Assembly: GCA_031292385.1 (NCBI GenBank)
Contig: JARLHE010000040.1
Coordinates: forward strand, 34,471-98,470
Source of the DNA: Oligoflexia bacterium
GTDB lineage: Bacteria; Bdellovibrionota; UBA1018
Reading direction: 5' to 3'
Length of the DNA stretch: 64,000 nucleotides
Notes under the pieces: model-generated
Databases searched by the model: none
What the model saw: only the letters and a program-made list of their open reading frames with translations
Told to the model about the DNA's origin: nothing
Made by a program: the position numbers and the translations under genes
Shown: positions 1-64,000 of the stretch, piece by piece
How the letters are laid out: every line of letters starts with the position of its first letter
Position numbering within the stretch: the first letter of the stretch is position 1

Positions 1-1
1 G

Positions 2-445
2 GAATCCGTTCAGAGCATTCTCGCCGAGCTTCAAGCGAAGAGCATCCCGATCGTCCTTCACGGCGCGGTTTCCTTGACCGGCGCGTGGGATAGGCATCGA
101 ATCGATCAGATCTTGGCCAACCTGATTTCGAATGCGGTCAAGTACGGCGGCGGAAGGCCGATCGATATTCGGATAGACCAGAGTGCTGACGGGAAGAGCG
201 CGATCTTGCGCGTAAAGGATCAGGGAAATGGCTTGCCGAAGGAGCTCCACGAAAAGATTTTCGAGCGTTTCGAGCGAGGGATCGAAGAGCAGAAGATCAA
301 AGGGTTAGGGCTGGGGCTCTATATCGTCAGGCAGGTCGTGAGCGCCCATCACGGCCGAATTTGGGTGGAAAGCGAGCCTGGTCACGGCTCGGAATTCATC
401 GTTGAGTTGCCTCGTAATGTCGAGGCGTTGAAGAAAGCGGCTTAG
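2..445 (+). CDS. sensor histidine kinase, C-terminal HATPase_c domain (5' end outside window)
   Basis: The reading frame is open from the window start. Motifs ILANLISNAVKYGGG, DQGNGLP and GLGLGLYIV are the N, G1 and G2 boxes of the HATPase_c domain. Confidence 0.7.
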   Translation, partial: ESVQSILAELQAKSIPIVLHGAVSLTGAWDRHRIDQILANLISNAVKYGGGRPIDIRIDQSADGKSAILRVKDQGNGLPKELHEKIFERFERGIEEQKIKGLGLGLYIVRQVVSAHHGRIWVESEPGHGSEFIVELPRNVEALKKAA

Positions 446-510
446 GTTAACCGGAAGGGCCGGCACGCTGCGCGGATGCCGCGAGCGCGCCGGTTTTCGC
501 GCCGGGGGCG

Positions 511-1014
511 TTAAGCGGCGCGCCTTTCGGCAACCTTCTCAATAACGAGATTCTTGATGAGACGGCGGGTTCGTTCCGCCAGGGCGAGCTTATCGGCAAG
601 CGCGCTCTCGAGCAGCACTCCGACCCCGTAGTTTCCGGTCATGTCAGCCGCGGCGACGAGCGCCACGTACTCGCCGATCCGAGCGTGAACGAAGTGGCTG
701 ATTTTAGCCAGGATAAAGAGGCGCTTAGCTTCCGGCGATTGAATCTCGGAGAGCTCCCGTCGGAAGTCCTCGATAAAAACATCCTGGATCTTTTCGTTCG
801 GCTTCATGGGCTGAGCGCCGATCAGCTTGAAGCATTCCTTGAGGGTGCCCAACGTTTTGTCGGCGATAAAGGCACGGGCGGTCAGTGCTTCCTTGATATG
901 CGGATCGTCCGCGACCTGGCTGACTTCCTGGTAAAACTTGGCGGATTTTTCCGCGCCTTGCGTGACGTTGCTCAACATCCATACGAATAGTTCCTTACGA
1001 TCTTTGATTGCCAT
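511..1014 (-). CDS. ferritin-like DUF892 (YciE/YciF family) protein
   Basis: Begins MAIKDRKELFVWMLSNV...EKSAKFY, typical of YciF-like ferritin-like proteins. The upstream ORF extension is high-GC with no support. Confidence 0.55.
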   Translation of the reverse strand: MAIKDRKELFVWMLSNVTQGAEKSAKFYQEVSQVADDPHIKEALTARAFIADKTLGTLKECFKLIGAQPMKPNEKIQDVFIEDFRRELSEIQSPEAKRLFILAKISHFVHARIGEYVALVAAADMTGNYGVGVLLESALADKLALAERTRRLIKNLVIEKVAERRAA

Positions 1015-1229
1015 TGTTTTCTCCGTTTCGTTTTTCGCTGATTTAGGCGCCCGCAAAGAGAGGGGGCTCTCTTGCTCGATCGCGCATATCAACGGAGTCA
1101 AGGAGTGCAACTTTCGAACTCGTTGCGGGGCATTGGGCCGAAATGATTGCCACTTTAAAGACGACTAATTCGGTTTTATTCTCAAGCGACCTGCCAATAT
1201 GACGAAAAGAATTGAGGAGCTCATGTCTC

Positions 1230-2885
1230 ATGAGGAGAAGCATTGCGCAAAAGCCCGAAAGGAAAGCGGCGAAGGGCGAATTACCTAGCGTTTATTTAAT
1301 CGCGGGCGGCGGATCGCCGTTCCTCTTTCGGCAGCTCGAGCACTGGTTGCGCTATGAGCGCGCCCATCCTTGTCAATTTTTTAGCTCCGGTATCGAGTTC
1401 ATCAAACGGGTCGAGAACTATCCGAGCGCGGCCCTGGTTATCTTTTATCTCGGCGATAAGTCCGCCTTTTTGGATCTCGATCAGATGGTCAAATTGATGC
1501 AGGCGATGGAGTGGAGCTGGTCAAGCCGGATTATCGTTTTGAACGGATTCGATCACCCGGCGATCAGGAACCATCTAGTCAGTCTGGGATGCTTCGTCTC
1601 GGATTTGGCGAGCTCCGATTTGCGTATGACGAAGCTCAGGATTGAGCGGCATTTGAATGCCCTGGATCAGGGGCTTTCCGATGGAGCCTCGAACTCCGTC
1701 ATCTCCGGAAAAGGGGCGTCGCTTCCGAAATTCAAAGTGCGATGGACGGAGTCCCTCCTGCTGGCGGATGACTGCTGGTTCATCCCGACCGAGCGTTTTA
1801 TCTACAAGACGCAAAAGACGTGGATGGTGTCGCTCGTCGGTTCGCGCTCCTCAGGAAATTGGAAGAAAGTAGGATCTCACCGAAACGGAGTCGACGAGTG
1901 CTGGCATTGGCAAGCGGAAAAGCGCCAGGCGTCTTCCGCGAAGGCGGAGCCGGCGGGCCAGTGGGAGTTCTGGGGGATCAAGCCCGAGTACTACGCGAAT
2001 CGTTGGACCTTCGCGGGAAACCGTCCGCGGCTGCACTTCATTCGCGAAGACGGAAAAACATTCACGCGATTCTACGCGTTGGATGCCCGCACGATCGTGG
2101 TCGCGCCCAATTCCGTTTCGGCGGCCTCTTTGGTGACAATTCGGCGTAAAGAAACGCTCGAGGCCGCTTTGCCGCCGGCCGGTTCGCTTTTCAAGCCGGT
2201 TGCGGACCCGCGGCGAATCGAGGCCTACTTGAAGCGGGCTTGGCATGAGCAAAGAATCGTGAAGCTTTGGCGCGGAAGCTCCAGTCAACCGGTCAGTGGC
2301 CGGATCATCGCCCTCACTGAAGGGGCGAGCCCGGTGCTCAGGCTTCAGGACCGCGAAAGCATGACTGCTTTTATGGATGTTCGGAATTCCGCCGGGAAGA
2401 TCATGGGTAATTTCGGCTATCGCGCCGGCACGCTGTTTTTTTCCGCTCACGTGACGCAGCTCGGAGACGAGGAAAACCTGCTTGGCCTGGCTTTGGAAGG
2501 CGGCCTTTATCGGGTTCAGCGCAGGATCAAACAGCGGTTTTTCATTCAAAACCAAGCTGACATCCGGGCAACGATCGACGGGCACGAGCGACTTCTGATC
2601 GATCTCGGGATGGGCGGTCTTGGTTTTTGTCTGCGTCGGCGCGAGGCGTCTCCTTATGAAGTCGGACAAGTCCTTTCGGTCAAGCTCGGTCTGTTCGCCA
2701 CCAGTTTGGATATCGCCGCGGAAGTTCGCTGGATAAGGGAAGTGGCGCTTCGGGACGGAGTAAAAACGATGGGCGTGGGATTGCGCTTTTTGAAGTTGGA
2801 CACGTTGAGCGCAAGCTATTTGCAGCTCTTACTATTTGATCTCTGTTTCGATCGCAGTACTGGGCAAGAAGCGGACGAGGAGTAG
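1230..2885 (+). CDS. PilZ domain protein with large uncharacterised N-terminal region (possible pseudo-receiver)
   Basis: C-terminal RRIKQRF...DLGMGGLGF is the PilZ RxxxR / DxSxxG motif pair. ATG at 1230 sits 10 nt after a GAGGAG; the track's TTG at 1212 is less likely. Confidence 0.6.
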   Translation: MRRSIAQKPERKAAKGELPSVYLIAGGGSPFLFRQLEHWLRYERAHPCQFFSSGIEFIKRVENYPSAALVIFYLGDKSAFLDLDQMVKLMQAMEWSWSSRIIVLNGFDHPAIRNHLVSLGCFVSDLASSDLRMTKLRIERHLNALDQGLSDGASNSVISGKGASLPKFKVRWTESLLLADDCWFIPTERFIYKTQKTWMVSLVGSRSSGNWKKVGSHRNGVDECWHWQAEKRQASSAKAEPAGQWEFWGIKPEYYANRWTFAGNRPRLHFIREDGKTFTRFYALDARTIVVAPNSVSAASLVTIRRKETLEAALPPAGSLFKPVADPRRIEAYLKRAWHEQRIVKLWRGSSSQPVSGRIIALTEGASPVLRLQDRESMTAFMDVRNSAGKIMGNFGYRAGTLFFSAHVTQLGDEENLLGLALEGGLYRVQRRIKQRFFIQNQADIRATIDGHERLLIDLGMGGLGFCLRRREASPYEVGQVLSVKLGLFATSLDIAAEVRWIREVALRDGVKTMGVGLRFLKLDTLSASYLQLLLFDLCFDRSTGQEADEE

Positions 2886-2896
2886 GATTAAGATCG

Positions 2897-3262
2897 CTAG
2901 CCTTGCTTGATTTGGCGCTCGATGGCTTCCTTGAGAACGACCGCGTTATTGTGATCTTCGTCGCGAGCGGAATAAATCAAAGTCACGGGCGATTTACTGG
3001 CCCGTTTCGCGAGGGTATCAATGGTTTCGCGTGCTGCTTTGGAGCGGAGCTCTAGCCGATATCTGGCGCGGAACTGCTTCCACCGCGACGGGTCGTGCCC
3101 GAAGTCCTTGCGAAGCTCCGGGCTCGGTGCGAGGTCCTTGATCCACTGATCGAGCGCCAGTCTCGATTTTTCGATCCCGCGCGGCCAAAGCCTGTCGATG
3201 AGAACCCGATAACCATCCTTGCGCTCAGGCGGCTCGTACGCTCTTTTCATCTTGATCATCAT
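2897..3262 (-). CDS. DUF488 (YeaO-like) family protein
   Basis: MIKMKRAYEPPERKDGYRVLIDRLWPRG matches the DUF488 N-terminus. Confidence 0.6.
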   Translation of the reverse strand: MMIKMKRAYEPPERKDGYRVLIDRLWPRGIEKSRLALDQWIKDLAPSPELRKDFGHDPSRWKQFRARYRLELRSKAARETIDTLAKRASKSPVTLIYSARDEDHNNAVVLKEAIERQIKQG

Positions 3263-3318
3263 TTCGAGATCATTTCATTTCCCGTACCGGTCATGAGCGC
3301 CTGTCTGGCACGCCCGTT

Positions 3319-3334
3319 TGGCACTCCCTTTGCT
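3319..3334 (+). promoter_or_regulatory. candidate sigma54 (RpoN) -24/-12 promoter TGGCAC-N5-TTGCT
   Basis: Exact match to the consensus TGGCAC N5 TTGCW, 14 nt upstream of the archease ATG. Confidence 0.4.
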
Positions 3335-3347
3335 GCCCTTTGTGCCG

Positions 3348-3803
3348 ATGGGATACCGATATCTCGAGGATCTCGGCTACGCCGACGCCGCCTTCGAGGC
3401 GGAGGGCGTGACCCTGGAAGAGGTGTTCGTATGCGCGGCGGACGCCCTGGCGCATCTGATGGTGGAGGACTTGAATTCAATTCAGCCGAAGACGGTCCGT
3501 CAGATTGAGATCAAGCAGAAAGCCGGAGCACCGAGAGACGATCTGTCGAGATTGCTCCAAGAATTTCTCGAAAAGATCATTTACTGGAAAGATGTCGATC
3601 GGCTTTTGCTTCGCGCCAGCAATGTAGAAGTGAAAATGGCGGCGGCCGACTACGGGAGGGAAGTGATTGGAGAGCTTTGGGGCGAACCGATCGATCCAAG
3701 CCGCCACGCGTTGGGAGCCGACGTGAAGGCGGTTACCTTTCATCAAATGAAGGTCTGGAAAGAAGGGCAGTTGTGGAAAGCGGTCGTGGTCGTTGATATA
3801 TGA
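3348..3803 (+). CDS. archease (RtcB activator)
   Basis: MGYRYLEDLGYADAAFEAEGVTLEEVF aligns with the archease N-terminus (M-Y-Y-..-D-HTAD-...-TLEEAF). The 3' end overlaps the next gene in an ATGA. Confidence 0.75.
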   Translation: MGYRYLEDLGYADAAFEAEGVTLEEVFVCAADALAHLMVEDLNSIQPKTVRQIEIKQKAGAPRDDLSRLLQEFLEKIIYWKDVDRLLLRASNVEVKMAAADYGREVIGELWGEPIDPSRHALGADVKAVTFHQMKVWKEGQLWKAVVVVDI

Positions 3804-4174
3804 ATCGGATCGCCAACATCGTCTTGCTTGCTCATTTTTTGTGGGTTTTAGCGGTACTGCTTCCGGTTTTTCTGATTCCGTTTGGCTTTCGAAGGCGATG
3901 GCGTTGGCCGAGGGACCGTGCGCTTCGCGCCGTCCATCTTGCCATGATCGGAATCGTGATCGTCGAGTCTCTCTTGGGCGTTGTTTGCCCGCTTACTCTT
4001 TGGGAGGATCTGCTTCGAAGACGGGCCGGGAATTCGCCGTACGGGCGCTCCTTTGTCGAGCATTGGGTCGGCCGAGTTCTTTATTACGATTTTCCATCAT
4101 GGGTTTTCGTTGCCGTCTATCTGTTTCTCGGCTTTATCATTCTTATTTTGTATCGGCAGTATCCGCCGGACTGA
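3800..4174 (+). CDS. DUF2784-like small membrane protein
   Basis: Three or four predicted TM helices (LLAHFLWVLAVLLPVFLIPFGF, AVHLAMIGIVIVESLLGVV, VFVAVYLFLGFIILILY). It is translationally coupled to the archease gene. Confidence 0.5.
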   Translation: MNRIANIVLLAHFLWVLAVLLPVFLIPFGFRRRWRWPRDRALRAVHLAMIGIVIVESLLGVVCPLTLWEDLLRRRAGNSPYGRSFVEHWVGRVLYYDFPSWVFVAVYLFLGFIILILYRQYPPD

Positions 4175-4231
4175 TCTGATTCGCGTGCATCTCTTGCAGG
4201 AGCGTCGTTGAAGGAACGGGGACTGTCGCTT

Positions 4232-5734
4232 ATGGCTCAATCAAGTGGCTCGATTGCCGGTCTGCCGACCGAACCGCGGTTCGATATCAGCCGCCTCACT
4301 CCTATCACGGATACTCTGTGGGAGCTGCCGGCTGACGCGGGCCGGGGAATGAGGGTGCCCGCAAGGATCTTCGGTACCCGTCACCTGCTAGAACAAATGG
4401 ATGCCGCGGTCTTCGAGCAAATTACGAACGTGGCGACGCTACCCGGTATCGTTCGATATGCTTGCTGCATGCCCGACGGGCATTCCGGGTATGGTTTTCC
4501 GATCGGAGGAGTCGCGGCATTCGACGCCGCGAACGGGGTGATTTCGCCCGGCGGCATAGGGTTCGACATCAACTGCGGGATGAGGCTCGTTGTGACATCG
4601 CTCACCTTCGATGAGGTGATGCCTCATCTTCATTCGCTCGTGGATCGGCTTTACGACCGGGTTCCGGCCGGAGTGGGTTGCGCGGGTCTACTTCGGCTTT
4701 CAACCGAAGACCTGCTTGAAATCGCGGAGAAGGGCGCGCTTTGGTGCTTGGAAAACGGCTACGCCTGGCCGGAGGACCTGGCGCTCACCGAGGATGGGGG
4801 GCGATCGCTGGGCGCCGATTCGAATCAAATCAGCCCTGAGGCGATCGCCCGAGGGCGCGGGCAAGTGGGGACTCTGGGCTCGGGAAATCATTATCTCGAA
4901 ATCCAGGTCGCTCGACCGGAAAATATTCACGATCCGCAAGTTGCCCGCAACCTCGGCATCGATCTACCGAATCAGGTTGTGATTATGTTTCATTGCGGAA
5001 GCCGGGGCTTCGGTCACCAAGTCGCAAGCGACTACCTGAGGCTCTTCATCGACGTCATGGAAAGAAAGTACGGAATCCGCGTTCCGGATCGGGAGCTGGC
5101 CTGTGCGCCTTTTGATTCGCCCGAAGGTCAGGCCTATTTCTCGGCGATGAAATGCGCGATCAATATGTCGTTCGTGAACCGCCAGGTCATTCTTCACCGG
5201 ATCCGGGAAGTCTTCAGCGACGAGTTTCATAAAGCCCCGGAAGAGCTCGGCTTACGCATGGTCTATGACGTCGCTCACAATACGGCCAAGCTCGAAAATC
5301 ATTGGATCGAGGGCAAGCAGAAAAAGCTCGTCGTTCATCGAAAAGGGGCGACTCGCTCTTTCGGGCCGGAAATGCCGGGTTTGCCCGAAAGATACCGCAA
5401 TTTAGGCCAACCCGTGATTATCGGGGGCAGCATGGAAAGCGGCTCCTATCTGATGCTGGGCCTGTCGAGCGCGGCCCCAGCGTTTTTCAGCAGCGCTCAT
5501 GGCAGCGGCCGAACGATGAGCCGAACTAAAGCCAAGCGTCAGTTCAGGGGGCGACAACTGGCCGACGATATGGCCTCGCGCGGAATTTACGTCAAGAGCG
5601 CATCCTATTCGGGCTTGGCGGAGGAGGCCGGCAAAGCTTACAAGGATATTGACGAGGTCGCTTCGGCGTCGGAGGCGGCGGGATTGAGCAGACGAATCGT
5701 GAAGCTGGTGCCCATTGGAAATATCAAAGGTTAG
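4232..5734 (+). CDS. rtcB: RNA-splicing ligase RtcB (3'-phosphate/5'-hydroxyl RNA ligase)
   Basis: Carries MPDGHSGYGFPIGG, GSGNHY, HNTA and C-terminal SAHGSGR, the RtcB metal- and GTP-binding motifs. The track start at 4208 is TTG; ATG 4232 has GGGGA 10 nt upstream. Confidence 0.85.
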   Translation: MAQSSGSIAGLPTEPRFDISRLTPITDTLWELPADAGRGMRVPARIFGTRHLLEQMDAAVFEQITNVATLPGIVRYACCMPDGHSGYGFPIGGVAAFDAANGVISPGGIGFDINCGMRLVVTSLTFDEVMPHLHSLVDRLYDRVPAGVGCAGLLRLSTEDLLEIAEKGALWCLENGYAWPEDLALTEDGGRSLGADSNQISPEAIARGRGQVGTLGSGNHYLEIQVARPENIHDPQVARNLGIDLPNQVVIMFHCGSRGFGHQVASDYLRLFIDVMERKYGIRVPDRELACAPFDSPEGQAYFSAMKCAINMSFVNRQVILHRIREVFSDEFHKAPEELGLRMVYDVAHNTAKLENHWIEGKQKKLVVHRKGATRSFGPEMPGLPERYRNLGQPVIIGGSMESGSYLMLGLSSAAPAFFSSAHGSGRTMSRTKAKRQFRGRQLADDMASRGIYVKSASYSGLAEEAGKAYKDIDEVASASEAAGLSRRIVKLVPIGNIKG

Positions 5735-5752
5735 AATCATAGGTTAAAAGAG

Positions 5753-6316
5753 ATGGAACGGCTTCGGCTCTTCATTGCCGTCGATGTCGGGGGTGATGTC
5801 CCTCATCGGTATGAAAGCGTCATCGGGAATTTGAAATGGCTCGGCAATTCATCCCGCATCAAGTGGATAGATCCCGGAAATCTCCATCTGACGCTGAAGT
5901 TCCTGGGGAGTACTCCTGTCGAAGCCCTTCCCGTTCTTGAAACGATTCTCAAGGACATCGCGGCGAATCATCGTGCGTTTTTCATCACGCTGGCGGGGCT
6001 TGGGATGTTTTCCACCCGGCAGCGCACGCAAGTGCTTTGGGCCGATGTTCAAGAAGGAAAAACGGAGCTTGAGCGCATCGCCGCGGAGCTGGACCAGTCC
6101 TTGGGGGAATTGGGTATTCCTCGCGAGCCGCGCGCGTTCGCCGCGCATCTCACCTTGGGGCGCGCCAAAGACCGGAGTTTTACGCGGGAGGCGTTAAATA
6201 AGCTCAAAGGCTTTCCATTCGGCACGACGCCGATTTCCGAGCTCGTGCTTTTTGAAAGCCAAACCCTTCCCGCTGGCGCGGTCTATCGCGCGCTTGTCCG
6301 AGCAAGATTGGCTTAG
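5753..6316 (+). CDS. thpR: RNA 2',3'-cyclic phosphodiesterase ThpR/LigT (2H phosphoesterase)
   Basis: Two HxT/S motifs (HLTLKF, HLTLGR) with 2H-family spacing. Lies 18 nt downstream of rtcB. Confidence 0.8.
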   Translation: MERLRLFIAVDVGGDVPHRYESVIGNLKWLGNSSRIKWIDPGNLHLTLKFLGSTPVEALPVLETILKDIAANHRAFFITLAGLGMFSTRQRTQVLWADVQEGKTELERIAAELDQSLGELGIPREPRAFAAHLTLGRAKDRSFTREALNKLKGFPFGTTPISELVLFESQTLPAGAVYRALVRARLA

Positions 6317-6433
6317 CGCGACGGCGCGGTGTCAATAATGCGTATTTATTAACGCGGCTTGTTCGCTCGTTTGTCTTTTCCAACTCATGGAAATTAAGTT
6401 AAATCCATCCATGCGGAGCGGGCGCGGCCAAAA

Positions 6434-6709
6434 ATGGAAAAGACAGGAAATCTTGTCCTTCGGAATTCAATCGTGGCGATCGGTTTCGCTTTGGGCGGGT
6501 GCCAGGCTTCTCCGTCCCAGGATATCCTGGGTTCTTATTTTCCATCTTGGATGTTATGCGCGCTGGTCGGTATTTCTCTCACGATCGGGGCGTATCGGTT
6601 TTTTCTCAAGCAGGGGATCGATGAATTTCTTCCGCTGAAATCCCTGGTGTATCTCGGTTTGACGATCTCCATGACGTTTCTTACCTGGATCTTTTGGTTT
6701 CGGAATTAG
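6434..6709 (+). CDS. YtcA-like (DUF1656) small lipoprotein, efflux-operon leader gene
   Basis: GGCQASPSQDILGSYFPSWMLCAL resembles E. coli YtcA (SGCS..SP..IGAYYPSWFFCA). It precedes the HlyD/FUSC/OMF genes. Confidence 0.65.
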   Translation: MEKTGNLVLRNSIVAIGFALGGCQASPSQDILGSYFPSWMLCALVGISLTIGAYRFFLKQGIDEFLPLKSLVYLGLTISMTFLTWIFWFRN

Positions 6710-6723
6710 ACGAGGAGCGAGCG

Positions 6724-7551
6724 ATGAGTAACAGGCTGATCGGAAGGTCTATCGCACTGGTTGTCCTGGCTGCGTTGGTGGTTTCTTCCGCGCTTGTTAT
6801 TTATTTCATGGATACTCGGCCCCGGACGGATGACGCGTTTCTTTTGGCTTATGTGGCCAATATCGCCCCGGAGGTGTCTGGCCGGATTGTCTCGGTTCAG
6901 GTTCGTGACAATCAAAATGTGCGCGCGGGAGACGTGCTTTTCGTGATCGTGCCCGACCCCTTCCGATTCAAGCTCGAGGCGGCGAAGGCGCAGGCTACGG
7001 TTGCGGCGAGTACTTATGCGCGGATGGAACCCCTTCTGGGCAGGGGTTATGTGACCGCGGACAAGCTCGACCAGGCTCGTGCCGCGAAGGAAAGCTCGCT
7101 CGCTAACGAAGGGCTGGCAGATTACGATTTCCGCCAATCGACGGTAAGGGCACCGTTCGACGGCAAGGTCGTCGGCCTTAATACCGCGAACGGGGAGTAT
7201 GCGAACACCGGGCGCCCTCTTTTCACGATGATCGATACGTCCAGGTGGTATGTGATCGCGAATTTTCGCGAGACCGAAGTCAACGATATGAAGGTGGGGA
7301 CGGATGCGACGGTATATGTGATGGCGGATCGAAGCCGTGCTTTGCGCGGGCACGTCGATAGCGTCGGCTGGGGCGTTACTCCTGAAGAAGGGCAGGTTGT
7401 AAACGGACTTCCGAGGATACCGAAAACGCTGAATTGGGTCAGGCTGGCGCAGCGCTTTCCGGTCAGAATTCTTCTCGATCACCCACCGGACGATTTAATG
7501 CGCATCGGGGCGACCGCCGTGGTCGTGGTACATCATGGTACCCATCGCTGA
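6724..7551 (+). CDS. HlyD-family membrane fusion protein (MdtN/AaeA-like)
   Basis: N-terminal TM helix followed by the biotinyl-lipoyl and beta-barrel pattern of HlyD_D23 proteins. ATG 6724 sits 7 nt after AGGAG. Confidence 0.8.
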   Translation: MSNRLIGRSIALVVLAALVVSSALVIYFMDTRPRTDDAFLLAYVANIAPEVSGRIVSVQVRDNQNVRAGDVLFVIVPDPFRFKLEAAKAQATVAASTYARMEPLLGRGYVTADKLDQARAAKESSLANEGLADYDFRQSTVRAPFDGKVVGLNTANGEYANTGRPLFTMIDTSRWYVIANFRETEVNDMKVGTDATVYVMADRSRALRGHVDSVGWGVTPEEGQVVNGLPRIPKTLNWVRLAQRFPVRILLDHPPDDLMRIGATAVVVVHHGTHR

Positions 7552-9697
7552 AACCTTGGAAGTCAAGTCATCGGGTGGATTTGGTCCGGCGCTGACGAAG
7601 CTACTGCGCTCAGAATTGGGTGCGCGTCCTGGTCGAGTCCAGCATGTCCTTGCCATCAGCGCCTACGCGGTTTTGGCGGTGATTCTATCGGAGACCTTTC
7701 AAATCCCGGAACCGGCCCTGTCCGTTTACTATGTTTTTTTGATCACCAAGGAGGAGACGGCGTCGACGTTTTTGAGCGGAAGCCTGGCGGTTTTGGGCGT
7801 GAGCGCGGCGGTTCTCTCGGCGCTCGCGATTTACATGGTTTCGATCGGCGAGCCTGGCCTGAGGATGCCGCTCATGGCCGTCGTGATCTTCACGATCATG
7901 TTCATCTCGCGCGCATCGCGGCTGGGCGCCGCCAGCACGATGATCGGCCTTTTGGCGATTCAATCGCTCACTTTGCTGGACGTCATTCCGCTCTCCGATC
8001 CGCTTCCTGCCGCGGAATTACTGACGCAGCGGCTGCTTTGGCTTTGGGTGGTTATCCTGATGCCGGTTGGGCTGGTGATCGTGGGTAATATCGTCGCCGG
8101 GCGGGATCCCATTGATCTGTTCACTCACTATCTGGTCGAAGAGTTGGAGCTTGCGGCTCGAGTGCTGGTATCTCATCGCAGGCCCGCCGATCGGGAGCGA
8201 CTTGTCGCTTATGTTCAGGCGGATACGGGCAGGCTTCTGAAGTACCTGAAGATGTCGGGGACGTTCAAGAAGCGAACACTCCAAGAACAGGCGGTCAATC
8301 AGGCGCTGGTCGCTCATATGGGGCGTCTGACGGTGCTGCTTTCGCTATGGACGGAGCTTGACGTCAGTGAATCTCGGCTCGTGGAGGTCGCGGCCGGTTG
8401 CGGAGCCAAGCTTTTGTCGCAGGCGCGATTCATTCGGGAAAAGACGGCGGTTTCCATAAGGGCCTCCACGAAGCCAGAGTCGCCGTCGCTTCATGCCTTT
8501 AGTGAGGGATCGGAGAGCGATTCCGCGACCGAATGCAAGGCCTTCTATCTGCTGCGAAAAATAATTGAGCTGATCGAAACCTTGCCGCAGGCCTTGGTTT
8601 CGCGCGCCTCGTCGGACTCGGTTGAGCTCCAGAGCCGCGAAACCGAAATACCGAATCGGAGATTTCTACGGCCGGATGCGTTTCGCAATCGGGTCTACGT
8701 TCATTTCGCGCTCAAATGCACTCTTTCCGTTTTTACGGCTTATATTACCTACAATTTGTTGGATTGGCGCGGAATTCAGACGTGCATGATTACGACGATG
8801 GTCGTAACTCTCGGCAGCTTCGGAGAAACCGCGCATAAGATGGTCTTGCGCATCATCGGGGCGTTGATTGGCGGCGCCTTGGGGTTCTTGGCCGTCCTCT
8901 TCGTGATTCCTTATATGACGACCATCAGCGAATTGAGCTTGATGGTCGCGGTTGTTGCTTTCTTCTCCGCCTGGGTCATCACCAGCAGCGAACTGCTCTC
9001 CTATGCCGGGTTGCAAATCGCCCTGGCGTTTTTTCTCAGCACTCTCGTCGGATACGAGCCCACGGTGAATCTCGCGATCGGGCGAGATCGAATCATGGGC
9101 GTTTTATTCGGTAATTTGATTGTTTCCATTGTCTTTTCGACGATCTGGCCGGAAAGCGCCGTGGCACAATCAAAAGTGTCCCTCGCGCAGGCGCTTCGGA
9201 AATTGGCGGAATTCTTCGCGCCGGAATCCGAGCATCTGAGCGAGGTGCAGGCCGATTCACTTCTTTTTGAGTTAGGAGCCGCGATCGGGAGCGCGCGGCG
9301 CTTGGCGGTTTTGGACGCCTTTGAGCCCAAGCATATCAAGCAGGGAGCGATCCGGATGGCGGATCCCCGCGAAGTGATCGACGCGGTCCGCGATCTATGT
9401 AGCACTGCGATGGTTTTGCGCGATCCTCTTTTCAGGCATCCCGAACTGCCGTTGCTTACGAAGACCTACGATCAAGCGTTGAGCTTTTGGCTGGCGTTGT
9501 TCGCCAGGGAGGTCGAAGCCGGTATCGATGCCGGCGCTCCACCCGACGCGACTCCGCTGGTCCAAATCCTGCGCTCAGCGGCTCTTTGGTCAACCGAGAA
9601 GGTCGAGCTCCTGGCTTTGGCCGAGTGGTACCGCGCGCTCGATGATCAAGTGCATGGTCTTGAAAGATTGACAAAGCAAAAGGGGGCAACGAAGTGA
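7535..9697 (+). CDS. FUSC-family efflux transporter (MdtO/AaeB-like)
   Basis: 720 aa with two clusters of TM helices separated by a cytoplasmic domain. Overlaps the upstream gene. Confidence 0.8.
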   Translation: MVPIAETLEVKSSGGFGPALTKLLRSELGARPGRVQHVLAISAYAVLAVILSETFQIPEPALSVYYVFLITKEETASTFLSGSLAVLGVSAAVLSALAIYMVSIGEPGLRMPLMAVVIFTIMFISRASRLGAASTMIGLLAIQSLTLLDVIPLSDPLPAAELLTQRLLWLWVVILMPVGLVIVGNIVAGRDPIDLFTHYLVEELELAARVLVSHRRPADRERLVAYVQADTGRLLKYLKMSGTFKKRTLQEQAVNQALVAHMGRLTVLLSLWTELDVSESRLVEVAAGCGAKLLSQARFIREKTAVSIRASTKPESPSLHAFSEGSESDSATECKAFYLLRKIIELIETLPQALVSRASSDSVELQSRETEIPNRRFLRPDAFRNRVYVHFALKCTLSVFTAYITYNLLDWRGIQTCMITTMVVTLGSFGETAHKMVLRIIGALIGGALGFLAVLFVIPYMTTISELSLMVAVVAFFSAWVITSSELLSYAGLQIALAFFLSTLVGYEPTVNLAIGRDRIMGVLFGNLIVSIVFSTIWPESAVAQSKVSLAQALRKLAEFFAPESEHLSEVQADSLLFELGAAIGSARRLAVLDAFEPKHIKQGAIRMADPREVIDAVRDLCSTAMVLRDPLFRHPELPLLTKTYDQALSFWLALFAREVEAGIDAGAPPDATPLVQILRSAALWSTEKVELLALAEWYRALDDQVHGLERLTKQKGATK

Positions 9698-11205
9698 AGC
9701 CCCGTTCGGTTTTGACGAATACGGTAAGTGTCGCGGCCTCTCTGGTTTTGATCGGATGCTCGTCTGTCGCGCACTTGGCGCCGGAATCGCCCAGCCGGCC
9801 CTGGCAGCAAGCCGGAGAATCGCCGCAAAAGCCGATGATCACGCCAAAGTTCGGGGTGCGGCCGGATCCCGAACTTCCCTATAATGAGGAGCGAGTATCA
9901 ATTGCGGCGGATCATGTTTACACGCTCCCCGAGTTGATTGATTTAGCGGAACGCGCGAATCCCGATACGCGCATCGCCTGGGAAGAAGCCCAGCAAGCGG
10001 CTTTTCAGGTTGGGATTGAGCGCGCCAGTTATCTTCCGCAAATCAGCGCGGAAGTGCTTGCCGGCAAGCATTATGAACCGCTGCCGCTGCCGCCGGGAAG
10101 TTATTTCATCGCCAAAGGGGATGATCTTGAGCCTGATTTCATGATCAAATGGCTGCTCTTCGATTTCGGAAAGCGTGAGGCTCAGATTGACGCCGCCAAG
10201 GAGCTCTCCGTCGCTTCGAACATCGCTTTCACGGGTGCGCATCAAAAATTGATCTTCGAGGTGAGTAAGGCTTACTTCTATCTCGACGCGGTACGGGCGC
10301 AGCTTCGCGTTGCCGAGGATGCGCTGAAGAACGCGAATACTTTGCTGGATGCCGCCGGCGCCCGGCGACGGCACGGCTTCGAAACGATCACCGAAGTCAC
10401 GATCGCGCGCCGGGGAACGGCAAAGGCGCAATACGATCTTGAACGAGCCCGCTTGCTTGATAACGACGGCTATCATGCGCTTTTGGAGGCAATGGGTCTT
10501 ACGCCTACTTTGAGGCTGGGAATCGAGTCGAGCTCCGGTCGTCCCTTGCCGAAAGAGCTGACCGAAGAGGTGAGTGCTTACATTGATCGGGCCACCGTTC
10601 AGCGGCCGGATGTGGTCGCGGCCTTGGCTAAGGTTCGGGCGAGCGAATCCGAAATCGCCAAAGCCCAAGCGGAATTTTACCCGACGCTGGAGCTTAAAGG
10701 CCGGGCAGGCAGGAATTTCGCGCCCGTGAGCATCGACTTGGCGTCGGTTTATCAAGCGCCGTCCGGGCCGAGCTATAAGATCGACGATTGGGTCACTTCG
10801 ATTTCTCTCAATCTGAGCTTTTCCATCTATGACGGCGGGATACGCCAGCATAACGTGAGTATCGCCAACTCCAAGAGTGCGGCGGCCAAAGAGGAGCTGA
10901 TCAGAACCCAAGATCAGGCGGTTCGTCAGGTGGCAAGAGCTTACGACACGATGAGGAGCACGCTTGCCGAATACAATGCAGCTTTAGCGCTCGTCGACGC
11001 GGCGAATACGGCTTACGCCTCCGCTCTGGAATCTTATCGCAACGGAGTGGGCACATTCATCGATGCCGTTACAGCCGAAACGGAGAAAGCCCATGCCGAA
11101 TCAGCGCGAGCACAGGCTTATGCCGCGGCCTTGACCGCAGCCGCGACTCTCGCTTTCTCGACCGGCACGCTCACCTCGGTTGAGGCGCTGAATTCATCGC
11201 CTTAA
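9694..11205 (+). CDS. outer membrane efflux lipoprotein, NodT/OprM/MdtP family
   Basis: GTG start overlaps the stop of the FUSC gene. Lipobox LIGC, then the repeated OEP helical pattern of TolC-like proteins. Confidence 0.8.
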   Translation: MKPRSVLTNTVSVAASLVLIGCSSVAHLAPESPSRPWQQAGESPQKPMITPKFGVRPDPELPYNEERVSIAADHVYTLPELIDLAERANPDTRIAWEEAQQAAFQVGIERASYLPQISAEVLAGKHYEPLPLPPGSYFIAKGDDLEPDFMIKWLLFDFGKREAQIDAAKELSVASNIAFTGAHQKLIFEVSKAYFYLDAVRAQLRVAEDALKNANTLLDAAGARRRHGFETITEVTIARRGTAKAQYDLERARLLDNDGYHALLEAMGLTPTLRLGIESSSGRPLPKELTEEVSAYIDRATVQRPDVVAALAKVRASESEIAKAQAEFYPTLELKGRAGRNFAPVSIDLASVYQAPSGPSYKIDDWVTSISLNLSFSIYDGGIRQHNVSIANSKSAAAKEELIRTQDQAVRQVARAYDTMRSTLAEYNAALALVDAANTAYASALESYRNGVGTFIDAVTAETEKAHAESARAQAYAAALTAAATLAFSTGTLTSVEALNSSP

Positions 11206-11214
11206 ACGAAGATT

Positions 11215-11640
11215 TCAAGGCGCCGGAGGGGCTCCTGCCGTAACCGGCGTCCAGGCAATCGGGCAAGACATGGTTTCCGGATAGTAAGTTCCGGTCGCCT
11301 TGCAAAAGTACATGGTAGGAGTAACGGGGGCCGGCGCCGGAGCTACCACCACCGGCGGAGCCGCGGCCGGTGCCTGCTGTATGATGACTTGAGGCGCTGG
11401 CGCAACGGGCTGCGGTTGCACGATGATGGTTGAGGGCTGAGAGACCGGATGCGCGAAATAATACCAAGTGCCGCCGATCACCCACCACCAGCCCAGCTGT
11501 CCGTTGTGGCGATCGTGAATCCAGTGTCCCTCATTCCAATGGGAGCGATGCCATTGCCGATCGCGCTCGCCTGCTTGAACGAAAACCGGTAAGGATAAAA
11601 GCGAAAAAACCACCAAAAATAGCGAAGAGTTTCTTTTCAT
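11215..11640 (-). CDS. secreted His/Trp/Pro-rich hypothetical protein
   Basis: MKRNSSLFLVVFSLLSLPVFVQA is a signal peptide; the mature part contains HRSHWNEGHWIHDRH, WWW, a Pro/Ala/Val-rich linker and C-terminal YFCKATGTYYPETMSCPIAW. ATG at 11640; the upstream ORF extension is unsupported. Confidence 0.45.
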   Translation of the reverse strand: MKRNSSLFLVVFSLLSLPVFVQAGERDRQWHRSHWNEGHWIHDRHNGQLGWWWVIGGTWYYFAHPVSQPSTIIVQPQPVAPAPQVIIQQAPAAAPPVVVAPAPAPVTPTMYFCKATGTYYPETMSCPIAWTPVTAGAPPAP

Positions 11641-11869
11641 CAGGTGCACCTTGTTTTTTTGATTGGATCGAACTCTGAGCGAAGCGTCAAGGAATTCAAA
11701 TCGGCCGGCCTGACTTCTCGAACGGATTTGAGCAAAAAAGGCCCAAGGAGGCGTTTCGCGCGATGGACGCTTTGTGGATAAAGCATGTCCGTCCGGTGAG
11801 TTATCCCCAAGAACGGAGAACTTATCCCCAATGCGTTGCATTATCGTGAAAATGACGGGGTAATTTGTC

Positions 11870-12658
11870 TCATCCTTCGTAAGGAAGGAGCCCTCGAATT
11901 GTTTGCGCGCCATCAATCGGGAAGGTTTGCCCGGTGGTGTAAGACGCCGCATCCGAGCAAAGGTAGAGAACCGCTCCGACCATCTCTTCAGGCTCCGCTC
12001 CTCGGTGCAATGGCGCCGCCGCTTTGATTTTTGCGTTGAATTGCTTGTCCTCATCCCAGGCCTTGGTCATGGGGGTGCGGACCCATCCGGGCGCTAACGC
12101 GTTGACGCGAATTCCATGATTTGCATTTTCGATCGCGGCTGTTTTCGTGAGCCCGATGACTCCGTGTTTCGCGGCCACATAGGCCGCCATCCCGCCTTCC
12201 GGAAGTAGCCCAGCGACCGAGGCCGTATTCACAATCGCCCCTTTTCCTTTTTTGACCATATATTGAAGCTCATACTTCAGGCAGAGGAAGGTTCCCTTTA
12301 GGTCAATATGAAGGACACGATCAAATGCCGCTTCATCGAAGTCGGCAATAGGCTGGGGGGCGTGAAGAATGCCGGCGTTGTTAAATGCGCAATCGAGGCC
12401 TCCATAGACACGAACGGTTTCTTCAATCAAGGCTTTGACAGATTGAGAGTTGCCGACGTCGGTCTTCACAAAGTGCGCCTGGCCGTTCTCTTTTTTGATC
12501 ATTTCGACTGTTTCTTTGGATCCGGCTTCGTTCATATCGCCGATCACGACTTGAGCGCCCTGGCGCGCAAAACCCAGGGATACCGCTCGACCGATTCCAG
12601 AGCTTCCGCCGGTAACCAGAACGGTTTTGTTTGAGAAATCCAATAGATTTTCAGCCAT
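11870..12658 (-). CDS. SDR-family oxidoreductase
   Basis: TGGSSGIGRA cofactor-binding motif, NNAG, and the YxxxK active site (YVAAKHG). Confidence 0.85.
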   Translation of the reverse strand: MAENLLDFSNKTVLVTGGSSGIGRAVSLGFARQGAQVVIGDMNEAGSKETVEMIKKENGQAHFVKTDVGNSQSVKALIEETVRVYGGLDCAFNNAGILHAPQPIADFDEAAFDRVLHIDLKGTFLCLKYELQYMVKKGKGAIVNTASVAGLLPEGGMAAYVAAKHGVIGLTKTAAIENANHGIRVNALAPGWVRTPMTKAWDEDKQFNAKIKAAAPLHRGAEPEEMVGAVLYLCSDAASYTTGQTFPIDGAQTIRGLLPYEG

Positions 12659-12674
12659 GCGATTAATCCTTTAT

Positions 12675-14210
12675 TTAAATGTAAATTCCCGATTTACCGG
12701 GCGCGATAATGCCATTCGGATCCAGGGATCGCTTCAAGCGCTTATTTAAATTCCGTAATTCCTTGCTGTAGGTTTTCGCGGCCAGGTCCATGAACGCGAT
12801 ATTCGTGCGATAGCAGCCGTATCCAAGCTTCGCGTTCGCCTCGAGGGCTTCCTTGAAACAGGCATGAGCTCTTTGGGTCTCTTCAGGATTGGTTCTATCA
12901 AAGAGAAGATCAGCGACTTGCTCCAAGTGTCGCACTCCGAGCAAAAAGCCGATCGGGCAGTTAAAGCCATGCTTATTGAAAATTTCCTTCGTGGCGTTAT
13001 AGCATCGGACGACATCATAGGCCCGGGCGGGAAGGGCCGGCGCAAACCACGCGGAGCCGCCTCCTCCGATGAAGTTGTAGTTTCCAAACTCATGAAGCTC
13101 AGGGCGTCCGGTCATCATCCTTTGCCAGTGGCGCGCATCGGGGCTCGCGTTGAACGCTTCCCCGGTGAAGACGAATCCGCCCGTGGACTCGAAAGCCTCT
13201 CTACAAATTTTCAAATTGACGGCGACCTGTTCCTTGGTTCCATACAAGGTCGAGAAAAGGGCAAACTGCGGTATGCCGTGATCTTTATAATATTTAGCTA
13301 AAACGGCATCGGGAATCGCCCCTGGGCCATCGTAAATATCCGATCGCTTTTTCGTTGAAATAACGCCATAAAGCGCGGAACCAACGACCCCATTTTCCAT
13401 CACGGCGGAGAGTCGCATGCGACTGGCCATCTCAACTCCTTTGGCCATGGACTCGACATCATTCCAGCCCACGCCGAAGGATTCGTAGTGCGGAGGTTTT
13501 TTCATCAGCCAGAGGCCCATCTTCGTCACAACGCCTAAGTTCGACTGACTGAAAAGCCCGTCAACCCAGGGGCCGTAACCCCAACGATAAGATTGCCAGG
13601 TCTCTCCTTTGCCGATGCTTCCCATGCCGGTACGCACGACCTCGCCGTTTGCCAGGACAACTTCCAAGCCGCAGAAGTTAGAGAAATGTTCGCCGGCGCG
13701 ATTGTAGCCCACGCCCCGATCGAGAGTATTTCCCACCGGCCCAGCCAGCCCCCCGGACGAAGGAAAGCTCGCCCAGACATCCAGATTTCTTTCGTTGATA
13801 TAATCAACGAGTTCCTTATAGGTGACGCCGGGCTCCACAAGGGCGGTGCAAAGCACCGGGTCAATCTCAATGATCTTGTTCATGCCTCTCATGTCCAAAA
13901 CCATCTGTCCCGGTGTCGCCGGCGCCGCGGTGCCATATCCAAAATTCCGGCCGGTCGAAATCGGCCAAACGGGAATTCGATACTTGTTACAAATGCCAAG
14001 AACCTCTTGTACGTCCTTAACCGAACGAGCCAGTAAGGCCCCCGACGGCTGATGCTGGGAGTTTTCCGCCGGAATCATGATCTTCGAATACGGAGCGATT
14101 TTCTCCGGAGCCACAAGGACGTTTTCGTTTCCGAGCGCTTCTTTATATTCGCCGATGGCCTTATCAAAAGCTTCTTTGGAAACACCCTTGGGTAAAACGG
14201 AATTGGTCAT
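12675..14210 (-). CDS. FAD-linked oxidase, VAO/PCMH family (p-cresol methylhydroxylase flavoprotein-like)
   Basis: FAD_binding_4 N-terminal domain (PVWPISTGRNFGYG...SGGLAGP); about 510 aa from the MTNSVLPKG start. The upstream ORF extension was rejected. Confidence 0.8.
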   Translation of the reverse strand: MTNSVLPKGVSKEAFDKAIGEYKEALGNENVLVAPEKIAPYSKIMIPAENSQHQPSGALLARSVKDVQEVLGICNKYRIPVWPISTGRNFGYGTAAPATPGQMVLDMRGMNKIIEIDPVLCTALVEPGVTYKELVDYINERNLDVWASFPSSGGLAGPVGNTLDRGVGYNRAGEHFSNFCGLEVVLANGEVVRTGMGSIGKGETWQSYRWGYGPWVDGLFSQSNLGVVTKMGLWLMKKPPHYESFGVGWNDVESMAKGVEMASRMRLSAVMENGVVGSALYGVISTKKRSDIYDGPGAIPDAVLAKYYKDHGIPQFALFSTLYGTKEQVAVNLKICREAFESTGGFVFTGEAFNASPDARHWQRMMTGRPELHEFGNYNFIGGGGSAWFAPALPARAYDVVRCYNATKEIFNKHGFNCPIGFLLGVRHLEQVADLLFDRTNPEETQRAHACFKEALEANAKLGYGCYRTNIAFMDLAAKTYSKELRNLNKRLKRSLDPNGIIAPGKSGIYI

Positions 14211-14221
14211 AAAGTTCTCTC

Positions 14222-14929
14222 TTAAATTCTCGCGACAAACGAGACAAAACTGAAATGAGTTGTCGTCGACGTGGAATGAGCGTCTGGTCCTAGCAATGTG
14301 GAAGTCCTGACGGTACGTGGCCGCCAATTTCCAGAGCCGATCTGGCTCAGTTGATATCCGAGGCCCTGCTCCCATGACGTGAAGGACGGCAAGGCGCGCA
14401 TATTCTCTCCGGAGGTTGGCAAGACTTCATGAAATGAGGATTCACGAATCAAAGAGCTCTCGGCGCGCTGAGAAATCACTTGCGCGAATGCCGATCCAAT
14501 TCCCTGGCTGGCGGCGGTCGATTGAAAATAATGGCGGGTAAAATCCTTTCCACCCACATGTGAGCCCGAACAAAGTAAATCGGCTTTGCGTAAGCGCAGT
14601 CCTTCGTTGAAGTCAGTGAAAGCGCCATCATTCATGATGCCAATAATTACGGAACCCGGATGCTTGCCGACATGTGACTCGAGCTGATCCAGTCTATTGA
14701 ATCTCAATTCTCGTATTTTTGTCGCGGCGCTGGCGGCCAGTCGAATGCCGTTATCAAATTCAGCGTGAGCTTCTCCCAATCGTAAAATTTGTAGCGAAGA
14801 AATTGATCGAGGCAAAAGCATGGCCTCCGCCTGGTTTAAAAGGCCACTCAACGGATTCAGCGCGATGGTTGCGCCGAGCGCTGTGGATCGTGAAAGAAAT
14901 TCCCTGCGGGAAAGATGAAACGAGGTCAT
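14222..14929 (-). CDS. Tat-signal protein, PchX-like accessory subunit of flavocytochrome
   Basis: MTSFHLSRREFLSRSTALGATIA is a twin-arginine signal. It sits between the cytochrome c and flavoprotein genes, and its start overlaps the cytochrome c stop (ATGA). Confidence 0.5.
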   Translation of the reverse strand: MTSFHLSRREFLSRSTALGATIALNPLSGLLNQAEAMLLPRSISSLQILRLGEAHAEFDNGIRLAASAATKIRELRFNRLDQLESHVGKHPGSVIIGIMNDGAFTDFNEGLRLRKADLLCSGSHVGGKDFTRHYFQSTAASQGIGSAFAQVISQRAESSLIRESSFHEVLPTSGENMRALPSFTSWEQGLGYQLSQIGSGNWRPRTVRTSTLLGPDAHSTSTTTHFSFVSFVARI

Positions 14930-15324
14930 CACTTTCCTCCTGGTTGTGCTTTCTCAACCCAATCGGCTAAGCCATCGAGCTCCTGATCGCTGATTTCAGA
15001 AGGAAAAAATGGCGGCATGGTTTGAATGCCTCTGCGAGCAAACGCTTTTAGGGCTGCGGCCGGATAGTGCCTTCCCAGAATCGCGGGCCCCACACTTGGA
15101 TCGCCCGCATTGGGCTCGTGGCACTGGGAGCATAGGACTTGATAGATCTGCGCCGAATTCTTCCATTGACCGGCTCCATAACTTTTCCAATTTACTCTTT
15201 CGGAACCCTTTGTTGCACCGAGCTCCGGAGTAAAAGGAAAAATCGACATCTCGTTCTTGGATGAATCACCGCTGCTCGGTAGTGCGGCTAGAAAAAGTCC
15301 GATCGATAATAAATATATTCTCAC
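14929..15324 (-). CDS. class I c-type cytochrome (PchC-like)
   Basis: One CSQCH heme motif plus a signal peptide. A GTG at 15324 lies 7 nt after GGGAGG and is preferred over the track ATG at 15363. Confidence 0.65.
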   Translation of the reverse strand: MRIYLLSIGLFLAALPSSGDSSKNEMSIFPFTPELGATKGSERVNWKSYGAGQWKNSAQIYQVLCSQCHEPNAGDPSVGPAILGRHYPAAALKAFARRGIQTMPPFFPSEISDQELDGLADWVEKAQPGGK

Positions 15325-15471
15325 AGGTGCCCTCCCTGAAGCCCATTGTGGAGACGCCGTCATAGGTCGGGAAAGCTACTTGGGGCAACGTGATATGCGG
15401 AATATATTTTAGTGCTCATGTTGCTTTGCGTGAAATTGCGCGGGTCTGCTCCTTGCAGTCCGTTCGAGTTT

Positions 15472-16479
15472 ATGAAGGGAATCGTTCTTCGCTTGGCCGG
15501 AGGGGGGCTTGATCAACTAACGCTCGTCGATATGCCAGATCCTGGTACTCCGGCAAGAGGCGAGATTCGGGTGCGTATTCATGCAAGCTCCTTGAACTTT
15601 CATGACTACCTAGTCGTCAACGGTAAGCACACTCGCGAAGGCCACATTCCGATGTCGGATGGCGCGGGCGTTGTGGAAGCGGTCGGGGACGGCGTGACTG
15701 AATTTAAAGCGGGCGATCATGTGGTTTCTTGCTTTTTTCCCGCCTGGGAGGATGGGCCACCAAGAACTGGGGATTTTTCAACGGTTCCAGGTGACGGCGT
15801 TGCCGGCTATGCTCGCGAGGCGGTGGTTCGCCCCGCGAGCTGCTTCACACATGCTCCTCGCGGCTATGGTCATACCGAAGCGGCCACTTTGACCACGGCA
15901 GGTTTGACCGCGTGGCGCGCGCTTGTCGTGGATGGAGGCTTAAAACCCGGTGATGATGTTCTTGTTCTCGGCACGGGCGGCGTTTCCATCTTTGCGCTTC
16001 AAATCGCCAAACGCATGGGTGCCACGGTCATCGCCACGTCATCTTCCGAGAAAAAAATAGATCGTCTCAAAGCCTTGGGTGTGGATCATACTATCAACTA
16101 CCGAAAAGAAGAGAACTGGGGCGCCCGAGTGCGTGAGCTCACCTCGGGGAAGGGCGCGGATCACGTCATTGAAGTCGGCGGCGCGGGCACTCTGGGTCAG
16201 TCTATTTCGGCGGTTCGTGTGGGGGGACATATTGCTCTGATCGGTGTCCTTGCGGGAAATGTTGGTGAGATTCCCACCGGAGCGCTTCTTTCAAAACAAG
16301 CCAATCTAAAAAGCTTGCTTGTCGGCAGTCGTCAGCATCAAAAGGAATTCGTTCGGGCGCTCGAAGTCACCGGACTGCGTCCGGTGATCGACAAGGAATT
16401 CGCGTTGGCTGATATCGCCGACGCATTCAAGTACGAAAAGAGCGGCGCTCATTTCGGCAAGATCTGTCTTAAGTTCTAA
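15472..16479 (+). CDS. Zn-dependent/quinone oxidoreductase, MDR superfamily (NADPH:quinone reductase-like)
   Basis: MKGIVL start, then GDHVV, VLVLGTGGVSIFALQIAKRMG (Rossmann GxGxxG), and a C-terminal -FGKIxL motif. Confidence 0.8.
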   Translation: MKGIVLRLAGGGLDQLTLVDMPDPGTPARGEIRVRIHASSLNFHDYLVVNGKHTREGHIPMSDGAGVVEAVGDGVTEFKAGDHVVSCFFPAWEDGPPRTGDFSTVPGDGVAGYAREAVVRPASCFTHAPRGYGHTEAATLTTAGLTAWRALVVDGGLKPGDDVLVLGTGGVSIFALQIAKRMGATVIATSSSEKKIDRLKALGVDHTINYRKEENWGARVRELTSGKGADHVIEVGGAGTLGQSISAVRVGGHIALIGVLAGNVGEIPTGALLSKQANLKSLLVGSRQHQKEFVRALEVTGLRPVIDKEFALADIADAFKYEKSGAHFGKICLKF

Positions 16480-16942
16480 AGACACCAGCAGGCCGTCTGC
16501 TCGCAAAAAAGGCCCATTGTGCTCATCAGGCCCGTGCTTAGGGCTGGCAGGGTTCGGGGGAAATCGCCTGCCTGAGCGCTGAAGCAAAGAAGAATTCATC
16601 GCATTTTCTTGCGATTCATTACCTTTATACCTGGCACACTCCGTTTGGAACCTTTGGTTACAACAACGCGGCTCTTCGGATTAAACTCAAGAGGGGTGTA
16701 AGGTTCGCCTATCTGCGCGGAGCTATCCGTAACTGTCCGATCAACGTCAAGGATGACGAAAATACAGCTATTTCAACCCGAACGCGGAGCCCTCGGCATC
16801 GGGGCCGTAGGGTGAAAGCATGTACGGGCTTGCCATTACACGGGCCCCGATCCGATTGCTGGGGTTTGTCTGTGTGCCGAGGGGCGCAGTTCAAGCCATT
16901 TGAATACTGAACACAGTCGAGGTTTTGTGATAGAGTTGATCC

Positions 16943-17692
16943 ATGTCTATAGAGTCTGAACAAGATCTGATCGCACTGAAAAGAATCGGCCGCATCGTCG
17001 CGAACTGCCTTCAGACGATGGGTAAAGCTCTTGAGCCGGGTATGACGACTCGAGAGCTCGACGATATCGGTAGAAAATATTTGGAGTTTCACGGAGCAAG
17101 GTCGGCTCCGAAGCTCACTTATAATTTTCCTGGAACGACTTGTATCAGCGTCAACGAGGAGGCTGCCCACGGAATACCAGGTGATAGAGTCCTGGCGGCG
17201 TCCGACCTTGTTAACATCGACGTGTCGGCGGAGCTGGCTGGATACTTCGCTGACACAGGCGGCTCTTTTATCATTCCACCTGAGTCACGTGTTAAGCGGA
17301 ATCTTTGTATCGCAACAAAGCGCGCGCTGGAGCTGGCGATTAACGAGGCCCGAGCGGGTCAGCGGCTCAACGGAATAGGACGAGCGATCGAAACACACGC
17401 TCTTCGAAATCATTTGACCGTGATTGAAAATATTGGCAGCCACGGAGTCGGAAAAGCTCTTCACGAAGAGCCTGGTTTTATTCCAGGATATTATGACCCA
17501 AAAGACAGGCGAGTGCTAAAAGAGAATCAAGTCATCACGATCGAGCCTTTTCTTTCGACCGGTGCACGAGAAGTTTTTGATACGGGCGACGGCTGGACGC
17601 TTGCTACGAACAAGAGATATTTAACGGCCCAGTATGAGCATACGATGGTGATTACAAAAGGCCGACCGATAATAATGACTCTGCCAGCGTAG
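16943..17692 (+). CDS. map: methionine aminopeptidase type I
   Basis: MetAP-I metal ligands (D..D, H, E, E) and the conserved GIPGD, NIDVS, HGVG and ITIEPF blocks. Confidence 0.9.
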   Translation: MSIESEQDLIALKRIGRIVANCLQTMGKALEPGMTTRELDDIGRKYLEFHGARSAPKLTYNFPGTTCISVNEEAAHGIPGDRVLAASDLVNIDVSAELAGYFADTGGSFIIPPESRVKRNLCIATKRALELAINEARAGQRLNGIGRAIETHALRNHLTVIENIGSHGVGKALHEEPGFIPGYYDPKDRRVLKENQVITIEPFLSTGAREVFDTGDGWTLATNKRYLTAQYEHTMVITKGRPIIMTLPA

Positions 17693-17850
17693 AGTTTTGA
17701 GGTCGGCCATCCTTGGTCATTCCGTTTTCGTCCGAAGAGTCCAATACGCAAATTCCGGCGTGTGTAAATGAAATGGGCTAGCAGCTCCTTCGGGAGGTGC
17801 TAGCCCACTAGTCATCATTTTCGAAGCGATTTCACGGATCGCGACGTTGT

Positions 17851-20800
17851 TCAGTGCCGCGCGACCGACGAACACTCCTTTCCTTTGCAATACACGGTTA
17901 AAGTCGCGTCGGCCGGAGCGATATTGTTGCCTAGGTCGGTCTGCAAGGCGCCGACCGGCAACTCGTTGTGGAAGTGGCCCTTGCAATTCCCGATCACGTA
18001 CAACGTCACCGTACAGGAGCCGTTGGCCGGGATCGAGCCACCCTTCAAGGTCACACTTCCCGTTTTGGATATGACCTTTCCTCCGCAAGTGGTTTTGGCG
18101 TAACCGGCGTTTTCCAAGCCGTCAGGCAAATAGTCAGTAAGCGGAGCCGTCAGCTTGGCGATCGTGTTGTTCGGGTTGCTCAGGGTAATGGTCAAGACCG
18201 ATGCCTGTCCCTTTTTGATTTTGTCCGGACAGAACGACTTGCTGAGCGTAGGTGGAATGGTCACGGGAGTCGGAAGAACGGTCAACGTCGCGATGGCCGG
18301 CGCGGCGTTGTTGCCTGCGCTTGTCTGCAAGGCGCCGATGGCCAACGTGTCGATGTAATTGCCTCCGCTGGCAACGGTCACGGGCACCGTTATCGTGCAG
18401 GAGCCGTTGGCCGGGATCGCACCTCCCGTCAATGTCACCGTTGAAGCGCCGGTACTGACCACACCTCCGCAGGTATTGCTGGCGCTGCCGGAAACCACGA
18501 CACCGCTGGGTAACGTGTCCGTAAGCGGCGAGGTCAGGCTCGCAGCCGTTGCGTTGGTGTTGCTGAGGGTGATGGTGAGAGTCGAAGCACCGCCCGAAGG
18601 AATCGTCGCCGGGCTGAAGGCCTTGCCAAGCGTGACGGTAGAGGGAATGGAAACCGTCAACGTCGCGATGGCCGGAGCGGTATTGCTTCCGCTACTGGTC
18701 TGCAATGCACCGACGGCAAGCGAATCGATGTAGTTGCCGCCGTTCGCCGCGGTCACGGGCACCGTCACGGTACAGGATCCGTTAGCCGGGATCGATCCTC
18801 CGGTCAGAGTCACCGTCGACGAGCTTGTGGTGACCGTGCCGCCACAAGTGTTGCTCCCGCTACCTGAGACTACGAGTCCGCTAGGCAACGTATCGGTAAA
18901 CGGCGAGGTTAATGCCGCGGCTGTCGCGTTGGCGTTGCTCAGGGTAACGGTGAGAGTCGATGTACCGCCCGCCGCGATCGTTGCAGGGCTGAAAGCCTTG
19001 CCCAACGAGGGCGCGACCACCGGCGTGATCACCGTCAGGGTAGCGATGGCCGGGGCGGTATTATTGCCGTTGCTCGTCTGCAAGGAGCCAGCGGGCAGGG
19101 TGTCGATGTAGTTGCCGCCGTTCGCCGCGGTCACGGGTACCGTCACCGTGCAGGAGCTGTTAGCCGGGATCGCTCCTCCGGTCAGCGTCACCGTCGAAGA
19201 GCTTGTGGTGACCGTGCCGCCACAAGTGTTGCTCCCGCTACCTGAGACTACGAGTCCGCTAGGCAGCGTATCGGTAAACGGAGCGCTTAAGCTCGCGGCC
19301 GTCGCGTTGGTGTTGCTCAAGGTAATGGTGAGCGTCGAGCTTCCGCCCGCATTGATCGTGGCCGGGCTGAAGGCTTTGCCCAGCGCGGGCGCGACCTCTG
19401 GCGTATTGACGGTCAATGTCGCGATTGCTGGAAACGCATTGATTCCGTTGCTGGTTTGCAGGGAACCGGCGGCGATCGAGTCGATATAGTTGCCCCCATT
19501 AGCGGCAGTCACGGGTACCGTGACCGTGCAGGAGCCGTTGGCCGGGATCGATCCGCCCGTCAGGGTTACCGTAGAAGTCGTTGTAGTGACCGTGCCGCCA
19601 CAAGTGCTGCTCCCGCTGCCAGAGACGGCAACACCACTTGGCAGCGTGTCGGTGAACGGCGAGGTCAGGCTCGCGGCCGCCGAATCAGCGTTGCTCAGGG
19701 TAATGGTGAGGGTCGAGGTACCTCCCGCATCGATAATCGCTGGGCCAAATGCTTTGCCGAGAGTCGGCGCTATCACGGGAGCGACGACCGTTAAGGTCGC
19801 AACCGCTGGAGCGGCATTGGCGCCGTTACTGGTCTGCAATGCGCCGGCAGCCAATGAGTTGATGTAGTTGCCGCCGTTTGGCGCGGTCACAGGTACCGTG
19901 ACCGTGCACGAGCCGTTGGCCGGGATCGCTCCAGCCGATAGGGTCACTGTCGAGGAGGTCGTGGTCACCGTACCGCCGCAGGTGTCGCTGCCGCTGCCGG
20001 AGACGGTAACACCGCTCGGCAATGTGTCGGTGAGCGGCGAGGTGATGCTCGCGGCCGCCGAATCGGCGTTGCTCAGGGTAATGGTGAGGGTCGAGCTACC
20101 GCCCGCATTAATGGTGGCTGGAGCGAAGTCCTTGCCGAGCGTGGGCGCGGTGGGCGGTTGAGGAACGGTCAAGGTCGCAACTGCCGGAGCGGCGTTGCTT
20201 CCATTGCTGGTCTGCAAGGCACCGACGGCGAGCGAGTCGACGTAGCTGCCGCCGTTCGCGGCGGTCACGGGCACGGTGACCGTGCAGGAACCGCCGGCCG
20301 GGATCGAACCTCCCGTCAAAGTAATTGCTGAAGTGCTTGTCGTGATCGTACCGCCGCAGGTGGTGCTACCACTGCCGGAGATCACTACGCCGCTGGGCAA
20401 CGTATCGGTGAATGGGGAGGTTAGGCTCGCGGCCGTGGTGCCGGAGTTGCTCAACGTGATCGTGAGGGTCGATGGGTTCCCCTCGCTGACGGTGGCCGGA
20501 CTGAAGGCCTTGCCAAGAGTGATTTCAGGCAGGGCGCACACGGAGAGCGTGACGACATTGGAATCCATCGTCACCGCGCCGTTCTGAGCCAGAGTTCTGC
20601 CGGATACAGTGGCGTCGGTATTGAGCGTGATGCTCGTAAGCGCGAGAATATTTCCTATGAATGTCGTGCTTGTACCGATCGTCGCGGAGCTGCCGACTTG
20701 CCAAAAGACATTGCATTCTTGAGCACCATTAATGAGCAGCACGGACGAGCCACTCGCCGTCGTGAGTGTGCTCCCTATCTTGAAAATCCAGACCGCATTT

Positions 20801-21270
20801 GGATTGCCTTGGGCATCTAGAGTGACCGCTCCCGTCAGTTGAGCCGAGGACGAAAAGCAATAGACTCCCGGCACGAGTGTGAGTCCGCCGATATCCGTTG
20901 GAACGCCATAGGTGGTATCGCACGCCTGGCCCGCCAAATCGTTATACGCGGTAGTGGTATCGCTCTGAGCCTGAGCCGCTACCGCATCCGCCGCGTGTAT
21001 GGTCCCTCCGACCACGGTTCCCGGCGGAAAGCCCGTGACCGCCGTGCCCGGGCTGACTCCAAGATTTCCGGTCACAATGCTCGGCCCGGTATTGGTTACC
21101 GTCGAGGCTCCGAGTACGGCAAAGCTCTGCGCAGTCCCCAATGAAGGCGCGACCTGTGCCCACGCCGCATGAAATGAGGGGGCAAAAGGAAACGCGGCGA
21201 TCGCGCCGATAAACGCAAACTTCGCAAAAACGCTTTTAAAAATTCTAGTTCGAACGATGGGACTTTTCAT
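17851..21270 (-). CDS. large secreted surface protein: ice-binding-like DUF3494 beta-helix head + ~8 DUF11 repeats
   Basis: Signal peptide MKSPIVRTRIFKSVFAKFAFIGAIAAF. The N-terminal domain (AQSFAVLGASTVTNTGPSIVTGNLGVSPGTAVTGFPPG...AQSDTTTAYNDLA) matches the DUF3494 IBP-like consensus. It is followed by ~125-aa repeats with TDTLPSG..VSGSGS.TCGG...SCTVTVPVTA (DUF11-like). The track's ORF start at 21360 is an unsupported extension. Confidence 0.8.
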   Translation of the reverse strand: MKSPIVRTRIFKSVFAKFAFIGAIAAFPFAPSFHAAWAQVAPSLGTAQSFAVLGASTVTNTGPSIVTGNLGVSPGTAVTGFPPGTVVGGTIHAADAVAAQAQSDTTTAYNDLAGQACDTTYGVPTDIGGLTLVPGVYCFSSSAQLTGAVTLDAQGNPNAVWIFKIGSTLTTASGSSVLLINGAQECNVFWQVGSSATIGTSTTFIGNILALTSITLNTDATVSGRTLAQNGAVTMDSNVVTLSVCALPEITLGKAFSPATVSEGNPSTLTITLSNSGTTAASLTSPFTDTLPSGVVISGSGSTTCGGTITTSTSAITLTGGSIPAGGSCTVTVPVTAANGGSYVDSLAVGALQTSNGSNAAPAVATLTVPQPPTAPTLGKDFAPATINAGGSSTLTITLSNADSAAASITSPLTDTLPSGVTVSGSGSDTCGGTVTTTSSTVTLSAGAIPANGSCTVTVPVTAPNGGNYINSLAAGALQTSNGANAAPAVATLTVVAPVIAPTLGKAFGPAIIDAGGTSTLTITLSNADSAAASLTSPFTDTLPSGVAVSGSGSSTCGGTVTTTTSTVTLTGGSIPANGSCTVTVPVTAANGGNYIDSIAAGSLQTSNGINAFPAIATLTVNTPEVAPALGKAFSPATINAGGSSTLTITLSNTNATAASLSAPFTDTLPSGLVVSGSGSNTCGGTVTTSSSTVTLTGGAIPANSSCTVTVPVTAANGGNYIDTLPAGSLQTSNGNNTAPAIATLTVITPVVAPSLGKAFSPATIAAGGTSTLTVTLSNANATAAALTSPFTDTLPSGLVVSGSGSNTCGGTVTTSSSTVTLTGGSIPANGSCTVTVPVTAANGGNYIDSLAVGALQTSSGSNTAPAIATLTVSIPSTVTLGKAFSPATIPSGGASTLTITLSNTNATAASLTSPLTDTLPSGVVVSGSASNTCGGVVSTGASTVTLTGGAIPANGSCTITVPVTVASGGNYIDTLAIGALQTSAGNNAAPAIATLTVLPTPVTIPPTLSKSFCPDKIKKGQASVLTITLSNPNNTIAKLTAPLTDYLPDGLENAGYAKTTCGGKVISKTGSVTLKGGSIPANGSCTVTLYVIGNCKGHFHNELPVGALQTDLGNNIAPADATLTVYCKGKECSSVARH
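18359..20245. repeat. five near-identical 378-bp tandem repeats inside the surface-protein gene, flanked by more diverged copies out to about 17854 and 20460
   Basis: Antisense ORFs recur at 18359, 18734, 19112, 19490 and 19868 with a 378-nt period and near-identical translations. Confidence 0.7.
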
Positions 21271-21451
21271 ATCAGGCTCCGAATGCTCATTAATAAATGA
21301 AGATGTTTCTTCCGTCAGATCTGCGATGTGACCGCGGGGCCTGTGCAGAATTGGTGCCATCGATGCATCGGGAAAAACGACTGGGCTGGCGCTACATCAC
21401 CGAGTTTCGTGCGTAGCTCGCTTCATGTTGCAATTCACGTTGCAGGAGGCA

Positions 21452-22183
21452 TTAGTTGGGTGAGTAGGATGCCGACCAAATCAAGTCGTTACCGAGTTCG
21501 CATTCGGCGTTCGGCTGGGTCAGCTGAAAGGGGCCCCAGAAAACAGGGCACGAGCATTCCGCATAGCCATTTTCGATTCGGCAGGGTGCCGTCATACATC
21601 CCGCGTAGGGCGCTTTGGGGCACTGGGTAATCCCGGATGCGCCCGAATGCGCAGCCATTGCCTCGCTCTGGGAGGTCCTCACTTGTGGGCTGAAATCGGA
21701 AATGATTTCGGCGCCGGGAATCAGTTTTCCTTGCTGGATGTAGCGGCAAACGGGGGCCTTATCTACCTGCGTTGCGCAACCACTTCCGTCCATTCCACAG
21801 ACGGAGACCGTTTCCAGATATACATCGTAGTTCAAAATGGAGTTGATGGTGACAAACTGAAGTCCCGACTCAATGGTGCACTTGCAGTTTGCAAAGCGGC
21901 CTGTTTTGTCTAGTGTGCATGGCAGAGGCTCGGGCCCTGAGTTGAAGCAAAGCGCGTAGCTGCCAGTACACGGCAAGAAGTTCGATAGCGCTTCATTCGT
22001 ATCCCGATAAGCGGGACCGTAATTCGTGGTCCAGTGCTTTGAGTAGTCCCAGAACTCCTGGGAGTCGGGGACGAAATGGACCGGCTTGCATTGGCCTTGA
22101 GCGAACGCCCCTGTTGCGGCGACGCAAAGCAGGGCGACTAAAAAAGCGAAATTCTGAATCTGTTTCACCGAAATTATCTCCAT
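21452..22183 (-). CDS. secreted cysteine-rich hypothetical protein
   Basis: Signal peptide FAFLVALLCVAATGAFAQGQ, then about 15 Cys in the mature part. Lower GC than its surroundings. Sits 181 nt upstream of the surface-protein gene on the same strand. Confidence 0.5.
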   Translation of the reverse strand: MEIISVKQIQNFAFLVALLCVAATGAFAQGQCKPVHFVPDSQEFWDYSKHWTTNYGPAYRDTNEALSNFLPCTGSYALCFNSGPEPLPCTLDKTGRFANCKCTIESGLQFVTINSILNYDVYLETVSVCGMDGSGCATQVDKAPVCRYIQQGKLIPGAEIISDFSPQVRTSQSEAMAAHSGASGITQCPKAPYAGCMTAPCRIENGYAECSCPVFWGPFQLTQPNAECELGNDLIWSASYSPN

Positions 22184-22337
22184 TTATGCTTGGGCGAGCA
22201 TGTAAACGCCATCTCTGTCGCCTTGCATAGATTCGACATTGCTCCTCATCGCAGGCGGGGTGCAGCCAAGTGCAGATGTTGTGCCACCAAAAATGCGATC
22301 ACATCGCGATCATGACTCGTGATCGGAGGCCTTAAGA

Positions 22338-22512
22338 ATGAAGAATGGCGCCCGCATTCTGTGGCGGCAACCGAAGCTGAGTCTCGCGGAGCTGGCAAAA
22401 CTACGCTGGGAATAAGGTTTAGGAGTCCGAGAAATCGCACGGCAGCTGGGTCTCTCCCATTCGTCCGTCGTTGAGCGGTTAAATCGCTGGAAAGAGCAAA
22501 ATAATGGATAGC
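22338..22512 (+). pseudogene. HTH gene fragment (IS630-type transposase or sigma70-region4-like N-terminus) with in-frame TAA
   Basis: MKNGARILWRQPKLSLAELAKLRWE-TAA-GLGVREIARQLGLSHSSVVERLNRWKEQNNG reads in one frame, interrupted by TAA at 22413 and ending after 58 codons. Confidence 0.4.
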
Positions 22513-22758
22513 GCTATCGACAAGTTCATCACGTTGGCGACGGCGCGGGTGGTTTCGTTGCGCCCCGGGTGCCATTCCTTTTTATCTAATTATATTATAA
22601 TTATACAATGACGTGACGTATCGCGTTAATCTCGCTTGCGTAAAGTCTGAGAATACTATGGCTTCCAGCTCGGTTAATTAGTCCTCGGTAAATCAAGGGG
22701 AGGTATCCTCTCTTACGAAACCCGGGCAGTATCTACGTCCCGACATAGGAGAAAATTT

Positions 22759-23159
22759 ATGAAAAAAGTGGTTTGATTTTTGTTTCAACAGCTCTCACGC
22801 TTTTGAGTTTAAACGCTTTTTCAAAAAGCAACCTCAACGGAGGTACTAGCGCTTCCGATCTCCAACAGCTTCTTTCCGAGTTACAATTGCCTTCAGGCTG
22901 CACACTTGGTTTGACGTCGAATGGCTCAGGCTTTGATGTGACTCTGAGCACGCCAAACGGAACGGGACACGCTACCGTCAGCAACAATGACCAGTTCTCA
23001 AATGCCCGAACGACGACGTACGGTGCCGATGGTATTACTGTTTCGGGTCAAGCCAGCTCAGGTGATAACATAACGTATGTTGAGACCGTCGACGATTCCG
23101 ATAACGACGTCTTCGTGAGCCTTCAAGTGGGTTCCGCAAATTGTGCCGCACAGCCATAA
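22759..23159 (+). pseudogene. small secreted protein gene disrupted (or phase-switched) at an A6 tract
   Basis: AGGAG, then ATG at 22759, then AAAAAA, then a stop after 5 codons. One extra A would give MKKSGLIFVSTALTLLSLNAFS... in frame with the 128-aa ORF at 22773-23159. Confidence 0.45.
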
Positions 23160-23340
23160 CCTCGTTGCTGAATAAAACTCCACTCCAGGTCAGCTAGCGA
23201 AGGCGCCGGGGGCGTGAACGGTTTATCTTACTAGGTCCGTCGCCACTTGTCCTTGTAGCTCGGCGGTGAATTTGTTTTTGGTGGTGGAAGGTTCAATAGA
23301 AATCATTTGGTCGAAGCTAAAAACCAATTTCAGCAAACAA

Positions 23341-23380
23341 AAAGGGCCGAGGGAGAGCATCCCTTGGCCTTTTCTTTTTT
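23341..23380. terminator. bidirectional rho-independent terminator hairpin
   Basis: aaagggccgaggg/cccttggcctttt stem with T-runs on both strands. Confidence 0.45.
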
Positions 23381-23455
23381 CGGGGTTGACCAGTCGTTCC
23401 GCCGCCATTTGGCGGGCTCGGATTTGACGGTCAAAAGTGCGTCTGATTTTAGAAT

Positions 23456-23475
23456 TGGCGCGCCCGGAGAGATTC
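23456..23475. repeat. exact 20-nt direct copy of the tRNA-Arg 3' end (att-like scar)
   Basis: tggcgcgcccggagagattc is identical to 23807-23826. Confidence 0.75.
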
Positions 23476-23582
23476 ACTTTTCGCGTTCGTGCGAAAAGTA
23501 GCTCCTTGATGAGGTCGGCCCATCCTGGGTCTCCTTCTTTTTATTGTTTTGCTTCGCAAAACGGGTCGTCGAACTCCACTCC

Positions 23583-23601
23583 GCGCGTCCGGAGAGATTC
23601 G
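23583..23601. repeat. degenerate direct copy of the tRNA-Arg 3' end (1 mismatch in 19 nt)
   Basis: gcgcgTccggagagattcg versus gcgcgCccggagagattcg. Confidence 0.55.
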
Positions 23602-23760
23602 GCCTTCGCCTCTTCGCTCCTGCTCAGAGGCTCGGCATGGACAATTTGCTAAGTCGCGCTTCCTGCGCGCCTTGCCTCGCCAGACTCTCCGCTGGAGAGT
23701 CCGTCGCGGCCGCAAATTCTCGTTCGAATCTCTTCGGGAACAACAATCTATGAAAATGAA

Positions 23761-23800
23761 AAAGGGCAGGAACGTTCGTTCCCGCCCTTTTTCATTTTGT
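23761..23800. terminator. terminator hairpin immediately 3' of tRNA-Arg (bidirectional)
   Basis: aaagggcaggaacg/cgttcccgcccttt stem followed by tttttcatttt; the reverse strand also ends in a T-run. Confidence 0.55.
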
Positions 23801-23806
23801 AGATTA

Positions 23807-23883
23807 TGGCGCGCCCGGAGAGATTCGAACTCCCGACCAACTGGTTCGAAGCCAGCTACTCTATCCAACTGAGCTACGGGCGC
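23807..23883 (-). tRNA. tRNA-Arg (anticodon TCG)
   Basis: 77-nt cloverleaf on the minus strand, GCGCCCG-TA-GCTC-AGTTGGATAGA-GTAG-CTGG CTTCGAA CCAG...CGGGCGC-G-CCA. The anticodon loop CTTCGAA gives UCG. CCA is encoded. Confidence 0.85.
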
Positions 23884-23930
23884 CCCGGTTTTCTGACAGA
23901 AAGATTACTTAACCTAAGCCCTGGATGCGG

Positions 23931-24896
23931 TCAATGCGCGTGAGCGCAATCATAGCACCGCTCGGAGCTGAAGCGCTCCGGGTGCTCGACCTGGATGGTT
24001 GTATGAATGATTCCGTGATCTTCTTCCAGAAGGTGATTGGCGGCTGAGATCACCTGTTCGGGCTCTTGAGAGGTAATAATGTGGACGCTTAAGGCAAGTC
24101 TGCCGCTGGCCACGGCCCAGATGTGCAGGTCGTGCACTTCGGTCACGCCGGGGAGGGTCGCGAGGTCGTGAAGGACGCGCTCCGGGTCGATGCCTTCGGG
24201 GGTGCGCTCCATGAGCACGTTCACCGCTTCGCGCACGAGGCCCCAGGAACTCCAAAGCATGAGCGCGGCGGCGACCATCGTGATGATCGGATCGACCATG
24301 TGCCAGCCGGTGAACCAGATCACGGCACCGGCGACGACGGCGCTCAAGCTTCCGAGCGCGTCCGAGAGAACGTGAAGGTAGGCGGCTTTCACATTCATAT
24401 TGCCGTGGCTTGAGCCGTGGAGCATTTTCATGCTCAATAAATTCGCCGCAAGACCGATGGTGGCGATGACGAGCAAAATTCCGCCTTGAACCGCTGGAGG
24501 GTTTTGCAGGCGGACGATCGCTTCGTAAACCAGGAGGCCAGAAATCAGCCAGATTCCGAGCCCGCTTGCGAGCGCACCCAGGATTTCGGCGCGGTAATAG
24601 CCAAAGCTCATGCGCGCGGTCTTGGGCCGCTCGGATATCCAGATCGCGAAAAGACTGAAGGCCATCGCCGCGACATCGGCGCCCATGTGCAGGCCATCCG
24701 TCATGAGCGCGAGCGAGTTGGCGATGTAGCCGCCAAAAAGCTCGAGCAGCATGAAGATCGCCGTGACGACGATCGCTTTTCTGAGCGCTCCGGGGGCCGC
24801 GCCCGCGCCATGGGAGTGCGAATGACCGTGCGCGTGCGCATGGGAACGGTCATGAGCATGGGAATGCTCGTGCTGGTGCTCGTGATCCGAACTCAT
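23931..24896 (-). CDS. cation diffusion facilitator (CDF) family metal efflux transporter
   Basis: His-rich N-terminus (HEHQHEHSHAHDRSHAHAHGHSHSHG), six TM helices, and a C-terminal cytoplasmic domain with a His-rich tail. Confidence 0.85.
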   Translation of the reverse strand: MSSDHEHQHEHSHAHDRSHAHAHGHSHSHGAGAAPGALRKAIVVTAIFMLLELFGGYIANSLALMTDGLHMGADVAAMAFSLFAIWISERPKTARMSFGYYRAEILGALASGLGIWLISGLLVYEAIVRLQNPPAVQGGILLVIATIGLAANLLSMKMLHGSSHGNMNVKAAYLHVLSDALGSLSAVVAGAVIWFTGWHMVDPIITMVAAALMLWSSWGLVREAVNVLMERTPEGIDPERVLHDLATLPGVTEVHDLHIWAVASGRLALSVHIITSQEPEQVISAANHLLEEDHGIIHTTIQVEHPERFSSERCYDCAHAH

Positions 24897-25324
24897 GTCA
24901 AAATCCGGTTCAAGACCTTAACCGATTCATAGCAAGCCTGGGCGGCTTCGCGCCCTTTGTTGCCGGCGCCGTTTTTGGCGCGGATTTCGGCCTGCTCGTC
25001 GGTGTAGGTCGTGAGGATGCCGAAGGTGATCGGGGTTTCCGTCGCCAGGCTTGCCTGCATGAGGCCCATCGAGGCACCTAAGCTGATGAATTCAAAATGC
25101 GCGGTATCTCCTTTGATCACGCAGCCCAGGCAGATGACGCCTGCGTATTTTTTCGTGCGCGCGAGCGATTGGGCGATTAGCGGGATTTCGAATGCTCCGG
25201 GAGCATCGAAAATATCGTCCAGGCTTGGTTCCACGCCCTTTTCTTTCAAGTATTCGATTGAGCCCGCGAGCAGGCCATCGGTGATTTCGGTATTGTAACG
25301 GCTAACGACGATCGCGAATTTCAT
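24893..25324 (-). CDS. ribH: 6,7-dimethyl-8-ribityllumazine synthase
   Basis: MKFAIVVSRYNTEITDGLLAGS...GAFEIP...GVICLGCVIKGDTAHFEFI matches lumazine synthase. Confidence 0.9.
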   Translation of the reverse strand: MKFAIVVSRYNTEITDGLLAGSIEYLKEKGVEPSLDDIFDAPGAFEIPLIAQSLARTKKYAGVICLGCVIKGDTAHFEFISLGASMGLMQASLATETPITFGILTTYTDEQAEIRAKNGAGNKGREAAQACYESVKVLNRILT

Positions 25325-26556
25325 TTGTTCTTTTCCAGGCTCTTTTCGAGGGTGAGGGCATGCCCAAGTTTATCGCGCTTGGTGGTGAGGTAAGTCAAAT
25401 TCCAAGGATTGGACGGCGCTTCGATCGGAACGCGCTCAACCACCTCGAGCCCGTAGCCGTCGAGCCCGACGATCTTTTTCGGGTTATTGGTGAGGAGCCG
25501 GATTTTCGTAACGCCCAGATGTTTCAAAATCTGCGCGCCCAGTCCGTAGTGGCGAAGGTCGGCCTGAAAGCCCAGGTGGCGATTGGCTTCCACCGTATCC
25601 ATTCCCTGGTCTTGCAAGGCGTAGGCACGGATCTTATTGCCCAGGCCGATACCGCGCCCTTCGTGTCGGCGCATATAGACCAAAACTCCGTTGCCGCTGG
25701 CCGCGATCTGCGCGAGCGCGCTTTGAAGCTGCGCGCCGCAATCGCATCGGAGCGAGCCTAAGGCATCGCCGGTCAGGCATTCGGAGTGCACGCGCACGAG
25801 CGCCGGATTGGTGAGCGGGCCTTTCACTAACGCGAGGTGCTCCGTGCCGTCGATCTTGCTTCGGAAGGCGTGGAGCTCGAATTCGCCGTTTTCGGAAAAC
25901 GCGGAAGGAAAGCGGGTTTTCGCGAGGTCTTCGATCAAGGATTCGGTTTGCATGCGGGCCGCGATCACATCGCGGATCGAAACGATGGGAAGGCCGTGCT
26001 CGGCGGCGAAGATTTTCAGATCCGGAAGGCGCGCCATCGTGCCGTCGTCTTTCATGATTTCGCAGATCACCGCCGCGGGCTTGAGTCCCCCCATGCGCAT
26101 CAGATCGATCGAGCCTTCGGTGTGCCCGGCGCGCACCAGAACGCCGCCATCGACCGCTTTGAGCGGAAAAATATGCCCTGGGCTGGAGATGTCTTCGGCC
26201 GTCGTCGACGGATCGGCCGCGACTTGAATCGTGCGCGCGCGATCGTGAGCCGAGATGCCGGTCGTGATCCCGGTTTTCGCTTCGATCGAAACGGTGAAGG
26301 CGGTTTGGCGGGGCGAGCCGTTTCGGGCGGCCATTTGCGGCAATTTCAGCGCATCGACGCGAGAGGCTTCAAGTGGCAGGCAGATCAGCCCGCGTCCGAA
26401 GCGGGCCATGAAATTCACGGCTTCGGCGGTCGCGAACTCGGCCGCGAGTACCAGATCGCCTTCATTTTCCCGGTCCTCGTCGTCGACCAGGATGACCATT
26501 TTGCCTTTTTTCAGGGCTTCTAGCGCGACTTTAACTGATTCTGGTAAGGCTGGCAT
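25321..26556 (-). CDS. ribBA: bifunctional 3,4-dihydroxy-2-butanone-4-phosphate synthase / GTP cyclohydrolase II
   Basis: N-terminal DHBP synthase (VDDEDRENEGDLV) and C-terminal GCH-II with a CxxGDxxxSxRCDC-type motif (CLTGDALGSLRCDC). Confidence 0.9.
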   Translation of the reverse strand: MPALPESVKVALEALKKGKMVILVDDEDRENEGDLVLAAEFATAEAVNFMARFGRGLICLPLEASRVDALKLPQMAARNGSPRQTAFTVSIEAKTGITTGISAHDRARTIQVAADPSTTAEDISSPGHIFPLKAVDGGVLVRAGHTEGSIDLMRMGGLKPAAVICEIMKDDGTMARLPDLKIFAAEHGLPIVSIRDVIAARMQTESLIEDLAKTRFPSAFSENGEFELHAFRSKIDGTEHLALVKGPLTNPALVRVHSECLTGDALGSLRCDCGAQLQSALAQIAASGNGVLVYMRRHEGRGIGLGNKIRAYALQDQGMDTVEANRHLGFQADLRHYGLGAQILKHLGVTKIRLLTNNPKKIVGLDGYGLEVVERVPIEAPSNPWNLTYLTTKRDKLGHALTLEKSLEKNK

Positions 26557-27131
26557 AATTTCTCCAAATACTTGGCCATGATGTCGACTTCGATATTGAC
26601 CGGGTCGTTGACCTTGAGGCTTGAAAAGGCCGTGTGGGTCCAGGTGTGCGGGATCAGCATGACGGAGAGGCGATTTGCCTCGATTCGATTGACGGTCAGG
26701 CTCACTCCGTCGATCGCGATGGAACCCTTTTCGACCACGTAGCGCGCGAGATTTTCCGGCAATTCGAAATCAAGCTCGTAACATTCCTCGCGCCGTTCGA
26801 TTCGGATCGCGCGCGCGACGCCATCGACATGGCCTTGCACGATATGGCCGGAGAGGCGCGTGTTCGGCAGAAGCGCGCGCTCCAGGTTGACTTGCGAATT
26901 TTCGTGCAGGGCGCCCAGGCGCGTGCGATCGATCGTTTCCGGAGAGACGTAGAAAACGGTCGCGCCTTTTTTGAGCTCGGCGACGGTGAGGCAAACTCCG
27001 CTGATCGCCACGCTTTCTCCCAGCTCCAGATCGGTGAAGCCGGTTTCGATCTCCATGCTCAATCCTTGATGGGTCGGAGTATGAGCTCTTGCCCTGATTC
27101 GTCCTACGGATTGGATGATGCCGGTGAACAT
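26520..27131 (-). CDS. ribE: riboflavin synthase alpha subunit
   Basis: MFTGIIQSVGRI start and the lumazine-binding repeat pattern. Confidence 0.85.
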   Translation of the reverse strand: MFTGIIQSVGRIRARAHTPTHQGLSMEIETGFTDLELGESVAISGVCLTVAELKKGATVFYVSPETIDRTRLGALHENSQVNLERALLPNTRLSGHIVQGHVDGVARAIRIERREECYELDFELPENLARYVVEKGSIAIDGVSLTVNRIEANRLSVMLIPHTWTHTAFSSLKVNDPVNIEVDIMAKYLEKLCQPYQNQLKSR

Positions 27132-28144
27132 AACTCCCTGAACTTCCTGGTGACCTGATCTTCTTTGCTCTTGGCGGAGCGAACGTCGATCCGAATGTGC
27201 TCATCCCATAGCCCTTGGCTTAAAACAAAGCCTGAAAGGGTGGGACCCGCTTCGACCAAGACTTCTAACACGCCTCGCCTACCCAGTACTTGCAAAAACT
27301 CCGGGAAACTCATTTCTGGAGGACAGGCGAGGATTTCAAAGCCCTGAGCGCTGCGGGCGGCATACCAGTCTGGTGAAACTCGATTGTTTCTATCAAGTAC
27401 CGTGAGGATTCGCTTTTTTTGAGGATTCGGCGGGTGGTCGGCCACATGCCGGACGGTGAACTCGGGGGAATCGGCTAGCACGGTCCCGCTCCCGGTGACG
27501 ATGGCATCGGCCCGTTTTCTCAGCTCATGGGCGAGTTTCAAAGAGGCCGGGCTTGAAAAAGTTTTCCGACCCGCGGGCGGGATCATACTGCCTTCTTCGT
27601 TCCAAACTGTTTTGACGGTCACCCAAGGGATGCCGGTCTTGGAATGCTTAGCGAACGGCCCGATGAGCTCCCGGCAGCCGACTAGAAGGGGATCGTTGGG
27701 AAGAACCCGTTTCTCCAAGGGTTCGATCCAGACTCCCGCGGCCTTCAAGCGAGCGGCGCCTCCGCCTTCGACTTTGGGATTGGGATCCGCCACGCCGTAA
27801 ATTACCTGAACTTTTGGCGAATGTCGGAACACCTTCAAAATCGCCTCCGTGCAAGGGGGCGTGCGGCCATGGTGATTGCAGGGCTCGAGGGTGATGAAAA
27901 GCGTGTGGATGCGCTTCAGGTTTTCTTCCGGAGTCGAGAGTGCCGCGATGACTTTGGCTTCGGCGTGTGGCGTGCCTGCGCGCTCATGCGCGGCAAGCGA
28001 TAGGATTTCGCCGCTCTCATTCAAGGCCACGGCTCCGACTGGCGGGTTCGGCGCGGTGGCGCCCCGGAACCGGTTTGCTTCGGCGAGCGCGGCCTCAAAA
28101 GCTTTTCGTTCAACTATAGGGGCAACTATTGAAATTCCCGTCAC
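27104..28144 (-). CDS. ribD: bifunctional riboflavin biosynthesis deaminase/reductase RibD (GTG start)
   Basis: TAPNPPVGAV and HAE..A deaminase motifs; the C-terminal half is the RibD reductase. Confidence 0.8.
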   Translation of the reverse strand: MTGISIVAPIVERKAFEAALAEANRFRGATAPNPPVGAVALNESGEILSLAAHERAGTPHAEAKVIAALSTPEENLKRIHTLFITLEPCNHHGRTPPCTEAILKVFRHSPKVQVIYGVADPNPKVEGGGAARLKAAGVWIEPLEKRVLPNDPLLVGCRELIGPFAKHSKTGIPWVTVKTVWNEEGSMIPPAGRKTFSSPASLKLAHELRKRADAIVTGSGTVLADSPEFTVRHVADHPPNPQKKRILTVLDRNNRVSPDWYAARSAQGFEILACPPEMSFPEFLQVLGRRGVLEVLVEAGPTLSGFVLSQGLWDEHIRIDVRSAKSKEDQVTRKFRELCSPASSNP

Positions 28145-28219
28145 TGAGCCACTCTATATCCGACCGCGGGCTTGAATTCAAAGTGGACGATCTCTTTGAG
28201 TCGCGTAGAATTGAAAATA

Positions 28220-29158
28220 ATGGCCGGCAAATACGTGACCTGCAACCTGGAAGAAATCGTCGTCGGGGAGCCATTGCCGTGCAATCTGTTTATTTTCATC
28301 AATTTCAGGTTCATTACCTATCTTTTGGCCGGCGACTCGCTCAGTCGTGACGCCTACGATCGCTTTGATTTCAAAAAGGTAAAAACGCTGTTCATCCTGG
28401 CCGCGGACCAAGCTCGATTTGAGGCCTGGAGCGCGAAAGCCAAAGCTCTGGTCAAGGGGGCGACCGGCGGCCCGCCAATGCTTCCGGAAATCGCGAAAGC
28501 CCGAGATGAGGCTCGCCGCAAGGCGATGGATATTTTTCAGTCCGGTCATCCCGATAAGGCGATCGCTCAGACTTTGCAGGTCAGCAAAAACTTGGTCGAC
28601 GAGGTGATGAAGCATCCGTACGCGGTCAAATCGCTTTCGCAGCTTCAAGGGTTTTCCCAGGGCACGGTCGATCACTCAGTGAATGTGAGCGTGCTATCGG
28701 TTTATCTCGCGATGCAAATGGGTTACTCGCACGCGATTATCTTGCAGCAGGTTGGGACCGGTGGATTGCTGCATGACGTCGGCAAAACCCAGGTCAAGAT
28801 CTTGGACGAAGACAGTGTTTCCGTGATCTCCGAAAAAATGAAAGCCCATCCCGAGCTGGGCGTGAAAATGCTCGATGCCCAGCAGAAAGTTCCCAACGAA
28901 GTGAAGTTGATCGTGGGGCAGCACCACGAGCATCATGACGGGACGGGATATCCCAAAAAGCTCAAAGGCGCGCAGATTTACGATCTTGCCAAGATCGTGT
29001 CGATCGCCAATGTTTTCGACGAGCTGGTGACCGCCGCGAGCGGTACGCTCGTCGAGCGACAAAGGCATGCGATCAAGCAGCTGGACGGCCCTGAGGCGCA
29101 TAAGTTCGATCCTCAGAAGCTTGAGAAGTCCCTGAAAATCCTGAAGCTCGGAGTCTAA
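28220..29158 (+). CDS. HD-GYP domain c-di-GMP phosphodiesterase
   Basis: HDVGKTQV, HHEHHDGTGYP (HD...GYP), and upstream helical domain. Confidence 0.75.
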   Translation: MAGKYVTCNLEEIVVGEPLPCNLFIFINFRFITYLLAGDSLSRDAYDRFDFKKVKTLFILAADQARFEAWSAKAKALVKGATGGPPMLPEIAKARDEARRKAMDIFQSGHPDKAIAQTLQVSKNLVDEVMKHPYAVKSLSQLQGFSQGTVDHSVNVSVLSVYLAMQMGYSHAIILQQVGTGGLLHDVGKTQVKILDEDSVSVISEKMKAHPELGVKMLDAQQKVPNEVKLIVGQHHEHHDGTGYPKKLKGAQIYDLAKIVSIANVFDELVTAASGTLVERQRHAIKQLDGPEAHKFDPQKLEKSLKILKLGV

Positions 29159-30303
29159 CGGCGCTTCGCGCTCGCGCGCTTGAGGCGATCTTGGATGGCG
29201 TAGCCGATGCCCCCGGTGCTGACTGCGTCAGACGGGGGTTCGGCCCAGAGATATTCCGCGGACGAGGCATCGAGCGCCCGGAGTTCCGAAAAAAGCGAGC
29301 GAGCGGCATCCATCATCGAGCCGTCGCGCGAGAGAGTGCGAACCACGACCGGGCGTCCGGCAAGGATCGAGAGTCTCTTCGAAATATTCTGCGAATCGCC
29401 CGCAAACGCCAGAAAACCCCAAGGACGGCTGTCGCTCGCCGGCTCGGCGAGCTGAAATTCTTTTTTAAGCTGCTCGTCGGTGAGCGCGGAAAGAGGCGCT
29501 GATAGAAGCCGGAGCGGTTTCGCCGGGGCGTAATGGCTCTCGAGCAGCCCGGGGCTCGCGGCGGGTCCCCCTGCAGGGCCCCCTGCAGGTCCGATGACTG
29601 GCGCGTTCACGGTTTTGAGCCGGACTTTCAAAATCGCTTCGATTTCAGCCGCGCCGAGTCCTCCGGGGCGCAGGAGCGTGAAATCTCCCGATGGGTCATA
29701 ACTGACGACCGTGGATTCGACTCCGATTTCACATGGGCCGCCATCGAGAACCCAGCCGATGCGCTCGCCCAGCTCTTCGACCACATGTCGTGCGCGCGTG
29801 GGAGAGATTCGGCCAAAACGATTCGCGCTTGGGGCGGCGAGCGGTCGCTGGGTCGCGTCGATCAACGCAAGCGCGACCGGATGTCTGGGCATGCGGAGCG
29901 CAACCGATGGCAGGCCCGAGGTGGCGAGATCGGGAACGCTTGCGAGCTTCGGCAAGACCAGTGTCAGCGGGCCGGGCCAGAACGTGTCCATGAGTTTCTC
30001 TATGGCCTGGCGGGCCTCGGAGGGAATCGCGGATGCCTCGACTAAGCCTAAATTTTCCAGGGCCTGGATTTTTTCGTATTTTCCGGCCCGAAGAAGGCCT
30101 GGAGAAACATGCAAGATCAGGGGGTCGAATTTGGGCCGCTCTTTCGCATCGAAAACTCGGGTCAGCGCCAGGGGATTCAGTCCGTCACCGGCAAGGCCGT
30201 AAACCGTTTCGGTCGGCATGCCGCCGATTTCCCCGCGGCGGAGCTCGTCGGCGCAAGCCGCGATGTTTTCAGGAGTGGGGGATAAAATCCGCGCGCGCGT
30301 CAA
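29155..30303 (-). CDS. tsaC: L-threonylcarbamoyladenylate synthase, Sua5/TsaC type (YrdC + Sua5 C-domain)
   Basis: TETVYGLAGD YrdC motif. The long C-terminal extension is typical of Sua5. Confidence 0.8.
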   Translation of the reverse strand: MTRARILSPTPENIAACADELRRGEIGGMPTETVYGLAGDGLNPLALTRVFDAKERPKFDPLILHVSPGLLRAGKYEKIQALENLGLVEASAIPSEARQAIEKLMDTFWPGPLTLVLPKLASVPDLATSGLPSVALRMPRHPVALALIDATQRPLAAPSANRFGRISPTRARHVVEELGERIGWVLDGGPCEIGVESTVVSYDPSGDFTLLRPGGLGAAEIEAILKVRLKTVNAPVIGPAGGPAGGPAASPGLLESHYAPAKPLRLLSAPLSALTDEQLKKEFQLAEPASDSRPWGFLAFAGDSQNISKRLSILAGRPVVVRTLSRDGSMMDAARSLFSELRALDASSAEYLWAEPPSDAVSTGGIGYAIQDRLKRASAKRR

Positions 30304-31721
30304 CGGGACTCGAGCCTCTTCCAGACTTCTTCCATTTTCATTCCGCGCGAGCCCTTGATGAGAACCGTCGCGGGGCCCTTGATCTCGCTCGTCAAGGCGC
30401 CGGCAAGAGCGTCCCGCGATTCGAAATGGCGCAAATCGCCGGCGTAGCCCTTTTGAAGAAGCTCGTTTTGAAGCGCCTTCATGCGCTCACCGAAGAGCAA
30501 AACATGCTCGAGTTTGAGGGCGAGGATTTTCGGGGCGATTTCACGATGGAACCGCAGTTCTTCGGGGCCAAGCTCCAGCATATCGCCGAGACATGCCCAG
30601 CGCTCGCCGCCCGGGGCGAGGCGCGCGGCGAGCTCGCCTAAAAGATCGACGGCCGCGGTTAAGGATTTGGGCTGCGAGTTGTAATAATCGCAGAGCACGT
30701 GCACGCGGTCGCGGAGCTCCCGGACCTGCGAGCGGCCTTCGGCGGCGACGAAGTTTTTCAATCCGGAGAGCATCGCATTCGCGTCGAGGCCCAGAAGGCG
30801 CGCGGTCGCGATCGCGCCGAGCAGATTCATGGCATTGTGTTGCCCGGGAAGCGGAAGTGGGAAGCTCGCGGAAATGCCGGCGCCTTCCACCTGAAGGGAG
30901 GCGCCATCCGAACTCAGCTCGCCATGCAGCAGCTCCTGCGAGGCCGGGAGCTTGAGCGAGTAGGCGAGCCGTCGCTCAGGCGGCGCTTTTTTAAACCATG
31001 GTTCGATAAATGGGTCGTCCATGTTGACGGCGATTTTCCCGCCCTCGCGAATGGCGGTTTCGAAGGCTAGGCCTTCTTCGTGGGCGACCGTGGCGACGTC
31101 GATGAGCTTTTCCAGGTGCTCGGGGCCGATCGAGGTCAAGACGCTCACCACGGGTTTCACGATATTCAGATGCTGGGCCATCGAGCCTGGCTCATCGATG
31201 CCGACTTCGATGACGGCCGCCCGGTGCTCGGCGTTCAAATCCATGAGGGTGATCGGGATTCCCACGAATCCGTTGTTGCTGCCCTGGGTTTTCAGGACTT
31301 TGCCTTCGCCAAAGCTCCCGGAGAGAATGGCCGCGAGCAGCTCTTTGGTCGTGGTTTTTCCGGCGCTTCCGGCAACCATCGCGATGGGGATCTGAAACCG
31401 GGCGCGCCATGCGGCCGAAAGCCGCCGAAACGCGGCGAGACTGTCGGCGGCTTCGAAAATGAAAGCCTGGCTTGACGCGGATGTTTTTACGGCGCCTTGC
31501 CGGCAGAGTACTCCGTGGGCGCCTTGCGCCAAGGATTTGTCGACAAAATCATTCCCATCGAAATGATCGCCCGGAATCGCCACGAACAGGCAGCCGGGCG
31601 TTACCTTGCGGGAATCCGTCGTGACCGAAGTGAACGGAATATCAAGCGTATTGTTTGGCGCTTGCGAAAGCGGGATTTCCAAAATGTCCGAGAGTAGGCG
31701 GGGTGTAAGACCGGAATTCAT
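30300..31721 (-). CDS. murF: UDP-N-acetylmuramoyl-tripeptide--D-alanyl-D-alanine ligase
   Basis: GSAGKTTTKE P-loop and the Mur ligase domain order. A 4-nt overlap couples it to tsaC. Confidence 0.85.
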   Translation of the reverse strand: MNSGLTPRLLSDILEIPLSQAPNNTLDIPFTSVTTDSRKVTPGCLFVAIPGDHFDGNDFVDKSLAQGAHGVLCRQGAVKTSASSQAFIFEAADSLAAFRRLSAAWRARFQIPIAMVAGSAGKTTTKELLAAILSGSFGEGKVLKTQGSNNGFVGIPITLMDLNAEHRAAVIEVGIDEPGSMAQHLNIVKPVVSVLTSIGPEHLEKLIDVATVAHEEGLAFETAIREGGKIAVNMDDPFIEPWFKKAPPERRLAYSLKLPASQELLHGELSSDGASLQVEGAGISASFPLPLPGQHNAMNLLGAIATARLLGLDANAMLSGLKNFVAAEGRSQVRELRDRVHVLCDYYNSQPKSLTAAVDLLGELAARLAPGGERWACLGDMLELGPEELRFHREIAPKILALKLEHVLLFGERMKALQNELLQKGYAGDLRHFESRDALAGALTSEIKGPATVLIKGSRGMKMEEVWKRLESR

Positions 31722-31793
31722 AAGCTGAAACTACCATCTTTATTCCAATTTGTGAGCTTCATTTTATGCTGAGGGCTGCCGATAGGTCTATCG

Positions 31794-33788
31794 ATGAACA
31801 GCGCTTTTAAAAGGCTTTTTTTGATCGCGGTTTCCCTGGGGGTGGTGGGCTCGTGCGCGGCCGCGCTCCATTCCTTAAGCCGGCAGCGCGCCGAGCGCAT
31901 GAATTTCGAGATCTCGGAAATGGCTTCGGTCGTTTCCGTTCAGGTCAGGGGAGAGCTGGAGCATCTGCTTCGTCGCGTGACCGAGCTCGGCGAGAAGCCG
32001 ATCGATGGAGCCAAGCTTTCGGAAGCGGATTACGAGATTGTCAGTCTGTCGGCTTGGGAAAAAGGCGGCGGCGACGGCCAAACTCTGGTCCGTACCGCGA
32101 CGCTCACGCACCCGGAAAATACCGCGGTCGCAGCGACGCCGGTCAATGACGAGGAGTCCGATCGGAAGATCGCGGCCAAGGCATTGAAGGGCCGGCCCGT
32201 ATTGGACTATCAAGGTCTGCAAGGCGCAAAGCTCGGCGTGATCGTGGTTCCGATGGGAACGCTTCCCATCAAGCGGGTGGCGCTTGCCCGGTTTCGCTTG
32301 GATCGTTTTCAAAGCGCTTTTCGGACAAATGATACTTCGATGGAATTGAGCCTGCTCGGCTCGAACGGAATGATTTTCGCGGATAAAAATCCCGATCACA
32401 TCGGTACGGCCAGTCCGGTGGCAGGCCAGGTGTTCGCCTCCCGGGGCGGCATGCGTTCGGGAGAGTTCGATTACAAGGATTCGAGTGGCGTTGAAAAGAG
32501 ATACAGCTATCGGCTCGTTTCGCAAGGTCAGTTCGCGGTTTTAAGCGCGCTTCCGAGCTCGGAAGGAAAGCTTTCGACCCGTGAACTCCTCGTTTTCTTC
32601 GGCTTGATCGCGTTTTTCCTGGTCGGAGTGACGGCGGCCAATCTGCTTGGGCTTTTCAAGGGCAGAAAGAGCGCTCCGACGTCCGAATCGGATCGTTCGA
32701 AGGAGCTCCCAAAAGAGCTTGCGGAGCCCGTCGCGGATTTGCCTCCGCCGTTTGTTCCGGCGGCCGACCGAAAGCTGATTTCGGTGCTTTATGTCAGCAT
32801 GCTTCCTCGCGATCCGGCGCTTGAAAACGCATCGCTCGAGGACATTGTTTCGATCATGAACGAGTTCTTCGAGATCGGATCGACTCAGATCGGCCGCTTT
32901 GAAGGCGTTTTGGAGCGCGGAGCCGGCGCTTCTTTTCTCGGGTCCTGGGATGACCCGGCAAAGGCGATGCGCTGCGCGCTCAACCTGAGGCAGGAGTTTT
33001 TCAATTACACCCAATCGCAAAAGTTGGAAGGCAAGCCCGCTGTGACGGTGATCATGGGAGCCGATTGGGGCATGGGGTTGGTCGCAAACGTCGGGCCGGC
33101 CGGCAACCGCTCGCGTACGACCGTGGGCGATGTTTCGGTCAATGCTCGCGCGCTCGCGCTTTTGAGTCCGAGTGTCGAAACGGATCTTCTCGTTTCTCAG
33201 GCTTTTTGGGAGCAGGTCGCACCAGGCTTTGTGGGTTCCCGCGCTGCGGAAGCGAATTTGACTTCGCTCAGCGGCCTGACCGCTTGCTACCGAATTAAAG
33301 GTTATCACGACGAGGACGGAAAATCGGTTCTGACTCCGATGCCTTCGATTTCTCCCGCGGTCATAGGGTTGGATCCCAAGCTGCAGGAAGTCGTTCCGGA
33401 TTCGGTTCGCTGGCTGGTGAATAACGGTACGCAGATCGTGGGCCCGTTTTCGGCTTCCGAAATCGCATCGCAGCTTTACGCGATGGAGCTCGATTTTGAT
33501 TGCGAATGTTGGCGTGAAGGCGCGGGCGATCGCCGCTCAATCGCCAAGGCCGGGCTTTTCGGGGAGCTCAGCGAGGATACCGCGGCTGAGCTTTGGGTTT
33601 ATGACGGAAAGACGATCCATGGCCCCGTGACCGAGGGCTTTTTAAAGACGGCTTTACAGCATGGCGCCGTTCAGGAAAGTGATTTGGTTTGTCAATCGAG
33701 CACGATCTCCGGCTGGCGAAAGGTTTCGGAAGTTTTGACTCCGAAGACCCCTACTGTGGTCCTACAAGATCCACCGACTGCGGCCTGA
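31794..33788 (+). CDS. membrane sensor protein with degenerate (probably inactive) cyclase-homology domain and two DUF4339/GYF-like C-terminal repeats
   Basis: N-terminal TM, about 250-aa periplasmic region, second TM, then a CHD-like region (ISVLYVSM...GAGASFLGSW...VTVIMGADWGMGLV) in which both metal-binding Asp and the GDA motif are missing. It ends in two W/G-rich ~45-aa repeats (NNGTQIVGPFSASEIASQLYA; VYDGKTIHGPVTEGFLKTALQHGAV). Confidence 0.55.
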   Translation: MNSAFKRLFLIAVSLGVVGSCAAALHSLSRQRAERMNFEISEMASVVSVQVRGELEHLLRRVTELGEKPIDGAKLSEADYEIVSLSAWEKGGGDGQTLVRTATLTHPENTAVAATPVNDEESDRKIAAKALKGRPVLDYQGLQGAKLGVIVVPMGTLPIKRVALARFRLDRFQSAFRTNDTSMELSLLGSNGMIFADKNPDHIGTASPVAGQVFASRGGMRSGEFDYKDSSGVEKRYSYRLVSQGQFAVLSALPSSEGKLSTRELLVFFGLIAFFLVGVTAANLLGLFKGRKSAPTSESDRSKELPKELAEPVADLPPPFVPAADRKLISVLYVSMLPRDPALENASLEDIVSIMNEFFEIGSTQIGRFEGVLERGAGASFLGSWDDPAKAMRCALNLRQEFFNYTQSQKLEGKPAVTVIMGADWGMGLVANVGPAGNRSRTTVGDVSVNARALALLSPSVETDLLVSQAFWEQVAPGFVGSRAAEANLTSLSGLTACYRIKGYHDEDGKSVLTPMPSISPAVIGLDPKLQEVVPDSVRWLVNNGTQIVGPFSASEIASQLYAMELDFDCECWREGAGDRRSIAKAGLFGELSEDTAAELWVYDGKTIHGPVTEGFLKTALQHGAVQESDLVCQSSTISGWRKVSEVLTPKTPTVVLQDPPTAA

Positions 33789-34386
33789 GATTCGATGGCT
33801 CGGCAAGCACGATGAGATCGGGATAAAAGAGCTGATTGAGCAGGATCCGGGGGGCAGCCCGGCCTAAAAACCGTGCTCGCGCGCTGCTCGTTTGCGCCTC
33901 TTCATGGCCGACGATCAAAAGAGTTCCGCTTTTTTCGCCGTTGATTTCGATTTTCCAATCCAGGCTCGAGAAAAGTTTCGCGATCCTTCCCTTGGATTCG
34001 TCCAGGACTTGAAAGGCGATGCTCTTGCTCGGCGTGAACTCGGTGATTCGCGCGTGGATTTCAAATCGTTTGGCGGCCCCCTTATGCGGGTCCATGTGAA
34101 GGGTCACGAGCGCGCCCGCGTGGGCCAGGTCCGACCCGTCGGAAAGCTCGGCCCGCGCCAGGTTGTGAAACCAGGTCGGCCATTCCTTGACGTGTGAAAC
34201 CATGTAAGCGAGCTCCTCGGGGGCTTGCTCGGTCGGAACGGTACGGTCAAAAGTCAGTGTCCAATCGGGGCCCCGCGAAAGCCAGCTCCAGAGCCCGAAG
34301 CCAAGGATTCCAATGGCTCCGGTGACGGCGAGTATGCTCAACCTCCGCATCATGCTGCTCATTGGGGCCGATTTTTTTTGGAACAT
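33751..34386 (-). CDS. hypothetical membrane-anchored protein (SRPBCC-like fold suspected)
   Basis: N-terminal TM helix followed by a ~170-aa soluble domain. Its last 38 nt overlap the convergent upstream gene. Confidence 0.4.
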   Translation of the reverse strand: MFQKKSAPMSSMMRRLSILAVTGAIGILGFGLWSWLSRGPDWTLTFDRTVPTEQAPEELAYMVSHVKEWPTWFHNLARAELSDGSDLAHAGALVTLHMDPHKGAAKRFEIHARITEFTPSKSIAFQVLDESKGRIAKLFSSLDWKIEINGEKSGTLLIVGHEEAQTSSARARFLGRAAPRILLNQLFYPDLIVLAEPSNLRPQSVDLVGPQ

Positions 34387-34447
34387 GAAGGTTTATTATC
34401 GTGAATGAAGGCGACTTGAAAGGCCCGATATGCGACAAGGGAGTGAA

Positions 34448-35089
34448 ATGAGTTTGAGTTCGCCTCGAGTTATCGCGCAATCGGAAAAATGGCTGGTCAT
34501 CGATAAGCCTTCGGGCTGGCTGGTGATTCCGGGCCGTCCGGCTCGTGACGCCATCGAGCAGTCGCGTCCGGTTTTGAAGGAATGGGCCGAAAAGCAGCTG
34601 GGGCAGGCGCTTTTTGTCGTGCACCGGATTGATCTCGAAACCAGCGGAGTCCTGGTTTTCGCTCGAAATGAAGAGGCGCATCGCGAGGCCAATGGCTGGT
34701 TCGCCCGCCACGAAGTCAAAAAATTCTATGATTTGCTCGCTCAAGGAAGAGGTCCGCGTGCTCCGATGGCGCGAATCGCGATTCCCATTGAAGGCGCGCC
34801 CTCGATCACTCAGCTCGAAGTGCGTGAGCGTTTTGGAAAGGGGTTGGCGTTTCTTGGGCGAGCCCGGCCTTTGAGTGGGCGCAGGCATCAGATTCGGATT
34901 CATCTGGCGGAATCGGGTTTTCCGCTTCTGGGCGATTCGCGCTATCATGGTCCCATGCAAATCGGGCCGATCCGGATCCCCAGGGTCGCTCTGCACGCGG
35001 CGAAGCTCGAATTGCCAAGCGGCGAAATTTTTGAATCCCCTTGGCCGGAGGATTTCTCGGCCTGGGTGACGGAGCTTAGAGAATGCTAG
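34448..35089 (+). CDS. RluA-family pseudouridine synthase
   Basis: HRIDLETSGVLVFA catalytic-Asp motif. Confidence 0.8.
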   Translation: MSLSSPRVIAQSEKWLVIDKPSGWLVIPGRPARDAIEQSRPVLKEWAEKQLGQALFVVHRIDLETSGVLVFARNEEAHREANGWFARHEVKKFYDLLAQGRGPRAPMARIAIPIEGAPSITQLEVRERFGKGLAFLGRARPLSGRRHQIRIHLAESGFPLLGDSRYHGPMQIGPIRIPRVALHAAKLELPSGEIFESPWPEDFSAWVTELREC

Positions 35090-36099
35090 AACTGGAAAAG
35101 GCCTGGAGCTGGCGGGAAGAGCGCGGCTTGATCGAGGAGCTCGGCTCGCTTCGCGTTTTTAACGGCAGCGGAGAGGGAGAGGGAGCGGGGGCGTTGTCCC
35201 ATATCGCGATCGACCGTTTTGTCGAGCGAGACTCGTCGAAAGCCCATTTCTGGGTCACGGAGTGGGAAGGCGCGAAGGGTGAAACCCCGAGCGCGCTTGC
35301 CGATTCGATCGCGCGGTTTTTGGCGCAAAAAGGAGCTTCTTCGGTCGTGGCGCTTCTGCGTCCGGGGAAGGGCGTTCCGGCCGAGCCGCGGGTGATTCTG
35401 GGACAGCCGCCGGAGGGAAAATTCATCGCCCGCGAGGGAAAAACCTTTTTTCTGATTCGTCTTCTCGGCGCGAAACATCCGGGGCTTTTCCTGGATCATT
35501 ATCCGCTTCGGGAGTGGCTTCGCGCGCGCGCGCGGGGTCTGACGGTTTTGAATACTTTCAGTTACACGGGTAGTCTTTCGGTCGCGAGCGGACTGGGCGG
35601 CGCCGCGCATGTGACGACGCTTGATCTTTCTTCGCCGACCATCGCGTGGGCGGAGGAGAATTGGAAGGCGCATGGACTGCCTTCAGAAAGCGCGCGCTTT
35701 ATTTCCGGCGATTATTTCGAGTGGCTGCCGAGGCTCCGGCGCGAGGGAAAGAGATTCGATCTCGTTCTTTTGGATCCGCCCTCGTTCTCCCGGGGCAAGG
35801 CTCCGGGCAGCACATTTTCGACTTCAAAGGATTTACGGAAGCTTCATAGCCTGGCTTTCGGGGTACTTAAGCCCGATTCGTTTCTAGTGACCTCGATCAA
35901 TTCGGCGAATGTTTCCTGGGCCGATTACGGAAACGACGTCATGACCGCCGCGCGCGACGCCGGCGTTGAATTGCAGATCCTTTCGCGAATCGATCTTCCT
36001 GATACCTTTCCGACCTCGATGGGCCGTGAAGCCCAGCGCTATTTGAAGGGCTGGATACTTCGCATATCCTCAGGCAGCGGCGCTTCGAATACCAGGTGA
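35083..36099 (+). CDS. class I SAM-dependent RNA methyltransferase (RlmI/RlmK-like)
   Basis: VLNTFSYTGSLSVASG (motif I) and LDPPSF (motif IV, DPP) with an N-terminal PUA/EEHEE-like region. Overlaps the preceding rluA-like gene. Confidence 0.7.
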   Translation: MLELEKAWSWREERGLIEELGSLRVFNGSGEGEGAGALSHIAIDRFVERDSSKAHFWVTEWEGAKGETPSALADSIARFLAQKGASSVVALLRPGKGVPAEPRVILGQPPEGKFIAREGKTFFLIRLLGAKHPGLFLDHYPLREWLRARARGLTVLNTFSYTGSLSVASGLGGAAHVTTLDLSSPTIAWAEENWKAHGLPSESARFISGDYFEWLPRLRREGKRFDLVLLDPPSFSRGKAPGSTFSTSKDLRKLHSLAFGVLKPDSFLVTSINSANVSWADYGNDVMTAARDAGVELQILSRIDLPDTFPTSMGREAQRYLKGWILRISSGSGASNTR

Positions 36100-36749
36100 T
36101 CGCCCGACATAGGGTGGTCAAAGGACAAGCGCAGCGAGTGCAGGGCCGGGCGAGGAAAATTCGCGGCCCGACCGCCGTATTTCGTATCGCCAAGGAGTGG
36201 GAAGCCCTCGGCTGCCGCTTGAGCCCGGATTTGATGCGACCTCCCTGTTTCGAGCGAAAATTCCGCGAGCGTCAGCCGGATGCCGTTGAAGCTTGCATGC
36301 CCTTTGGGCGTTACCCGTAGCGCCGAAAGTTTGGCTACCGGAGTGCGTGCCGCGCGTTCTTTGGAGATCGCTCGGGTCGTGTTGGTGCGTTCGTCTTTGA
36401 GCAGAAAATGCTCCCATCGTTCCGGGGCGTTCAATTTTCCGCTCGGATCAACCAGCCAGGCCAGATAGACGCGGCTCAGGCTTCCCGACTGCAAGGCTTC
36501 GGTCAATCTTTGCGCCGATTTGCTTCGTTTTGCCAAAATCATGATGCCCGAAGTGTTCCGGTCCAGCCGGTGAATCAGGCCAATGTAATTTCGCCCGACA
36601 TGTCCTCTCGCCCAATCGACCAGATTAGGCTCCCCTGTATGCTCCCCCTGGCTTAAAAGGCCCGCTGGCTTGTCGATGACCATCAAATGCGTATCCTCAA
36701 ACAAGATCGTGGGCATCTGGGGAGAGGGTTTGCTAGAATCTGAACTCAT
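36039..36749 (-). CDS. RluA-family pseudouridine synthase (second copy)
   Basis: HRLDRNTSGIMILA catalytic motif. Confidence 0.75.
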   Translation of the reverse strand: MSSDSSKPSPQMPTILFEDTHLMVIDKPAGLLSQGEHTGEPNLVDWARGHVGRNYIGLIHRLDRNTSGIMILAKRSKSAQRLTEALQSGSLSRVYLAWLVDPSGKLNAPERWEHFLLKDERTNTTRAISKERAARTPVAKLSALRVTPKGHASFNGIRLTLAEFSLETGRSHQIRAQAAAEGFPLLGDTKYGGRAANFPRPALHSLRLSFDHPMSGDHLVFEAPLPEDMRSIQPFK

Positions 36750-39204
36750 GCGAAGCCTTTCTGCGATTCTTTGCGTTTTCGTCATTTTGGCTTACGCCAT
36801 CGCTCGCTGGTTTAGCAAGGGGCCGCTCCCCGATCTTTTGCTTCTGGCGGTCGGCTTGCCGTTGATGGTTCTTTTCGCGATCCGTATTGTTTCCCTTCGT
36901 ACCCAGTTTGTCGCCGCGATCATGCTGATCACGACGCTGACCGCGGGCATCATTTTCTGGAGCCTCAGTATTCTGGAAACCCGCGAGCAAGTGGCTCGCA
37001 TCGAGCATCAATCGGTGATTTTCTCCCGGTTCTCAAGCGAGCGTTTGGTCTCGAATTTCGTCAAGAATTTCGAGCATAACTATCTCGACCGGTTTTTGCC
37101 AAGCATCCGGGAGCTGACGGCGACCGATGAGAACCTGGTCTCCGTGCAGATTATCTCGGCCCGCTCCCGTAATGTTCTTTTTGACAGCGAGAAAGCCTTG
37201 GGAGGGAAATCGGCCGCGGTTTCGACTCCCGTGATCGACAAAGCCCATTTCTCCAAAGAGGCGGAAGAGGAGCTCTTGTCCCGCGATCTCGTCAGTCGAA
37301 AGCTGACTCGGGACGGCGAGCCGAGCTTTTCGGTCATCAGCACCTACCGGGCCGAAAACGGCGAAGCGGTTTTCCTGGTGAACTATCTTTTCAGTTACCG
37401 GTCTTTGCAGCGGAGCCTGCGCTTGATTCGCCACCAGATCCTGCTCGACTTGGTGCCGGCCACGATTTTGGGTTTTTTGATCGCCTTGGGTTTCGCCCAG
37501 ATCCTGATCGCGCCGATCCGGGCTCTCATGGCCGCTTTGGGCAAGGTCACCTCGGGCGATTACTCGGCGCAGGTCAGAATCAGGAACCAGGATGAGATCG
37601 GGGAGCTTGCCTCCGCGTTCAATCTCATGACCGAGGAGCTGAGGCGAAAGAAGGAACTGCGTAAATTCCTGTCGAATTCATCCTACCAGCGCATCATACG
37701 GGCGACGGAGCAGGGCGAAGGCCGGATCGGCGGCCGTCGGATGCAGGCCACGATCCTGTTTTCCGATATCCGTAACTTCGTCGCTCACTGCGAAGCGCTC
37801 GATGCCGAAGACGTCACCTCGATGCTCAACGATTATTTCACCGAGATGGTTGAAGTCATTCATCGCAATGGGGGAGAGGTCGATAAGTTCATCGGAGACG
37901 CTATTCTTGCCGTGTTTTACGAAGAAGCCGGAAACGGCGAGTCTTCGCTTCAGGCGATCTATTGCGCGCTCGGCATGAAGGCCCGGCTTTTGGAATTCAA
38001 TGCCCGGCGGGCGTCCCAGGGCAAGCCCACGCTTGAAATCGGAGTCGGCATCAGCCGCGGCGAGATCATCTCGGGCCCGATCGGCTCTGACGATCGGATG
38101 GATTTCACTGTCATCGGCGATGTCGTCAATCTCGCCAATCGCATCGAAAAGCTCTCTAAGCAAGGCAAGCACACCCGCGTTGTTTTTTCGGACGCGGTCG
38201 AGGCGGTCGTGCGCGGCTTGCTCGATTACGAGGAAATCGAAGTGGTCGGGGGGATTCGCGGCAAAAGCGAGGAGGTGCGGGTTTTCGAGCTCGTTCGAAT
38301 CAAGGATATCGATACGCTCAAAGCGCATCTCGAAGCGCCGGCGGATCAGAATCCGGAGCTTCGAGTCAGGAGCGTCGAGCTTTTGGGGCAATCCGGCCAT
38401 CGCGACGCGGTGAAGCTATTGGCGGAGGCTTTGTCCGATAAGAGTGAGGCCGTGCGGATTGCCGCCGCAGGCGCGATCGCCCGCGCTGCTCAGGCCCAAA
38501 GCGGCTCTCAAGAAGGGGACCAAACGGCGGATGCGGTGCGCGCTCTTTTTGCGCGCCTGAGAAACGAGACCGCGCTCAAGCCGATATCGGCTTTGATCAC
38601 CAGCATCGGGAAGCTTTGCCGCACGAACGAGATCCTGGCGCTCGAGCCTTTTTTGAAATTCAAGGACGAGCGTATCGTCGCCAACGCGGTCGAGGCTTTG
38701 GGCTGGTCCAAAGCGCCGCGGGCGGCGGATCTGATTTTGCCGCTGCTTTCGAGCAAGAATAACCGCATCAAGGCGAACGCCGCCATGGCGCTTTTTTCGG
38801 CCGGCCATGTCGAGGTGATCGACGCTTTGAAGCCGATGCTCATGCACTCGGACGCGCCCATGCGCTCGAGCGCCGCCTTCGCCATCGGCGAGCTGACGTT
38901 GATCGCTGATTTGGATTCGGTCGTGAGCGGGCTGAAGGACGACGCGGCCAAGATGCGTTTTTATCTCGCCGAGCTCCAGGACTGCGTGCCCATGCTCGTG
39001 TCGCTGCTGCGCGACCCGGATCCGATCGTTCGCAGGCAATCGGTCATCGCGCTCGGCAAGATCAAGGACAAGGCGGCCGTGTTGCCGATGATCGAGATGC
39101 TGGACGGCGGCTCGAAGGATTCTCTGGCGGTCGATATCCTGAACGCACTCCGCTCAATCGGCTCTCATCGCGTGATTCGCGATACTCTGGCTAGGCTGTC
39201 CTAG
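36748..39204 (+). CDS. membrane adenylate cyclase: TM - HAMP - class III cyclase domain - HEAT (PBS-lyase type) repeats
   Basis: HAMP (IAPIRALMAALGKVTSGDYSAQVRI...ELASAFNLM), an active CHD (ILFSDIRNF, KFIGDAILAVF, VNLANRIEKLSK), and C-terminal repeated AVRxxAAxALG HEAT units. The track start at 36670 overlaps the divergent gene, so MRSLSAILC at 36748 was used. Confidence 0.75.
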   Translation: MRSLSAILCVFVILAYAIARWFSKGPLPDLLLLAVGLPLMVLFAIRIVSLRTQFVAAIMLITTLTAGIIFWSLSILETREQVARIEHQSVIFSRFSSERLVSNFVKNFEHNYLDRFLPSIRELTATDENLVSVQIISARSRNVLFDSEKALGGKSAAVSTPVIDKAHFSKEAEEELLSRDLVSRKLTRDGEPSFSVISTYRAENGEAVFLVNYLFSYRSLQRSLRLIRHQILLDLVPATILGFLIALGFAQILIAPIRALMAALGKVTSGDYSAQVRIRNQDEIGELASAFNLMTEELRRKKELRKFLSNSSYQRIIRATEQGEGRIGGRRMQATILFSDIRNFVAHCEALDAEDVTSMLNDYFTEMVEVIHRNGGEVDKFIGDAILAVFYEEAGNGESSLQAIYCALGMKARLLEFNARRASQGKPTLEIGVGISRGEIISGPIGSDDRMDFTVIGDVVNLANRIEKLSKQGKHTRVVFSDAVEAVVRGLLDYEEIEVVGGIRGKSEEVRVFELVRIKDIDTLKAHLEAPADQNPELRVRSVELLGQSGHRDAVKLLAEALSDKSEAVRIAAAGAIARAAQAQSGSQEGDQTADAVRALFARLRNETALKPISALITSIGKLCRTNEILALEPFLKFKDERIVANAVEALGWSKAPRAADLILPLLSSKNNRIKANAAMALFSAGHVEVIDALKPMLMHSDAPMRSSAAFAIGELTLIADLDSVVSGLKDDAAKMRFYLAELQDCVPMLVSLLRDPDPIVRRQSVIALGKIKDKAAVLPMIEMLDGGSKDSLAVDILNALRSIGSHRVIRDTLARLS

Positions 39205-40088
39205 AGATAGAGACAGTTGGCGCGGCTTTCGTCGTTGTCGTTCAGCGACCGCCGCTGCTCTCCCTGCCCGTTCGAATAAAATCCAAAGACCGGGTACATG
39301 ACGGCCTCTTGATAATCCGAATTCGCGCCCGATCCGGTGCAAGTCGGGAAGCCCGGGGTGGTCGTGTCATTGCAGCTATGGTTCAGGCCCAGAACATGAC
39401 CCAGCTCATGAAGCAGGATGGTTTGCAGATCGGGATCATAGCCCCCGGACGTGAAAAAATACTGATAATTCACTTCGGTGATGGCCAAAGAAAAGGGCCT
39501 GAGCTGGGCTTGGATGGCGGAAGCCGTCGATCCGCTCGTGCTTGCCACCCGGGTCGAGACCGTGGCCGCCACTTGCGCGGACGCCGCGGTGGTTGCGCTC
39601 GCCTTGACCGAGCCCGAGCTTCCCGAGGTCCAGCAGTAGGAGGTGAGGGCGATGGCTTCCTGAGAATAGGCGGCAGGCCAGGTCGTGTCTTTGTAAATCA
39701 CGATGGGCTGCGAGTATTGGGTGCCGCTGATATCCGAGCTCGAGCAGAGAACCGAAGCGTTGGGCAAGCCGGCATTCGAGGTTTGGATCGTGCCGGATCC
39801 GGGATTGAGAATCTGAAGATTGGCTGAGGCTCCGAAGAATTCGTTCCAGGTCGCCACGGCCGCCGCGATCTGCGCGGCTTCCGAGCTCGAAAAATCGCCC
39901 TGATGGAGCGCAATGGGAATCGGGGTGGTTTGCCATCTTCCGCTCAAGGTCCCGGCTTGATCGCTGGGCAAGTCGCAAGTGGTGATGAGCGTGTTGCCGG
40001 TTTTTCCACCGCAACCGGCGCATAGGGATAGGAGAATTCCCAATACGAAGCGGAGTTGCGTGGCAGTGAATCGAGGGCTGTTCATCAT
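39201..40088 (-). CDS. metzincin (matrixin-like) zinc metalloprotease lipoprotein
   Basis: Lipobox LSLCAGCGG, HELGHVLGLNHS zinc site, and the Met-turn AVMYP. Confidence 0.65.
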   Translation of the reverse strand: MMNSPRFTATQLRFVLGILLSLCAGCGGKTGNTLITTCDLPSDQAGTLSGRWQTTPIPIALHQGDFSSSEAAQIAAAVATWNEFFGASANLQILNPGSGTIQTSNAGLPNASVLCSSSDISGTQYSQPIVIYKDTTWPAAYSQEAIALTSYCWTSGSSGSVKASATTAASAQVAATVSTRVASTSGSTASAIQAQLRPFSLAITEVNYQYFFTSGGYDPDLQTILLHELGHVLGLNHSCNDTTTPGFPTCTGSGANSDYQEAVMYPVFGFYSNGQGEQRRSLNDNDESRANCLYL

Positions 40089-40241
40089 CTCGCTCTTTCC
40101 AAATCTCTTTTCGGATAACTTTTCGGAAATATTGAAAAAACTGATGAAATACCTTCCATGGGTCTGCTTTAAATAGTGTACCAAATTGATCGTGAATTTT
40201 GCAACTTTCTGATTTCTGAGGGGTTCTGGTACTCTTGAATC

Positions 40242-41030
40242 ATGACCGGAAAAAACAGAGAGCTAAAGACCGTACTCATTACAGGTGGTGGAAGCGGAAT
40301 CGGTTTCGAGTCCGCGAAGTTGTTGCGCGAAACCGGGCTTTATCGGGTGGTTTTGCTGGGCAAGGAGCGAGGCAAGCTCGAGGAAGCCGCCGAACAGCTG
40401 GGCGGCATCTCGGATGCGGTCGGGTTTTACGTCTGCGACCTTCGGGAGACTTCGCAGATCCGCCCCACGGTCGAAAAAATCGCCGTCAATCATCAGGGGA
40501 TTTACGCATTAGTCAATAATGCCGGTGTATATCCTTTCGGCGGGGTGGCGACCACTACGGAGCAATCCTGGGACGAGACGTTCGCGGTCAATCTGAAGGC
40601 GCCGTTTTTGCTGATTCAAGCCGTCGTTGCGGCGATGAAAAAAGATCCCCGCACCGCCAAGCACGGCGGGCGCATCGTGAACGTGTCTTCCACGGCCGGA
40701 ATCTTGCCCAATCATTTCACGCTCGCCTATTCCGTTTCCAAGGCGGCCTTGAATCACCTGACCCGGACTTTGGCGAAAGAGCTCGGTCCGGACAATATCA
40801 CGGTGAACTGCATCTGCCCGGGGATCGTTCGAACCGGCATGCACGAAGCCCATCATCGCAACACCACTGAGCTCGAGGAATTTTACACCAAGCGCGGCAG
40901 CGCGTTTCCGCTCGGGCGCGTGGGCGAGCCCCGGGATATCGCGGGCGCGATCCGCTTTTTCATCAGTGAAGAGGCATCCTGGGTGACCGGCGACGTTTTC
41001 GTCGCCGATGGCGGCAGGCTTCTGCTTTAA
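40242..41030 (+). CDS. SDR-family oxidoreductase
   Basis: TGGGSGIGFE, NNAG and YSVSKAA (YxxxK). Confidence 0.85.
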   Translation: MTGKNRELKTVLITGGGSGIGFESAKLLRETGLYRVVLLGKERGKLEEAAEQLGGISDAVGFYVCDLRETSQIRPTVEKIAVNHQGIYALVNNAGVYPFGGVATTTEQSWDETFAVNLKAPFLLIQAVVAAMKKDPRTAKHGGRIVNVSSTAGILPNHFTLAYSVSKAALNHLTRTLAKELGPDNITVNCICPGIVRTGMHEAHHRNTTELEEFYTKRGSAFPLGRVGEPRDIAGAIRFFISEEASWVTGDVFVADGGRLLL

Positions 41031-41107
41031 TAGGCAGCTTTTTCTTCGTGTTCGGAATCCGGACTGCTTCGAGCGCCAGAAGCTGCTCGAAGTACTTCTA
41101 TAAAAAA

Positions 41108-41935
41108 ATGACAGATGACGCCCTTCTTGCGCGGACAAAGGATCTGGTTCGTGAAGAAACTCGCGTGACAACTGAAATTCCGCATCATCTTCGGGAAATC
41201 GAGTCGAGAAAGTTGTTTTGTGCGTTGGGCTTCTCATCGCCGTTTGAGTATGCGGTGAAAGAGCTCGGATACAGTGAAAGCGCGGCGCTGCTTCGCATTG
41301 ATTCGATGCGTCTTTTGAAGGAGTTGCCTCATGTGGAAGCTCAGATTCAAAGCTTGGAGGGTAAGTCTTCGCGCGAGTCGGATCGCGCGCTTCTGGCCTT
41401 AAGTCCTGAACCAGAAAAGCATCGGCCCGAGTCCGTGCGGCCAGTGAGCTCCGAGCTTTCGGAAGTTCGTTTCCTCGCGAGCGATGAGCTGTTAAAGGAT
41501 TTGGAGAAATTAAAAGGCCTTCTTGCGCACAAGTATCCTGATATGAACTTTTCCGATTTGATCAGCTATCTTTCTAAAGCCGCGCTGAAAGACCTCGACC
41601 CGGCTCAAAGGCAAGTCCGAGACAAATGTTCACCTATTGCGTCCGAGGTAAAACCAGCTACTCGTCCAGATGGGGTACGCCAGGCGATTCCGGCTGAAGT
41701 TCAACGGCAGGTTTGGCAGCGTGACGGCTCGCGCTGCACGTTTATTCACCCTGAAACGGGACGTCGATGCGAATCGCGTTTCAGGCTCCAGATTGACCAC
41801 ATCATCCCGGTCAAACTCAAAGGCAGTAATGATCTGAGCAATTTGCGAATTCTGTGCAGAGAGCATAACGCCTGGGAGGCGGCACGGGTCTATGGCATTT
41901 CAAAGATTCGGCCATTTTGGGTAAAACGCAGTTAA
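41108..41935 (+). CDS. HNH endonuclease domain protein with uncharacterised N-terminal domain
   Basis: C-terminal C...C...QIDHIIPV...NLRILCREHN is the HNH motif. Confidence 0.6.
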   Translation: MTDDALLARTKDLVREETRVTTEIPHHLREIESRKLFCALGFSSPFEYAVKELGYSESAALLRIDSMRLLKELPHVEAQIQSLEGKSSRESDRALLALSPEPEKHRPESVRPVSSELSEVRFLASDELLKDLEKLKGLLAHKYPDMNFSDLISYLSKAALKDLDPAQRQVRDKCSPIASEVKPATRPDGVRQAIPAEVQRQVWQRDGSRCTFIHPETGRRCESRFRLQIDHIIPVKLKGSNDLSNLRILCREHNAWEAARVYGISKIRPFWVKRS

Positions 41936-43881
41936 TCGAACCGTATGCTTCCCATTTGATCGGTTCGAAAGAGCGGTATCCGGCGGCGCTGAAGGCGCGC
42001 GAGCACTTCCGGGGCGGGATGGCCGAAGGGATTTCCGATTCCGTCGGAGACGACGGCGCGAGCGGGGCGCAATAAATCGAGAACTTCATCCGAGCTCGAA
42101 GTTTTTGAGCCGTGATGACTGAGCTTGAGCGTGAGCGCGGGATGTTCGCCCATTTGCGCGAGCGCCCGGCGGGACAACGCAAGTTCATCTTTTCCTTCCG
42201 CGTCGCCCATCGATAAAAACCAGTGGCCCTTTTCCAGCGGGACCAGAAGGGCTCCCATATGCGCGTTTTTGCCGTTCTGTTCGGCCGGAGGCGCAAGCGT
42301 CAGTACGGGGGCGGGGACGCAGCCGCTGCCCCATGGCGCAAGGGACACGCTTTCGGCGGCGAGGTATTCGCGCAGGCGGATGCCTCGCGGGGAGTCGATT
42401 TCTTCGCGGCTGGTTTCGATGCAGCCGACGGGGAGGGTTTTGACGAGCGTGCGGGCACCGCCCGCGTGGTCCTCATCCAAATGGGTCAGCGCGATCCAAT
42501 CGATGCGGCGTATGCCGCGCTCGGCAAGCAGTGTGACCCAGTCGGCGGCGCGGAGCGACTTCTCCGAGCCGGTGTCGATCAGTCCCGTGCTTGCGCCGGT
42601 TTTGACCAGCGCCGCGTCTCCTTGCCCTACGTCGAGTTGCTCGACCTCGGGCCCGGGCGAATCAGCGGGTCGGGCGGCTCGAGCCATCAAGGCAGCCGAT
42701 GCCAGTATCAGCATCCAGGTCGCTGGCTTGGTTTTCGGATAAATGAAGCGAAGCAGGGCGACGCCCAGGGAAAGCCACGCGCCGATCCAAAATGATTGCC
42801 GGGAAACGACCCAGAGCGCAGGAAGGTTCAGGTTGATGCGCTCGAGGGTAGTTACGAGTAAATCGGCTCCCCGGATCGGGCGGGAGAGGAGGAACAAAAG
42901 CGTTTTAAAAAATGAGATCGGAAGCATCGAGCCCAGAGCGAGAATCGGGTAGAGAATGCCCACGAAAGCGGGCGCGATCAAAAGGCCGAGCAGCGGCGAG
43001 AGCGCCGTGACCAAGCCGAAGCGAAAGCATTGCCAAAGGGCCACGAACGACCAGGCTCCGACCGCTTTCGAAAGCCATCCTTCCTTGATCAGGCGCGCGC
43101 CCGTGATCGCCAACCCAAGGACGATCGTACCTCCTGGCGCGATGTATGCGGCGATCAAAAGGACGATCGAGAGCGGTACCCCGTTTCTCCATTTAAGACC
43201 CTGGGCTTTGGTGAAAAGGCGGCTTGAAAGCAGCAGCAACGGGCCGAATTGAGTGAGCCGCGCCCCGGCCATGAGCCATACCCAGATCCACGCCGCTATT
43301 GAAAGAACGCGCGCAACGAGTATTCCCGATTCGACTCCCGCGACCGGAGCGAGCAAGGCGCGACAGAGCCAGGTAATGGCTCGGGCCAGGAAAAAGAGAT
43401 GGATTCCGCTGATGGATAAAAGATGGAGGAATCCAGCAAGGTGAAGCAGTTGAGGTTCGTTGAGATTGGGCAAGTTCGGTGGGCTTTCCGAAAGAAGAAG
43501 CGTGCGAAGCAGCCCGGTCGGGTCGTGCGGGGCAAGGGCGTGGGAAAGTGAATCCCGCTTTTGCTCGAGCATTCTTATCCATGCCGACGGGGAAGGGAGG
43601 GTGCTCACGCGGAGAACTTCGATAGCGCGCTTCCTTGCGATCGGCTCTCTTTGAGGAAAGTTCTCCAGCGGCGAGAAGGCCTTCCATTGTCCCGACAGGG
43701 CGGTCGTCGACTGGTCCGGGCGTTTCAGCCATTTCTGCCAAACTTCCTCGCTCAAGCAGATCCGCGTGGCGGGGCTCGGAGTATAGGTCGCGCGGCAGAG
43801 ACCGGTGCCAAGATGAGCGAGGCCTCCGAAGAATAAGATGGCTAACCAATTCATCGATTTGAGCGAGCAGGCAGATTTCAT
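41932..43881 (-). CDS. comEC: ComEC/Rec2 DNA internalisation channel with C-terminal metallo-beta-lactamase domain
   Basis: Competence-domain TM core (LHLLSISGIHLFFLA) and MBL motifs (THLDEDHAGG). Its 4-nt end overlaps the HNH gene. Confidence 0.8.
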   Translation of the reverse strand: MKSACSLKSMNWLAILFFGGLAHLGTGLCRATYTPSPATRICLSEEVWQKWLKRPDQSTTALSGQWKAFSPLENFPQREPIARKRAIEVLRVSTLPSPSAWIRMLEQKRDSLSHALAPHDPTGLLRTLLLSESPPNLPNLNEPQLLHLAGFLHLLSISGIHLFFLARAITWLCRALLAPVAGVESGILVARVLSIAAWIWVWLMAGARLTQFGPLLLLSSRLFTKAQGLKWRNGVPLSIVLLIAAYIAPGGTIVLGLAITGARLIKEGWLSKAVGAWSFVALWQCFRFGLVTALSPLLGLLIAPAFVGILYPILALGSMLPISFFKTLLFLLSRPIRGADLLVTTLERINLNLPALWVVSRQSFWIGAWLSLGVALLRFIYPKTKPATWMLILASAALMARAARPADSPGPEVEQLDVGQGDAALVKTGASTGLIDTGSEKSLRAADWVTLLAERGIRRIDWIALTHLDEDHAGGARTLVKTLPVGCIETSREEIDSPRGIRLREYLAAESVSLAPWGSGCVPAPVLTLAPPAEQNGKNAHMGALLVPLEKGHWFLSMGDAEGKDELALSRRALAQMGEHPALTLKLSHHGSKTSSSDEVLDLLRPARAVVSDGIGNPFGHPAPEVLARLQRRRIPLFRTDQMGSIRFD

Positions 43882-43915
43882 GCCGAAAACCTAAAAAATT
43901 TGGCAAAATGAGAGC

Positions 43916-44353
43916 ATGGATGAGAATCGCGGGAACGGCTTTTATCTGGCGCAAATCGCCCTGGGCGCGATTTTTCTTGGGGCGATGCTTTGGTTGCGAA
44001 ACCGCGAAAAGCCGTCTGGATTTCGGACCGAAGAAGGACGCTCTCCTGAGCCTCGGGCGCGACGAGGGGCCCAGGATCCGCTTGCCCAAGCCCGACTCAA
44101 GAAAAAGGAGCCCCTTCTCGCTTTGCCAGGCGTAGTGCTGGAGGGCAAGGCTCATGAGATTCTGGGGATCCGCGAGGACGCGACCGAGCTCGAGATTCGG
44201 CGCGCCTGGAAAGAGCTCATGAAGCGCCATCACCCGGATAAATCGGCAAGCGCCAAGGACCCCTCGGCAACCGAATGGAAAGATGCGCAAAAGATTTCGG
44301 AAGCCTTGAACCGGGCTAAAGACGAAATGCTCGCGCGGCGCAAAGGGCGTTGA
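43916..44353 (+). CDS. small membrane J-domain protein
   Basis: N-terminal TM, then a J domain with HPD (ILGIREDATELEIRRAWKELMKRHHPDK). Confidence 0.6.
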   Translation: MDENRGNGFYLAQIALGAIFLGAMLWLRNREKPSGFRTEEGRSPEPRARRGAQDPLAQARLKKKEPLLALPGVVLEGKAHEILGIREDATELEIRRAWKELMKRHHPDKSASAKDPSATEWKDAQKISEALNRAKDEMLARRKGR

Positions 44354-44417
44354 CGGCGTCATAAATTTAACGCCGAAAAACAACTGAACGAATCCGGTCT
44401 TATGACGATAGGTATTT

Positions 44418-46769
44418 GTGAGAAACCGCCTCTGGCTCTGGCAGCTGCCGATTATCCTGCTTTGCGTTTTTGCGTATGCGGTTTGCGATCTGGGCGTTCG
44501 CGGCAAGCTTGAAAATCGGCTCCTGCGAGAACGCCTATTCCCCGGCTTGAGGTCGGTTTCAACGGTCTTTTCGGACGCGAAATTCCGAATGCGGGGGCCG
44601 GCGCCGATCAAGAATAAGATCGTGATCGTGGATGTCGACGGGGCGTCTTTGGATGCTTTGGGTCGCTGGCCTTGGCATCGCGATGTCGTCGCGGCCGTGA
44701 TCGATACGATTTTTTCGTACGGGGCCAAGGTGGTCGGCCTCGATATGGTGTTTTCGGAGCCGGACCGGCGCATTCCGGAAGAGTTGGCGAACGCGTTGCC
44801 GCCTGAAATGTTTCGAGACTTAAAGCGGAAACTCGAAACCGATTCGAAACTGACCGAAGTCATTCGTAAATACAGCGATCGCCTCGTTCTAGGATGGGCC
44901 AGCGATGGGCATTGCCAGCCTCTTTATCAGGATCCCAAAGATTGCCCGGTGAATGATCCGCAAGTGATCTCGGGCATTCAGCCGGGATTCGAGAAGTTCG
45001 CGGTTTCCCAGCAGGAGCCTCTGACTTTCGATAATCGGAAAACGCCGTTGCTGTCGTTGCTCGCTCTCCTGGCCAATCTTCCCGAGTATAGCGACGCCGC
45101 CCAGCATGCGGGCTCGTTCGATATCGTTCCCGATTCCGACGGTGTGGTGAGGCGGACGAATCTCGTTTTCGCCGCTTCTTCTCAAAGCGGCATGGCGAAA
45201 GCCTATCCGTCGCTCCCCCTGGAAATGGCCAGGGTCGGGCTCGGCGACCGGCTTGATGTTCATTTCGATTCAGGCAACCGCATCGAATCGCTGCGGTTCG
45301 CGAAATCGGGAGAAGCCCTGCCGGTTTCTCCCGTGGGCGCTTTGGAGATCAATTTTCGCGGCCCCGCCCAAAGCTTTCAGTATGTCAGCGTCGCTGAGCT
45401 TCTCGCCGAAGGAGAAAAACTGGAAAAAGACGGAACCCGGCGGCCCGCCGCGGTCTCGAAGGTCGAGTTCTTGCGGAATGCGTATGTTCTCTTCGGGGTG
45501 TCCGCTCTGGGGGTGTACGATATGCGGGCGTTTCCCTTCGATTCGAACGTCCCGGGGGTGGAAGGGCATGCGAATATTTTGGACAATATCCTGGCTCAGG
45601 ATTTCCTCACCAGCGGCAAAGGGCTTTTGAGCTCGGATTTGCTCTATTTGATCATGATTTTAGGCGGCGTCTTGTTCGCGATTTTCGTGCAGCGGTTGGA
45701 CGCGATCCCCGCGCTCGTTTTCACTTTGCTGGTCTTCGGAGGGCTCGGGACGTTCGATACGCAGTTTCTTTTCAGGCGCAATATCGATTGGAACACGAGC
45801 TTCTTTTTTCTCGAGCTCAGCTTCATTTTCATGTCCACGATCGCCGCCAAATACGTCATCGAAGAGCGGAACAAAAGGTTCGTGCGCGGCGCTTTCGCGA
45901 AGTACGTGGCTCCGGCGGTGGTTGATTCGATCCTGAAGGATCCGGCGAAGCTGACCGTGGGCGGCGAAAAGCGCGAGCTGACGATTCTGTTTTCGGACAT
46001 CCGCGGCTTTACCACCTTTTCGGAGCGCCTCGACGCCAGGGCCTTGGCCTCGTTCCTGAATGATTACCTGTCGATTCAAACCAAGATCATCTTCGGTCAC
46101 GAAGGCACGCTCGATAAATACATCGGCGATGCGATCATGGCCTTCTGGGGCGCGCCGCTCGATCAGGCGAAGCAAGCTTCGAATGCGTGCAAAGCGGCGA
46201 TCGCGATGATGCAGGCCCTGGCAGCTAACCGCAAACGATTCAAGGAACAATACGGCGTCGACGTGGATGTCGGGATCGGTCTTAATAGCGGCATGGTGAA
46301 CGTGGGCAACATGGGTTCGAACGAGAACTTTTCGTACACGGTGATCGGTGACCACGTCAATCTCGCATCGAGGCTCGAGGGGCTGACCAAGTATTACGGC
46401 GCCGGGATCGTGACCTCGCGCTTTACGCTCGATATGATCGAGAAGGAGGGCGAGCCGCTTCCTAGGTTTCGCGTGTTGGATTCGGTCAAGGTCAAAGGCC
46501 GGAAAAGCGCGGTGGAGCTGGTGCAGATTCTGGACCGGGATTACCCCGCCGACGGCCTCGCGGCGTTCGAAGAAGCGAGAAAACTCTATTTGTCCCGGGA
46601 CTGGAATGCCGCTGAAGCGGCCTTTAGGAAAGCAAATGAGTTGATTTCTTCGGCGCTCGGACTGGTTGTCGATGGGCCGTCTCAAATGTACATCGACCGA
46701 TTCAGTGAATTGAGGTCGGCGCCTCCTTCGTTCGATTGGGATGGCTCCTGGGAAATGCACAGTAAGTAA
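44418..46769 (+). CDS. CHASE2 sensor - class III adenylate/guanylate cyclase
   Basis: CHASE2 (IVIVDVDGASLDALGRWPWHRD...GLDMVFSEPD), three TM helices, and an active CHD (ILFSDIRGFT, KYIGDAIMAFWGAP, VNLASRLEGLTK). Confidence 0.8.
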   Translation: MRNRLWLWQLPIILLCVFAYAVCDLGVRGKLENRLLRERLFPGLRSVSTVFSDAKFRMRGPAPIKNKIVIVDVDGASLDALGRWPWHRDVVAAVIDTIFSYGAKVVGLDMVFSEPDRRIPEELANALPPEMFRDLKRKLETDSKLTEVIRKYSDRLVLGWASDGHCQPLYQDPKDCPVNDPQVISGIQPGFEKFAVSQQEPLTFDNRKTPLLSLLALLANLPEYSDAAQHAGSFDIVPDSDGVVRRTNLVFAASSQSGMAKAYPSLPLEMARVGLGDRLDVHFDSGNRIESLRFAKSGEALPVSPVGALEINFRGPAQSFQYVSVAELLAEGEKLEKDGTRRPAAVSKVEFLRNAYVLFGVSALGVYDMRAFPFDSNVPGVEGHANILDNILAQDFLTSGKGLLSSDLLYLIMILGGVLFAIFVQRLDAIPALVFTLLVFGGLGTFDTQFLFRRNIDWNTSFFFLELSFIFMSTIAAKYVIEERNKRFVRGAFAKYVAPAVVDSILKDPAKLTVGGEKRELTILFSDIRGFTTFSERLDARALASFLNDYLSIQTKIIFGHEGTLDKYIGDAIMAFWGAPLDQAKQASNACKAAIAMMQALAANRKRFKEQYGVDVDVGIGLNSGMVNVGNMGSNENFSYTVIGDHVNLASRLEGLTKYYGAGIVTSRFTLDMIEKEGEPLPRFRVLDSVKVKGRKSAVELVQILDRDYPADGLAAFEEARKLYLSRDWNAAEAAFRKANELISSALGLVVDGPSQMYIDRFSELRSAPPSFDWDGSWEMHSK

Positions 46770-46844
46770 TAATCAAGAATAGGGATTTGAAGGATTTGCA
46801 ATTATTCGCTGAAAAGGCGATTCTTGAAATTAGGAACCAGAAAA

Positions 46845-47612
46845 ATGCCTTCACCAACGTCTCCAGTTGAAAAGCCAGTCAGGACCGCTCTCGTTGTTGA
46901 AGATGATGCTTCTCTGCGCGAGTTGTTGATTACCATGCTGGAAACCCGCGGTTTTCGCGTCTTGGGCGCGGAGGACGGCGAGGAGGCATTGAAGATTCTC
47001 TCGCGGGATTTCACCGCCGTGAACGTCGTCATCACCGATTTCGTCATGCCCAAGATGTACGGGGACGAGCTTTTGCGGGAGATCAAGCAGCGGGCGCCCG
47101 ATTTTCCGTCTGTTTTGGTGACAGGCGAAGTTCCTGACTCGATCATTTTGGGTCTGCTGGATCAGCGCCGCACGGTGGTTGTAATTAAACCATTTGAGTG
47201 GAAGATCTTACTCGAGGCGATCGAGCGGGTTTTGTCGGACGACGTCATAGCGAGCGTCTCCACCCGCGTCGCCGTTCGACTCCCTTGCCGGATCGACGGG
47301 GGATCGCAGAAGGGCGTGAAGAGCGCGACCATTCGCGACATCTCTTTCACGGGCGCGTTGCTCGGGATCGAGCGCCTGGGTGGGGCCAATCCGGATTTTC
47401 AAGTGTCGAGCGATTTCAAGATGAGGCTTCAGGGATTCGAGAATTTCGCGATTCAAGCCCGGGTGAGGCGGTTGGTGCCCTCGAGTGACGGCGAGAGTAT
47501 CGAGGCGATCGGAGTGAGTTTCGAGCCCGATCGCTCTGATTCCGAGGCGAACCTTTTCCTGAAAAAACTCGTCTTGGGAAAAATGAAAAACATGGGCGTC
47601 GGAATCGCCTAG
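46845..47612 (+). CDS. response regulator: REC + PilZ domain
   Basis: REC (ALVVEDD...VVITDFVMP...K), then a PilZ-like C-terminus (RVAVRLPCRI...DISFTGALL). ATG 46845 sits 8 nt after AGGAA. Confidence 0.7.
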   Translation: MPSPTSPVEKPVRTALVVEDDASLRELLITMLETRGFRVLGAEDGEEALKILSRDFTAVNVVITDFVMPKMYGDELLREIKQRAPDFPSVLVTGEVPDSIILGLLDQRRTVVVIKPFEWKILLEAIERVLSDDVIASVSTRVAVRLPCRIDGGSQKGVKSATIRDISFTGALLGIERLGGANPDFQVSSDFKMRLQGFENFAIQARVRRLVPSSDGESIEAIGVSFEPDRSDSEANLFLKKLVLGKMKNMGVGIA

Positions 47613-47618
47613 TTAAGT

Positions 47619-47918
47619 CTAGCTCTTGGTTTCGGCTTCGGCGCGCCCGAACAGGATCTTACGGCGCTCCCGGATCAAAGTATAAATTCGCTCCAAAGTC
47701 TTATGAAGCTGATCCTGGGGGCCGTCGATCATCTCGATCTGCAGGGCCAGGATTGATAGAGGCGTCGCGAGAGAGTGCAAAAATGCGCGTTCTTCCCCGG
47801 AGAATTTCGCGGCGTACTGGGGGGCGCAGTTCCGCGCACAGACGGATTGCTTGCTTTTTCTGGGCTTTTTGGCGTCCGCGCGGGCCGCTTTTCGAGGAAC
47901 TTTCTTCTTTTTCTGCAT
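47619..47918 (-). CDS. small basic hypothetical protein with H-box-like motif
   Basis: Lys-rich N-terminus, then AFLHSLATPLSILALQIE resembling a HisKA phosphoacceptor helix. Weak support. Confidence 0.3.
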   Translation of the reverse strand: MQKKKKVPRKAARADAKKPRKSKQSVCARNCAPQYAAKFSGEERAFLHSLATPLSILALQIEMIDGPQDQLHKTLERIYTLIRERRKILFGRAEAETKS

Positions 47919-47943
47919 AGGAGCAGGCTAGAGTCTAACACGT

Positions 47944-48519
47944 ATGAGGCCTTTTCGTTCCGAAAATATCAGCAAGCCACGGGGGACTCTGCCTTTCGCT
48001 TATCCCTCGATCGAAGTGCCACTTGATGTCGAAGTCGGGTGCGGCGTCGGATGGCATCCGATCCGTTACGTGCGCGAAAATCCGAAGCGCACCCTGGTCG
48101 CGATCGAGCATACGCGGACCCGTTTTTCCCGTTTCGAGCGACGCATCGCCAGCCATGACCCGCTTCCGAATTTGCATCCGGTCCATGCCGATGCGGTGAA
48201 GTGGATCACTCATTTCTTGAGACCCGCGACGGTTGATCGATATTTTTTCCTCTATCCGAATCCTCGCCCGAAACCTTGGTATTCGATGCCGTTTTTCGCC
48301 CGCGTCGTGGAAACGTTGAAAGTTGGAGGAACGGTGACGCTCGCGACCAACGAGAGTTTTTATTATGTCGCGGCAAAAAATTATTTCACGCGGGTCTGGG
48401 GACTGGAGATAGTCTCGGATCGTTCAATCGCGCCGATTGAGAAGCCGAGAACTCACTTCGAAAAGAAATACTTGAGTCGCGGCGAGTCCTGTTTCGATCT
48501 CGTCGTGCGCAAGAGCTGA
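47944..48519 (+). CDS. trmB: tRNA (guanine46-N7)-methyltransferase
   Basis: EVGCGVGWHP (motif I) and YPNPRPK (the FPDPWPK equivalent). Confidence 0.65.
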   Translation: MRPFRSENISKPRGTLPFAYPSIEVPLDVEVGCGVGWHPIRYVRENPKRTLVAIEHTRTRFSRFERRIASHDPLPNLHPVHADAVKWITHFLRPATVDRYFFLYPNPRPKPWYSMPFFARVVETLKVGGTVTLATNESFYYVAAKNYFTRVWGLEIVSDRSIAPIEKPRTHFEKKYLSRGESCFDLVVRKS

Positions 48520-49418
48520 GTCAGCTCGGAGGCGACCCTGCGCGGTGCTTCGATCTGAGGGGAGTGTCCGGCGCCTTTGATCAATATTCCGTGCGCTTTC
48601 GGCAGTCGCTCAAGCCATGCGTCCATCGTGCGAAGGGGGAGAAGTGCGTCATTTTCTCCCCAAAAAATGTGAACTTCCGAGCGAATCAGGTGAGCTTTGT
48701 CGGTCAACTCATGTTCATCGGTCAGTGACGAAATGAATTGGCTGATATCGTCCTTCGTAAAAAACTCGGAAAGCCGGTTTGCGACCAAACGAAACCAGAA
48801 TGGCTCGGTCGCGAAAAGATGGGGCCTAATGTGTCGAAAACCGTCTTTTTTCTCCGCGAAGGCCTGCTGGTATTTGTCGCGCAGGGTTCTGCGATCCTCG
48901 GCGCACGAAAAAACTCCGGTCGGGGCGACGAGAATGAGCTTGGCGGGGCCCCGCGGCTCCAGCCGATCGGCGATTGAGAGCCCGGAAAAGTGCGGAGCCC
49001 GGGGGCGAACCCCTTGCGCGCATTCGATCGCGTACAGCGCCGAAAGATAGCCCCCAAGGGAGTGTCCCATCAGCGCTTCCGGCTTGAGGGAGTCGAGGGT
49101 GTCGAAGAGGGCGCCTTTCATGAGCTCCAGGGAATGAAACGCTCTTTTTTTCGCTAGAAACCCGCAAAAACCGGGAAAGTCGACCAAAACGAGCTCGTTA
49201 AATTCCTTATGGAGCGTCGGGGCGATGAGGGTGAGGACGGCGAGCCACGAAATCGGGCTGTCGCCCAGTCCCGGAATGAAGACTAGTCTTCGATTGTTGC
49301 CGCCTCGCGCCGCCCATCTCATTCGCCAAAGTCCCAGCTGCAGCTCGCCGGACCTGCGGGGCTCCCACGCGAAACCCGCACGCGCGAAGGGGGAAGGAGG
49401 GCGTATCGAATGTCGCAT
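48453..49418 (-). CDS. alpha/beta-hydrolase fold protein
   Basis: GHSLGG nucleophile elbow and a C-terminal GAGHSPQIE His motif. The track's ORF extension to 49994 overlaps metF and was rejected. Confidence 0.7.
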   Translation of the reverse strand: MRHSIRPPSPFARAGFAWEPRRSGELQLGLWRMRWAARGGNNRRLVFIPGLGDSPISWLAVLTLIAPTLHKEFNELVLVDFPGFCGFLAKKRAFHSLELMKGALFDTLDSLKPEALMGHSLGGYLSALYAIECAQGVRPRAPHFSGLSIADRLEPRGPAKLILVAPTGVFSCAEDRRTLRDKYQQAFAEKKDGFRHIRPHLFATEPFWFRLVANRLSEFFTKDDISQFISSLTDEHELTDKAHLIRSEVHIFWGENDALLPLRTMDAWLERLPKAHGILIKGAGHSPQIEAPRRVASELTQLLRTTRSKQDSPRLKYFFSK

Positions 49419-49460
49419 ATTCTTGATTATACCCGACTTTCTCATTAGACTCCATTCGCG

Positions 49461-50417
49461 ATGCTTCCTTACCGGATTGATCATAAATTGACTGAGGTGC
49501 TGGCCACCCAGTCGGGCTTCACGCTGTCGGCGGAGGTGATTCCCCCTCGTAACGGCTCCGAGCAGCGCATCGTCATGGATCAAATCAAAGGGCTGATTGA
49601 TTCGGGCGCGGCATTCCTGTCCGTGACCAAAGGAGCAGGCGGCTCGCTTCGGGGAGGCAGCCTGCCGATCGCGCAAGCGGTGAAAGAGCGCTTCGGGGTG
49701 CCTTGTATCGCGCATTTCACCTGTCGCGATTTGACGGCCGCTGAAGTTGAGAACTTGCTCATGGATCATCATTATTTCGGGATTCGCAATATCCTGGCTC
49801 TTCGTGGGGACCCTCCCGACGGCCAGCCGAATTGGGAGCCTCGTCCGGGCGGGCATCGCTTTGCCTATGAGCTGATCGCTCAGATCCGGGAACTGAATCA
49901 AGGAAGGTATTTGCAGCGAGCGAACGGGCCGGCGGCCGAAGGCTCGATCGAGCGCACCGATTTCTGTATCGGGGCGGCGGTTTACCCGGAACATCCCAAT
50001 GAAGGGGAGAGGATCGAGTTTTTTAAGCGCAAAGTCGAAGCGGGGGCCGAGTACGGCATTACCGATATGCTCTTCGAACCCGAAAGCTACGCGCGTTTTT
50101 TGGATCTTTGCGGAAAGCAGGGCCTGGCGAAAATTCCGATTTTGCCGGGAACGCGGATCCTGAAGACGCGAGCCCAGGCCGAGCGAATGGCCGCGAAGTT
50201 CCGCGTGAACGTACCGAAAAAGTTGCTGGCGAGCCTTTCCGAAAGGGACGGCCCGGACGCCTTGGAGCGTGGGATCGATCTTTTTATCGGGCTAGTCGAG
50301 AAGCTCCGTTCTTACGGGGCGCCCGGAATCCACCTTTTTGTGATCGTGGACCAGCTTGCAGCCTCCACGGCTCTGGCGCGATTGCGATCAATGGGTTATG
50401 GAAGTAAGCCAGTCTAA
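49461..50417 (+). CDS. metF: 5,10-methylenetetrahydrofolate reductase
   Basis: FSAEVIPPRNG...CIAHFTCRD...ILALRGDPP blocks conserved in MTHFR. Confidence 0.85.
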   Translation: MLPYRIDHKLTEVLATQSGFTLSAEVIPPRNGSEQRIVMDQIKGLIDSGAAFLSVTKGAGGSLRGGSLPIAQAVKERFGVPCIAHFTCRDLTAAEVENLLMDHHYFGIRNILALRGDPPDGQPNWEPRPGGHRFAYELIAQIRELNQGRYLQRANGPAAEGSIERTDFCIGAAVYPEHPNEGERIEFFKRKVEAGAEYGITDMLFEPESYARFLDLCGKQGLAKIPILPGTRILKTRAQAERMAAKFRVNVPKKLLASLSERDGPDALERGIDLFIGLVEKLRSYGAPGIHLFVIVDQLAASTALARLRSMGYGSKPV

Positions 50418-50444
50418 AGTCTTCAAGCTGCTCATAGTATGTGT

Positions 50445-50533
50445 GCCGGGGTGGCGAAATTGGTAGACGCACAGGACTTAAAATCCTGAGTTCCGCAAGG
50501 GGCGTACCGGTTCGATTCCGGTCCTCGGCACCA
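50445..50533 (+). tRNA. tRNA-Leu (anticodon TAA), CCA encoded
   Basis: GCCGGGG-TG-GCGAAATTGGTAGACGC-ACAGGA CTTAAAA TCCTG-long variable arm-T arm-CCTCGGC-A-CCA. Type II tRNA with anticodon UAA. Confidence 0.85.
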
Positions 50534-51018
50534 AATTCAAAGGTAGGCCGTACCTTTTGGTTGAGACCTGCGTCATTCTCCATTCCGCGGGAATCGTCGG
50601 CTCGTCGGATGCGCGCAGGAGCTGGAAAAGGCATACCCCCAATTGGTGCAGATCGGGTCAGACGGGCTGAAGTCGGTGAACTATTTGCATTTGCTGGCGC
50701 CTCTCGTTGGTGAGTTCAATACGGTTGCCGCGAAGATTGCCGCTCTGTCGATGAAATCCGAAGAGTAAGACCGAACGCTGGCAAATCTCTCCCTCGAGAG
50801 CGACAAGAACCGCATTGAGACTCTCGAAAGCAAGATTACGCGAATTCAGAGTTACCTCTGCAACAAAGACGTGAAATCCCAGCTTTGTCAGTGATAGAAA
50901 AAGAAAATTATAAACAATATCGAGTGGTTGTAACGTTTTTAATCAAAAATATGGGTTCGTATTTGGATCAATATATTTCTATTGTCAGACTAAAATAATC
51001 AGGTATCATTAAGTTATT

Positions 51019-51052
51019 GGGGTCGTCATTTCTGTTTAGGGGGCATACGTTT
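51019..51052 (+). promoter_or_regulatory. conserved 5' leader shared by the two paralogous lipoprotein genes (copy 1)
   Basis: gggtcgtcatttctgtttagggggcatacgtttATG versus gggtcgtcatttcttggttttagggggcgtgcgatATG at 52819. Confidence 0.35.
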
Positions 51053-52723
51053 ATGGGGGAATCCATTACTCGCTTTTTCAAGGGCACCGGTCCCATCGCG
51101 GCATTGGCTTTAGTGCTAGCGACGGGGTGTAGCCAGAAATATTCCGTTGCTTTGACGGGTAATCCCAACAATTTGGCCGCAGCCAATGGAGCGAATGGGA
51201 GTGGAAACTCGACCGGCTCGACCGGTGGGACTACGGATCCGCTTCCGTCTTCTTCGCCGGGATCTACCGGCGGTACAGTTGATCCGCTTCCTCCTGCCTC
51301 CCCATCTCCATCCCCGACTCCTTCGCCTTCGCCCACGGCCTCAGCCTCGCCTGCGCCAGGAGGAACCTCGGTTACGATTCAGCGTCTGGAGCCGGCTCTT
51401 GCTGTTCGTGGCCCCGGATGCGTGGCTTGTCACGCGAACGTGCAAGCGGGCGTAGTTACCGATTTCGGTTACGGGAATTCCTGGTTCGTCGAAAAGGAAA
51501 CCACGAACTACACGTACACCTCGGCCAACAGTCTCTTCACGAGCTCTTATTACACTCCTTATACGTTGCAAACTCTTCAGAGCGTCACCGGGCAGTTCAT
51601 GGTTCCGGCGGGAAATATTCCTGCGGCGCTTTCGACCGCGATGGACAGCTCTGCGGCTTCGCCGATGACAATTGCCAATATGATGCAAGATACTAATGTC
51701 GTTGTGAGCTCGACCCCGTTGTCCTGGATGCAGTATCTCGGCATTACATCCTCATCTCCGGCACACTACGCCCTTGATACCAATGTCAAACCGACTCCGG
51801 TCAATAGTGTGACTCCTCCTCCGGTGTCGGAAGAGCAGACCATCTATATCGGGGCTCCGAGTTCGAGTTATATCTTGAATCTCGCTCAAAACCCTGGAGC
51901 TGCGGCTCCCTTTGTTCAACAGGCCAGAGGGACGACTGGGGCGGTCAGTGGGCTTGGGGTCGTGCATGGCGCGGGGGGCAGTCAGTTCGTGATGAATACG
52001 GGCACCGTTCAGTGTTCGGGCCTCGATGTCGTCATCAACGGCACGCTGCTCTTGAATAATCTCAATATCCTGGCCGAGAAGGGCGGTTGCCGTCTCTATG
52101 TGACGGGCTCGGTCTTCATCGAGGGGCCGATTAATTATCTGAACTCAGGGTCGAGTGTCGATCCGACGGATAATCTCCAGATCACGAGCGCGACCTCGAT
52201 CATCATGGGGGTTGGCTTGAGCGGTAATTCCTATCTGTCGAACGGGGTGCTCGACGGCCCCACCACGGGTTCTTACGTGAATAATCCGTTGCATCTTCGA
52301 CTCCTCGACGATGCCCGCTACCCGCTCTTCCGTATCGCTCCGACGAATGCTGCCTATTACACGTGGGCAAGCGGAGTCTATAACGAAGGGGCGAATATCG
52401 GCGCGTCTTACCTTGTCGATGCCTCGGTTACCTCGGGAGCGGCTTCGGTCAGTACGTCGGGACAGTCCCGGACGTCGATCAGCTACCAGCATCTGCTTTT
52501 GAATGCGCCAGCCGTGCATAGCCGCTACCTCGGCTCTTTCACGGGGGTGATCATTTCGGAAGTCGCGCTGATGTCGCTGGGTCAGTTCAACTTCAACTAC
52601 GACATGGTGTTCAGCAACCTCAGCGTGCCGATTTTGCCTTCGCTCAACGCGGACGTTCTCTGCGTGACGAGCCTGAGTTTGACCGGCGGTTGCAATCCGG
52701 TGATGGCGCCTACGTCGAACTAG
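51053..52723 (+). CDS. large secreted lipoprotein, paralog A, single CxxCH motif
   Basis: Lipobox LATGC, a G/S/T/P-rich linker with TGGTxDPLP repeats, RGPGCVACHANVQ, and conserved Cys throughout. About 65-70% identical to the next gene. Confidence 0.55.
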   Translation: MGESITRFFKGTGPIAALALVLATGCSQKYSVALTGNPNNLAAANGANGSGNSTGSTGGTTDPLPSSSPGSTGGTVDPLPPASPSPSPTPSPSPTASASPAPGGTSVTIQRLEPALAVRGPGCVACHANVQAGVVTDFGYGNSWFVEKETTNYTYTSANSLFTSSYYTPYTLQTLQSVTGQFMVPAGNIPAALSTAMDSSAASPMTIANMMQDTNVVVSSTPLSWMQYLGITSSSPAHYALDTNVKPTPVNSVTPPPVSEEQTIYIGAPSSSYILNLAQNPGAAAPFVQQARGTTGAVSGLGVVHGAGGSQFVMNTGTVQCSGLDVVINGTLLLNNLNILAEKGGCRLYVTGSVFIEGPINYLNSGSSVDPTDNLQITSATSIIMGVGLSGNSYLSNGVLDGPTTGSYVNNPLHLRLLDDARYPLFRIAPTNAAYYTWASGVYNEGANIGASYLVDASVTSGAASVSTSGQSRTSISYQHLLLNAPAVHSRYLGSFTGVIISEVALMSLGQFNFNYDMVFSNLSVPILPSLNADVLCVTSLSLTGGCNPVMAPTSN

Positions 52724-52818
52724 GAGTTCGGGTTGGCGGTGTTTGAATGACGGCTTTCGCATGAAGGTCGTGCTGGCCCCACCGGATCAAAACGGTGGGG
52801 CCAGCCTCTCGATAGAGC

Positions 52819-52854
52819 AGGGTCGTCATTTCTTGGTTTTAGGGGGCGTGCGAT
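52819..52854 (+). promoter_or_regulatory. conserved 5' leader (copy 2)
   Basis: See the feature at 51019. Confidence 0.35.
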
Positions 52855-54504
52855 ATGGGAAAATCCATTTCTCGGGCATTTAAGGGGGCGGGTCCCATCG
52901 CGGCTTTGGCTTTTTTCGTGGCTGCCGGATGCAGCAGTCAGAAATACGGCGTCTCCGTGACGGGCCCGAACGATTTGGCTTCCGCCAACGGCGCTAACGG
53001 TTCCGGATCGAACGCGAATGGCAGTAATCCGACGGGATCCACCGGGGGGGGCTCCGACCCTCTTCCGTCATCGGGATCAGCCGGCGGAACCACCGATCCT
53101 CTTCCTTCCGGCGGATCGACGGGGGGAACCTCGGATCCGATCCCCTCGGGGGCCTCCGGAGGGAGCACCGATCCGATCGGCGGCGGCACGACGATCAGCG
53201 TTCAGCATATTCAGCCCGCGATCGCGGTTCGCGGCATGGGCTGCCTCAACTGCCATGCGGATGTGCAAGCCAATATCGTGACCGATTTCGGCTATGGAAA
53301 TCCTTGGTATTTGGAGCAGGAAAATTCGGGCTACACGTCGGGCACGAATATGTTCACTATGGCCTACTATACGCCGTTCAGCTGGCAATCGACGCAGCAG
53401 GTATTGGGGCAAGTCATGGTTCCGGCCGAGAACATTCCCTCGGCGCTTTCGACTGCTTTGGGCTCGTCCTCGACTTTGTCTCTTGGCGGCATGATGACGT
53501 CCGCTAAGACTCCGGACTTCGCGTCGGTATGGTTCTCGTATTTTAACTTGGGCGCGGCTCCGACCTATCTTCCTTTTGATACTTACGTCACTCCGCAAGC
53601 CGTGAGCAGCGGGACGCCTCTTTCTCCCGTGGTCACCGAGCAGACCGTGTACATCGGGGCGCCGAGCTCGAGTCAGGTTCTTGCCATCGCGCCGAACTCC
53701 GGCCTTACGGGTCCGTGGGTTCAAGTAGCCAAGGGAGAAACCGGTGCCGGAAGCGGTATTTCCGGGCTCGCGATCACCAGCGGCGCGGGCTCCGGGTTCG
53801 TGACGAATTCGGGGCCGATTCACTGCTCCGGATTGGACGTGGTGATCAATGGCACGCTGCTTTTGAACAGCGCGCACGTTTACGCGGAGAAGGGCGGCTG
53901 CCGTCTTTATGTGACCGGCTCGGTTTTCATCGAAGGGCCAATCACGTATCTGAACTCGGGATCGACCGCCGATCCGACGGATAATCTGCAGATCACGAGC
54001 GCGACCTCGGTCATCATGGGCGTGGGCTTGACCGGCGCTTCATATGTTCCTAGCGGATTGGAGCCGGGAAACAACCCGCTGCATACCCGGCTGATCGATG
54101 ATGCGCGTAGCCCTTATTTCCGTATCGCCACAACTCCGGCTGCCTATACAACCTGGGCAAACGGGGTTCTTGCCGAAGCGAACAATATTGGCCCGACGCT
54201 TCTCGTGGATGCCTCCAATACGTCGGGCGCGTCCTCCACGGCGTACTCGTCGACCGGCCAGAGCCGCGCGTCGATCAACTATCAGCACCTGCTTCTGAAC
54301 GCTCCGGTCGTGCACAGTCGTTATTTGGGGTCTTTCTCGGGCGTGATTGTTTCCGAAATCGCGCTGATGTCGCTGGGACAATTCAATTTCCACTACGACA
54401 GCGTATTCAGTAATGCCTCGGTCTCGGTCCTGCCGGCGTTGACGGGGGATGTGCTCTGCGTGATCTCGAGCTCGAGCGCATCGACCTGTAATCCGGTGAT
54501 GTAA
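52855..54504 (+). CDS. large secreted lipoprotein, paralog B, single CxxCH motif
   Basis: Lipobox VAAGC, a G/S-rich linker, RGMGCLNCHADVQ, and the same conserved blocks (CSGLDVVINGTLLLN, GGCRLYVTGSVFIEGPI, CNPVM at the C-terminus). Confidence 0.55.
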   Translation: MGKSISRAFKGAGPIAALAFFVAAGCSSQKYGVSVTGPNDLASANGANGSGSNANGSNPTGSTGGGSDPLPSSGSAGGTTDPLPSGGSTGGTSDPIPSGASGGSTDPIGGGTTISVQHIQPAIAVRGMGCLNCHADVQANIVTDFGYGNPWYLEQENSGYTSGTNMFTMAYYTPFSWQSTQQVLGQVMVPAENIPSALSTALGSSSTLSLGGMMTSAKTPDFASVWFSYFNLGAAPTYLPFDTYVTPQAVSSGTPLSPVVTEQTVYIGAPSSSQVLAIAPNSGLTGPWVQVAKGETGAGSGISGLAITSGAGSGFVTNSGPIHCSGLDVVINGTLLLNSAHVYAEKGGCRLYVTGSVFIEGPITYLNSGSTADPTDNLQITSATSVIMGVGLTGASYVPSGLEPGNNPLHTRLIDDARSPYFRIATTPAAYTTWANGVLAEANNIGPTLLVDASNTSGASSTAYSSTGQSRASINYQHLLLNAPVVHSRYLGSFSGVIVSEIALMSLGQFNFHYDSVFSNASVSVLPALTGDVLCVISSSSASTCNPVM

Positions 54505-54576
54505 GCTCAGGCTCCGCTCCCTTTGACGCTCCGTGGGTTGCGAACGCGAGGTTTCAAAGCTTAGTGAGAGGGGCCT

Positions 54577-55518
54577 ATGGTGCCTTCTCTTCGCTTCCAT
54601 TTCGCGTTTCTTTCGATCGCGTTCTTGCTGTCGAGCCCCGGTTTAGCTTCTTCCCCGAAACGATTGCTCATGGGAGTGATCGGCGATTCCGTTTCGGCCG
54701 CGAGCCTTGCCGATGTGCCGATCCCGAATGCCGCGAGTTCAGAGGAGCGGGTTCGTCAGTGGGCAAAGAATGGGTTGAGCCCGGATTTCATTTTCGAGAA
54801 CAAACAGTTTTCATGGGCGTCGGGCACGATGATCGAGTCCCATTATGAGAAGCTCCGTCGATGGCTAAATGACTCCGGCGAGAAACGGCCATTAGACGTT
54901 TACAATGCCGCGTTTCCCGGCAATACGACCAAGGCTCTGGCTAATCAGGCCAATCAAGTCGTCCAGATGATGGAATTGGGTGACTACGCGGCCTTGAAGT
55001 ATGTGACCGTTCTGATCGGATCGAACGATGTTTGCGATAACGGACCGGTCGTGGGGAGGGAAGGGCAGCTGCTCGCGAATCTGTTGCAGATGTTCCAACA
55101 ACTCGCCAGCATCAAGCAAAGCGAGCCCATACGGATCCTGCTCGTGGGGATTCCGAGAATCCCCGATTTGGGCGCACCCCAGTTTCGGCAGGCGAGCACG
55201 CTGTTCGGCTTGTCGTGCGAATTCGTTCGAAACGAGATCCTGGGCTTCTGCAATTCACTTCTGAGCTGGAGCACGCCGATTGAATATGAGGCCGACATGC
55301 AAATCGTCGATGATATGAACAGCATCCTCAAGGAAAGCGTTGAGGTCGCGAATCGGGAGTTTCCCAATCTGAACGTGGTTTATACGGATCGCTTGTATAA
55401 TACGGAGATTCCGCTTGGCGATCTGGCTGCCGATTGCTTCCATCCCAATAAGGTCGGCCAGGCGGGGATCGCTGATGAGCTCTGGAGTCAGCAGCCTTGG
55501 TTCGGGCCGAGTCCGTGA
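54577..55518 (+). CDS. secreted SGNH/GDSL-family hydrolase
   Basis: Signal peptide, GDSVS (block I), GSND (block III) and DCFHPN (block V, DxxH). Confidence 0.7.
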   Translation: MVPSLRFHFAFLSIAFLLSSPGLASSPKRLLMGVIGDSVSAASLADVPIPNAASSEERVRQWAKNGLSPDFIFENKQFSWASGTMIESHYEKLRRWLNDSGEKRPLDVYNAAFPGNTTKALANQANQVVQMMELGDYAALKYVTVLIGSNDVCDNGPVVGREGQLLANLLQMFQQLASIKQSEPIRILLVGIPRIPDLGAPQFRQASTLFGLSCEFVRNEILGFCNSLLSWSTPIEYEADMQIVDDMNSILKESVEVANREFPNLNVVYTDRLYNTEIPLGDLAADCFHPNKVGQAGIADELWSQQPWFGPSP

Positions 55519-55598
55519 AGACACATCTGGCGGCCAGCTGAAGTCCGGCATATCATCTGAGTTAAGGTGACATCTTTCTCGTCATCTTTGCGGAACGT

Positions 55599-56141
55599 AT
55601 GCTGGACAAGATTAAAAAATATTCAGATCGATGGGCAGTCGTGTTTCTTGTGTTCGGATGTGTGGCTTGCGGAGGCGCGCAAGGCCAATCCCAGAGCTTG
55701 GGCGCGTTCGGAACCCAGGTGAATCAGTTCGTCGCGGACGCCTCCTCGCATGGCGTGAGCGTCGATACCTCGAACCTTGTGGTTCAGGTGGGGGATCTGA
55801 GCAGCGCCTCGACGACTACGGTGGTGAACGGCGTCACCGAAACCACGACCAACGTGGATGTCGGGCAATGCGACTTCACGGAGGCCGGGCCGACCGTGAC
55901 CATTTCGGCGACGGCGATCCAAAGTTTCGGCCCGGAATCCCTTGAAGCGCTGGTTTATCATGAGCTGGGTCATTGTCTCTTGAAGCTTGAGCATAATTCG
56001 AACCTGAGTGCGGACGGGACGCCGGCAAGCCTTATGTATCCGACCGGCGTCGACGGCCAGACTTACCTGAAGAACCGTGCCGCGTATCTTGACGAGCTTT
56101 TCTCGCAGCCTCAAAATACGGCTTTCGTTGGCGGAGGGTAG
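55599..56141 (+). CDS. small metzincin-like zinc metalloprotease lipoprotein
   Basis: Lipobox FGCVACGG, HELGHCLLKLEHN, and the Met-turn LMYP. Paralogous in architecture to 39201-40088. Confidence 0.55.
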   Translation: MLDKIKKYSDRWAVVFLVFGCVACGGAQGQSQSLGAFGTQVNQFVADASSHGVSVDTSNLVVQVGDLSSASTTTVVNGVTETTTNVDVGQCDFTEAGPTVTISATAIQSFGPESLEALVYHELGHCLLKLEHNSNLSADGTPASLMYPTGVDGQTYLKNRAAYLDELFSQPQNTAFVGGG

Positions 56142-56166
56142 GAGCCCGTGACATTGTGTCCCTCCG

Positions 56167-56625
56167 GTGCTAAAAGCCCAGGCCATGCTGTGGATGGCGC
56201 CCGCTCAAACTGTTTATGCTGATTTTGTGAATCGCTTCGAGGCCGCGAAGCAGGCGGCTGACTGGAGCGACTTGAAAACGGCAAGTCATCCGGGAGACGC
56301 GAGCTCTTGCAAGGGGGCGCTTTCCGATTCACCGGCCTCGTTCACGATTTATTTCACCCGGTACGAGCAATGCCTGGTCTGGCTTCCCGATCCGGCGGGG
56401 ATTCATCCGCCCGAGCCCGGCCCAGGCGTTTGTCAGTATGAGAAAATCGACGCGGATACTTCCGTGACCGAGCTAACGATTCGTTTTCAGGGCGACTCGA
56501 ACGGCGTTTGGGATTCCGCGTTCCGGAAGGATTTTGACCGGAGGGTTTTGTTCCGCCTTCCGTATCAGGTCAACGGCGTGATGGAAGTCATTTACGGCGC
56601 CTGTCAGTCGGTCGGGATCGAATAA
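56167..56625 (+). CDS. hypothetical protein
   Basis: ORF only (GTG at 56167 or ATG at 56185). No recognisable motif. Confidence 0.3.
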   Translation: MLKAQAMLWMAPAQTVYADFVNRFEAAKQAADWSDLKTASHPGDASSCKGALSDSPASFTIYFTRYEQCLVWLPDPAGIHPPEPGPGVCQYEKIDADTSVTELTIRFQGDSNGVWDSAFRKDFDRRVLFRLPYQVNGVMEVIYGACQSVGIE

Positions 56626-57383
56626 GTCAGCTTGCCGTTTTTAAATGCCGCCAGCTCCCCGTGTTTCAGTACATTCCAGTTCTCGTTCGAGGTCAGGGGG
56701 CGCGTGGCGACGATGCTGACGACGTCCCTGGGTTCGGTCTCTTTCGAGAAATCGACGGTCACGTCCTCGTCGATCAAGGTGGCGGAGCCGAAGGGGGCTT
56801 TGCGGGTAATCCAGGCAAGGTCCGTGCTGCAAAAGCAATAAAGGCAGCGCCCGTCACTCATCAGAAGGTTGAAAATCCCCAGCTTGCGTAATCGCGCCGA
56901 GAGCTTCGCGATGACTCGCGCCAGTTGAAGAGGGGGCGGCGTGTCCTTCCATTTGCTTCGAATCTGATCGAGCATCCAGCAAAAGGCCCATTCGCTATCG
57001 GTGGTGCCGATGGGTTGATAGAATTTGAGCGGGAATTTCTTGATCCCTCTAAGAAGGCCATTGTGCGCGAAAGTCCATTGCCGTCCCCAGAGCTCGCGGC
57101 TGAAGGGATGGGTGTTTTCGAGCGCGACCCGGCCGCGATTGGCACGCCGGATGTGCGATACGACCATGCGGCTTTTGATGGAGTGATCCTGAAGAAAAAG
57201 CGCGATCTCCGAATGCGCGCTTGGCTTAGGGTCATGGAAGGTGCGGCATCCTTTTTCGTCGTAAAAGGCGATGCCCCAGCCATCGGCATGAGGTCCGGTT
57301 TTTCCGCCTCGGCACACTAATCCTTTGAAGCTGAAGCGGATGTCAGTAGGGACGTTGGCGTTCATGCCGAGAAGTTCGCACAT
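56604..57383 (-). CDS. class II glutamine amidotransferase (YafJ-like)
   Basis: MCELLGM N-terminal nucleophile Cys2, followed by GWGIAFY. Confidence 0.7.
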   Translation of the reverse strand: MCELLGMNANVPTDIRFSFKGLVCRGGKTGPHADGWGIAFYDEKGCRTFHDPKPSAHSEIALFLQDHSIKSRMVVSHIRRANRGRVALENTHPFSRELWGRQWTFAHNGLLRGIKKFPLKFYQPIGTTDSEWAFCWMLDQIRSKWKDTPPPLQLARVIAKLSARLRKLGIFNLLMSDGRCLYCFCSTDLAWITRKAPFGSATLIDEDVTVDFSKETEPRDVVSIVATRPLTSNENWNVLKHGELAAFKNGKLTYSIPTD

Positions 57384-57387
57384 AACT

Positions 57388-58143
57388 CTAAAAGAACAGC
57401 TTGGTTCCGACCAGCGCTCCGCTGCCGGATGCCGGGGTTTGTACATTCAGGCTGGTGTCGGTTTCGGATTCGTAGAAATATTTCCCGAACACGCGCAGAA
57501 ACCCGAAGTCGATGAAAGGACCGACTTCCCAGCGGTAACCTTCCGATGAAGTTCCGCTGGAGTTTCCGGCGGAGGGAAAGTAGTGGCGGTACATTCCGTC
57601 GATCCCGAGAAAAGGGCGCACGAGGAGCATGGTGCCCGATACGCCCAGCACGCCGTTGCGGCCGTTCACGGGATCTCCTTCCGATCGCACGCCGGCTTGA
57701 AGGGTGAGGTTGGTGCTTTGAGCGGTATAGCCGAAGATGCGAAGCAGAAAGAGCGCGGTCCACTCCGACTGGGGATTGAACCTCTTTTCAAGGCCCAGGC
57801 CGAAGATCGAAGCGTAAGCCGCCGCGGAGAATTTCCAGACGTTGCTTGAAAATTTGCCGGGAGTGCTCGAGTTGTTGGCGATCTGGTATTCCGGGCCGAC
57901 GTAAAATTCGTAGGGGCTCGGGCTGTGAAGAGCGAGCCACATGTCCATGACGCGCATTTTTTCTTTCGTCTCGAACCAATCCGTCAGGTACCAGTTGGTT
58001 TTTTTCTTCTCTTCCTGCTTCTTGACGATGAAAGTGTAAACCTCATCCGCGCGCGCCGCTCGAGGGATCGTGATCGCCGCGGAAAGGCTCATGAAATAAA
58101 GGCCGGTTAAGACGAGGAATATCGTGTTTCGGATCATTCCCAT
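57388..58143 (-). CDS. putative outer-membrane beta-barrel protein
   Basis: Signal peptide, alternating amphipathic strands, and C-terminal aromatic -LFF. Confidence 0.45.
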   Translation of the reverse strand: MGMIRNTIFLVLTGLYFMSLSAAITIPRAARADEVYTFIVKKQEEKKKTNWYLTDWFETKEKMRVMDMWLALHSPSPYEFYVGPEYQIANNSSTPGKFSSNVWKFSAAAYASIFGLGLEKRFNPQSEWTALFLLRIFGYTAQSTNLTLQAGVRSEGDPVNGRNGVLGVSGTMLLVRPFLGIDGMYRHYFPSAGNSSGTSSEGYRWEVGPFIDFGFLRVFGKYFYESETDTSLNVQTPASGSGALVGTKLFF

Positions 58144-58245
58144 GATTATACCAGCTTTTGTCGGGATGAAGAGATGTCATGGTTTTGACTGCTGATTCGA
58201 TTTTCCTCATTATCGGTCGGAAATTCTCCGATACTTTTCATAAGT

Positions 58246-59385
58246 ATGGCGCCCTCTCGATTTGTCATCCATTGTTTGGCTGGGCTTGTTGCCTTGTTTT
58301 CATGCGAATGCCGCGCGGAAGTCCGGCCGGCGGGTGATTCGAGCCTGGAAGCCAAGTTGTCGAAGATCGAAAGCCTTTTAGGCACGAACCAACGGCATGC
58401 GCCCTCGCTTCTTCGGATGAAAGCGGAATGGACGGAACTGAGCTCGTTTCACGAGGAGCTATGGCGGGCGATGGCGCTCGATCCCGGAGTTGTCCCGGTC
58501 CAAGAGGTTCCCGAGGCCTTGCAATCCAAGGCTTTAAGCGAAAAACTTGAGAAGAAGTTCGAAGATCTGTCGAACTCCGTGCTGATCCAAAAGTACGGGC
58601 TTGAAAAGCCTTTCGCCGATTATGTTGATGTCGTTTCTCAGATTCTCGCGCTTCGGCGCGAGCAGAAATTCATTCCGGCGCGCGGAATCGCCAAGCGTGG
58701 GCTTTTGGACGACGCCTATCGGCATTTGATCGGAGCCTTGAACGACGCTCAGCAATTGGATGAAGGGTTGGTTTTGCCGCTCATGTCCGCCCAAGCGGAA
58801 AACGAGCTTCGGGAGACGCTGGCATCCGTCCGCGGCGCGATTCAGTCCTCCTCGAAAGCCCCTGCGTTGCCGGCGCCTGTTGCCACCGTGAGCCAGTCTG
58901 TGCCGGTTGCTATCAAGGCTGCGCACAGTCCGCTCTCGGAGCCCCTTTGGGCCCTGATCGGCTTCTTGGTCGCATTGCCGTTCGGGGCGTTGATTTACCG
59001 TGCGGTTGCCGCTCCGGCGCCTGCCCCGGCAGCCCCGGGTCTAGATGTTCCTCGGGTCAAGGATTTCGATTTTTCGCTCTGGCTGCGGAATTTTCGTTCG
59101 CTGGTCGCCGATTATCGGCGGGCGCATCCTGAAAACGAGAACGTCGTGAAGCAAGTTCAGCCCTTTTTGAGCGATACCGCGGGATTCTTCAGAAAATACT
59201 ATCAGGAGACGCGCGAAACCCACTATCGCGGGCTTTTTACCGATCATGAGCTCGCGTTGCAGGACCTGGTAACGACTCTTTCCGACTCTCTCCACCATTC
59301 GGATGAGCAATGCCGGGCGCTGATCCTGCATCTGTCGGTTCTTGCCGATGCGATCCAGAGCAAAGAGCGCGAAAAGGCCGCCTGA
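58246..59385 (+). CDS. hypothetical bitopic membrane protein
   Basis: Signal peptide, a helical periplasmic region, a central TM helix (LWALIGFLVALPFGALIY), and a cytoplasmic tail. Confidence 0.4.
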   Translation: MAPSRFVIHCLAGLVALFSCECRAEVRPAGDSSLEAKLSKIESLLGTNQRHAPSLLRMKAEWTELSSFHEELWRAMALDPGVVPVQEVPEALQSKALSEKLEKKFEDLSNSVLIQKYGLEKPFADYVDVVSQILALRREQKFIPARGIAKRGLLDDAYRHLIGALNDAQQLDEGLVLPLMSAQAENELRETLASVRGAIQSSSKAPALPAPVATVSQSVPVAIKAAHSPLSEPLWALIGFLVALPFGALIYRAVAAPAPAPAAPGLDVPRVKDFDFSLWLRNFRSLVADYRRAHPENENVVKQVQPFLSDTAGFFRKYYQETRETHYRGLFTDHELALQDLVTTLSDSLHHSDEQCRALILHLSVLADAIQSKEREKAA

Positions 59386-59392
59386 AATCTGC

Positions 59393-60700
59393 CTAGCAAA
59401 AAGCAACCAGGTGGTAATTCTTTTTACCTTTGCGTAGCACGACGTGCGCGCCGGCCAGAAAGTGCTGCGGACCGATGAGTGCCGCGGGATCGTTCGTCCG
59501 CTCGTTATTCACGTAGATACCGCCGGAGGTGATGTCCTTCCGGGCCGCTCCCTTGGACGAGCAAAGTCCGGTCTCGACCAAAAGATCGACCAAGGCGATC
59601 CCATTGCCGATCGCCGCCTTTTCCTTGGTCGTGGCCGGAGCACCCTTCATAACGCTGAGAAGCGTCTTTTCGTCGAGATCTTTGATGCCCGCGCCAAAAA
59701 GCGCCTGAGTGGCGCCTTCGGCGCGCGCGAGCTCGGCGTCCCCGTGAATCAGGCGCGTCATCTCGCGCGCGAGCGCGGTTTGGGCTTCGCGCTTTTCGGG
59801 CGCGCTTTGAATGGTTTGCTCAAGCCGGCCCAGTTCTTCATGCGAAAGAAACGTGAAAAAACGCAGATAGGTCATCACGTCCGAATCGGCGGTCTGGATG
59901 AAAAACTGGTAGAGCTCGTAAGGAGAGGTCTTGACGGCGTCAAGCCATACGGCGCCGCCTTCCGTTTTTCCGAATTTGGTTCCATCCGATTTGGTCACCA
60001 GCGGCTGAGTCAGTCCGTAACACTCCCTTACGGAGTCCCCGCGCGCGGCACGCATGCGGCGGATCAATTCGATGCCGGCCGTGATATTGCCCCACTGATC
60101 GGAGCCTCCGATCTGCAGGTCGCAGTTCTCCTTCTCGTTCAAGACGTAAAAATCGTAGGCCTGAAGCAGCATGTACGAGAACTCGGTGTAGGAGATCCCA
60201 TGCTCGCGGTCCTCCAAGCGGGCACGTACGGATTCTTTGGCGACCATGTGGTTGACCGTGAAGTGCTTGCCGACGTCGCGCAGAAATTCGATGAACGAAA
60301 GGCCTTTGAACCAGTCGCCGTTGCTGACCAAGAGCGCCGGATTCGCGCCCTTGAAATCCAGGAAACGAGAGATGACTTTTCGAATGCCCTCGACGTTATG
60401 GGCGATTTGCTCATCACTGAGGAGCGAACGTTCCTGGCTTTTTCCTGAAGGGTCCCCGATCATGCCGGTCGCGCCACCCACGACCGCGATCACGCGATGG
60501 CCGGCGAGCTGAAAGCGGCGCAACGTCAGAAGGGGCAGCATATGGCCGACGTGGAGGCTGTCGGCGGTCGGATCAAAGCCGCAGTAGACGGTGAGTTTAC
60601 GGTCTTTCATGGTGGCGGTTATCGCCGTATCGGTGACTTGTTTGATCAGTCCGCGGGCCTGAAGGTCGTCATATAAGGTTATGGGTGCGTGGTTTTGCAT
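59393..60700 (-). CDS. tyrS: tyrosine--tRNA ligase
   Basis: HVGH (HIGH) and KFGKT (KMSKS) motifs, with a C-terminal S4 domain. Confidence 0.9.
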   Translation of the reverse strand: MQNHAPITLYDDLQARGLIKQVTDTAITATMKDRKLTVYCGFDPTADSLHVGHMLPLLTLRRFQLAGHRVIAVVGGATGMIGDPSGKSQERSLLSDEQIAHNVEGIRKVISRFLDFKGANPALLVSNGDWFKGLSFIEFLRDVGKHFTVNHMVAKESVRARLEDREHGISYTEFSYMLLQAYDFYVLNEKENCDLQIGGSDQWGNITAGIELIRRMRAARGDSVRECYGLTQPLVTKSDGTKFGKTEGGAVWLDAVKTSPYELYQFFIQTADSDVMTYLRFFTFLSHEELGRLEQTIQSAPEKREAQTALAREMTRLIHGDAELARAEGATQALFGAGIKDLDEKTLLSVMKGAPATTKEKAAIGNGIALVDLLVETGLCSSKGAARKDITSGGIYVNNERTNDPAALIGPQHFLAGAHVVLRKGKKNYHLVAFC

Positions 60701-60723
60701 AATTTGATCTTTCTGAGTTCATC

Positions 60724-62070
60724 TCAGTGATTTGGGCTCAGCAATTTGAGATCCGGCCAGCTTTCGCCGAAATCGTGCAAGTGCCGCTTCTGTTGAACGC
60801 GGTAGCTCTCGCCGAAATCGCCTTCGGTTGATCCTTCATGGGCATGAATATAGCCCACGAAACTTGCCGAGATGACGAGCTGAGCAAACCAAAGCGCGAG
60901 CAAAAGCGTACGCCCTTGCTTTCGAGAATAGCCTCCCAGTGAAAGGCGGGCAAGCCAGAGTGCTTCGAAAGGGAATGCGGCTGCAAGATAGTAGCGGCGA
61001 ATATTGACCATGGTGAAGGTGAGAAGCGCGCCAAAGCCCCAAAACGTCGACTTCTCGGCGAGATCCGCCTGAAGGCCCGTGTGGCTTTTTTTAAGTGCAA
61101 GGATCCCTGCTCGGCCTAAAATAGCGAGACCCGAAACAAGGGCGATCAGATGCGCGATACCGCAAATCCACGTCGCGTATCCTCCGATGATCGGGTAGCG
61201 GGCAAAATGAGAGATCTGGGTGTAGATCGAGCCACCGAGTAGTAAACCCAGCGGGTTGCCGAGGTGAAGTCCCAGGGCGTCGGTGACCCAGAAAACCCAG
61301 AATTTAAACTGGTAAAGCTCCGAATAGCCCGCCGAGAGCGGCTGTCCGGTGGGATGAGCGATCAGATAAGAGAGCCAAGGCAAAAGAGGCAACGCCCCGA
61401 GGCAGGAGCCTAAGAACCAGAAACGCCAGCGGGTCTTTCGCCGTTCGAAAGCGAGCGCGCCCAGCACCAACGCCGCGGCCGAGAAAAAGCCCGCCATATG
61501 CACTTGCCCGATCAAGGCGCCGATAAGGCCCCAGAAAAACGCACCAGCCTTTCGCTCGCGCCGGTACCAGCCCAGTAATGTGAGGCAGCAAAATAGCGGA
61601 AGAAACGTCTGCGGCCAGAGCTTGCGGTGGTAGTAAATCAAAAACGGATTCACCATCGAAAACGCGAAGGCCCAAAGCCAGGGTTCGCGTGCGCCACTTT
61701 GCCGGTTCGATGCCCGGCCCGATGCCCGGCCCGATGCGATGAGCGATAGCGGAAGTACGAGCGCGCATCCCAAGAGCGCGATTAAGCGCACGACGAGCGT
61801 GAGGCCGATCGGGCCAGTCGCGCCGAAAAACTGGGCGATTTTCGCGGCGACCGTGAAAGTCCAAATACTCATGCCCGGGTTGGCGATGTAGACGCCCGAG
61901 TTCATTCCTGTCCACGGCCAGCTTCGTGCGCCCGTCGCGATCAGGTGTGGGACGATGTAATTGTAGTATTCGTCCTCTTTCCATTCCATGTCGGCGGGCC
62001 AAAGGAGCCGGAGCAAAAGGCCGCAGACGAAAGCCGCGATCAAGAAAAGGCGCCAACGTTTGCTCAGCAT
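60724..62070 (-). CDS. GT39/GT83-like (ArnT/PMT-type) membrane glycosyltransferase
   Basis: About 11 TM helices with a DE-containing first periplasmic loop (DMEWKEDEYYNY). Confidence 0.65.
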   Translation of the reverse strand: MLSKRWRLFLIAAFVCGLLLRLLWPADMEWKEDEYYNYIVPHLIATGARSWPWTGMNSGVYIANPGMSIWTFTVAAKIAQFFGATGPIGLTLVVRLIALLGCALVLPLSLIASGRASGRASNRQSGAREPWLWAFAFSMVNPFLIYYHRKLWPQTFLPLFCCLTLLGWYRRERKAGAFFWGLIGALIGQVHMAGFFSAAALVLGALAFERRKTRWRFWFLGSCLGALPLLPWLSYLIAHPTGQPLSAGYSELYQFKFWVFWVTDALGLHLGNPLGLLLGGSIYTQISHFARYPIIGGYATWICGIAHLIALVSGLAILGRAGILALKKSHTGLQADLAEKSTFWGFGALLTFTMVNIRRYYLAAAFPFEALWLARLSLGGYSRKQGRTLLLALWFAQLVISASFVGYIHAHEGSTEGDFGESYRVQQKRHLHDFGESWPDLKLLSPNH

Positions 62071-63983
62071 GGCGAAAGCCCTTGGGTGCCCTGAGCCTGA
62101 GATTGAGCTTGAGAGGTCGGGCTTCGCAGCATCAGCAATGCGCGGTACTCTCGCACGCGTTCGTTTCGGTAGTCATCCGGTATACCGAGTGCGAGAAAAT
62201 CGTCCCTTCGCGCCGGATGAACGATGATTTCGGCTTCCGGATGCAGCGCGAGGCTGGCCCTGAACTTACCGAGATCCCTGAAGTGAGCGGGTCTTGGATA
62301 AAAACACGGAAAGGATTCGAACCCGTTTCTCTTCAATCGCGAGCGGGCGATCAGCGAGAGAATATTGAGCGGAAAAAGGCCGCTCAGCCAGAGCGCGGGA
62401 TCGTAGGGGAGGCGCACGCGCCGGATGCCCGCGGACTTGAGCTCCGATGCGACAGCGTCCATGATGCCGGGGACGAGGTGGATGTGGTGATGGCCGTCCA
62501 GATAGACCGGTTGAACTCCCGCTTCGCGCAGGATGTCGATCTGTCGGCGAAGTTCTTGGGCGGTGGCCTGTTTCATTCGGTCATCGCGCTTCGGTCCGCA
62601 CCAGGCAAAAAAGACTTCCCGCGGGCGCGCCTTGCCGAAGGTCAAATCAAAATGAAGCCCGAGCTCGAGTCCGGGAATTTCCTGGAGCTCTTTGAGCTGA
62701 TGGGAAAGGTAGCGGGCTCGCGCCATCATCGAAACCCGATGAATGATCCCGGCGCGCGCGAGGTCCAGAATACCTTGGTTGACCTCGGGGGACATTCCCC
62801 AGTCGTCCGCCGTGAAGCGGCGAGAGATGATGCGGGTCGGATCGTAAAACCCCCGACGGTAGCGCCAGGCAAGCACCGGAAGGCCCAGAAGGATGCTGAG
62901 GGTTTCCCAAAGCATCAATGAAGGCGTCTTTTCAGTCGCCAGATAAAGGGCTACCGGTAAATCGATCTCGCGCTGGTGATGGGTTTTGGCGACGATGGAG
63001 ATCTCAAGGTCGAATAGGAAATCCTTCGAGCTTTGTAATATAAAAGCTTCTTCCGCCAAATTCCGATCCAAGACCAGCATGCCCGAATGGGTGTCGGTCG
63101 TGGCGACTGGCAGGAAGGTCCTGACGATTCGATTGAAGATCAGGCCCAGTCGATGGCGGCGATAGACGAGCCGGAGCAGCCGAACCGGGATCCGAAACCG
63201 GCTCTCCGCATGACGTCGGTTGCCGCGAACCAGGTAAATCGGGTCCGGAGCGGAGCGAGATTGCTCCATCGCTCGCAGCGCCGCGATGAAAAAAGCCGGA
63301 TCGCAGGGTTGGTGCGCGGGTAAAATCAAAATCCTCTCGCCGCGGGAGCGCAAAAAGGCCTGCCGCAGGGTCAATGAATGATTGAGCTGTGTTGGGCCGC
63401 ATTCAGCGAATTTCCAGCTGTTTTTCTTCGCGGCCGCCGCTAGTTCGATGCAAGCCGGATGGGCGGTGCTTACGCGATCGCCGTAGGGCTCGAGAAAGAT
63501 CTCCACTGCGCTATCGGATTGAAAATGCGTTTTCAGCAGGCGATGCGCCTCTTCCACGACCTGTGCGACCAGTCGCGAGTCGAGTTCGCGGCCCGCGAAA
63601 ACAGGAACGGGCACGATCAGACTGACCGCGCAGCGTTTGAAGGAGGAGTGGGACGCCTGTTCCGGCGCCCAGGGCTCCGGTCGCTGATCGCCGAGTAAAA
63701 GCGGCAAAAGCTTGGCAAAGCGCGATGGGCGGGAGTGATGAAACGCGTTTCTGAAGACCGCGGCACCCAGGATCAAAGTCGCGAGAAGCGGAATGGAGGC
63801 CTTTTGTGAGCCAAAAAACAGTGTGTCGCCTACTAGATCCTTGCCCGCGAGAGACAGGGTGGCGACGCCAAAGACCAGCGCGAACGTGGTCAGGCGCGTG
63901 TTTCTTCTGGCATTGACGTCCGCGAGCAGAAGCGCCACCGGAAGCGCGAGCAAAGTGAGCGTGTATTTAAAGGTTTCGGGCAT
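62064..63983 (-). CDS. fusion protein: N-terminal TM + GT2-like glycosyltransferase + C-terminal YdjC-like carbohydrate deacetylase
   Basis: SLIVPV...D..L GT-A start; the C-terminal FTADDWGMSPEVNQGI...GLHFDLT resembles the YdjC/ChbG family. Confidence 0.6.
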   Translation of the reverse strand: MPETFKYTLTLLALPVALLLADVNARRNTRLTTFALVFGVATLSLAGKDLVGDTLFFGSQKASIPLLATLILGAAVFRNAFHHSRPSRFAKLLPLLLGDQRPEPWAPEQASHSSFKRCAVSLIVPVPVFAGRELDSRLVAQVVEEAHRLLKTHFQSDSAVEIFLEPYGDRVSTAHPACIELAAAAKKNSWKFAECGPTQLNHSLTLRQAFLRSRGERILILPAHQPCDPAFFIAALRAMEQSRSAPDPIYLVRGNRRHAESRFRIPVRLLRLVYRRHRLGLIFNRIVRTFLPVATTDTHSGMLVLDRNLAEEAFILQSSKDFLFDLEISIVAKTHHQREIDLPVALYLATEKTPSLMLWETLSILLGLPVLAWRYRRGFYDPTRIISRRFTADDWGMSPEVNQGILDLARAGIIHRVSMMARARYLSHQLKELQEIPGLELGLHFDLTFGKARPREVFFAWCGPKRDDRMKQATAQELRRQIDILREAGVQPVYLDGHHHIHLVPGIMDAVASELKSAGIRRVRLPYDPALWLSGLFPLNILSLIARSRLKRNGFESFPCFYPRPAHFRDLGKFRASLALHPEAEIIVHPARRDDFLALGIPDDYRNERVREYRALLMLRSPTSQAQSQAQGTQGLSPC

Positions 63984-64000
63984 GACCCAAAGATAGGGAA

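Follow-up and report, generated by a model that had tools for sequence, protein, structure and literature searches.

A compact RtcB-archease RNA ligase cluster with three unusual neighbours in an uncultured Oligoflexia bacterium

A genuine, compact RNA ligase gene cluster, comprising RtcB and its activator archease, is present in the metagenome-assembled genome of an uncultured Oligoflexia bacterium (GCA_031292385.1). It lies within a 64,000-nucleotide stretch of contig JARLHE010000040.1 (34471-98470), hereafter the window, and is a lineage-specific variant of the well-known RtcB-archease system with three unusual neighbours: DUF2784, ThpR and DUF488. The reading that we favour, with a probability of roughly 0.55, is that archease, DUF2784, rtcB and thpR would form a four-gene operon built around the known ligation module, with a ThpR that does not feed RtcB, DUF2784 as an accessory and DUF488 as a neighbour. 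The five gene identities proposed in the first-pass annotation were all borne out (5/5), each at its expected position and with a strong Pfam match on which ORF calls and sequence agree. The catalytic motifs of RtcB, archease and ThpR are intact.

RtcB is encoded at positions 4232 to 5734 (plus strand; 500 aa counted from the ATG at 4232); a TTG at 4208, with AGGAG in front of it, is an alternative start. The protein is 100% identical to an NCBI entry named 'RtcB family protein [Oligoflexia bacterium]' and matched PF01139 over its full length (E=3.8e-159; profile positions 1-426 of 426), while scoring 143 bits, with a cutoff of 407, against NCBIfam PRK09588, a 379-residue 'RNA ligase RtcB family protein' equivalog. 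Alignment with the Pyrococcus horikoshii RtcB structures (E about 1e-152) revealed conservation of the DINCG, GSGNH, H-x-GSRG-x-GH, AHN and HG-x-GR motifs, which we take to be the metal and GMP ligands, including the GMP-accepting histidine, of those structures. Homology and these intact catalytic residues point to a 3'-phosphate/5'-OH RNA ligase of the archaeal, archease-dependent type. Archease is an activator of RtcB guanylylation. The gene in the window (3348 to 3803, plus strand, 151 aa; PF01951, E=3.2e-31) lies in an ORF that opens at TTG 3318, and the ATG at 3348 lines up with the starts of its homologues. Comparison with P. horikoshii archease (4n2p, E=3.1e-14) showed that the N-terminal A-D, the lysine of V-K-A-V-T and the C-terminal D-I are kept.

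Archease, DUF2784, rtcB and thpR are tightly packed on one strand. The archease stop and the start of DUF2784 (3800 to 4174, plus strand, 124 aa; PF10861) share a 4-nt ATGA overlap at 3800-3803, and 18 nt (5735-5752) separate rtcB from thpR (5753 to 6316, plus strand, 187 aa; PF02834), both exactly as had been claimed at first pass. This overlap and this spacing imply shared expression. The spacer between DUF2784 and rtcB measures 57 nt to the ATG at 4232 or 33 nt to the alternative TTG at 4208; no stable or terminator-like structure was found within it, and a terminator scan inside the cluster returned terminator-like matches at chance level only. Downstream of thpR, an imperfect hairpin followed by a U-rich tract (6315 to 6380, plus strand; MFE -25.8 kcal/mol) is a weak candidate for the operon end, its z-score being just -1.35 and the terminator scan having passed it over.

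An exact match to the sigma-54 (-24/-12) promoter consensus, TGGCACTCCCTTTGCT, was found at 3319 to 3334 on the plus strand, 14 nt 5' of the archease ATG. The element sits in the divergent intergenic region between DUF488 and archease and is oriented toward archease. TGGCAC-N5-TTGCW has this single exact match in the whole window, both strands included, with 0.03 expected by chance, and we infer that the element is a promoter; no sigma-70-like promoter was found in the interval 2700-6600. A perfect consensus at this position supports one regulated unit extending from archease to thpR, and a sigma-54 promoter would render the operon activator-dependent and inducible. Thus the single transcription unit proposed at first pass appears likely given the tight same-strand packing, the sigma-54 consensus and the terminator-free DUF2784-rtcB spacer, insofar as transcription can be read from sequence. 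Three observations on the promoter run counter to the operon model, besides the poor conservation of the ThpR and DUF2784 linkages described below. The predicted transcription start at ~3345 would leave the archease mRNA nearly leaderless, with a leader of only ~2-4 nt; the sigma-54 activator motif GAFTGA is absent from all six frames of the window, a search that uncovered no encoded enhancer-binding protein; and 165 upstream regions from relatives, taken 5' of rtcB or archease, contain no sigma-54 motif.

The RtcB-archease operon has already been published. The rtcB-archease 'tRNA splicing operon' of P. horikoshii and many bacteria and archaea (Desai et al. 2014, PMC3973293; 2015, PMC4604427) resembles the window in combining an archaeal-type RtcB with archease on one strand and in one cluster. 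The window differs in placing archease first, with a membrane-protein gene wedged before rtcB, whereas 80 relatives (see below) run from rtcB to archease; it also adds a 2H phosphodiesterase gene after rtcB and, as a consensus match, a sigma-54-type promoter in front. Sigma-54/RtcR control of an rtcB operon likewise has precedent in the rtcBA operon of E. coli and Salmonella, where the inducer is cyclic-phosphate tRNA halves (Hughes et al. 2020, PMC7790460). That system shares with the window an RtcB ligase operon, a sigma-54-type promoter (in the window a consensus match only) and the pairing of RtcB with an enzyme acting on the 2',3'-cyclic phosphate end. However, RtcA forms the cyclic phosphate, whereas ThpR would open it. 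The first-pass annotation had noted the lack of RtcA and RtcR, and this stands: no RtcA was detected among the RtcA-sized window ORFs scanned, the gene after rtcB encoding the 2H phosphodiesterase instead, and no RtcR (a CARF-AAA+ sigma-54 activator) is adjacent, the divergent gene being DUF488. Furthermore, the window RtcB is of the archaeal, archease-dependent type and is accompanied by archease, whereas the rtcBA and rsr-yrlBA-rtcBA operons have been described without it (PMC7790460).

Gene order was compared at 83 loci of RtcB relatives, the three closest and 80 further, with the locus of the window itself excluded from all counts. Archease was located alongside rtcB in 72 of the 83, in agreement with the RtcB-archease operon of Desai et al. 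In the three closest relatives (78% identity) archease and rtcB are split by variable opposite-strand genes, different in each, and DUF2784, ThpR and DUF488 are all absent. The 80 further relatives have the order rtcB-archease, often with a COG0523 GTPase in between; overall, a CobW/COG0523 GTPase with a CxCC motif occurs in the rtcB operon of 43/83 relatives and strictly between rtcB and archease in 36. These operons of metagenomic relatives resemble the window in possessing a third same-strand gene between rtcB and archease, but their insert encodes a soluble GTPase of the G3E type whose metal motif is CxCC, as opposed to the membrane protein of the window. A literature search returned no paper linking COG0523 or CobW with RtcB or archease. 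The order archease-DUF2784-rtcB-thpR, which the first-pass annotation had suggested looking for in related genomes, was absent from the three closest relatives and from the 80 further rtcB loci. ThpR is encoded near rtcB in one of the 83 loci (among the 80 further), where it is convergent, DUF2784 in one, and DUF488 (within 6 kb) in none. The linkages of ThpR and DUF488 are essentially unique to this contig, and that of ThpR could be accidental.

DUF488 (2897 to 3262, minus strand, 121 aa) is encoded divergently upstream, as had been claimed, with 85 nt between it and the archease ATG, and is convergent with an upstream PilZ-domain gene across an 11-nt gap. Its best match was PF22752, the 'inactive DUF488-N3 subclade' (N3i; E=3.4e-41), followed by PF04343 (E=6.8e-35) and the 'active' N3a (2.8e-29); the PDB yielded no sequence relative. 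DUF488 is probably a mere neighbour and not part of the system.

DUF2784 is a bona fide member of its family (PF10861, E=8.7e-27; 93.8 bits against a gathering score of 29.7), with residues H12, H46, C63, P64, T66, E69 and R73 invariant across the window protein and 68 homologues (69 sequences). An AlphaFold2 model had a mean pLDDT of 87; the product is a small three-helix membrane protein, which we propose to be a lineage-specific operon accessory. The positive-inside rule would place its invariant CPLT-E-R motif on the periplasmic side, away from the cytoplasmic RtcB and archease. The first-pass annotation had allowed that this gene might prove to be a spurious ORF or out of synteny in relatives. 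The family match and invariant residues establish the ORF as real, while synteny is missing both in the nearest relatives and across the DUF2784 family, which numbers 3,158 clusters among 1.84 billion: RtcB, archease, ThpR or DUF488 was encoded within 6 kb at 0/80 genomic DUF2784 loci, and the individual loci L001-L003, L173/L174 and L177 likewise had no RtcB/archease linkage.

The adjacency of archease and DUF2784 nonetheless recurs in Geobacteraceae, where it arose independently. DUF2784 is found directly 3' of archease and on the same strand, as in the window, in L103, L170/L171, L172 (Geomonas silvestris, GCA_014193515.1), L175 and L176, at spacings of 16-107 nt or with a 4-nt overlap as called in L176. 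In contrast to the window, the gene order is rtcB-archease-DUF2784, with neither ThpR nor a sigma-54 motif, and the DUF2784 protein (~26-31% identical to that of the window) falls into another subfamily, one whose first loop is shorter and whose motif reads CPLTHLEVWLR. L101, L107 and L108 lack the gene and L118 has a truncated copy; the association is facultative and decaying there.

These distributions bear on the possibility that only archease and RtcB cooperate, DUF2784, ThpR and DUF488 being passengers that are maybe co-transcribed but share no function. We regard this as a possible reading, albeit not the favoured one. The accessory linkages are not conserved (1/83 for ThpR and DUF2784, 0/83 for DUF488), the DUF2784 loci show no reciprocal association, the gene is being lost in Geobacteraceae, and the different opposite-strand genes in the archease-rtcB interval of each of the three closest relatives give it the look of a permissive insertion site. 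Against this, the same rare family directly adjoins archease on its 3' side in another, distant lineage, which is unlikely by chance (a rough estimate is about 1e-3 to 1e-2); gene order and DUF2784 subfamily both differ in that lineage. Additionally, the overlap and the 18-nt spacing speak for shared expression, and ThpR and RtcB target the same chemical end.

The recurrence in two phyla might instead suggest that DUF2784 is a dedicated membrane accessory of archease-RtcB, supplying or buffering Mn2+ or protecting the active-site cysteine, a role for which sister operons may rely on the COG0523 metallochaperone-type GTPase. RtcB is metal-dependent and has an oxidation-prone cysteine ligand (PMC12263435), the invariant His, His, Cys and Glu of DUF2784 are plausible metal ligands, and the CxCC-bearing GTPases are frequent at the loci of relatives. 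Such dedication is unlikely, however: the CPLT-E-R motif and the ligation enzymes would lie on opposite sides of the membrane, DUF2784 genes lie overwhelmingly apart from RtcB, rtcB-archease operons overwhelmingly lack DUF2784, the gene decays within Geobacteraceae, and no structural or domain-fusion clue to its role was found.

ThpR matched PF02834 (E=1.5e-23) and passed the NCBIfam TIGR02258 equivalog 'RNA 2',3'-cyclic phosphodiesterase' (131.6 bits; cutoff 65.7), and among solved structures its best match was Pyrococcus PH0099 (E=5e-23). It possesses both extended 2H motifs, defined as HxTxxF and HxTxxR (Remus et al. 2014, PMC4201822), in the form of HLTLKF and HLTLGR; both align with PH0099 and are held in common with E. 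coli ThpR (LigT). The window gene differs from these in its position 18 nt downstream of rtcB, a spacing because of which it would be co-expressed.

It had been claimed at first pass that this phosphodiesterase is coupled to RtcB ligation, ThpR healing 2',3'-cyclic phosphate ends in preparation for sealing. The adjoining genes, their probable co-transcription and the action of both enzymes on cyclic-phosphate RNA ends accord with such a model, but the coupling did not hold up and is now very doubtful. E. coli ThpR converts the cyclic phosphate to 2'-PO4, and RtcB, which strictly requires 3'-PO4, is inert on this product (PMC4201822). Moreover, RtcB itself carries out a cyclic phosphodiesterase step that generates 3'-PO4 (PMC4201822; PMC3458531), the scanned RtcA-sized window ORFs include no RtcA to re-cyclise and so recycle 2'-PO4, and, bar the one convergent case, the linkage is absent in relatives. 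Sharing both motifs with its E. coli and Pyrococcus counterparts, the window ThpR would, by extrapolation from E. coli, open RNA 2',3'-cyclic phosphate to 2'-PO4 ends that RtcB cannot seal, making it unlikely that healing feeds sealing; ThpR is more probably a parallel or competing branch beside RtcB. It is also improbable that ThpR provides negative feedback in a sigma-54/RtcR-like circuit by destroying the cyclic-phosphate RNA fragments that activate an enhancer-binding protein, the opposite of Salmonella RtcA, which generates the inducer: the consensus in front of the operon and a ring opening that reverses the RtcA reaction would fit, but the idea is entirely inferential, the promoter is putative, the GAFTGA search revealed neither RtcR nor another enhancer-binding protein in the window, and the arrangement occurs in no relative examined.

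In the four-gene operon that we favour, transcription would probably proceed from the sigma-54 promoter, and the core would be the known RtcB-archease RNA ligation module, its activity predicted by homology. ThpR would open 2',3'-cyclic phosphates, on RNA ends or as 2',3'-cNMPs, to 2'-phosphates, acting in parallel with RtcB, in competition with it or as clean-up; cyclic-phosphate fragments left un-religated could thereby be eliminated or masked, and a cyclic-phosphate signal could possibly be erased. Since most relatives lack DUF2784, the RtcB-archease module generally does not need it, yet its separate adjacency to archease in Geobacteraceae makes a facultative functional tie possible, for example in metal handling for the Mn-dependent ligase.

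A more speculative proposal, to which we assign a low likelihood, is that DUF2784 is a hitherto unrecognised facultative membrane accessory of archease-RtcB, recruited independently in Oligoflexia and Geobacteraceae for metal supply or buffering or for protection from oxidation, in parallel to the COG0523 GTPase. If this accessory role and its COG0523 parallel were true, they would point to a need for cofactor delivery that is general to bacterial RtcB and so far unexplored.

All of the genes named in the first-pass annotation are present in the cluster, with the ORF listing, the sequence and Pfam in agreement. On the forward strand, an archease gene (3348-3803; PF01951, E=3.2e-31) is followed by genes for a DUF2784 protein (3800-4174; PF10861, E=8.7e-27, far over the gathering score), RtcB (4232-5734; PF01139, E=3.8e-159) and the 2H/LigT-type RNA 2',3'-cyclic phosphodiesterase ThpR (5753-6316; PF02834, E=1.5e-23; TIGR02258 equivalog, 131.6 bits vs 65.7). 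Alignment of RtcB with the Pyrococcus horikoshii enzyme (E ~1e-152) revealed every metal and GMP ligand motif to be intact, and the archease retains the conserved Asp, Lys and Asp residues. ThpR has its two extended motifs, HLTLKF and HLTLGR, and Pyrococcus PH0099 is the best of its relatives with a solved structure. The RtcB and DUF2784 sequences each match an NCBI entry at 100% identity. The archease-RtcB pair is an established ligation module (PMC3973293, PMC4604427). The locus belongs to this RtcB-archease operon class and, compared with the classical RtcR-rtcBA arrangement, has no RtcR beside it and no RtcA among the RtcA-sized ORFs scanned.

On the reverse strand, a DUF488 gene (2897-3262; PF22752 'inactive N3 subclade', E=3.4e-41) lies divergently upstream of archease. 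It shows no conserved linkage with the other genes and is probably a mere neighbour; no function for DUF488 was found in the literature searched. A forward-strand gene (1212-2885) for a 557-aa protein with a C-terminal PilZ domain (E=1.9e-7) and approximately 430 N-terminal residues without a Pfam match converges on it, the two stop codons being 11 nt apart. Directly 3' of thpR is a tightly overlapping four-gene efflux cluster (6434-11205, forward strand) encoding a YtcA-family small protein, an HlyD-type membrane-fusion protein, a FUSC (fusaric-acid-resistance/AaeB-like) inner-membrane protein and a 503-aa ORF that we read, from its position and sequence, as a putative outer-membrane factor. 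This cluster is unrelated to RNA repair and bounds the rtcB cluster. PADLOC returned no anti-phage defence match for any of six proteins, and Rfam and tRNA scans of the window found two tRNAs only, 23.8 kb and 50.4 kb off, with no other Rfam family.

The forward-strand genes are closely spaced (-4, 57 or alternatively 33, and 18 nt in order), the ATGA overlap of archease with DUF2784 falling exactly at 3800-3803 and the rtcB-thpR spacer being exactly the 18 nt first reported. No sigma-70-like promoter was found in 2700-6600, where terminator-like matches occurred at chance level; the spacer between DUF2784 and rtcB has no stable structure, and 3' of thpR lies a weak hairpin whose tail is U-rich. 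Within the 85 nt between archease and the divergent DUF488 gene, TGGCACTCCCTTTGCT (3319-3334, forward strand) is a perfect sigma-54 -24/-12 consensus (TGGCAC-N5-TTGCT). This is the sole exact match on both strands of the 64-kb window, against 0.03 expected by chance, and it lies in the correct orientation 14 nt 5' of the archease ATG. A second TGGCAC (3306-3311) is positioned 13 nt upstream of the element. The proposal of a single transcription unit for these genes is plausible as a prediction from sequence, with the putative promoter element added to its evidence.

A perfect sigma-54 consensus before archease predicts an activator-dependent operon, comparable to the rtcBA-RtcR system of E. 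coli and Salmonella (PMC7790460), in which case both the ligase and ThpR would probably be under sigma-54 control. The predicted transcript leader is only 2-4 nt, rendering the archease mRNA nearly leaderless. The element also implies a putative enhancer-binding protein encoded elsewhere, the window having no gene for one with a GAFTGA motif; candidate upstream activator sites in 3050-3360 amount to weak repeats only. In relatives, none of 165 regions upstream of rtcB or archease contained a sigma-54 motif. Two one-mismatch motifs (TGGCAC-N5-TCTGCA) lie on the reverse strand of the window. The first, at 21344-21359, coincides with the start of a gene (17851-21360) for a 1,169-aa surface-type protein with Ice_binding, DUF11 and seven DUF7933 repeats; for the second, at 22271-22286, a 243-aa ORF (21452-22183) without a Pfam match follows 88 nt downstream. 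These may be further sigma-54 promoters, but three matches at this stringency, against 1.5 expected, are not above chance.

The first-pass annotation coupled RtcB ligation with a 2',3'-cyclic phosphodiesterase in an end-healing and sealing cluster. Read as healing followed by sealing, such coupling is unlikely, since it conflicts with the chemistry of E. coli ThpR, which converts RNA 2',3'-cyclic phosphate ends to 2'-phosphates; RtcB has a strict need for a 3'-phosphate end, was inert on the ThpR product and carries out its own cyclic phosphodiesterase step (PMC4201822). RtcA, which could re-cyclise a 2'-phosphate (PMC3854526), was not among the RtcA-sized ORFs scanned. On these grounds we interpret ThpR as a side branch, parallel or competing, that would remove or mask cyclic-phosphate ends or 2',3'-cNMPs. 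Compared with the classic RtcA pairing, the locus joins the ligase to the opposite end-modifier, which opens the cyclic phosphate where RtcA would form it. ThpR could conceivably even exert negative feedback on a cyclic-phosphate-sensing sigma-54 activator, the mirror image of the inducer-generating RtcA in Salmonella (PMC7790460).

The archease-DUF2784-rtcB-thpR order, whose conservation the first-pass annotation proposed as a check, was absent from the three closest RtcB relatives and from 80 metagenomic rtcB loci. In the closest relatives (L004, L006 and L008/L009; RtcB 78% identical), archease and rtcB share a strand and are 3-5 kb apart, and none has DUF2784, ThpR or DUF488. The intervening opposite-strand genes differ in each contig: CBS/DUF2267/PBP, PCMT and HIT genes in L004 (2311-7470), PRTase, AAA_33 kinase, Usp and NAD synthase genes in L006 (278-7479), and an acyl-AMP ligase/acyltransferase gene in L008 (2678-7503). 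Judged from these contigs, the interval appears to behave as a gene-insertion hot spot in this clade. Among the metagenomic loci (RtcB 64-69% identical), archease was present in 69 of the 80, in each case downstream of rtcB, giving 72 of 83 once the closest relatives are counted. A ThpR homologue lay within 6 kb of rtcB in one of the 80 (L124), where it is convergent; DUF2784 likewise occurred once (L103) and DUF488 never. Gene order, the ThpR gene, the DUF2784 insertion and the putative sigma-54-type promoter set the window locus apart from its own relatives. A candidate RtcB fusion, the close homologue P0011 (651 aa; 3.5-kb ENA contig), was found instead to contain an internal tandem duplication of approximately 150 residues (segment ~160 to 320 repeated), probably an assembly artefact.

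A different gene recurs in these loci. A CobW/COG0523-type G3E GTPase is encoded on the rtcB strand in 43 of the 83, and in 36 it sits between rtcB and archease. The protein, of approximately 295 aa, carries the metal motif GGGCVCCS along with Pfam cobW and CobW_C domains; an example is found at 3212-4099 of metagenomic locus L126, with further cases in L105, L119, L125, L129, L135, L151 and others among L090-L169. A possible role for this GTPase is that of metallochaperone to RtcB, which is Mn-dependent. The literature searched contained no paper tying COG0523 or CobW to RtcB or archease. Some of these rtcB neighbourhoods, with ThpR, DUF2784 or COG0523, may already be listed in the main comparative study of RNA-repair operons, that of Burroughs & Aravind (2016).

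The DUF2784 ORF encodes a real protein, with three hydrophobic spans, an AlphaFold2 model of pLDDT 87 and seven residues invariant across 69 homologues (H12, H46, C63, P64, T66, E69 and R73). The family is small, at 3,158 of 1.84 billion clusters, and the best 150 of the 3,158 representatives are all short (81-206 aa), so these offer no fusion clue to function. No match was found in PDB fold space, and the literature search returned nothing beyond Rv2044c, the neighbour of pncA in M. tuberculosis. Recent transfer was considered on account of a GC3 of 0.57 against 0.63-0.70 in neighbouring genes; this is not diagnostic, because another small membrane-protein gene, ytcA, is also low (0.59).

Elsewhere, DUF2784 keeps other company. 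Genomic DUF2784 loci numbering 80 (L010-L089) were drawn from several phyla, with Betaproteobacteria predominating, and in no case did RtcB, archease, ThpR or DUF488 lie within 6 kb of the gene. The betaproteobacterial loci instead hold it in a conserved block, with an EamA-like transporter gene (its identity read from the cluster sequence) recurring upstream and flavocytochrome-c-sulfide-dehydrogenase (FCSD)-like, cytochrome-c-like and ClpA-like genes downstream. The closest homologues (39-47% identity) lie beside CHRD, glutamate synthase or rhodanese/FCSD genes, L003 having the order rhodanese, DUF2784, FCSD. The setting of the betaproteobacterial block has a sulfur-oxidation flavour, in a family with an invariant Cys.

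DUF2784 was not syntenic in the nearest relatives, and the archease-DUF2784 pair itself recurs once elsewhere, in Geobacteraceae. The L103 protein is of a different subfamily (CPLTHLEVWLR motif; mean identity to that of the window ~26%), and proteins 64-99% identical to it are encoded in a one-strand rtcB-archease-DUF2784 order in L170/L171, L172 (Geomonas silvestris), L175 and L176, with archease-DUF2784 spacers of 16-107 nt (as called, L176 overlaps by 4 nt). In other taxa, the 57-62% identical homologues of L173/L174 and L177 are unlinked. Within the syntenic Geobacteraceae block, defined by RtcB 83-90% identical to that of G. silvestris, DUF2784 is wholly absent from L101, L107 and L108, where archease abuts a convergent PF0610-like zinc-ribbon HTH gene (7909-7916, 2328-2334 and 7919-7929, respectively), and L118 (8261-8401) preserves only a C-terminal remnant (residues 70-116, 72% identical). 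Throughout the block, this PF0610-like winged-helix/zinc-ribbon gene converges on DUF2784 with a 4-nt overlap of stop codons (L170:5348-5644, L172:5351-5701, L175:5354-5668, L176:5372-5686, L103:8424-8657), and a divergent gene for a four-S1-domain protein lies upstream of rtcB; either could be tied to RNA or regulation. The two archease-DUF2784 cases differ in DUF2784 subfamily and gene order. On these comparisons the adjacency arose at least twice and is facultative, able to decay. By our rough estimate, a second independent adjacency would occur by chance with a probability of ~1e-3 to 1e-2, which is suggestive, not conclusive.

What DUF2784 might contribute can be approached from its predicted topology. 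By the positive-inside rule, the modelled Arg-rich loop (residues 30-43) would be cytoplasmic, placing the invariant CPLT-E-R segment at the putative periplasmic face. That position argues against direct contact of the motif with cytoplasmic RtcB or archease and would fit a role in transport or in the handling of metal. Given the His/His/Cys/Glu invariants and the parallel with COG0523, a metal link is the most attractive speculation, although an improbable one. The broader reading, that DUF2784 is an accessory factor of bacterial RtcB as COG0523 may be in sister operons, we place at roughly one chance in five.

RtcB-archease is, to our knowledge, the universal system for ligating RNA through 3'-phosphate ends, and we know of little on the repair targets and further requirements of the bacterial pair. 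Should the linkages be accidental, this would be an ordinary RtcB-archease operon. The pairing of ThpR with RtcB, probably under common sigma-54 control, is a hint that cyclic-phosphate RNA ends may, in some bacteria, be shared out in a balance between re-ligation and disposal. Two leads to RtcB accessory factors come from the archease-DUF2784 adjacency, which recurs, and from the rtcB-COG0523-archease arrangement, which is much commoner; the former is also a first functional lead for the uncharacterised DUF2784 membrane-protein family.

Follow-up and report, generated by a model that had tools for sequence, protein, structure and literature searches.

An archease-rtcB operon of an Oligoflexia bacterium is preceded by a perfect -24/-12 core of the sigma-54 type, whose -12 GC lies just 15 nt ahead of the archease start codon, counted from its C to the A. 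No gene for an enhancer-binding protein was found around it in the window (the whole stretch of DNA that was analysed, 64 kb long), and the same short distance between core and start codon is enriched among genes of the Oligoflexia/Bdellovibrionota lineage. Judged from the sequence, this arrangement is probably a functional, activator-dependent sigma-54 promoter that yields a leaderless or nearly leaderless mRNA, and one case of a geometry that runs through the lineage. The sigma-54 dependence of the operon, the position at which transcription would start and the leaderless translation of archease are what we infer from this body of evidence.

The promoter motif and its genomic context

The genes and elements concerned are listed here in the coordinates of the window.

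2897..3262, minus strand: divergent DUF488 gene (PF22752, PF04343), which bounds the 85-bp intergenic region
3306..3311, plus strand: second copy of TGGCAC, 13 nt upstream of the TGGCAC of the promoter motif, with no matching -12 GC
3319..3334, plus strand: sigma-54 type promoter core, TGGCAC-tccct-TTGCT, the sole exact match in the window
3342..3346, plus strand: GTGCC, an inverted copy of the GGCAC at 3320-3324, directly before the ATG
3343..3348, plus strand: predicted zone of transcription start, 10-15 nt past the C in the -12 GC, from canonical sigma-54 geometry
3348..3803, plus strand: archease, 151 aa (PF01951, E = 3e-31), starting at ATG 3348 and not at the annotated TTG 3318
3800..4174, plus strand: DUF2784 small membrane protein (PF10861, E = 9e-27)
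4208..5734, plus strand: RtcB RNA ligase (PF01139, E = 4e-159)
5753..6316, plus strand: LigT/ThpR-like 2H phosphoesterase (PF02834, PF13563), last gene of the putative operon

The motif TGGCACtccctTTGCT occupies positions 3319-3334 of the plus strand, with TGGCAC at 3319-3324, tccct at 3325-3329 and TTGCT at 3330-3334, and the surrounding stretch reads cTGGCACgcccgttTGGCACtccctTTGCTgccctttgtgccgATGggataccga. Its -24 GG (3320-3321) and its -12 GC (3332-3333) are exactly 10 nt apart, as in sigma-54 promoters, and all 10 core bases agree with TGGCAC-N5-TTGCW, W being T. The first-pass annotation had called this an exact consensus, a description that holds for the 10-base core; in the extended consensus TGGCACG-N4-TTGCW, position 7 is G and here it is T, so that the core is perfect and the extended motif imperfect. 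As expected of a sigma-54 promoter, the motif is non-coding and co-oriented with the downstream gene: it lies on the plus strand within the 85-bp interval that separates DUF488 (minus strand) from archease (plus strand), and points toward archease. The minus-strand GGCAC at 3346 has no accompanying TTGC.

On both strands of the 64 kb window, TGGCAC-N5-TTGC occurs once, where 0.10 matches would be expected from dinucleotide-preserving shuffles (n = 100). It could be argued that the motif arose by chance, and that an unrecognised promoter inside DUF488, of the sigma-70 or ECF type, drives the operon as a leadered mRNA that has no Shine-Dalgarno sequence. Indeed, 9 of the 100 shuffles of the window contained at least one exact match; moreover, the scan of both strands at 3000-3600, which gave no sigma-70-like promoter, was a simple one that recognises near-consensus promoters only. 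Against this alternative stands the background rate of the exact motif in the shuffles, about 8e-7 per position, from which the chance of an exact site in the 85-nt gap and in the right orientation is about 7e-5.

A scan of the 64 kb window for TGGCAC-N5-TTGCW with one mismatch gave two further sites, both TGGCAC-N5-CTGCA, both intergenic and both oriented toward genes.

21344..21359, minus strand: sigma-54-like site TGGCACcaattCTGCA, 75 nt before the Shine-Dalgarno-preceded ATG (about 21269) of a 1139-aa surface protein
22271..22286, minus strand: sigma-54-like site TGGCACaacatCTGCA, 89 nt before ATG 22183, the start of a hypothetical protein of 243 aa

The start of the surface protein gene has GGAG ahead of it and encodes a signal peptide. 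Taken with the enrichment in the lineage described below, the three well-placed sites of the window lend indirect support to the presence of rpoN in the genome.

Recurrence of the geometry in the lineage

The distance between promoter and start codon, d, is the number of nt by which the A of the ATG lies downstream of the C in the -12 GC. A site was accepted when it had the fixed pair GG-N10-GC and at least 7 of the 10 core bases, and a gene was counted when d was 13-17. The discovery set comprised 79 genes, with starts as given by the source pipeline, in L001 (the window's contig from another assembly, which extends 6.6 kb further left) and in the related loci L002, L084, L086 and L134. In seven of these genes a site falls at d = 13-17, where the density of sites across the lineage predicts 0.39 (Poisson P = 2e-7); when archease itself is left out, six remain against about 0.31. 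Three genes have a site at exactly d = 30, against 0.08 expected. The seven cases are the following, with the number of matching core bases.

Archease of the window: d = 15, 10/10
Short-chain dehydrogenase of L086: d = 16, 10/10
NadE of L002: d = 14, 8/10
DUF2071 protein of L086: d = 13, 8/10
HIT protein of L084: d = 14, 7/10
M50 protein of L134: d = 15, 7/10
CMAS of L134: d = 17, 7/10

A Shine-Dalgarno sequence is missing from all seven called starts at d = 13-17 and present in two of the three genes at d = 30. Over half of the genes called in the related loci lack an obvious Shine-Dalgarno sequence as well, which favours the chance reading to the extent that such an absence is common and not diagnostic alone. 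Many of the lineage sites match just 7-8 of the 10 core bases. A control test took sites with at least 8/10 core bases in which the next ATG downstream begins an ORF of 100 aa or more: that ATG falls at d = 13-17 in 6 of 47 lineage sites and in none of the 300 sites found in 808 kb from other phyla.

The interval of 13-17 nt had been picked after the archease case was seen, and for this reason five further Bdellovibrionota/Oligoflexia loci, fetched through M50 homologues, were examined as an independent set. Of their 82 called genes, 4 have a site at d = 13-17, where 0.38 would be expected (P = 7e-4), namely Lon, two M50 orthologues and one small ORF; the independent set thus answers the objection of a post-hoc choice.

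Among the Peptidase_M50 orthologues, a promoter-like element is kept beside the ATG of the same gene while the proteins are 38-50% identical across loci, which argues for function. Sites lie at d = 30, 15, 15, 15 and 18 in five of the seven loci; as to the remaining two, one has a site before the upstream gene of the operon and one has no site.

Perfect sites were searched in 922 kb, to which the window, four loci of the lineage and 80 archease loci of other phyla contributed. There are four, all from the Oligoflexia/Bdellovibrionota lineage and each directly upstream of an ORF. That of L086, TGGCACTCCGATTGC, precedes at d = 16 the ATG of the short-chain dehydrogenase, whose N-terminus MENTGSGPFSGKVALVTGASSGIG fits this start; it lies in the archease-proximal intergenic region and points away from archease. 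That of the M50-archease operon of L002, TGGCACCGTTCTTGC, lies 30 nt before the M50 ATG, which has a Shine-Dalgarno sequence. Furthermore, a Usp gene of L002 carries TGGCACGGCGGATGC (9/10) at d = 15 before its second in-frame ATG, which has GGAGG 1 nt ahead, and the orthologue in L134 has a site at d = 17 (7/10). In both Usp genes the called ATG lies inside the motif and protein homology begins at the next in-frame ATG.

That every perfect site in the 922 kb belongs to this lineage and stands upstream of an ORF, and that two independent gene sets are enriched in the 13-17 nt geometry while the controls lack it, weighs against a chance motif, a reading that we consider unlikely.

Search for an activator

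The first-pass annotation had noted that no enhancer-binding-protein gene is visible in the window, and every search agreed with it. Six-frame translation of the 64 kb contains neither GAFTGA nor the Walker A motif GESGxGK, and Pfam scans of 30 ORFs of the window gave nothing related to sigma-54. With the E. coli RtcR as query, tblastn returned no match in the window, L001, L002, L084, L086 or L134, whereas as a positive control it recovered the sole activator of the control set (L046, 2.5e-31). The extra 6.6 kb of L001 encode a radical-SAM protein, OprB, DUF1254/DUF1214, a PAS histidine kinase, DUF892 and PilZ, but no enhancer-binding protein, and motif scans and tblastn found none in the related loci L002, L084, L086 and L134. 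An RpoN-box is likewise absent from the 64 kb window and the 6.6 kb to its left, and the literature searched held no rpoN information for this Bdellovibrionota lineage. No convincing upstream activator site was found before the operon; within the DUF488 gene, an inverted repeat of 15 nt at 3140-3176 is the single candidate, and a weak one. Short direct repeats are also present upstream of the archease promoter.

This absence of an activator gene or upstream activator site nearby would suit a different role for the motif, in which the sigma-54 holoenzyme binds mainly as a closed-complex roadblock or occluder, damping for example the divergent DUF488 promoter, and the site is not a productive promoter. 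Sigma-54 forms stable closed complexes without an activator, and in work on the Salmonella regulon many sigma-54 binding sites were reportedly non-productive. Yet activators are often encoded far from their target promoters, and the site faces the gene at the spacing seen at many other genes of the lineage. As the position of the start codon is conserved relative to the site, selection would seem to act on the start site and not on a roadblock, and we accord the roadblock reading little probability.

The archease start codon and the predicted leader

ATG 3348-3350 is in frame with GTG 3342 and TTG 3318, and the NCBI protein MDR3607876.1 (161 aa) starts at the latter, as PGAP chose. If TTG 3318 were correct, the motif would merely encode the N-terminal extension M-A-L-P-L-L-P-F-V-P, and the promoter would lie further upstream. 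The frame is open back to 3318, which is what this reading requires. However, the 10-codon extension has no counterpart in the 32 aligned homologues, each of which has its first residue 0-8 positions ahead of the conserved Tyr3; their N-termini, MPYRYLED or similar, are in register with the MGYRYLED read from ATG 3348. In the long ORF, the match to the PF01951 profile sets in at residue 13, 2 residues past the Met of ATG 3348, and a second gene caller chose this ATG (P0001, 151 aa). TTG 3318 is not preceded by a Shine-Dalgarno sequence either, and a called start inside a -24/-12 motif is the same artefact as in the two Usp genes. The register of the homologues and the position of the Pfam profile thus place the archease start at ATG 3348, and a start at TTG 3318 is very unlikely; the earlier doubt about this start, which would overlap the promoter, was well founded.

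With the start at ATG 3348, 14 nt separate TTGC from the ATG and d is 15. The first-pass annotation had described the ATG as lying just past the predicted start, on an essentially leaderless mRNA without a Shine-Dalgarno sequence, and this geometry bears the description out. No purine-rich Shine-Dalgarno sequence stands before ATG 3348, GTG 3342 or TTG 3318; ATG 3348 is preceded by ctgccctttgtgccg, so that archease has an AUG start without a Shine-Dalgarno sequence, as leaderless mRNAs do. From the geometry of the promoter, the archease leader would be about 0-4 nt long, or 0-5 nt over the whole predicted start zone. The canonical assignment of the C to position -12 would put the start at C3345 and leave a leader of 3 nt, not a 5'-terminal AUG. 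In dRNA-seq of C. jejuni, the end of the sigma-54 motif lies 8-13 nt upstream of transcription starts (PMC3847290), a range that includes A3348 itself among the possible start positions. At the predicted 5' end, part of the AUG is paired in a hairpin that is not significant (z = -1.1).

A real promoter followed by a leader of normal length, through a start further upstream or a downstream start codon, is most improbable: the sigma-54 start does vary by a few nucleotides relative to the GC between promoters, but transcription cannot start upstream of the -12 element, and the next in-frame Met, residue 38, would delete Asp13, invariant in the alignment of 32 homologues, together with the conserved N-terminal strand.

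The operon and a proposed mechanism

By Pfam, the putative operon consists of archease, DUF2784, RtcB and a LigT-like phosphoesterase, and it contains no rtcA or other gene of the RTC family. The DUF2784 start overlaps the archease stop (ATGA), which makes translational coupling of the two likely. For rtcB, the start may be TTG 4208, with AGGAG at a spacing of 5 nt, or ATG 4232, as in the NCBI record; the protein is 100% identical to MDR3607878.1 of an Oligoflexia bacterium MAG. A search of positions 3000-3600 gave no terminator, and no convincing one was found after the LigT-like gene.

The preferred reading, that of a productive sigma-54 promoter, could be put together as follows. Sigma-54 RNA polymerase would bind the -24 GG and the -12 GC as a closed complex, which would fire only once an AAA+ enhancer-binding activator, the product of a gene at some other place in the genome, had remodelled it. 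As the -12 GC is 15 nt from the A of archease, transcription would start at the start codon itself or at most about 4 nt before it. Since such an mRNA would be leaderless or nearly so, archease would have to be translated without a Shine-Dalgarno interaction; DUF2784 would probably be coupled to it through the ATGA overlap, and rtcB would be translated with its own Shine-Dalgarno sequence. Archease would then be one case of the -24/-12 promoters that stand, in Oligoflexia and Bdellovibrionota, 13-17 nt before start codons without a Shine-Dalgarno sequence.

Conservation at archease loci

The promoter-archease arrangement does not recur at archease itself in the loci compared, where the nearest homologues stand in other contexts. 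The closest ones (57-60% identity) are found behind an overlapping Peptidase_M50 gene in L002, L003 and L133. In L084 and L086, whose RtcB is 78% identical, archease and rtcB are split by genes on the opposite strand. A scan of a genome collection with 13 archease sequences gave 80 loci from other phyla, with identities of at most 48%, and in none of the 80 was there a strong sigma-54 site just upstream of archease. Across metagenomes, a pattern made of a perfect site, 10-40 nt, an ATG and the archease N-terminus had 43 matches, none of them archease.

Comparison with known systems

The comparison with rtcBA drawn in the first-pass annotation is correct as a precedent, the operon being sigma-54- and RtcR-dependent in E. 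coli and Salmonella (PMC3854526; see also PMC7790460 and PMC9650030). Here too, an RtcB ligase operon lies behind a near-consensus -24/-12 element in a divergent intergenic region, so that rtcB stands behind a sigma-54 type promoter as it does in RtcR-regulated rtc operons. The promoters read TGGCACGACGGTTGCA in E. coli K-12 rtcBA (read directly) and TGGCACTCCCTTTGCT in this window. As in rtcBA, expression would be expected to remain silent until a stress-activated AAA+ activator fires (PMC3854526). Membership in that system is another matter. Unlike rsr-yrlBA-rtcBA, the operon has no rtcR (CARF-AAA+-HTH) adjoining it or within about 70 kb, the divergent gene being that of DUF488, and no rtcA is co-transcribed with rtcB, which is accompanied by archease, DUF2784 and a LigT-like 2H phosphoesterase. 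The lack of an adjacent rtcR and of rtcA sets the operon outside the RtcR system, although it may nonetheless work like it. The leaders also differ: in E. coli, TTGC and ATG are 39 nt apart, with a purine-rich stretch between them (d = 40), against 14 nt and no Shine-Dalgarno sequence here.

In turn, a fixed short distance between promoter and AUG, the lack of a Shine-Dalgarno sequence, recurrence across a lineage and a frequent association with stress-related genes are shared with the sigma-70 leaderless mRNAs, in which a -10 box abuts the ORF and which are described in Deinococcus-Thermus, Actinobacteria, C. jejuni and rhizobia (PMC12340547; PMC3847290; PMC4842269). Unlike in that class, the element here is a -24/-12 motif of the sigma-54 type, which needs an ATP-dependent activator. 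All leaderless mRNAs of C. jejuni are preceded by TAnAaT (PMC3847290), and those of B. japonicum by a TGnTA element (PMC4842269); in S. meliloti, 171 leaderless starts are not linked to sigma-54, and for a myxobacterial activator gene a leaderless mRNA made from a sigma-A promoter has been suggested (PMC12754779). In the literature searched, there is no description of a class of sigma-54-driven leaderless transcripts, which is not proof of its absence.

The presence of archease, the cofactor of RtcB, in one transcription unit with RtcB is a feature shared with bacterial and archaeal archease-RtcB pairs. Among the 80 archease loci of other phyla there are many in which archease directly follows rtcB, unlike here.

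Wider meaning

Sigma-54 control of RtcB operons is already known, and the promoter alone would be ordinary. What is unusual is a -12 element some 15 nt from the AUG, a geometry that recurs, across a bacterial class, at unrelated as well as at orthologous genes. It is conceivable, and we advance it tentatively, that the Bdellovibrionota/Oligoflexia possess a whole class of activator-dependent sigma-54 promoters that start transcription at the start codon. Candidate members to date are archease, a CBS-domain site-2 protease, tandem Usp, Lon, NadE, a HIT protein and the short-chain dehydrogenase.

If this were true, the stress and repair genes of the class would be expressed as leaderless mRNAs, translated without the anti-Shine-Dalgarno sequence of 16S rRNA, and the first product of an RNA-repair operon could be made despite damage to the 16S 3' end or to the 30S pool. 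As rtcB has its own Shine-Dalgarno sequence, such an escape would be limited to archease and, by coupling, to DUF2784. RtcB has been reported to reverse the cleavage of 16S rRNA by MazF (PMC5416887); given the good Shine-Dalgarno sequence of rtcB here, a link between MazF and the archease-rtcB operon is kept as speculation.

Provided that the sites are real, they would join a transcription initiation that depends on ATP and has no basal leak to leaderless translation, hitherto tied to the -10 boxes of sigma-70. At a more practical level, annotation pipelines mis-call the starts of such genes, as illustrated by TTG 3318 here and by the two Usp ATGs inside the motif.

Archease start and neighbouring words

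In the NCBI record (MDR3607876.1), archease is a protein of 161 aa read from a TTG at 3318, i.e., from within the promoter; the stretch in question is 3318-3347. The first-pass annotation had judged this upstream start unlikely, and homology supports that judgement, favouring the ATG at 3348 and a predicted product of 151 aa. Two Usp genes of related Bdellovibrionota loci share this start-call artefact, their called ATG lying inside the GG-N10-GC motif (L002, 13686; L134, 3003).

The archease promoter is surrounded by related words. An extra TGGCAC (3306-3311) precedes the promoter's own TGGCAC by 13 nt, and an inverted GTGCC (3342-3346) stands immediately 5′ of the archease ATG, giving three GGCAC/GTGCC words within 41 nt.

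Promoter-like elements at site-2 protease genes

A -24/-12-like element also adjoins the ATG of site-2 protease orthologues (Peptidase_M50 plus CBS domains) in five Bdellovibrionota contigs, and in L002 and L133, another locus of this lineage, archease directly follows the protease gene and overlaps it.

Elements before M50 protease genes (d, nt from the C of the -12 GC to the A of the ATG)
L002 8839-8853, d = 30
L134 7119-7105, minus strand, d = 15
L135 ~9972-9986, d = 15
L137 ~9969-9983, d = 18
L139 ~7745-7759, d = 15

Operon partners and the rtcB upstream region

Between archease and rtcB lies a DUF2784 membrane protein gene (3800-4174), whose start codon overlaps the archease stop as ATGA. 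An RNA-repair ligase would not be expected to have such a partner, and the gene was not seen among the related loci examined. Upstream of rtcB, by 17-35 nt, a TTGCA(A) word is found in all five lineage loci, and a matching -24 GG accompanies it in L084 only (TGGTCC-N5-TTGCA, d = 20).

TTGCA(A) words before rtcB
Window, 4194-4198
L002, ~15700
L084, ~7978
L086, ~7969
L134, ~9981

Other candidate sigma-54 sites

Two further sites in the window are probably ordinary leadered sigma-54 promoters:

21344-21359, minus strand, TGGCAC-N5-CTGCA, 75 nt upstream of its gene
22271-22286, minus strand, TGGCAC-N5-CTGCA, 89 nt upstream of its gene

The genes behind them adjoin each other; one encodes a surface protein of ~1139 aa (Ice_binding, DUF11 and seven DUF7933 repeats) and the other a protein of 243 aa for which Pfam gave no match.

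Some 3.3 kb beyond the left edge of the window, in L001 (the same contig from another assembly), CGGCACctcgtTTGCA at ~3297-3311 precedes a DUF1254/DUF1214 gene by 30 nt, a candidate further sigma-54 unit near the archease operon. This gene is followed by that of a PAS histidine kinase, which no response regulator gene adjoins.

The window also holds two adenylate/guanylate cyclase genes:

36670-39204, plus strand, HAMP-cyclase-HEAT
44418-46769, plus strand, CHASE2-cyclase

In the former, a weak GG-N10-GC site (7/10 core matches) lies 15 nt before ATG 36748, which begins a signal-peptide-like N-terminus.

Archease upstream repeats in Verrucomicrobia

In Verrucomicrobia (Udaeobacter-like), two or three copies of TCGTCATT occur within 40 nt upstream of the archease ATG, with no obvious Shine-Dalgarno, in the eight loci concerned (L029, L034, L049, L055, L062, L070, L075 and L080). 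These repeats may constitute a lineage-specific operator or promoter.

Follow-up and report, generated by a model that had tools for sequence, protein, structure and literature searches.

A four-gene operon on the minus strand of an Oligoflexia MAG encodes what is, fairly probably, a periplasmic PCMH-type flavocytochrome c, a predicted 4-alkylphenol methyl- or methylene-hydroxylase, together with a small protein, PchX, on whose Tat signal the flavoprotein subunit would be carried across the membrane as a hitchhiker. PCMH is a textbook flavocytochrome that has been studied since the 1970s, and the enzyme family found here is ordinary; it is the export mechanism that is apparently undescribed. 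PCMH-type enzymes use water to hydroxylate 4-alkylphenols and hand the electrons on to their cytochrome. In the literature, PCMH is reported to be periplasmic, and its flavoproteins PchF, PcmI, and BpfA are reported to be devoid of a signal. Open-access papers up to 2025-2026 still list the middle gene as of "unknown function" and assume that the Sec signal of the cytochrome guides the signal-less flavoprotein to the periplasm.

The window, that is, the whole stretch of 64,000 nucleotides analysed, was read directly for open reading frames and start sites. All four genes were found in the order given by the sequence-only reading (cytochrome c, Tat-signal protein, flavoprotein, SDR), with the following features:

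14929..15363, minus strand: pchC-like class I cytochrome c, 144 aa from ATG 15363 or 131 aa from GTG 15324
14222..14929, minus strand: pchX homologue, 235 aa, with a Tat signal and an alpha/beta domain
14822..14929, minus strand: PchX twin-arginine signal peptide, residues 1-36, MTSFHLSRREFLSRSTALGATIALNPLSGLLNQAEA, then ML...
12675..14210, minus strand: pchF-like flavoprotein subunit, 511 aa, without a signal peptide
11870..12658, minus strand: classical SDR, 262 aa, cytoplasmic
15331..15336, minus strand: Shine-Dalgarno sequence (GGGAGG) with a 6-nt spacer to the in-frame GTG (15324-15322)
15406..15434, minus strand: candidate promoter of sigma-70-like type (TTCACG-17-TAAAAT), upstream of the cytochrome gene

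The genes are tightly packed. The cytochrome stop codon overlaps the start of the middle gene (GTGATGA), which may begin at ATG 14929 (235 aa), 6 nt downstream of an AGGAGG, or at GTG 14932 (236 aa); the flavoprotein ATG (14210) lies 11 nt past the TAA of the middle gene, and the SDR ATG (12658) lies 16 nt past the flavoprotein stop. For the cytochrome, the GTG start preferred earlier over the annotated ATG is indeed the likelier one on Shine-Dalgarno grounds only, as no such sequence was seen upstream of ATG 15363, and the spacer between GGGAGG and the GTG measures 6 nt rather than the 7 nt initially given. The candidate promoter is one of three sigma-70-like sites in the region, against 3.0 expected in shuffles, and the scan of the region for promoters and terminators returned none above chance.

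As checks on its proposal, the sequence-only reading had named alignments to PchC, PchX, and PchF and a search for the covalent-FAD tyrosine, all of which came out in its favour. The flavoprotein aligns with P. putida PchF (1dii_A) at an E-value of 4e-159 over residues 2-509, is 48 % identical to Pseudomonas PchF, and contains the PF01565 (FAD_binding_4; 1e-26) and PF02913 (FAD-oxidase C-terminal; 9e-6) domains of the VAO/PCMH fold. PDB entries 1DII and 1WVE are structures of PchF and PchC. Tyr378 corresponds to PchF Tyr384, the covalent FAD site (8-alpha-O-tyrosyl link), and the phenolate-binding residues are kept, with Tyr92 matching PchF Tyr95 and Tyr467/Arg468 matching PchF Tyr473/Arg474; the 1dii_A alignment pairs GNYNF/GLYNW, NFGYG/NFGYG, and CYRTN/VYRVN, and all four residues (Y92, Y378, Y467, and R468) are invariant columns in the alignment of PchF homologues (A3). 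Its N-terminus, which lines up with residue 5 of the mature PchF protein, bears no export signal and no hydrophobic extension, so re-annotation upheld the claim that this subunit is signal-less. A longer in-frame start at 14375 was considered and rejected; it would overlap the middle gene, it adds no hydrophobic region, and homologues align from the MTNS start.

The cytochrome contains a CSQCH heme site and the conserved Met-Pro ligand region, begins with a hydrophobic, Sec-type signal, and matches PF13442 (8e-15); its best solved relative in the PDB search is PchC itself (1dii_C, E 1.7e-10). A monoheme cytochrome partner with an export signal is thus encoded in the same operon as the flavoprotein. 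The SDR matches adh_short_C2 (9e-66) and is generic, with Hped (4ure) ranking eighth among its many PDB matches (2e-48). As judged by sequence comparison, the family assignments for flavoprotein, cytochrome, and SDR lie far beyond chance. In the nearest relatives (L001, L002, L004, L005, L006, and L084), pchF likewise has a same-strand SDR as its neighbour, whereas more distant relatives have an aldehyde dehydrogenase instead. This split is consistent with the earlier suggestion that the SDR may act on the benzylic alcohol product; it is probably a dehydrogenase for a benzylic secondary alcohol, and an SDR in place of the aldehyde dehydrogenase probably marks a subclade acting on 4-ethylphenol-like substrates.

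The Tat signal claimed for the middle protein is evident in its N-terminus, which comprises SRREFL, a mildly hydrophobic h-region, and an AEA cleavage motif and matches TIGR01409 (Tat signal) above the cut-off. The RR pair is invariant in a 77-sequence PchX alignment (A4) and falls inside the first 40 residues in all but 5 of the 108 PchX-family proteins listed. The middle ORF and two alignments of it gave only 2, 21, and 13 matches in word-indexed protein searches, which were seemingly swamped by signal-peptide words; an exhaustive HMM search with PchX gave 91. The reference for comparison was a 229-aa Pseudomonas protein, a cluster member named "PchX" by UniRef, since the P. putida pch plasmid is absent from PLSDB. 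Pairwise BLAST between the window protein and this reference is weak (25 % identity, E 0.04), but alignment A4 matches the reference over its full length at 99.6 % by hhalign (E 7e-24, 222 columns), and the locus HMM matches PchX at E 1e-33 (5e-25 without the signal). At the profile level, the middle protein is therefore a true PchX homologue.

Beyond the signal, PchX has no match to a Pfam family, and its mature domain shows neither a match to cofactor-type families nor a recognisable cofactor motif. The fold is predicted to be alpha/beta, and the Foldseek search found no solved structural relative, its matches lying at noise level (TM <=0.29). Within the family, every member has His124, and at least 90 % of members keep Gly92, Gly97, and His133 (97 % for His133). 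The C-terminal VSFV strand, which is a family consensus, was considered as a possible docking tail; this idea was dropped, as the predicted model places it as a well-packed strand (pLDDT about 97).

More than 100 related loci were compared overall, and the counts below come from the 83 loci, on plasmids and in genomes, that encode a PchF homologue; these were gathered through PchF and not through PchX. PchX lies directly upstream of pchF in 69 of these and downstream in one, so that the middle gene has orthologs beside pchF-like genes in 70/83 loci; their absence had been named as a finding that would overturn the proposal. By an ORF rule, 64 loci have the cytochrome gene immediately upstream of PchX, and tblastn adds at least four more; the trio of cytochrome, PchX, and pchF genes stays together across many phyla. 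In 11 of the 83 loci, a short Tat-signal protein is encoded upstream of the cytochrome gene. Sphingomonad loci of this kind were initially taken as PchX-less counter-examples, which was withdrawn once the short protein was found. With signals removed, this protein can be aligned to the N-terminal subdomain of PchX (hhalign 77 %, E 2e-5), although the short sphingomonad proteins and a Sphingobium bpf-cluster protein are weakly or not detectably related to PchX; we assume that they are its functional equivalents.

One locus among the 83 (L006) has no PchX; here the Tat signal is part of PchF, which begins MTLSRREFLSSAALVAASAALP... and overlaps the cytochrome stop. The same cis-signal pattern recurs in three metagenome contigs, whose PchF proteins are 92 % (L084) and 77 % (L117) identical to that of L006 or identical over the available part (L108). 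Since members are 77-100 % identical, the clade appears to represent effectively one evolutionary event. PchF homologues of 32-38 % identity without a cytochrome gene also lack PchX, and such distant homologues have no cis Tat signal either; at L077, neither a cytochrome gene nor PchX is present in the stretch examined.

We propose that pchX most likely encodes a carrier on which the FAD-loaded, signal-less flavoprotein would cross the membrane by Tat. This reading is well supported by the comparison of loci, and it is strengthened because the clade with a Tat signal on PchF has lost PchX. PchF, which has no signal peptide of its own, would fold and bind FAD in the cytoplasm; PchX, whose only recognisable targeting feature is the twin-arginine signal, would bind folded PchF, which would pass the Tat translocase as its hitchhiker. 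PchC would be exported unfolded by Sec, acquire heme in the periplasm, and then bind PchF there. The binding of PchC to PchF triggers the covalent Tyr-FAD link. To our knowledge, guidance by the Sec signal of the cytochrome cannot work for a folded FAD protein. Solved PCMH structures hold only flavoprotein and cytochrome chains, so a carrier PchX would have to dissociate and would form no part of the mature alpha2-beta2 enzyme. The cytoplasmic SDR would oxidise the secondary benzylic alcohol, e.g., 1-(4-hydroxyphenyl)ethanol, to the ketone. We infer the physical PchX-PchF complex, the release of PchX after export, and the substrate; for Tat dependence and the formation of the complex before export, the indirect basis is the cis-signal clade without PchX. 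The conserved His124 and His133 hint at a ligand or partner interaction, and the carrier model leaves both unexplained.

Other explanations of PchX have to be weighed against this pattern. It is unlikely that PchX is an independent periplasmic accessory, such as a ligand- or substrate-binding protein, an electron-acceptor adaptor, or a PchF-PchC assembly factor, that uses Tat for its own folding while PchF is exported otherwise: the complete loss of PchX where PchF bears its own Tat signal would be unexpected for an independent periplasmic job, no other export route is known for a signal-less folded FAD protein, and the structural matches lie at noise level (Foldseek TM <=0.29). The tight coupling of the genes, with an overlapping start/stop and an 11-nt gap, and the functional parallel with the gamma, alpha, and beta subunits of B. 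cepacia FAD glucose dehydrogenase would also fit a stable third (gamma) subunit serving export and stability in the Oligoflexia enzyme, as the small subunit does in FAD glucose, fructose, and gluconate dehydrogenases. We regard this as quite unlikely, given that crystals of the P. putida enzyme contain just the flavoprotein and the cytochrome and that PchX shares neither sequence family nor fold type with the all-helical gamma subunit.

Some relatives of the flavoprotein are cytoplasmic, VAO and eugenol oxidase among them, and give good scores, which raises the question of whether the arrangement is meaningless for export, the flavoprotein being an oxidase-type enzyme of the cytoplasm and the other two, cytochrome and Tat protein, serving a separate periplasmic function. 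This is very improbable, because PCMH is reported to be periplasmic, PchC is the closest solved relative of the cytochrome, the three genes co-travel across many phyla, and homologues without the cytochrome are also without PchX.

If the Tat escort is real, it would account for the arrival of the flavoprotein in the periplasm, for the conservation of pchX in many phyla, and for an FAD link that turns covalent only once the cytochrome has bound. A further extension is put forward tentatively, with more doubt than confidence: PchX might found an undescribed family of dedicated, cofactor-less alpha/beta Tat "escort" proteins whose sole role is to lend an RR signal to an FAD-loaded flavoprotein and which, once in the periplasm, are displaced by the cytochrome that Sec has exported. 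Under this extension, PchX could possibly act as a placeholder on the cytochrome-binding face that delays covalent flavinylation until PchC arrives, and short or unrelated Tat proteins would do this job in sphingomonad clusters and in those for bisphenol-F hydroxylases. In practical terms, heterologous production of PCMH-type or bisphenol-F hydroxylases for bioremediation or biocatalysis may need co-expression of the escort gene or fusion of a Tat signal to the flavoprotein, the latter being what the L006 clade did naturally.

Among known systems, the closest is the Pseudomonas pch locus (pRA4000/pRA500 type). The Pseudomonas locus in our comparison (L143) encodes Aldedh, cytochrome c, the 229-aa PchX, and PchF (999 bits to 1dii_A), i.e., pchA-pchC-pchX-pchF, and the window shares its order of cytochrome c, PchX, and flavoprotein, as the sequence-only reading had proposed. 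In both, PchX bears a Tat motif and PchF is signal-less. The window differs in that neither an adjacent pchA aldehyde dehydrogenase nor an XylR-type regulator is present and an SDR follows pchF; its PchX is only 25 % identical in pairwise alignment, and its host is an Oligoflexia MAG, not a pseudomonad. The p-ethylphenol cluster of Aromatoleum aromaticum EbN1 likewise links a PchF-type gene to an SDR (Hped) rather than to an aldehyde dehydrogenase, and in both cases an efflux system adjoins the catabolic genes, that of the window being of the AaeAB/FUSC type. However, the window SDR is not specifically Hped-like, and the carboxylase and CoA-ligase genes that lie downstream in EbN1 were not seen here.

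In terms of export logic, the hydrogenase small and large subunits and DmsAB are classical Tat hitchhiker systems, and PaoABC (PMC4273604) is another. As in the proposed PchX pathway, the cargo is a folded cofactor protein that has no signal and travels with an RR-bearing partner; in those systems, however, the partner is a permanent, cofactor-containing subunit, whereas PchX would be a transient escort without a recognisable cofactor motif. A precedent is the FAD glucose dehydrogenase of B. cepacia, whose FAD subunit has no signal of its own and is carried by a small gamma subunit with a Tat signal; the third component is a heme c subunit (PMC6719666). The window follows the same logic, combining a small protein that bears the Tat signal with a signal-less catalytic subunit that binds FAD and an electron-transferring heme c subunit, although PchX has no sequence or fold homology to Gluconate_2-dh3 or the B. 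cepacia gamma subunit (predicted alpha/beta versus five helices), and the catalytic subunits are of the GMC type in B. cepacia and of the VAO/PCMH type in the window. The gamma subunit stays in the B. cepacia complex, whereas PchX is absent from solved PCMH.

The minus strand of the window carries four genes, all co-directional, from 15363 to 11870, with a divergent gene and an efflux set on the plus strand:

15363 (ATG) to 14929 (stop), minus strand: cytochrome c, 144 aa, heme motif CSQCH
from ATG 14929, minus strand: middle protein (PchX homologue), 235 aa, Tat signal
from ATG 14210, minus strand, 11 nt past the middle-gene stop: flavoprotein, 511 aa
from ATG 12658, minus strand, 16 nt past the flavoprotein gene: classical SDR, 262 aa
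15412-16479, plus strand: zinc-ADH/quinone-oxidoreductase-family gene (PIG3-like; quinone-reductase family), divergent from the operon
6694-11205, plus strand: AaeAB-like efflux set adjoining the hydroxylase operon
6694-7551, plus strand: HlyD-family membrane fusion protein of the efflux set
7535-9697, plus strand: FUSC-family pump of the efflux set
9694-11205, plus strand: outer-membrane factor of the efflux set

The four-gene operon with a Tat-signal middle gene, as proposed in the sequence-only reading, is confirmed by the open reading frames, family matches and a TIGR01409 match above cut-off in the middle protein. The first residues of this protein, MTSFHLSRREFLSRSTALGATIALNPLSGLLNQAEA/ML, form a canonical twin-arginine signal that includes an A-x-A site; the ATG of its gene overlaps the cytochrome stop (GTGATGA) and is preceded at 6 nt by AGGAGG. 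Because the sequence upstream of the cytochrome ATG 15363 has no Shine-Dalgarno motif and the in-frame GTG 15324 follows GGGAGG (15336-15331) with a spacer of 6 nt, the GTG, favoured in that reading as well, is the likelier start and would yield a precursor of 131 aa whose Sec-type signal is short. A longer flavoprotein frame from 14375, the one given in the ORF list, overlaps the middle gene and lacks a hydrophobic stretch; it was rejected in favour of the MTNS start, from which homologues align.

Both subunits indicate that the operon encodes a p-cresol methylhydroxylase (PCMH)-type flavocytochrome c. The flavoprotein contains FAD_binding_4 and FAD-oxidase C domains and aligns over its full length with the PCMH flavoprotein of P. 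putida (1dii_A; E 4e-159). The covalent-FAD tyrosine, proposed earlier as a check, is present (GNYNF versus GLYNW, aligned with PchF Tyr384), as are the phenolate-binding Tyr95 and the Tyr473/Arg474 pair (PchF numbering), and the equivalents of Tyr384, Tyr95, Tyr473 and Arg474 are invariant among four close flavoprotein homologues. Among solved structures, the cytochrome is closest to 1dii_C, the cytochrome subunit of PCMH (E 1.7e-10); E values for the following matches are about 0.05.

With p-cresol, the hydroxylase itself takes its product on to the aldehyde, so that an aldehyde dehydrogenase is the next enzyme, and 4-ethylphenol is converted to a secondary alcohol, which an SDR (Hped in A. 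aromaticum EbN1) oxidizes to 4-hydroxyacetophenone. Among all loci, the nearest PchF relatives (at least 54 % identity; loci L001, L002, L004, L005, L006 and L084) have a same-strand SDR adjoining the genes and lack a same-strand aldehyde dehydrogenase; in L004 such a gene is encoded on the other strand, at a distance of 853 nt. An aldehyde dehydrogenase adjoins the genes, with no SDR, in most relatives at 46-52 %, including those of Aromatoleum, Thauera and Halomonas, and the Pseudomonas locus L143 likewise has the former and lacks the latter. The suggestion that the SDR acts on the benzylic alcohol is consistent with this split among relatives. The window SDR is a generic classical SDR, with Hped (4ure) only its eighth PDB match, which makes a 4-ethylphenol-like substrate plausible but weakly indicated. 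In the EbN1 p-ethylphenol catabolic cluster, hped is linked to pchF and, as beside the window operon, an efflux cluster is adjacent. The PIG3-like gene might act in the pathway on the quinone methide, ketone or aldehyde side. Genes for ring cleavage or a CoA pathway are absent from the neighbourhood of the operon.

Other genes in the surroundings include a small protein just downstream of the SDR (11215-11700, minus strand), with a signal peptide, a Trp/His-rich core GWWWVIGGTWYYF, a Pro/Ala-rich tail and no Pfam match. A 1169-aa secreted repeat protein (17851-21360, minus strand), in the region of highest G+C in the window (0.62), contains an ice-binding-like domain, DUF11 and seven DUF7933 repeats. 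Two riboflavin biosynthesis genes, a ribBA fusion and one resembling ribD, are found together with a cation-diffusion-facilitator gene at a distance of 10-15 kb (25321-28144, minus strand); all are probably unrelated housekeeping genes.

The middle protein, recorded in the protein database as originating from an Oligoflexia MAG, has no Pfam family and no PDB sequence match. A small family profile, run as an HMM exhaustively against 1.84 billion representative proteins, recovered 91 relatives (E 0.001 or better), nearly all of 160-290 aa. One 90 %-identity cluster holds a Pseudomonas protein (229 aa) named PchX by UniRef, whose locus L143, with the order XylR-type regulator, aldehyde dehydrogenase, cytochrome c, PchX and a flavoprotein scoring 999 bits to 1dii_A, is the canonical pchACXF locus. 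The window-centred profile aligns end to end with this PchX (hhalign 99.6 %, E 7e-24), and an HMM built from locus-derived sequences matches it at E 5e-25 even with the signal peptide removed. The earlier likening to pchC-pchX-pchF is thereby borne out at the profile level, and the middle gene is assigned as a PchX homologue; pairwise identity is only 25 %, indicating a fast-evolving family. The N-terminus of Pseudomonas PchX likewise shows a Tat motif (MNVERRSLLKSMALGGLASAAMGSSGLAMANA). Of the 108 family proteins listed, only 5 lack an RR pair in their first 40 residues, and the C-terminal end of most is a hydrophobic motif resembling F-V-S-F-V-x-x-x. In a 77-sequence alignment, R8, R9 and His124 are invariant, Gly92, Gly97 and His133 are kept in at least 90 %, and the sole Pfam match is TAT_signal (17 members).

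An AlphaFold2 model from this alignment is confident (pLDDT 88.7, pTM 0.81) and comprises the signal helix followed by an alpha/beta domain in which strands and helices alternate; its last strand, formed by the conserved C-terminal VSFV, is well packed. Foldseek gave no match at E 0.001 or better (TM-scores 0.29 or less), and the lack of Foldseek, Pfam and PDB relatives marks an uncharacterised family with no solved relative or recognisable cofactor motif. Two conserved histidines sit in adjacent strands:

14558-14560, minus strand: His124 of PchX, invariant in the family
14531-14533, minus strand: His133 of PchX, kept in 97 % of the family

In all, 3 plasmid and 80 genome loci, collected through PchF and spanning Proteobacteria, Nitrospirota, Acidobacteriota, Actinomycetota, Sericytochromatia and Campylobacterota, were classified with the PchX HMM. 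PchX lies immediately upstream of pchF in 69 of the 83 and downstream in one (L011), so conserved orthologues do adjoin pchF; a cytochrome gene directly precedes PchX in 64 loci by the ORF rule and in at least 4 more by tblastn. Eleven loci, from sphingomonads, Steroidobacteraceae and L053, seemed to break this pattern: in place of a full PchX they encode, immediately ahead of the cytochrome gene, a protein of 107-139 aa that bears a clear Tat signal. Sphingomonad and Steroidobacteraceae loci with this short protein are:

L022, L032, L035, L038, L044, L045, L048, L049, L056 and L076: short Tat protein
L146, 2219-2593: short Tat protein

This short family aligns weakly with the PchX N-terminal subdomain (hhalign 77 %, E 2e-5, signal peptides removed) and probably represents a truncated PchX relative. 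In L053 (3250-3972), a single reading frame with no intervening stop covers both the short Tat protein and cytochrome c, which are either fused or encoded by two in-frame genes. L145 (Sphingobium yanoikuyae SJTF8 plasmid pF1) holds a bisphenol-F hydroxylase cluster of the bpfAB type, in which the cytochrome gene is followed by that of a hypothetical protein (5479-6048; 189 aa) bearing a Tat-like signal (MSAIEVTRRVALGAGALGVGAVAL) and showing no detectable homology to PchX; the BPF preprint does not consider this protein and assumes export through the cytochrome's signal. The available stretch of L077 contains neither a cytochrome gene nor PchX.

A small PchF clade has its own N-terminal twin-arginine signal (MTLSRREFLSS...) and no PchX gene, a natural signal-in-cis version. 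In L006 (3878-5530), PchF is 39 residues longer and begins with MTLSRREFLSSAALVAASAALPSVVSGA; its start codon, preceded by a good Shine-Dalgarno sequence, overlaps the stop of the cytochrome gene. A metagenome scan added L084 (about 2501-4150; 92 % identical, same architecture), L117 (from about 2501; 77 %, N-terminus MTISRRDFLSSSALIGVSAAIPAG, same architecture) and L108 (identical to L006 over the available part), all with a cytochrome gene directly upstream and without PchX. A separate PchX thus appears dispensable where PchF bears the signal itself. Six distant PchF homologues (32-38 % identity) without a cytochrome gene also lack PchX, and a seventh, L121 (32 %), has a PchX match only at chance level (E 0.0014). 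Both patterns are those that a carrier role for PchX would predict, and they support the hitchhiker idea of the sequence-only reading as an inference.

The Sec pathway carries chains across in unfolded form and heme attachment takes place in the periplasm, so that export of the whole complex on the cytochrome's signal cannot hold; FAD loading occurs in the cytoplasm. PchF alone, according to work attributed to the McIntire laboratory, reportedly binds FAD non-covalently and is covalently flavinylated only on PchC binding. Cytochrome-guided export is nevertheless what a 2025 preprint assumes, which describes PCMH as periplasmic (citing Hopper et al. 1985) and reports SignalP signals on the cytochrome subunits and none on PchF, PcmI or BpfA. 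Comparative genomics strongly suggests instead that PchX serves as the export escort of the flavoprotein, a reading we consider probable. FAD-bearing PchF would bind PchX in the cytoplasm, the pair would cross by Tat, and PchC would replace or join PchX in the periplasm and trigger flavinylation, leaving a final alpha2-beta2 enzyme without PchX. The carrier model leaves the conserved His124 and His133 unexplained. No open-access paper linking PCMH to hitchhiking was found.

The smaller remainder of probability is shared by three alternatives. PchX could have an independent periplasmic role, which is hard to reconcile with the cis-signal and cytochrome-less patterns. It could be a stable third subunit, although 1DII and 1WVE contain two chain types only, which argues that PchX is absent from the final enzyme. 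Lastly, it could have no export role at all.

The window operon is an ordinary new PCMH-family member in an unusual host; the interest is general and reaches beyond it, lying in PchX as a widespread, structurally undescribed Tat-signal protein. The FAD-dependent glucose dehydrogenase of B. cepacia (PMC6719666), with its small Tat-signal gamma 'hitchhiker', signal-less FAD alpha subunit and heme c beta subunit, is the nearest precedent and works by the logic proposed for the PchX system. Unlike PchX, however, its gamma subunit is all-helical, unrelated in sequence and retained in the complex, which places PchX outside the gamma-subunit family.
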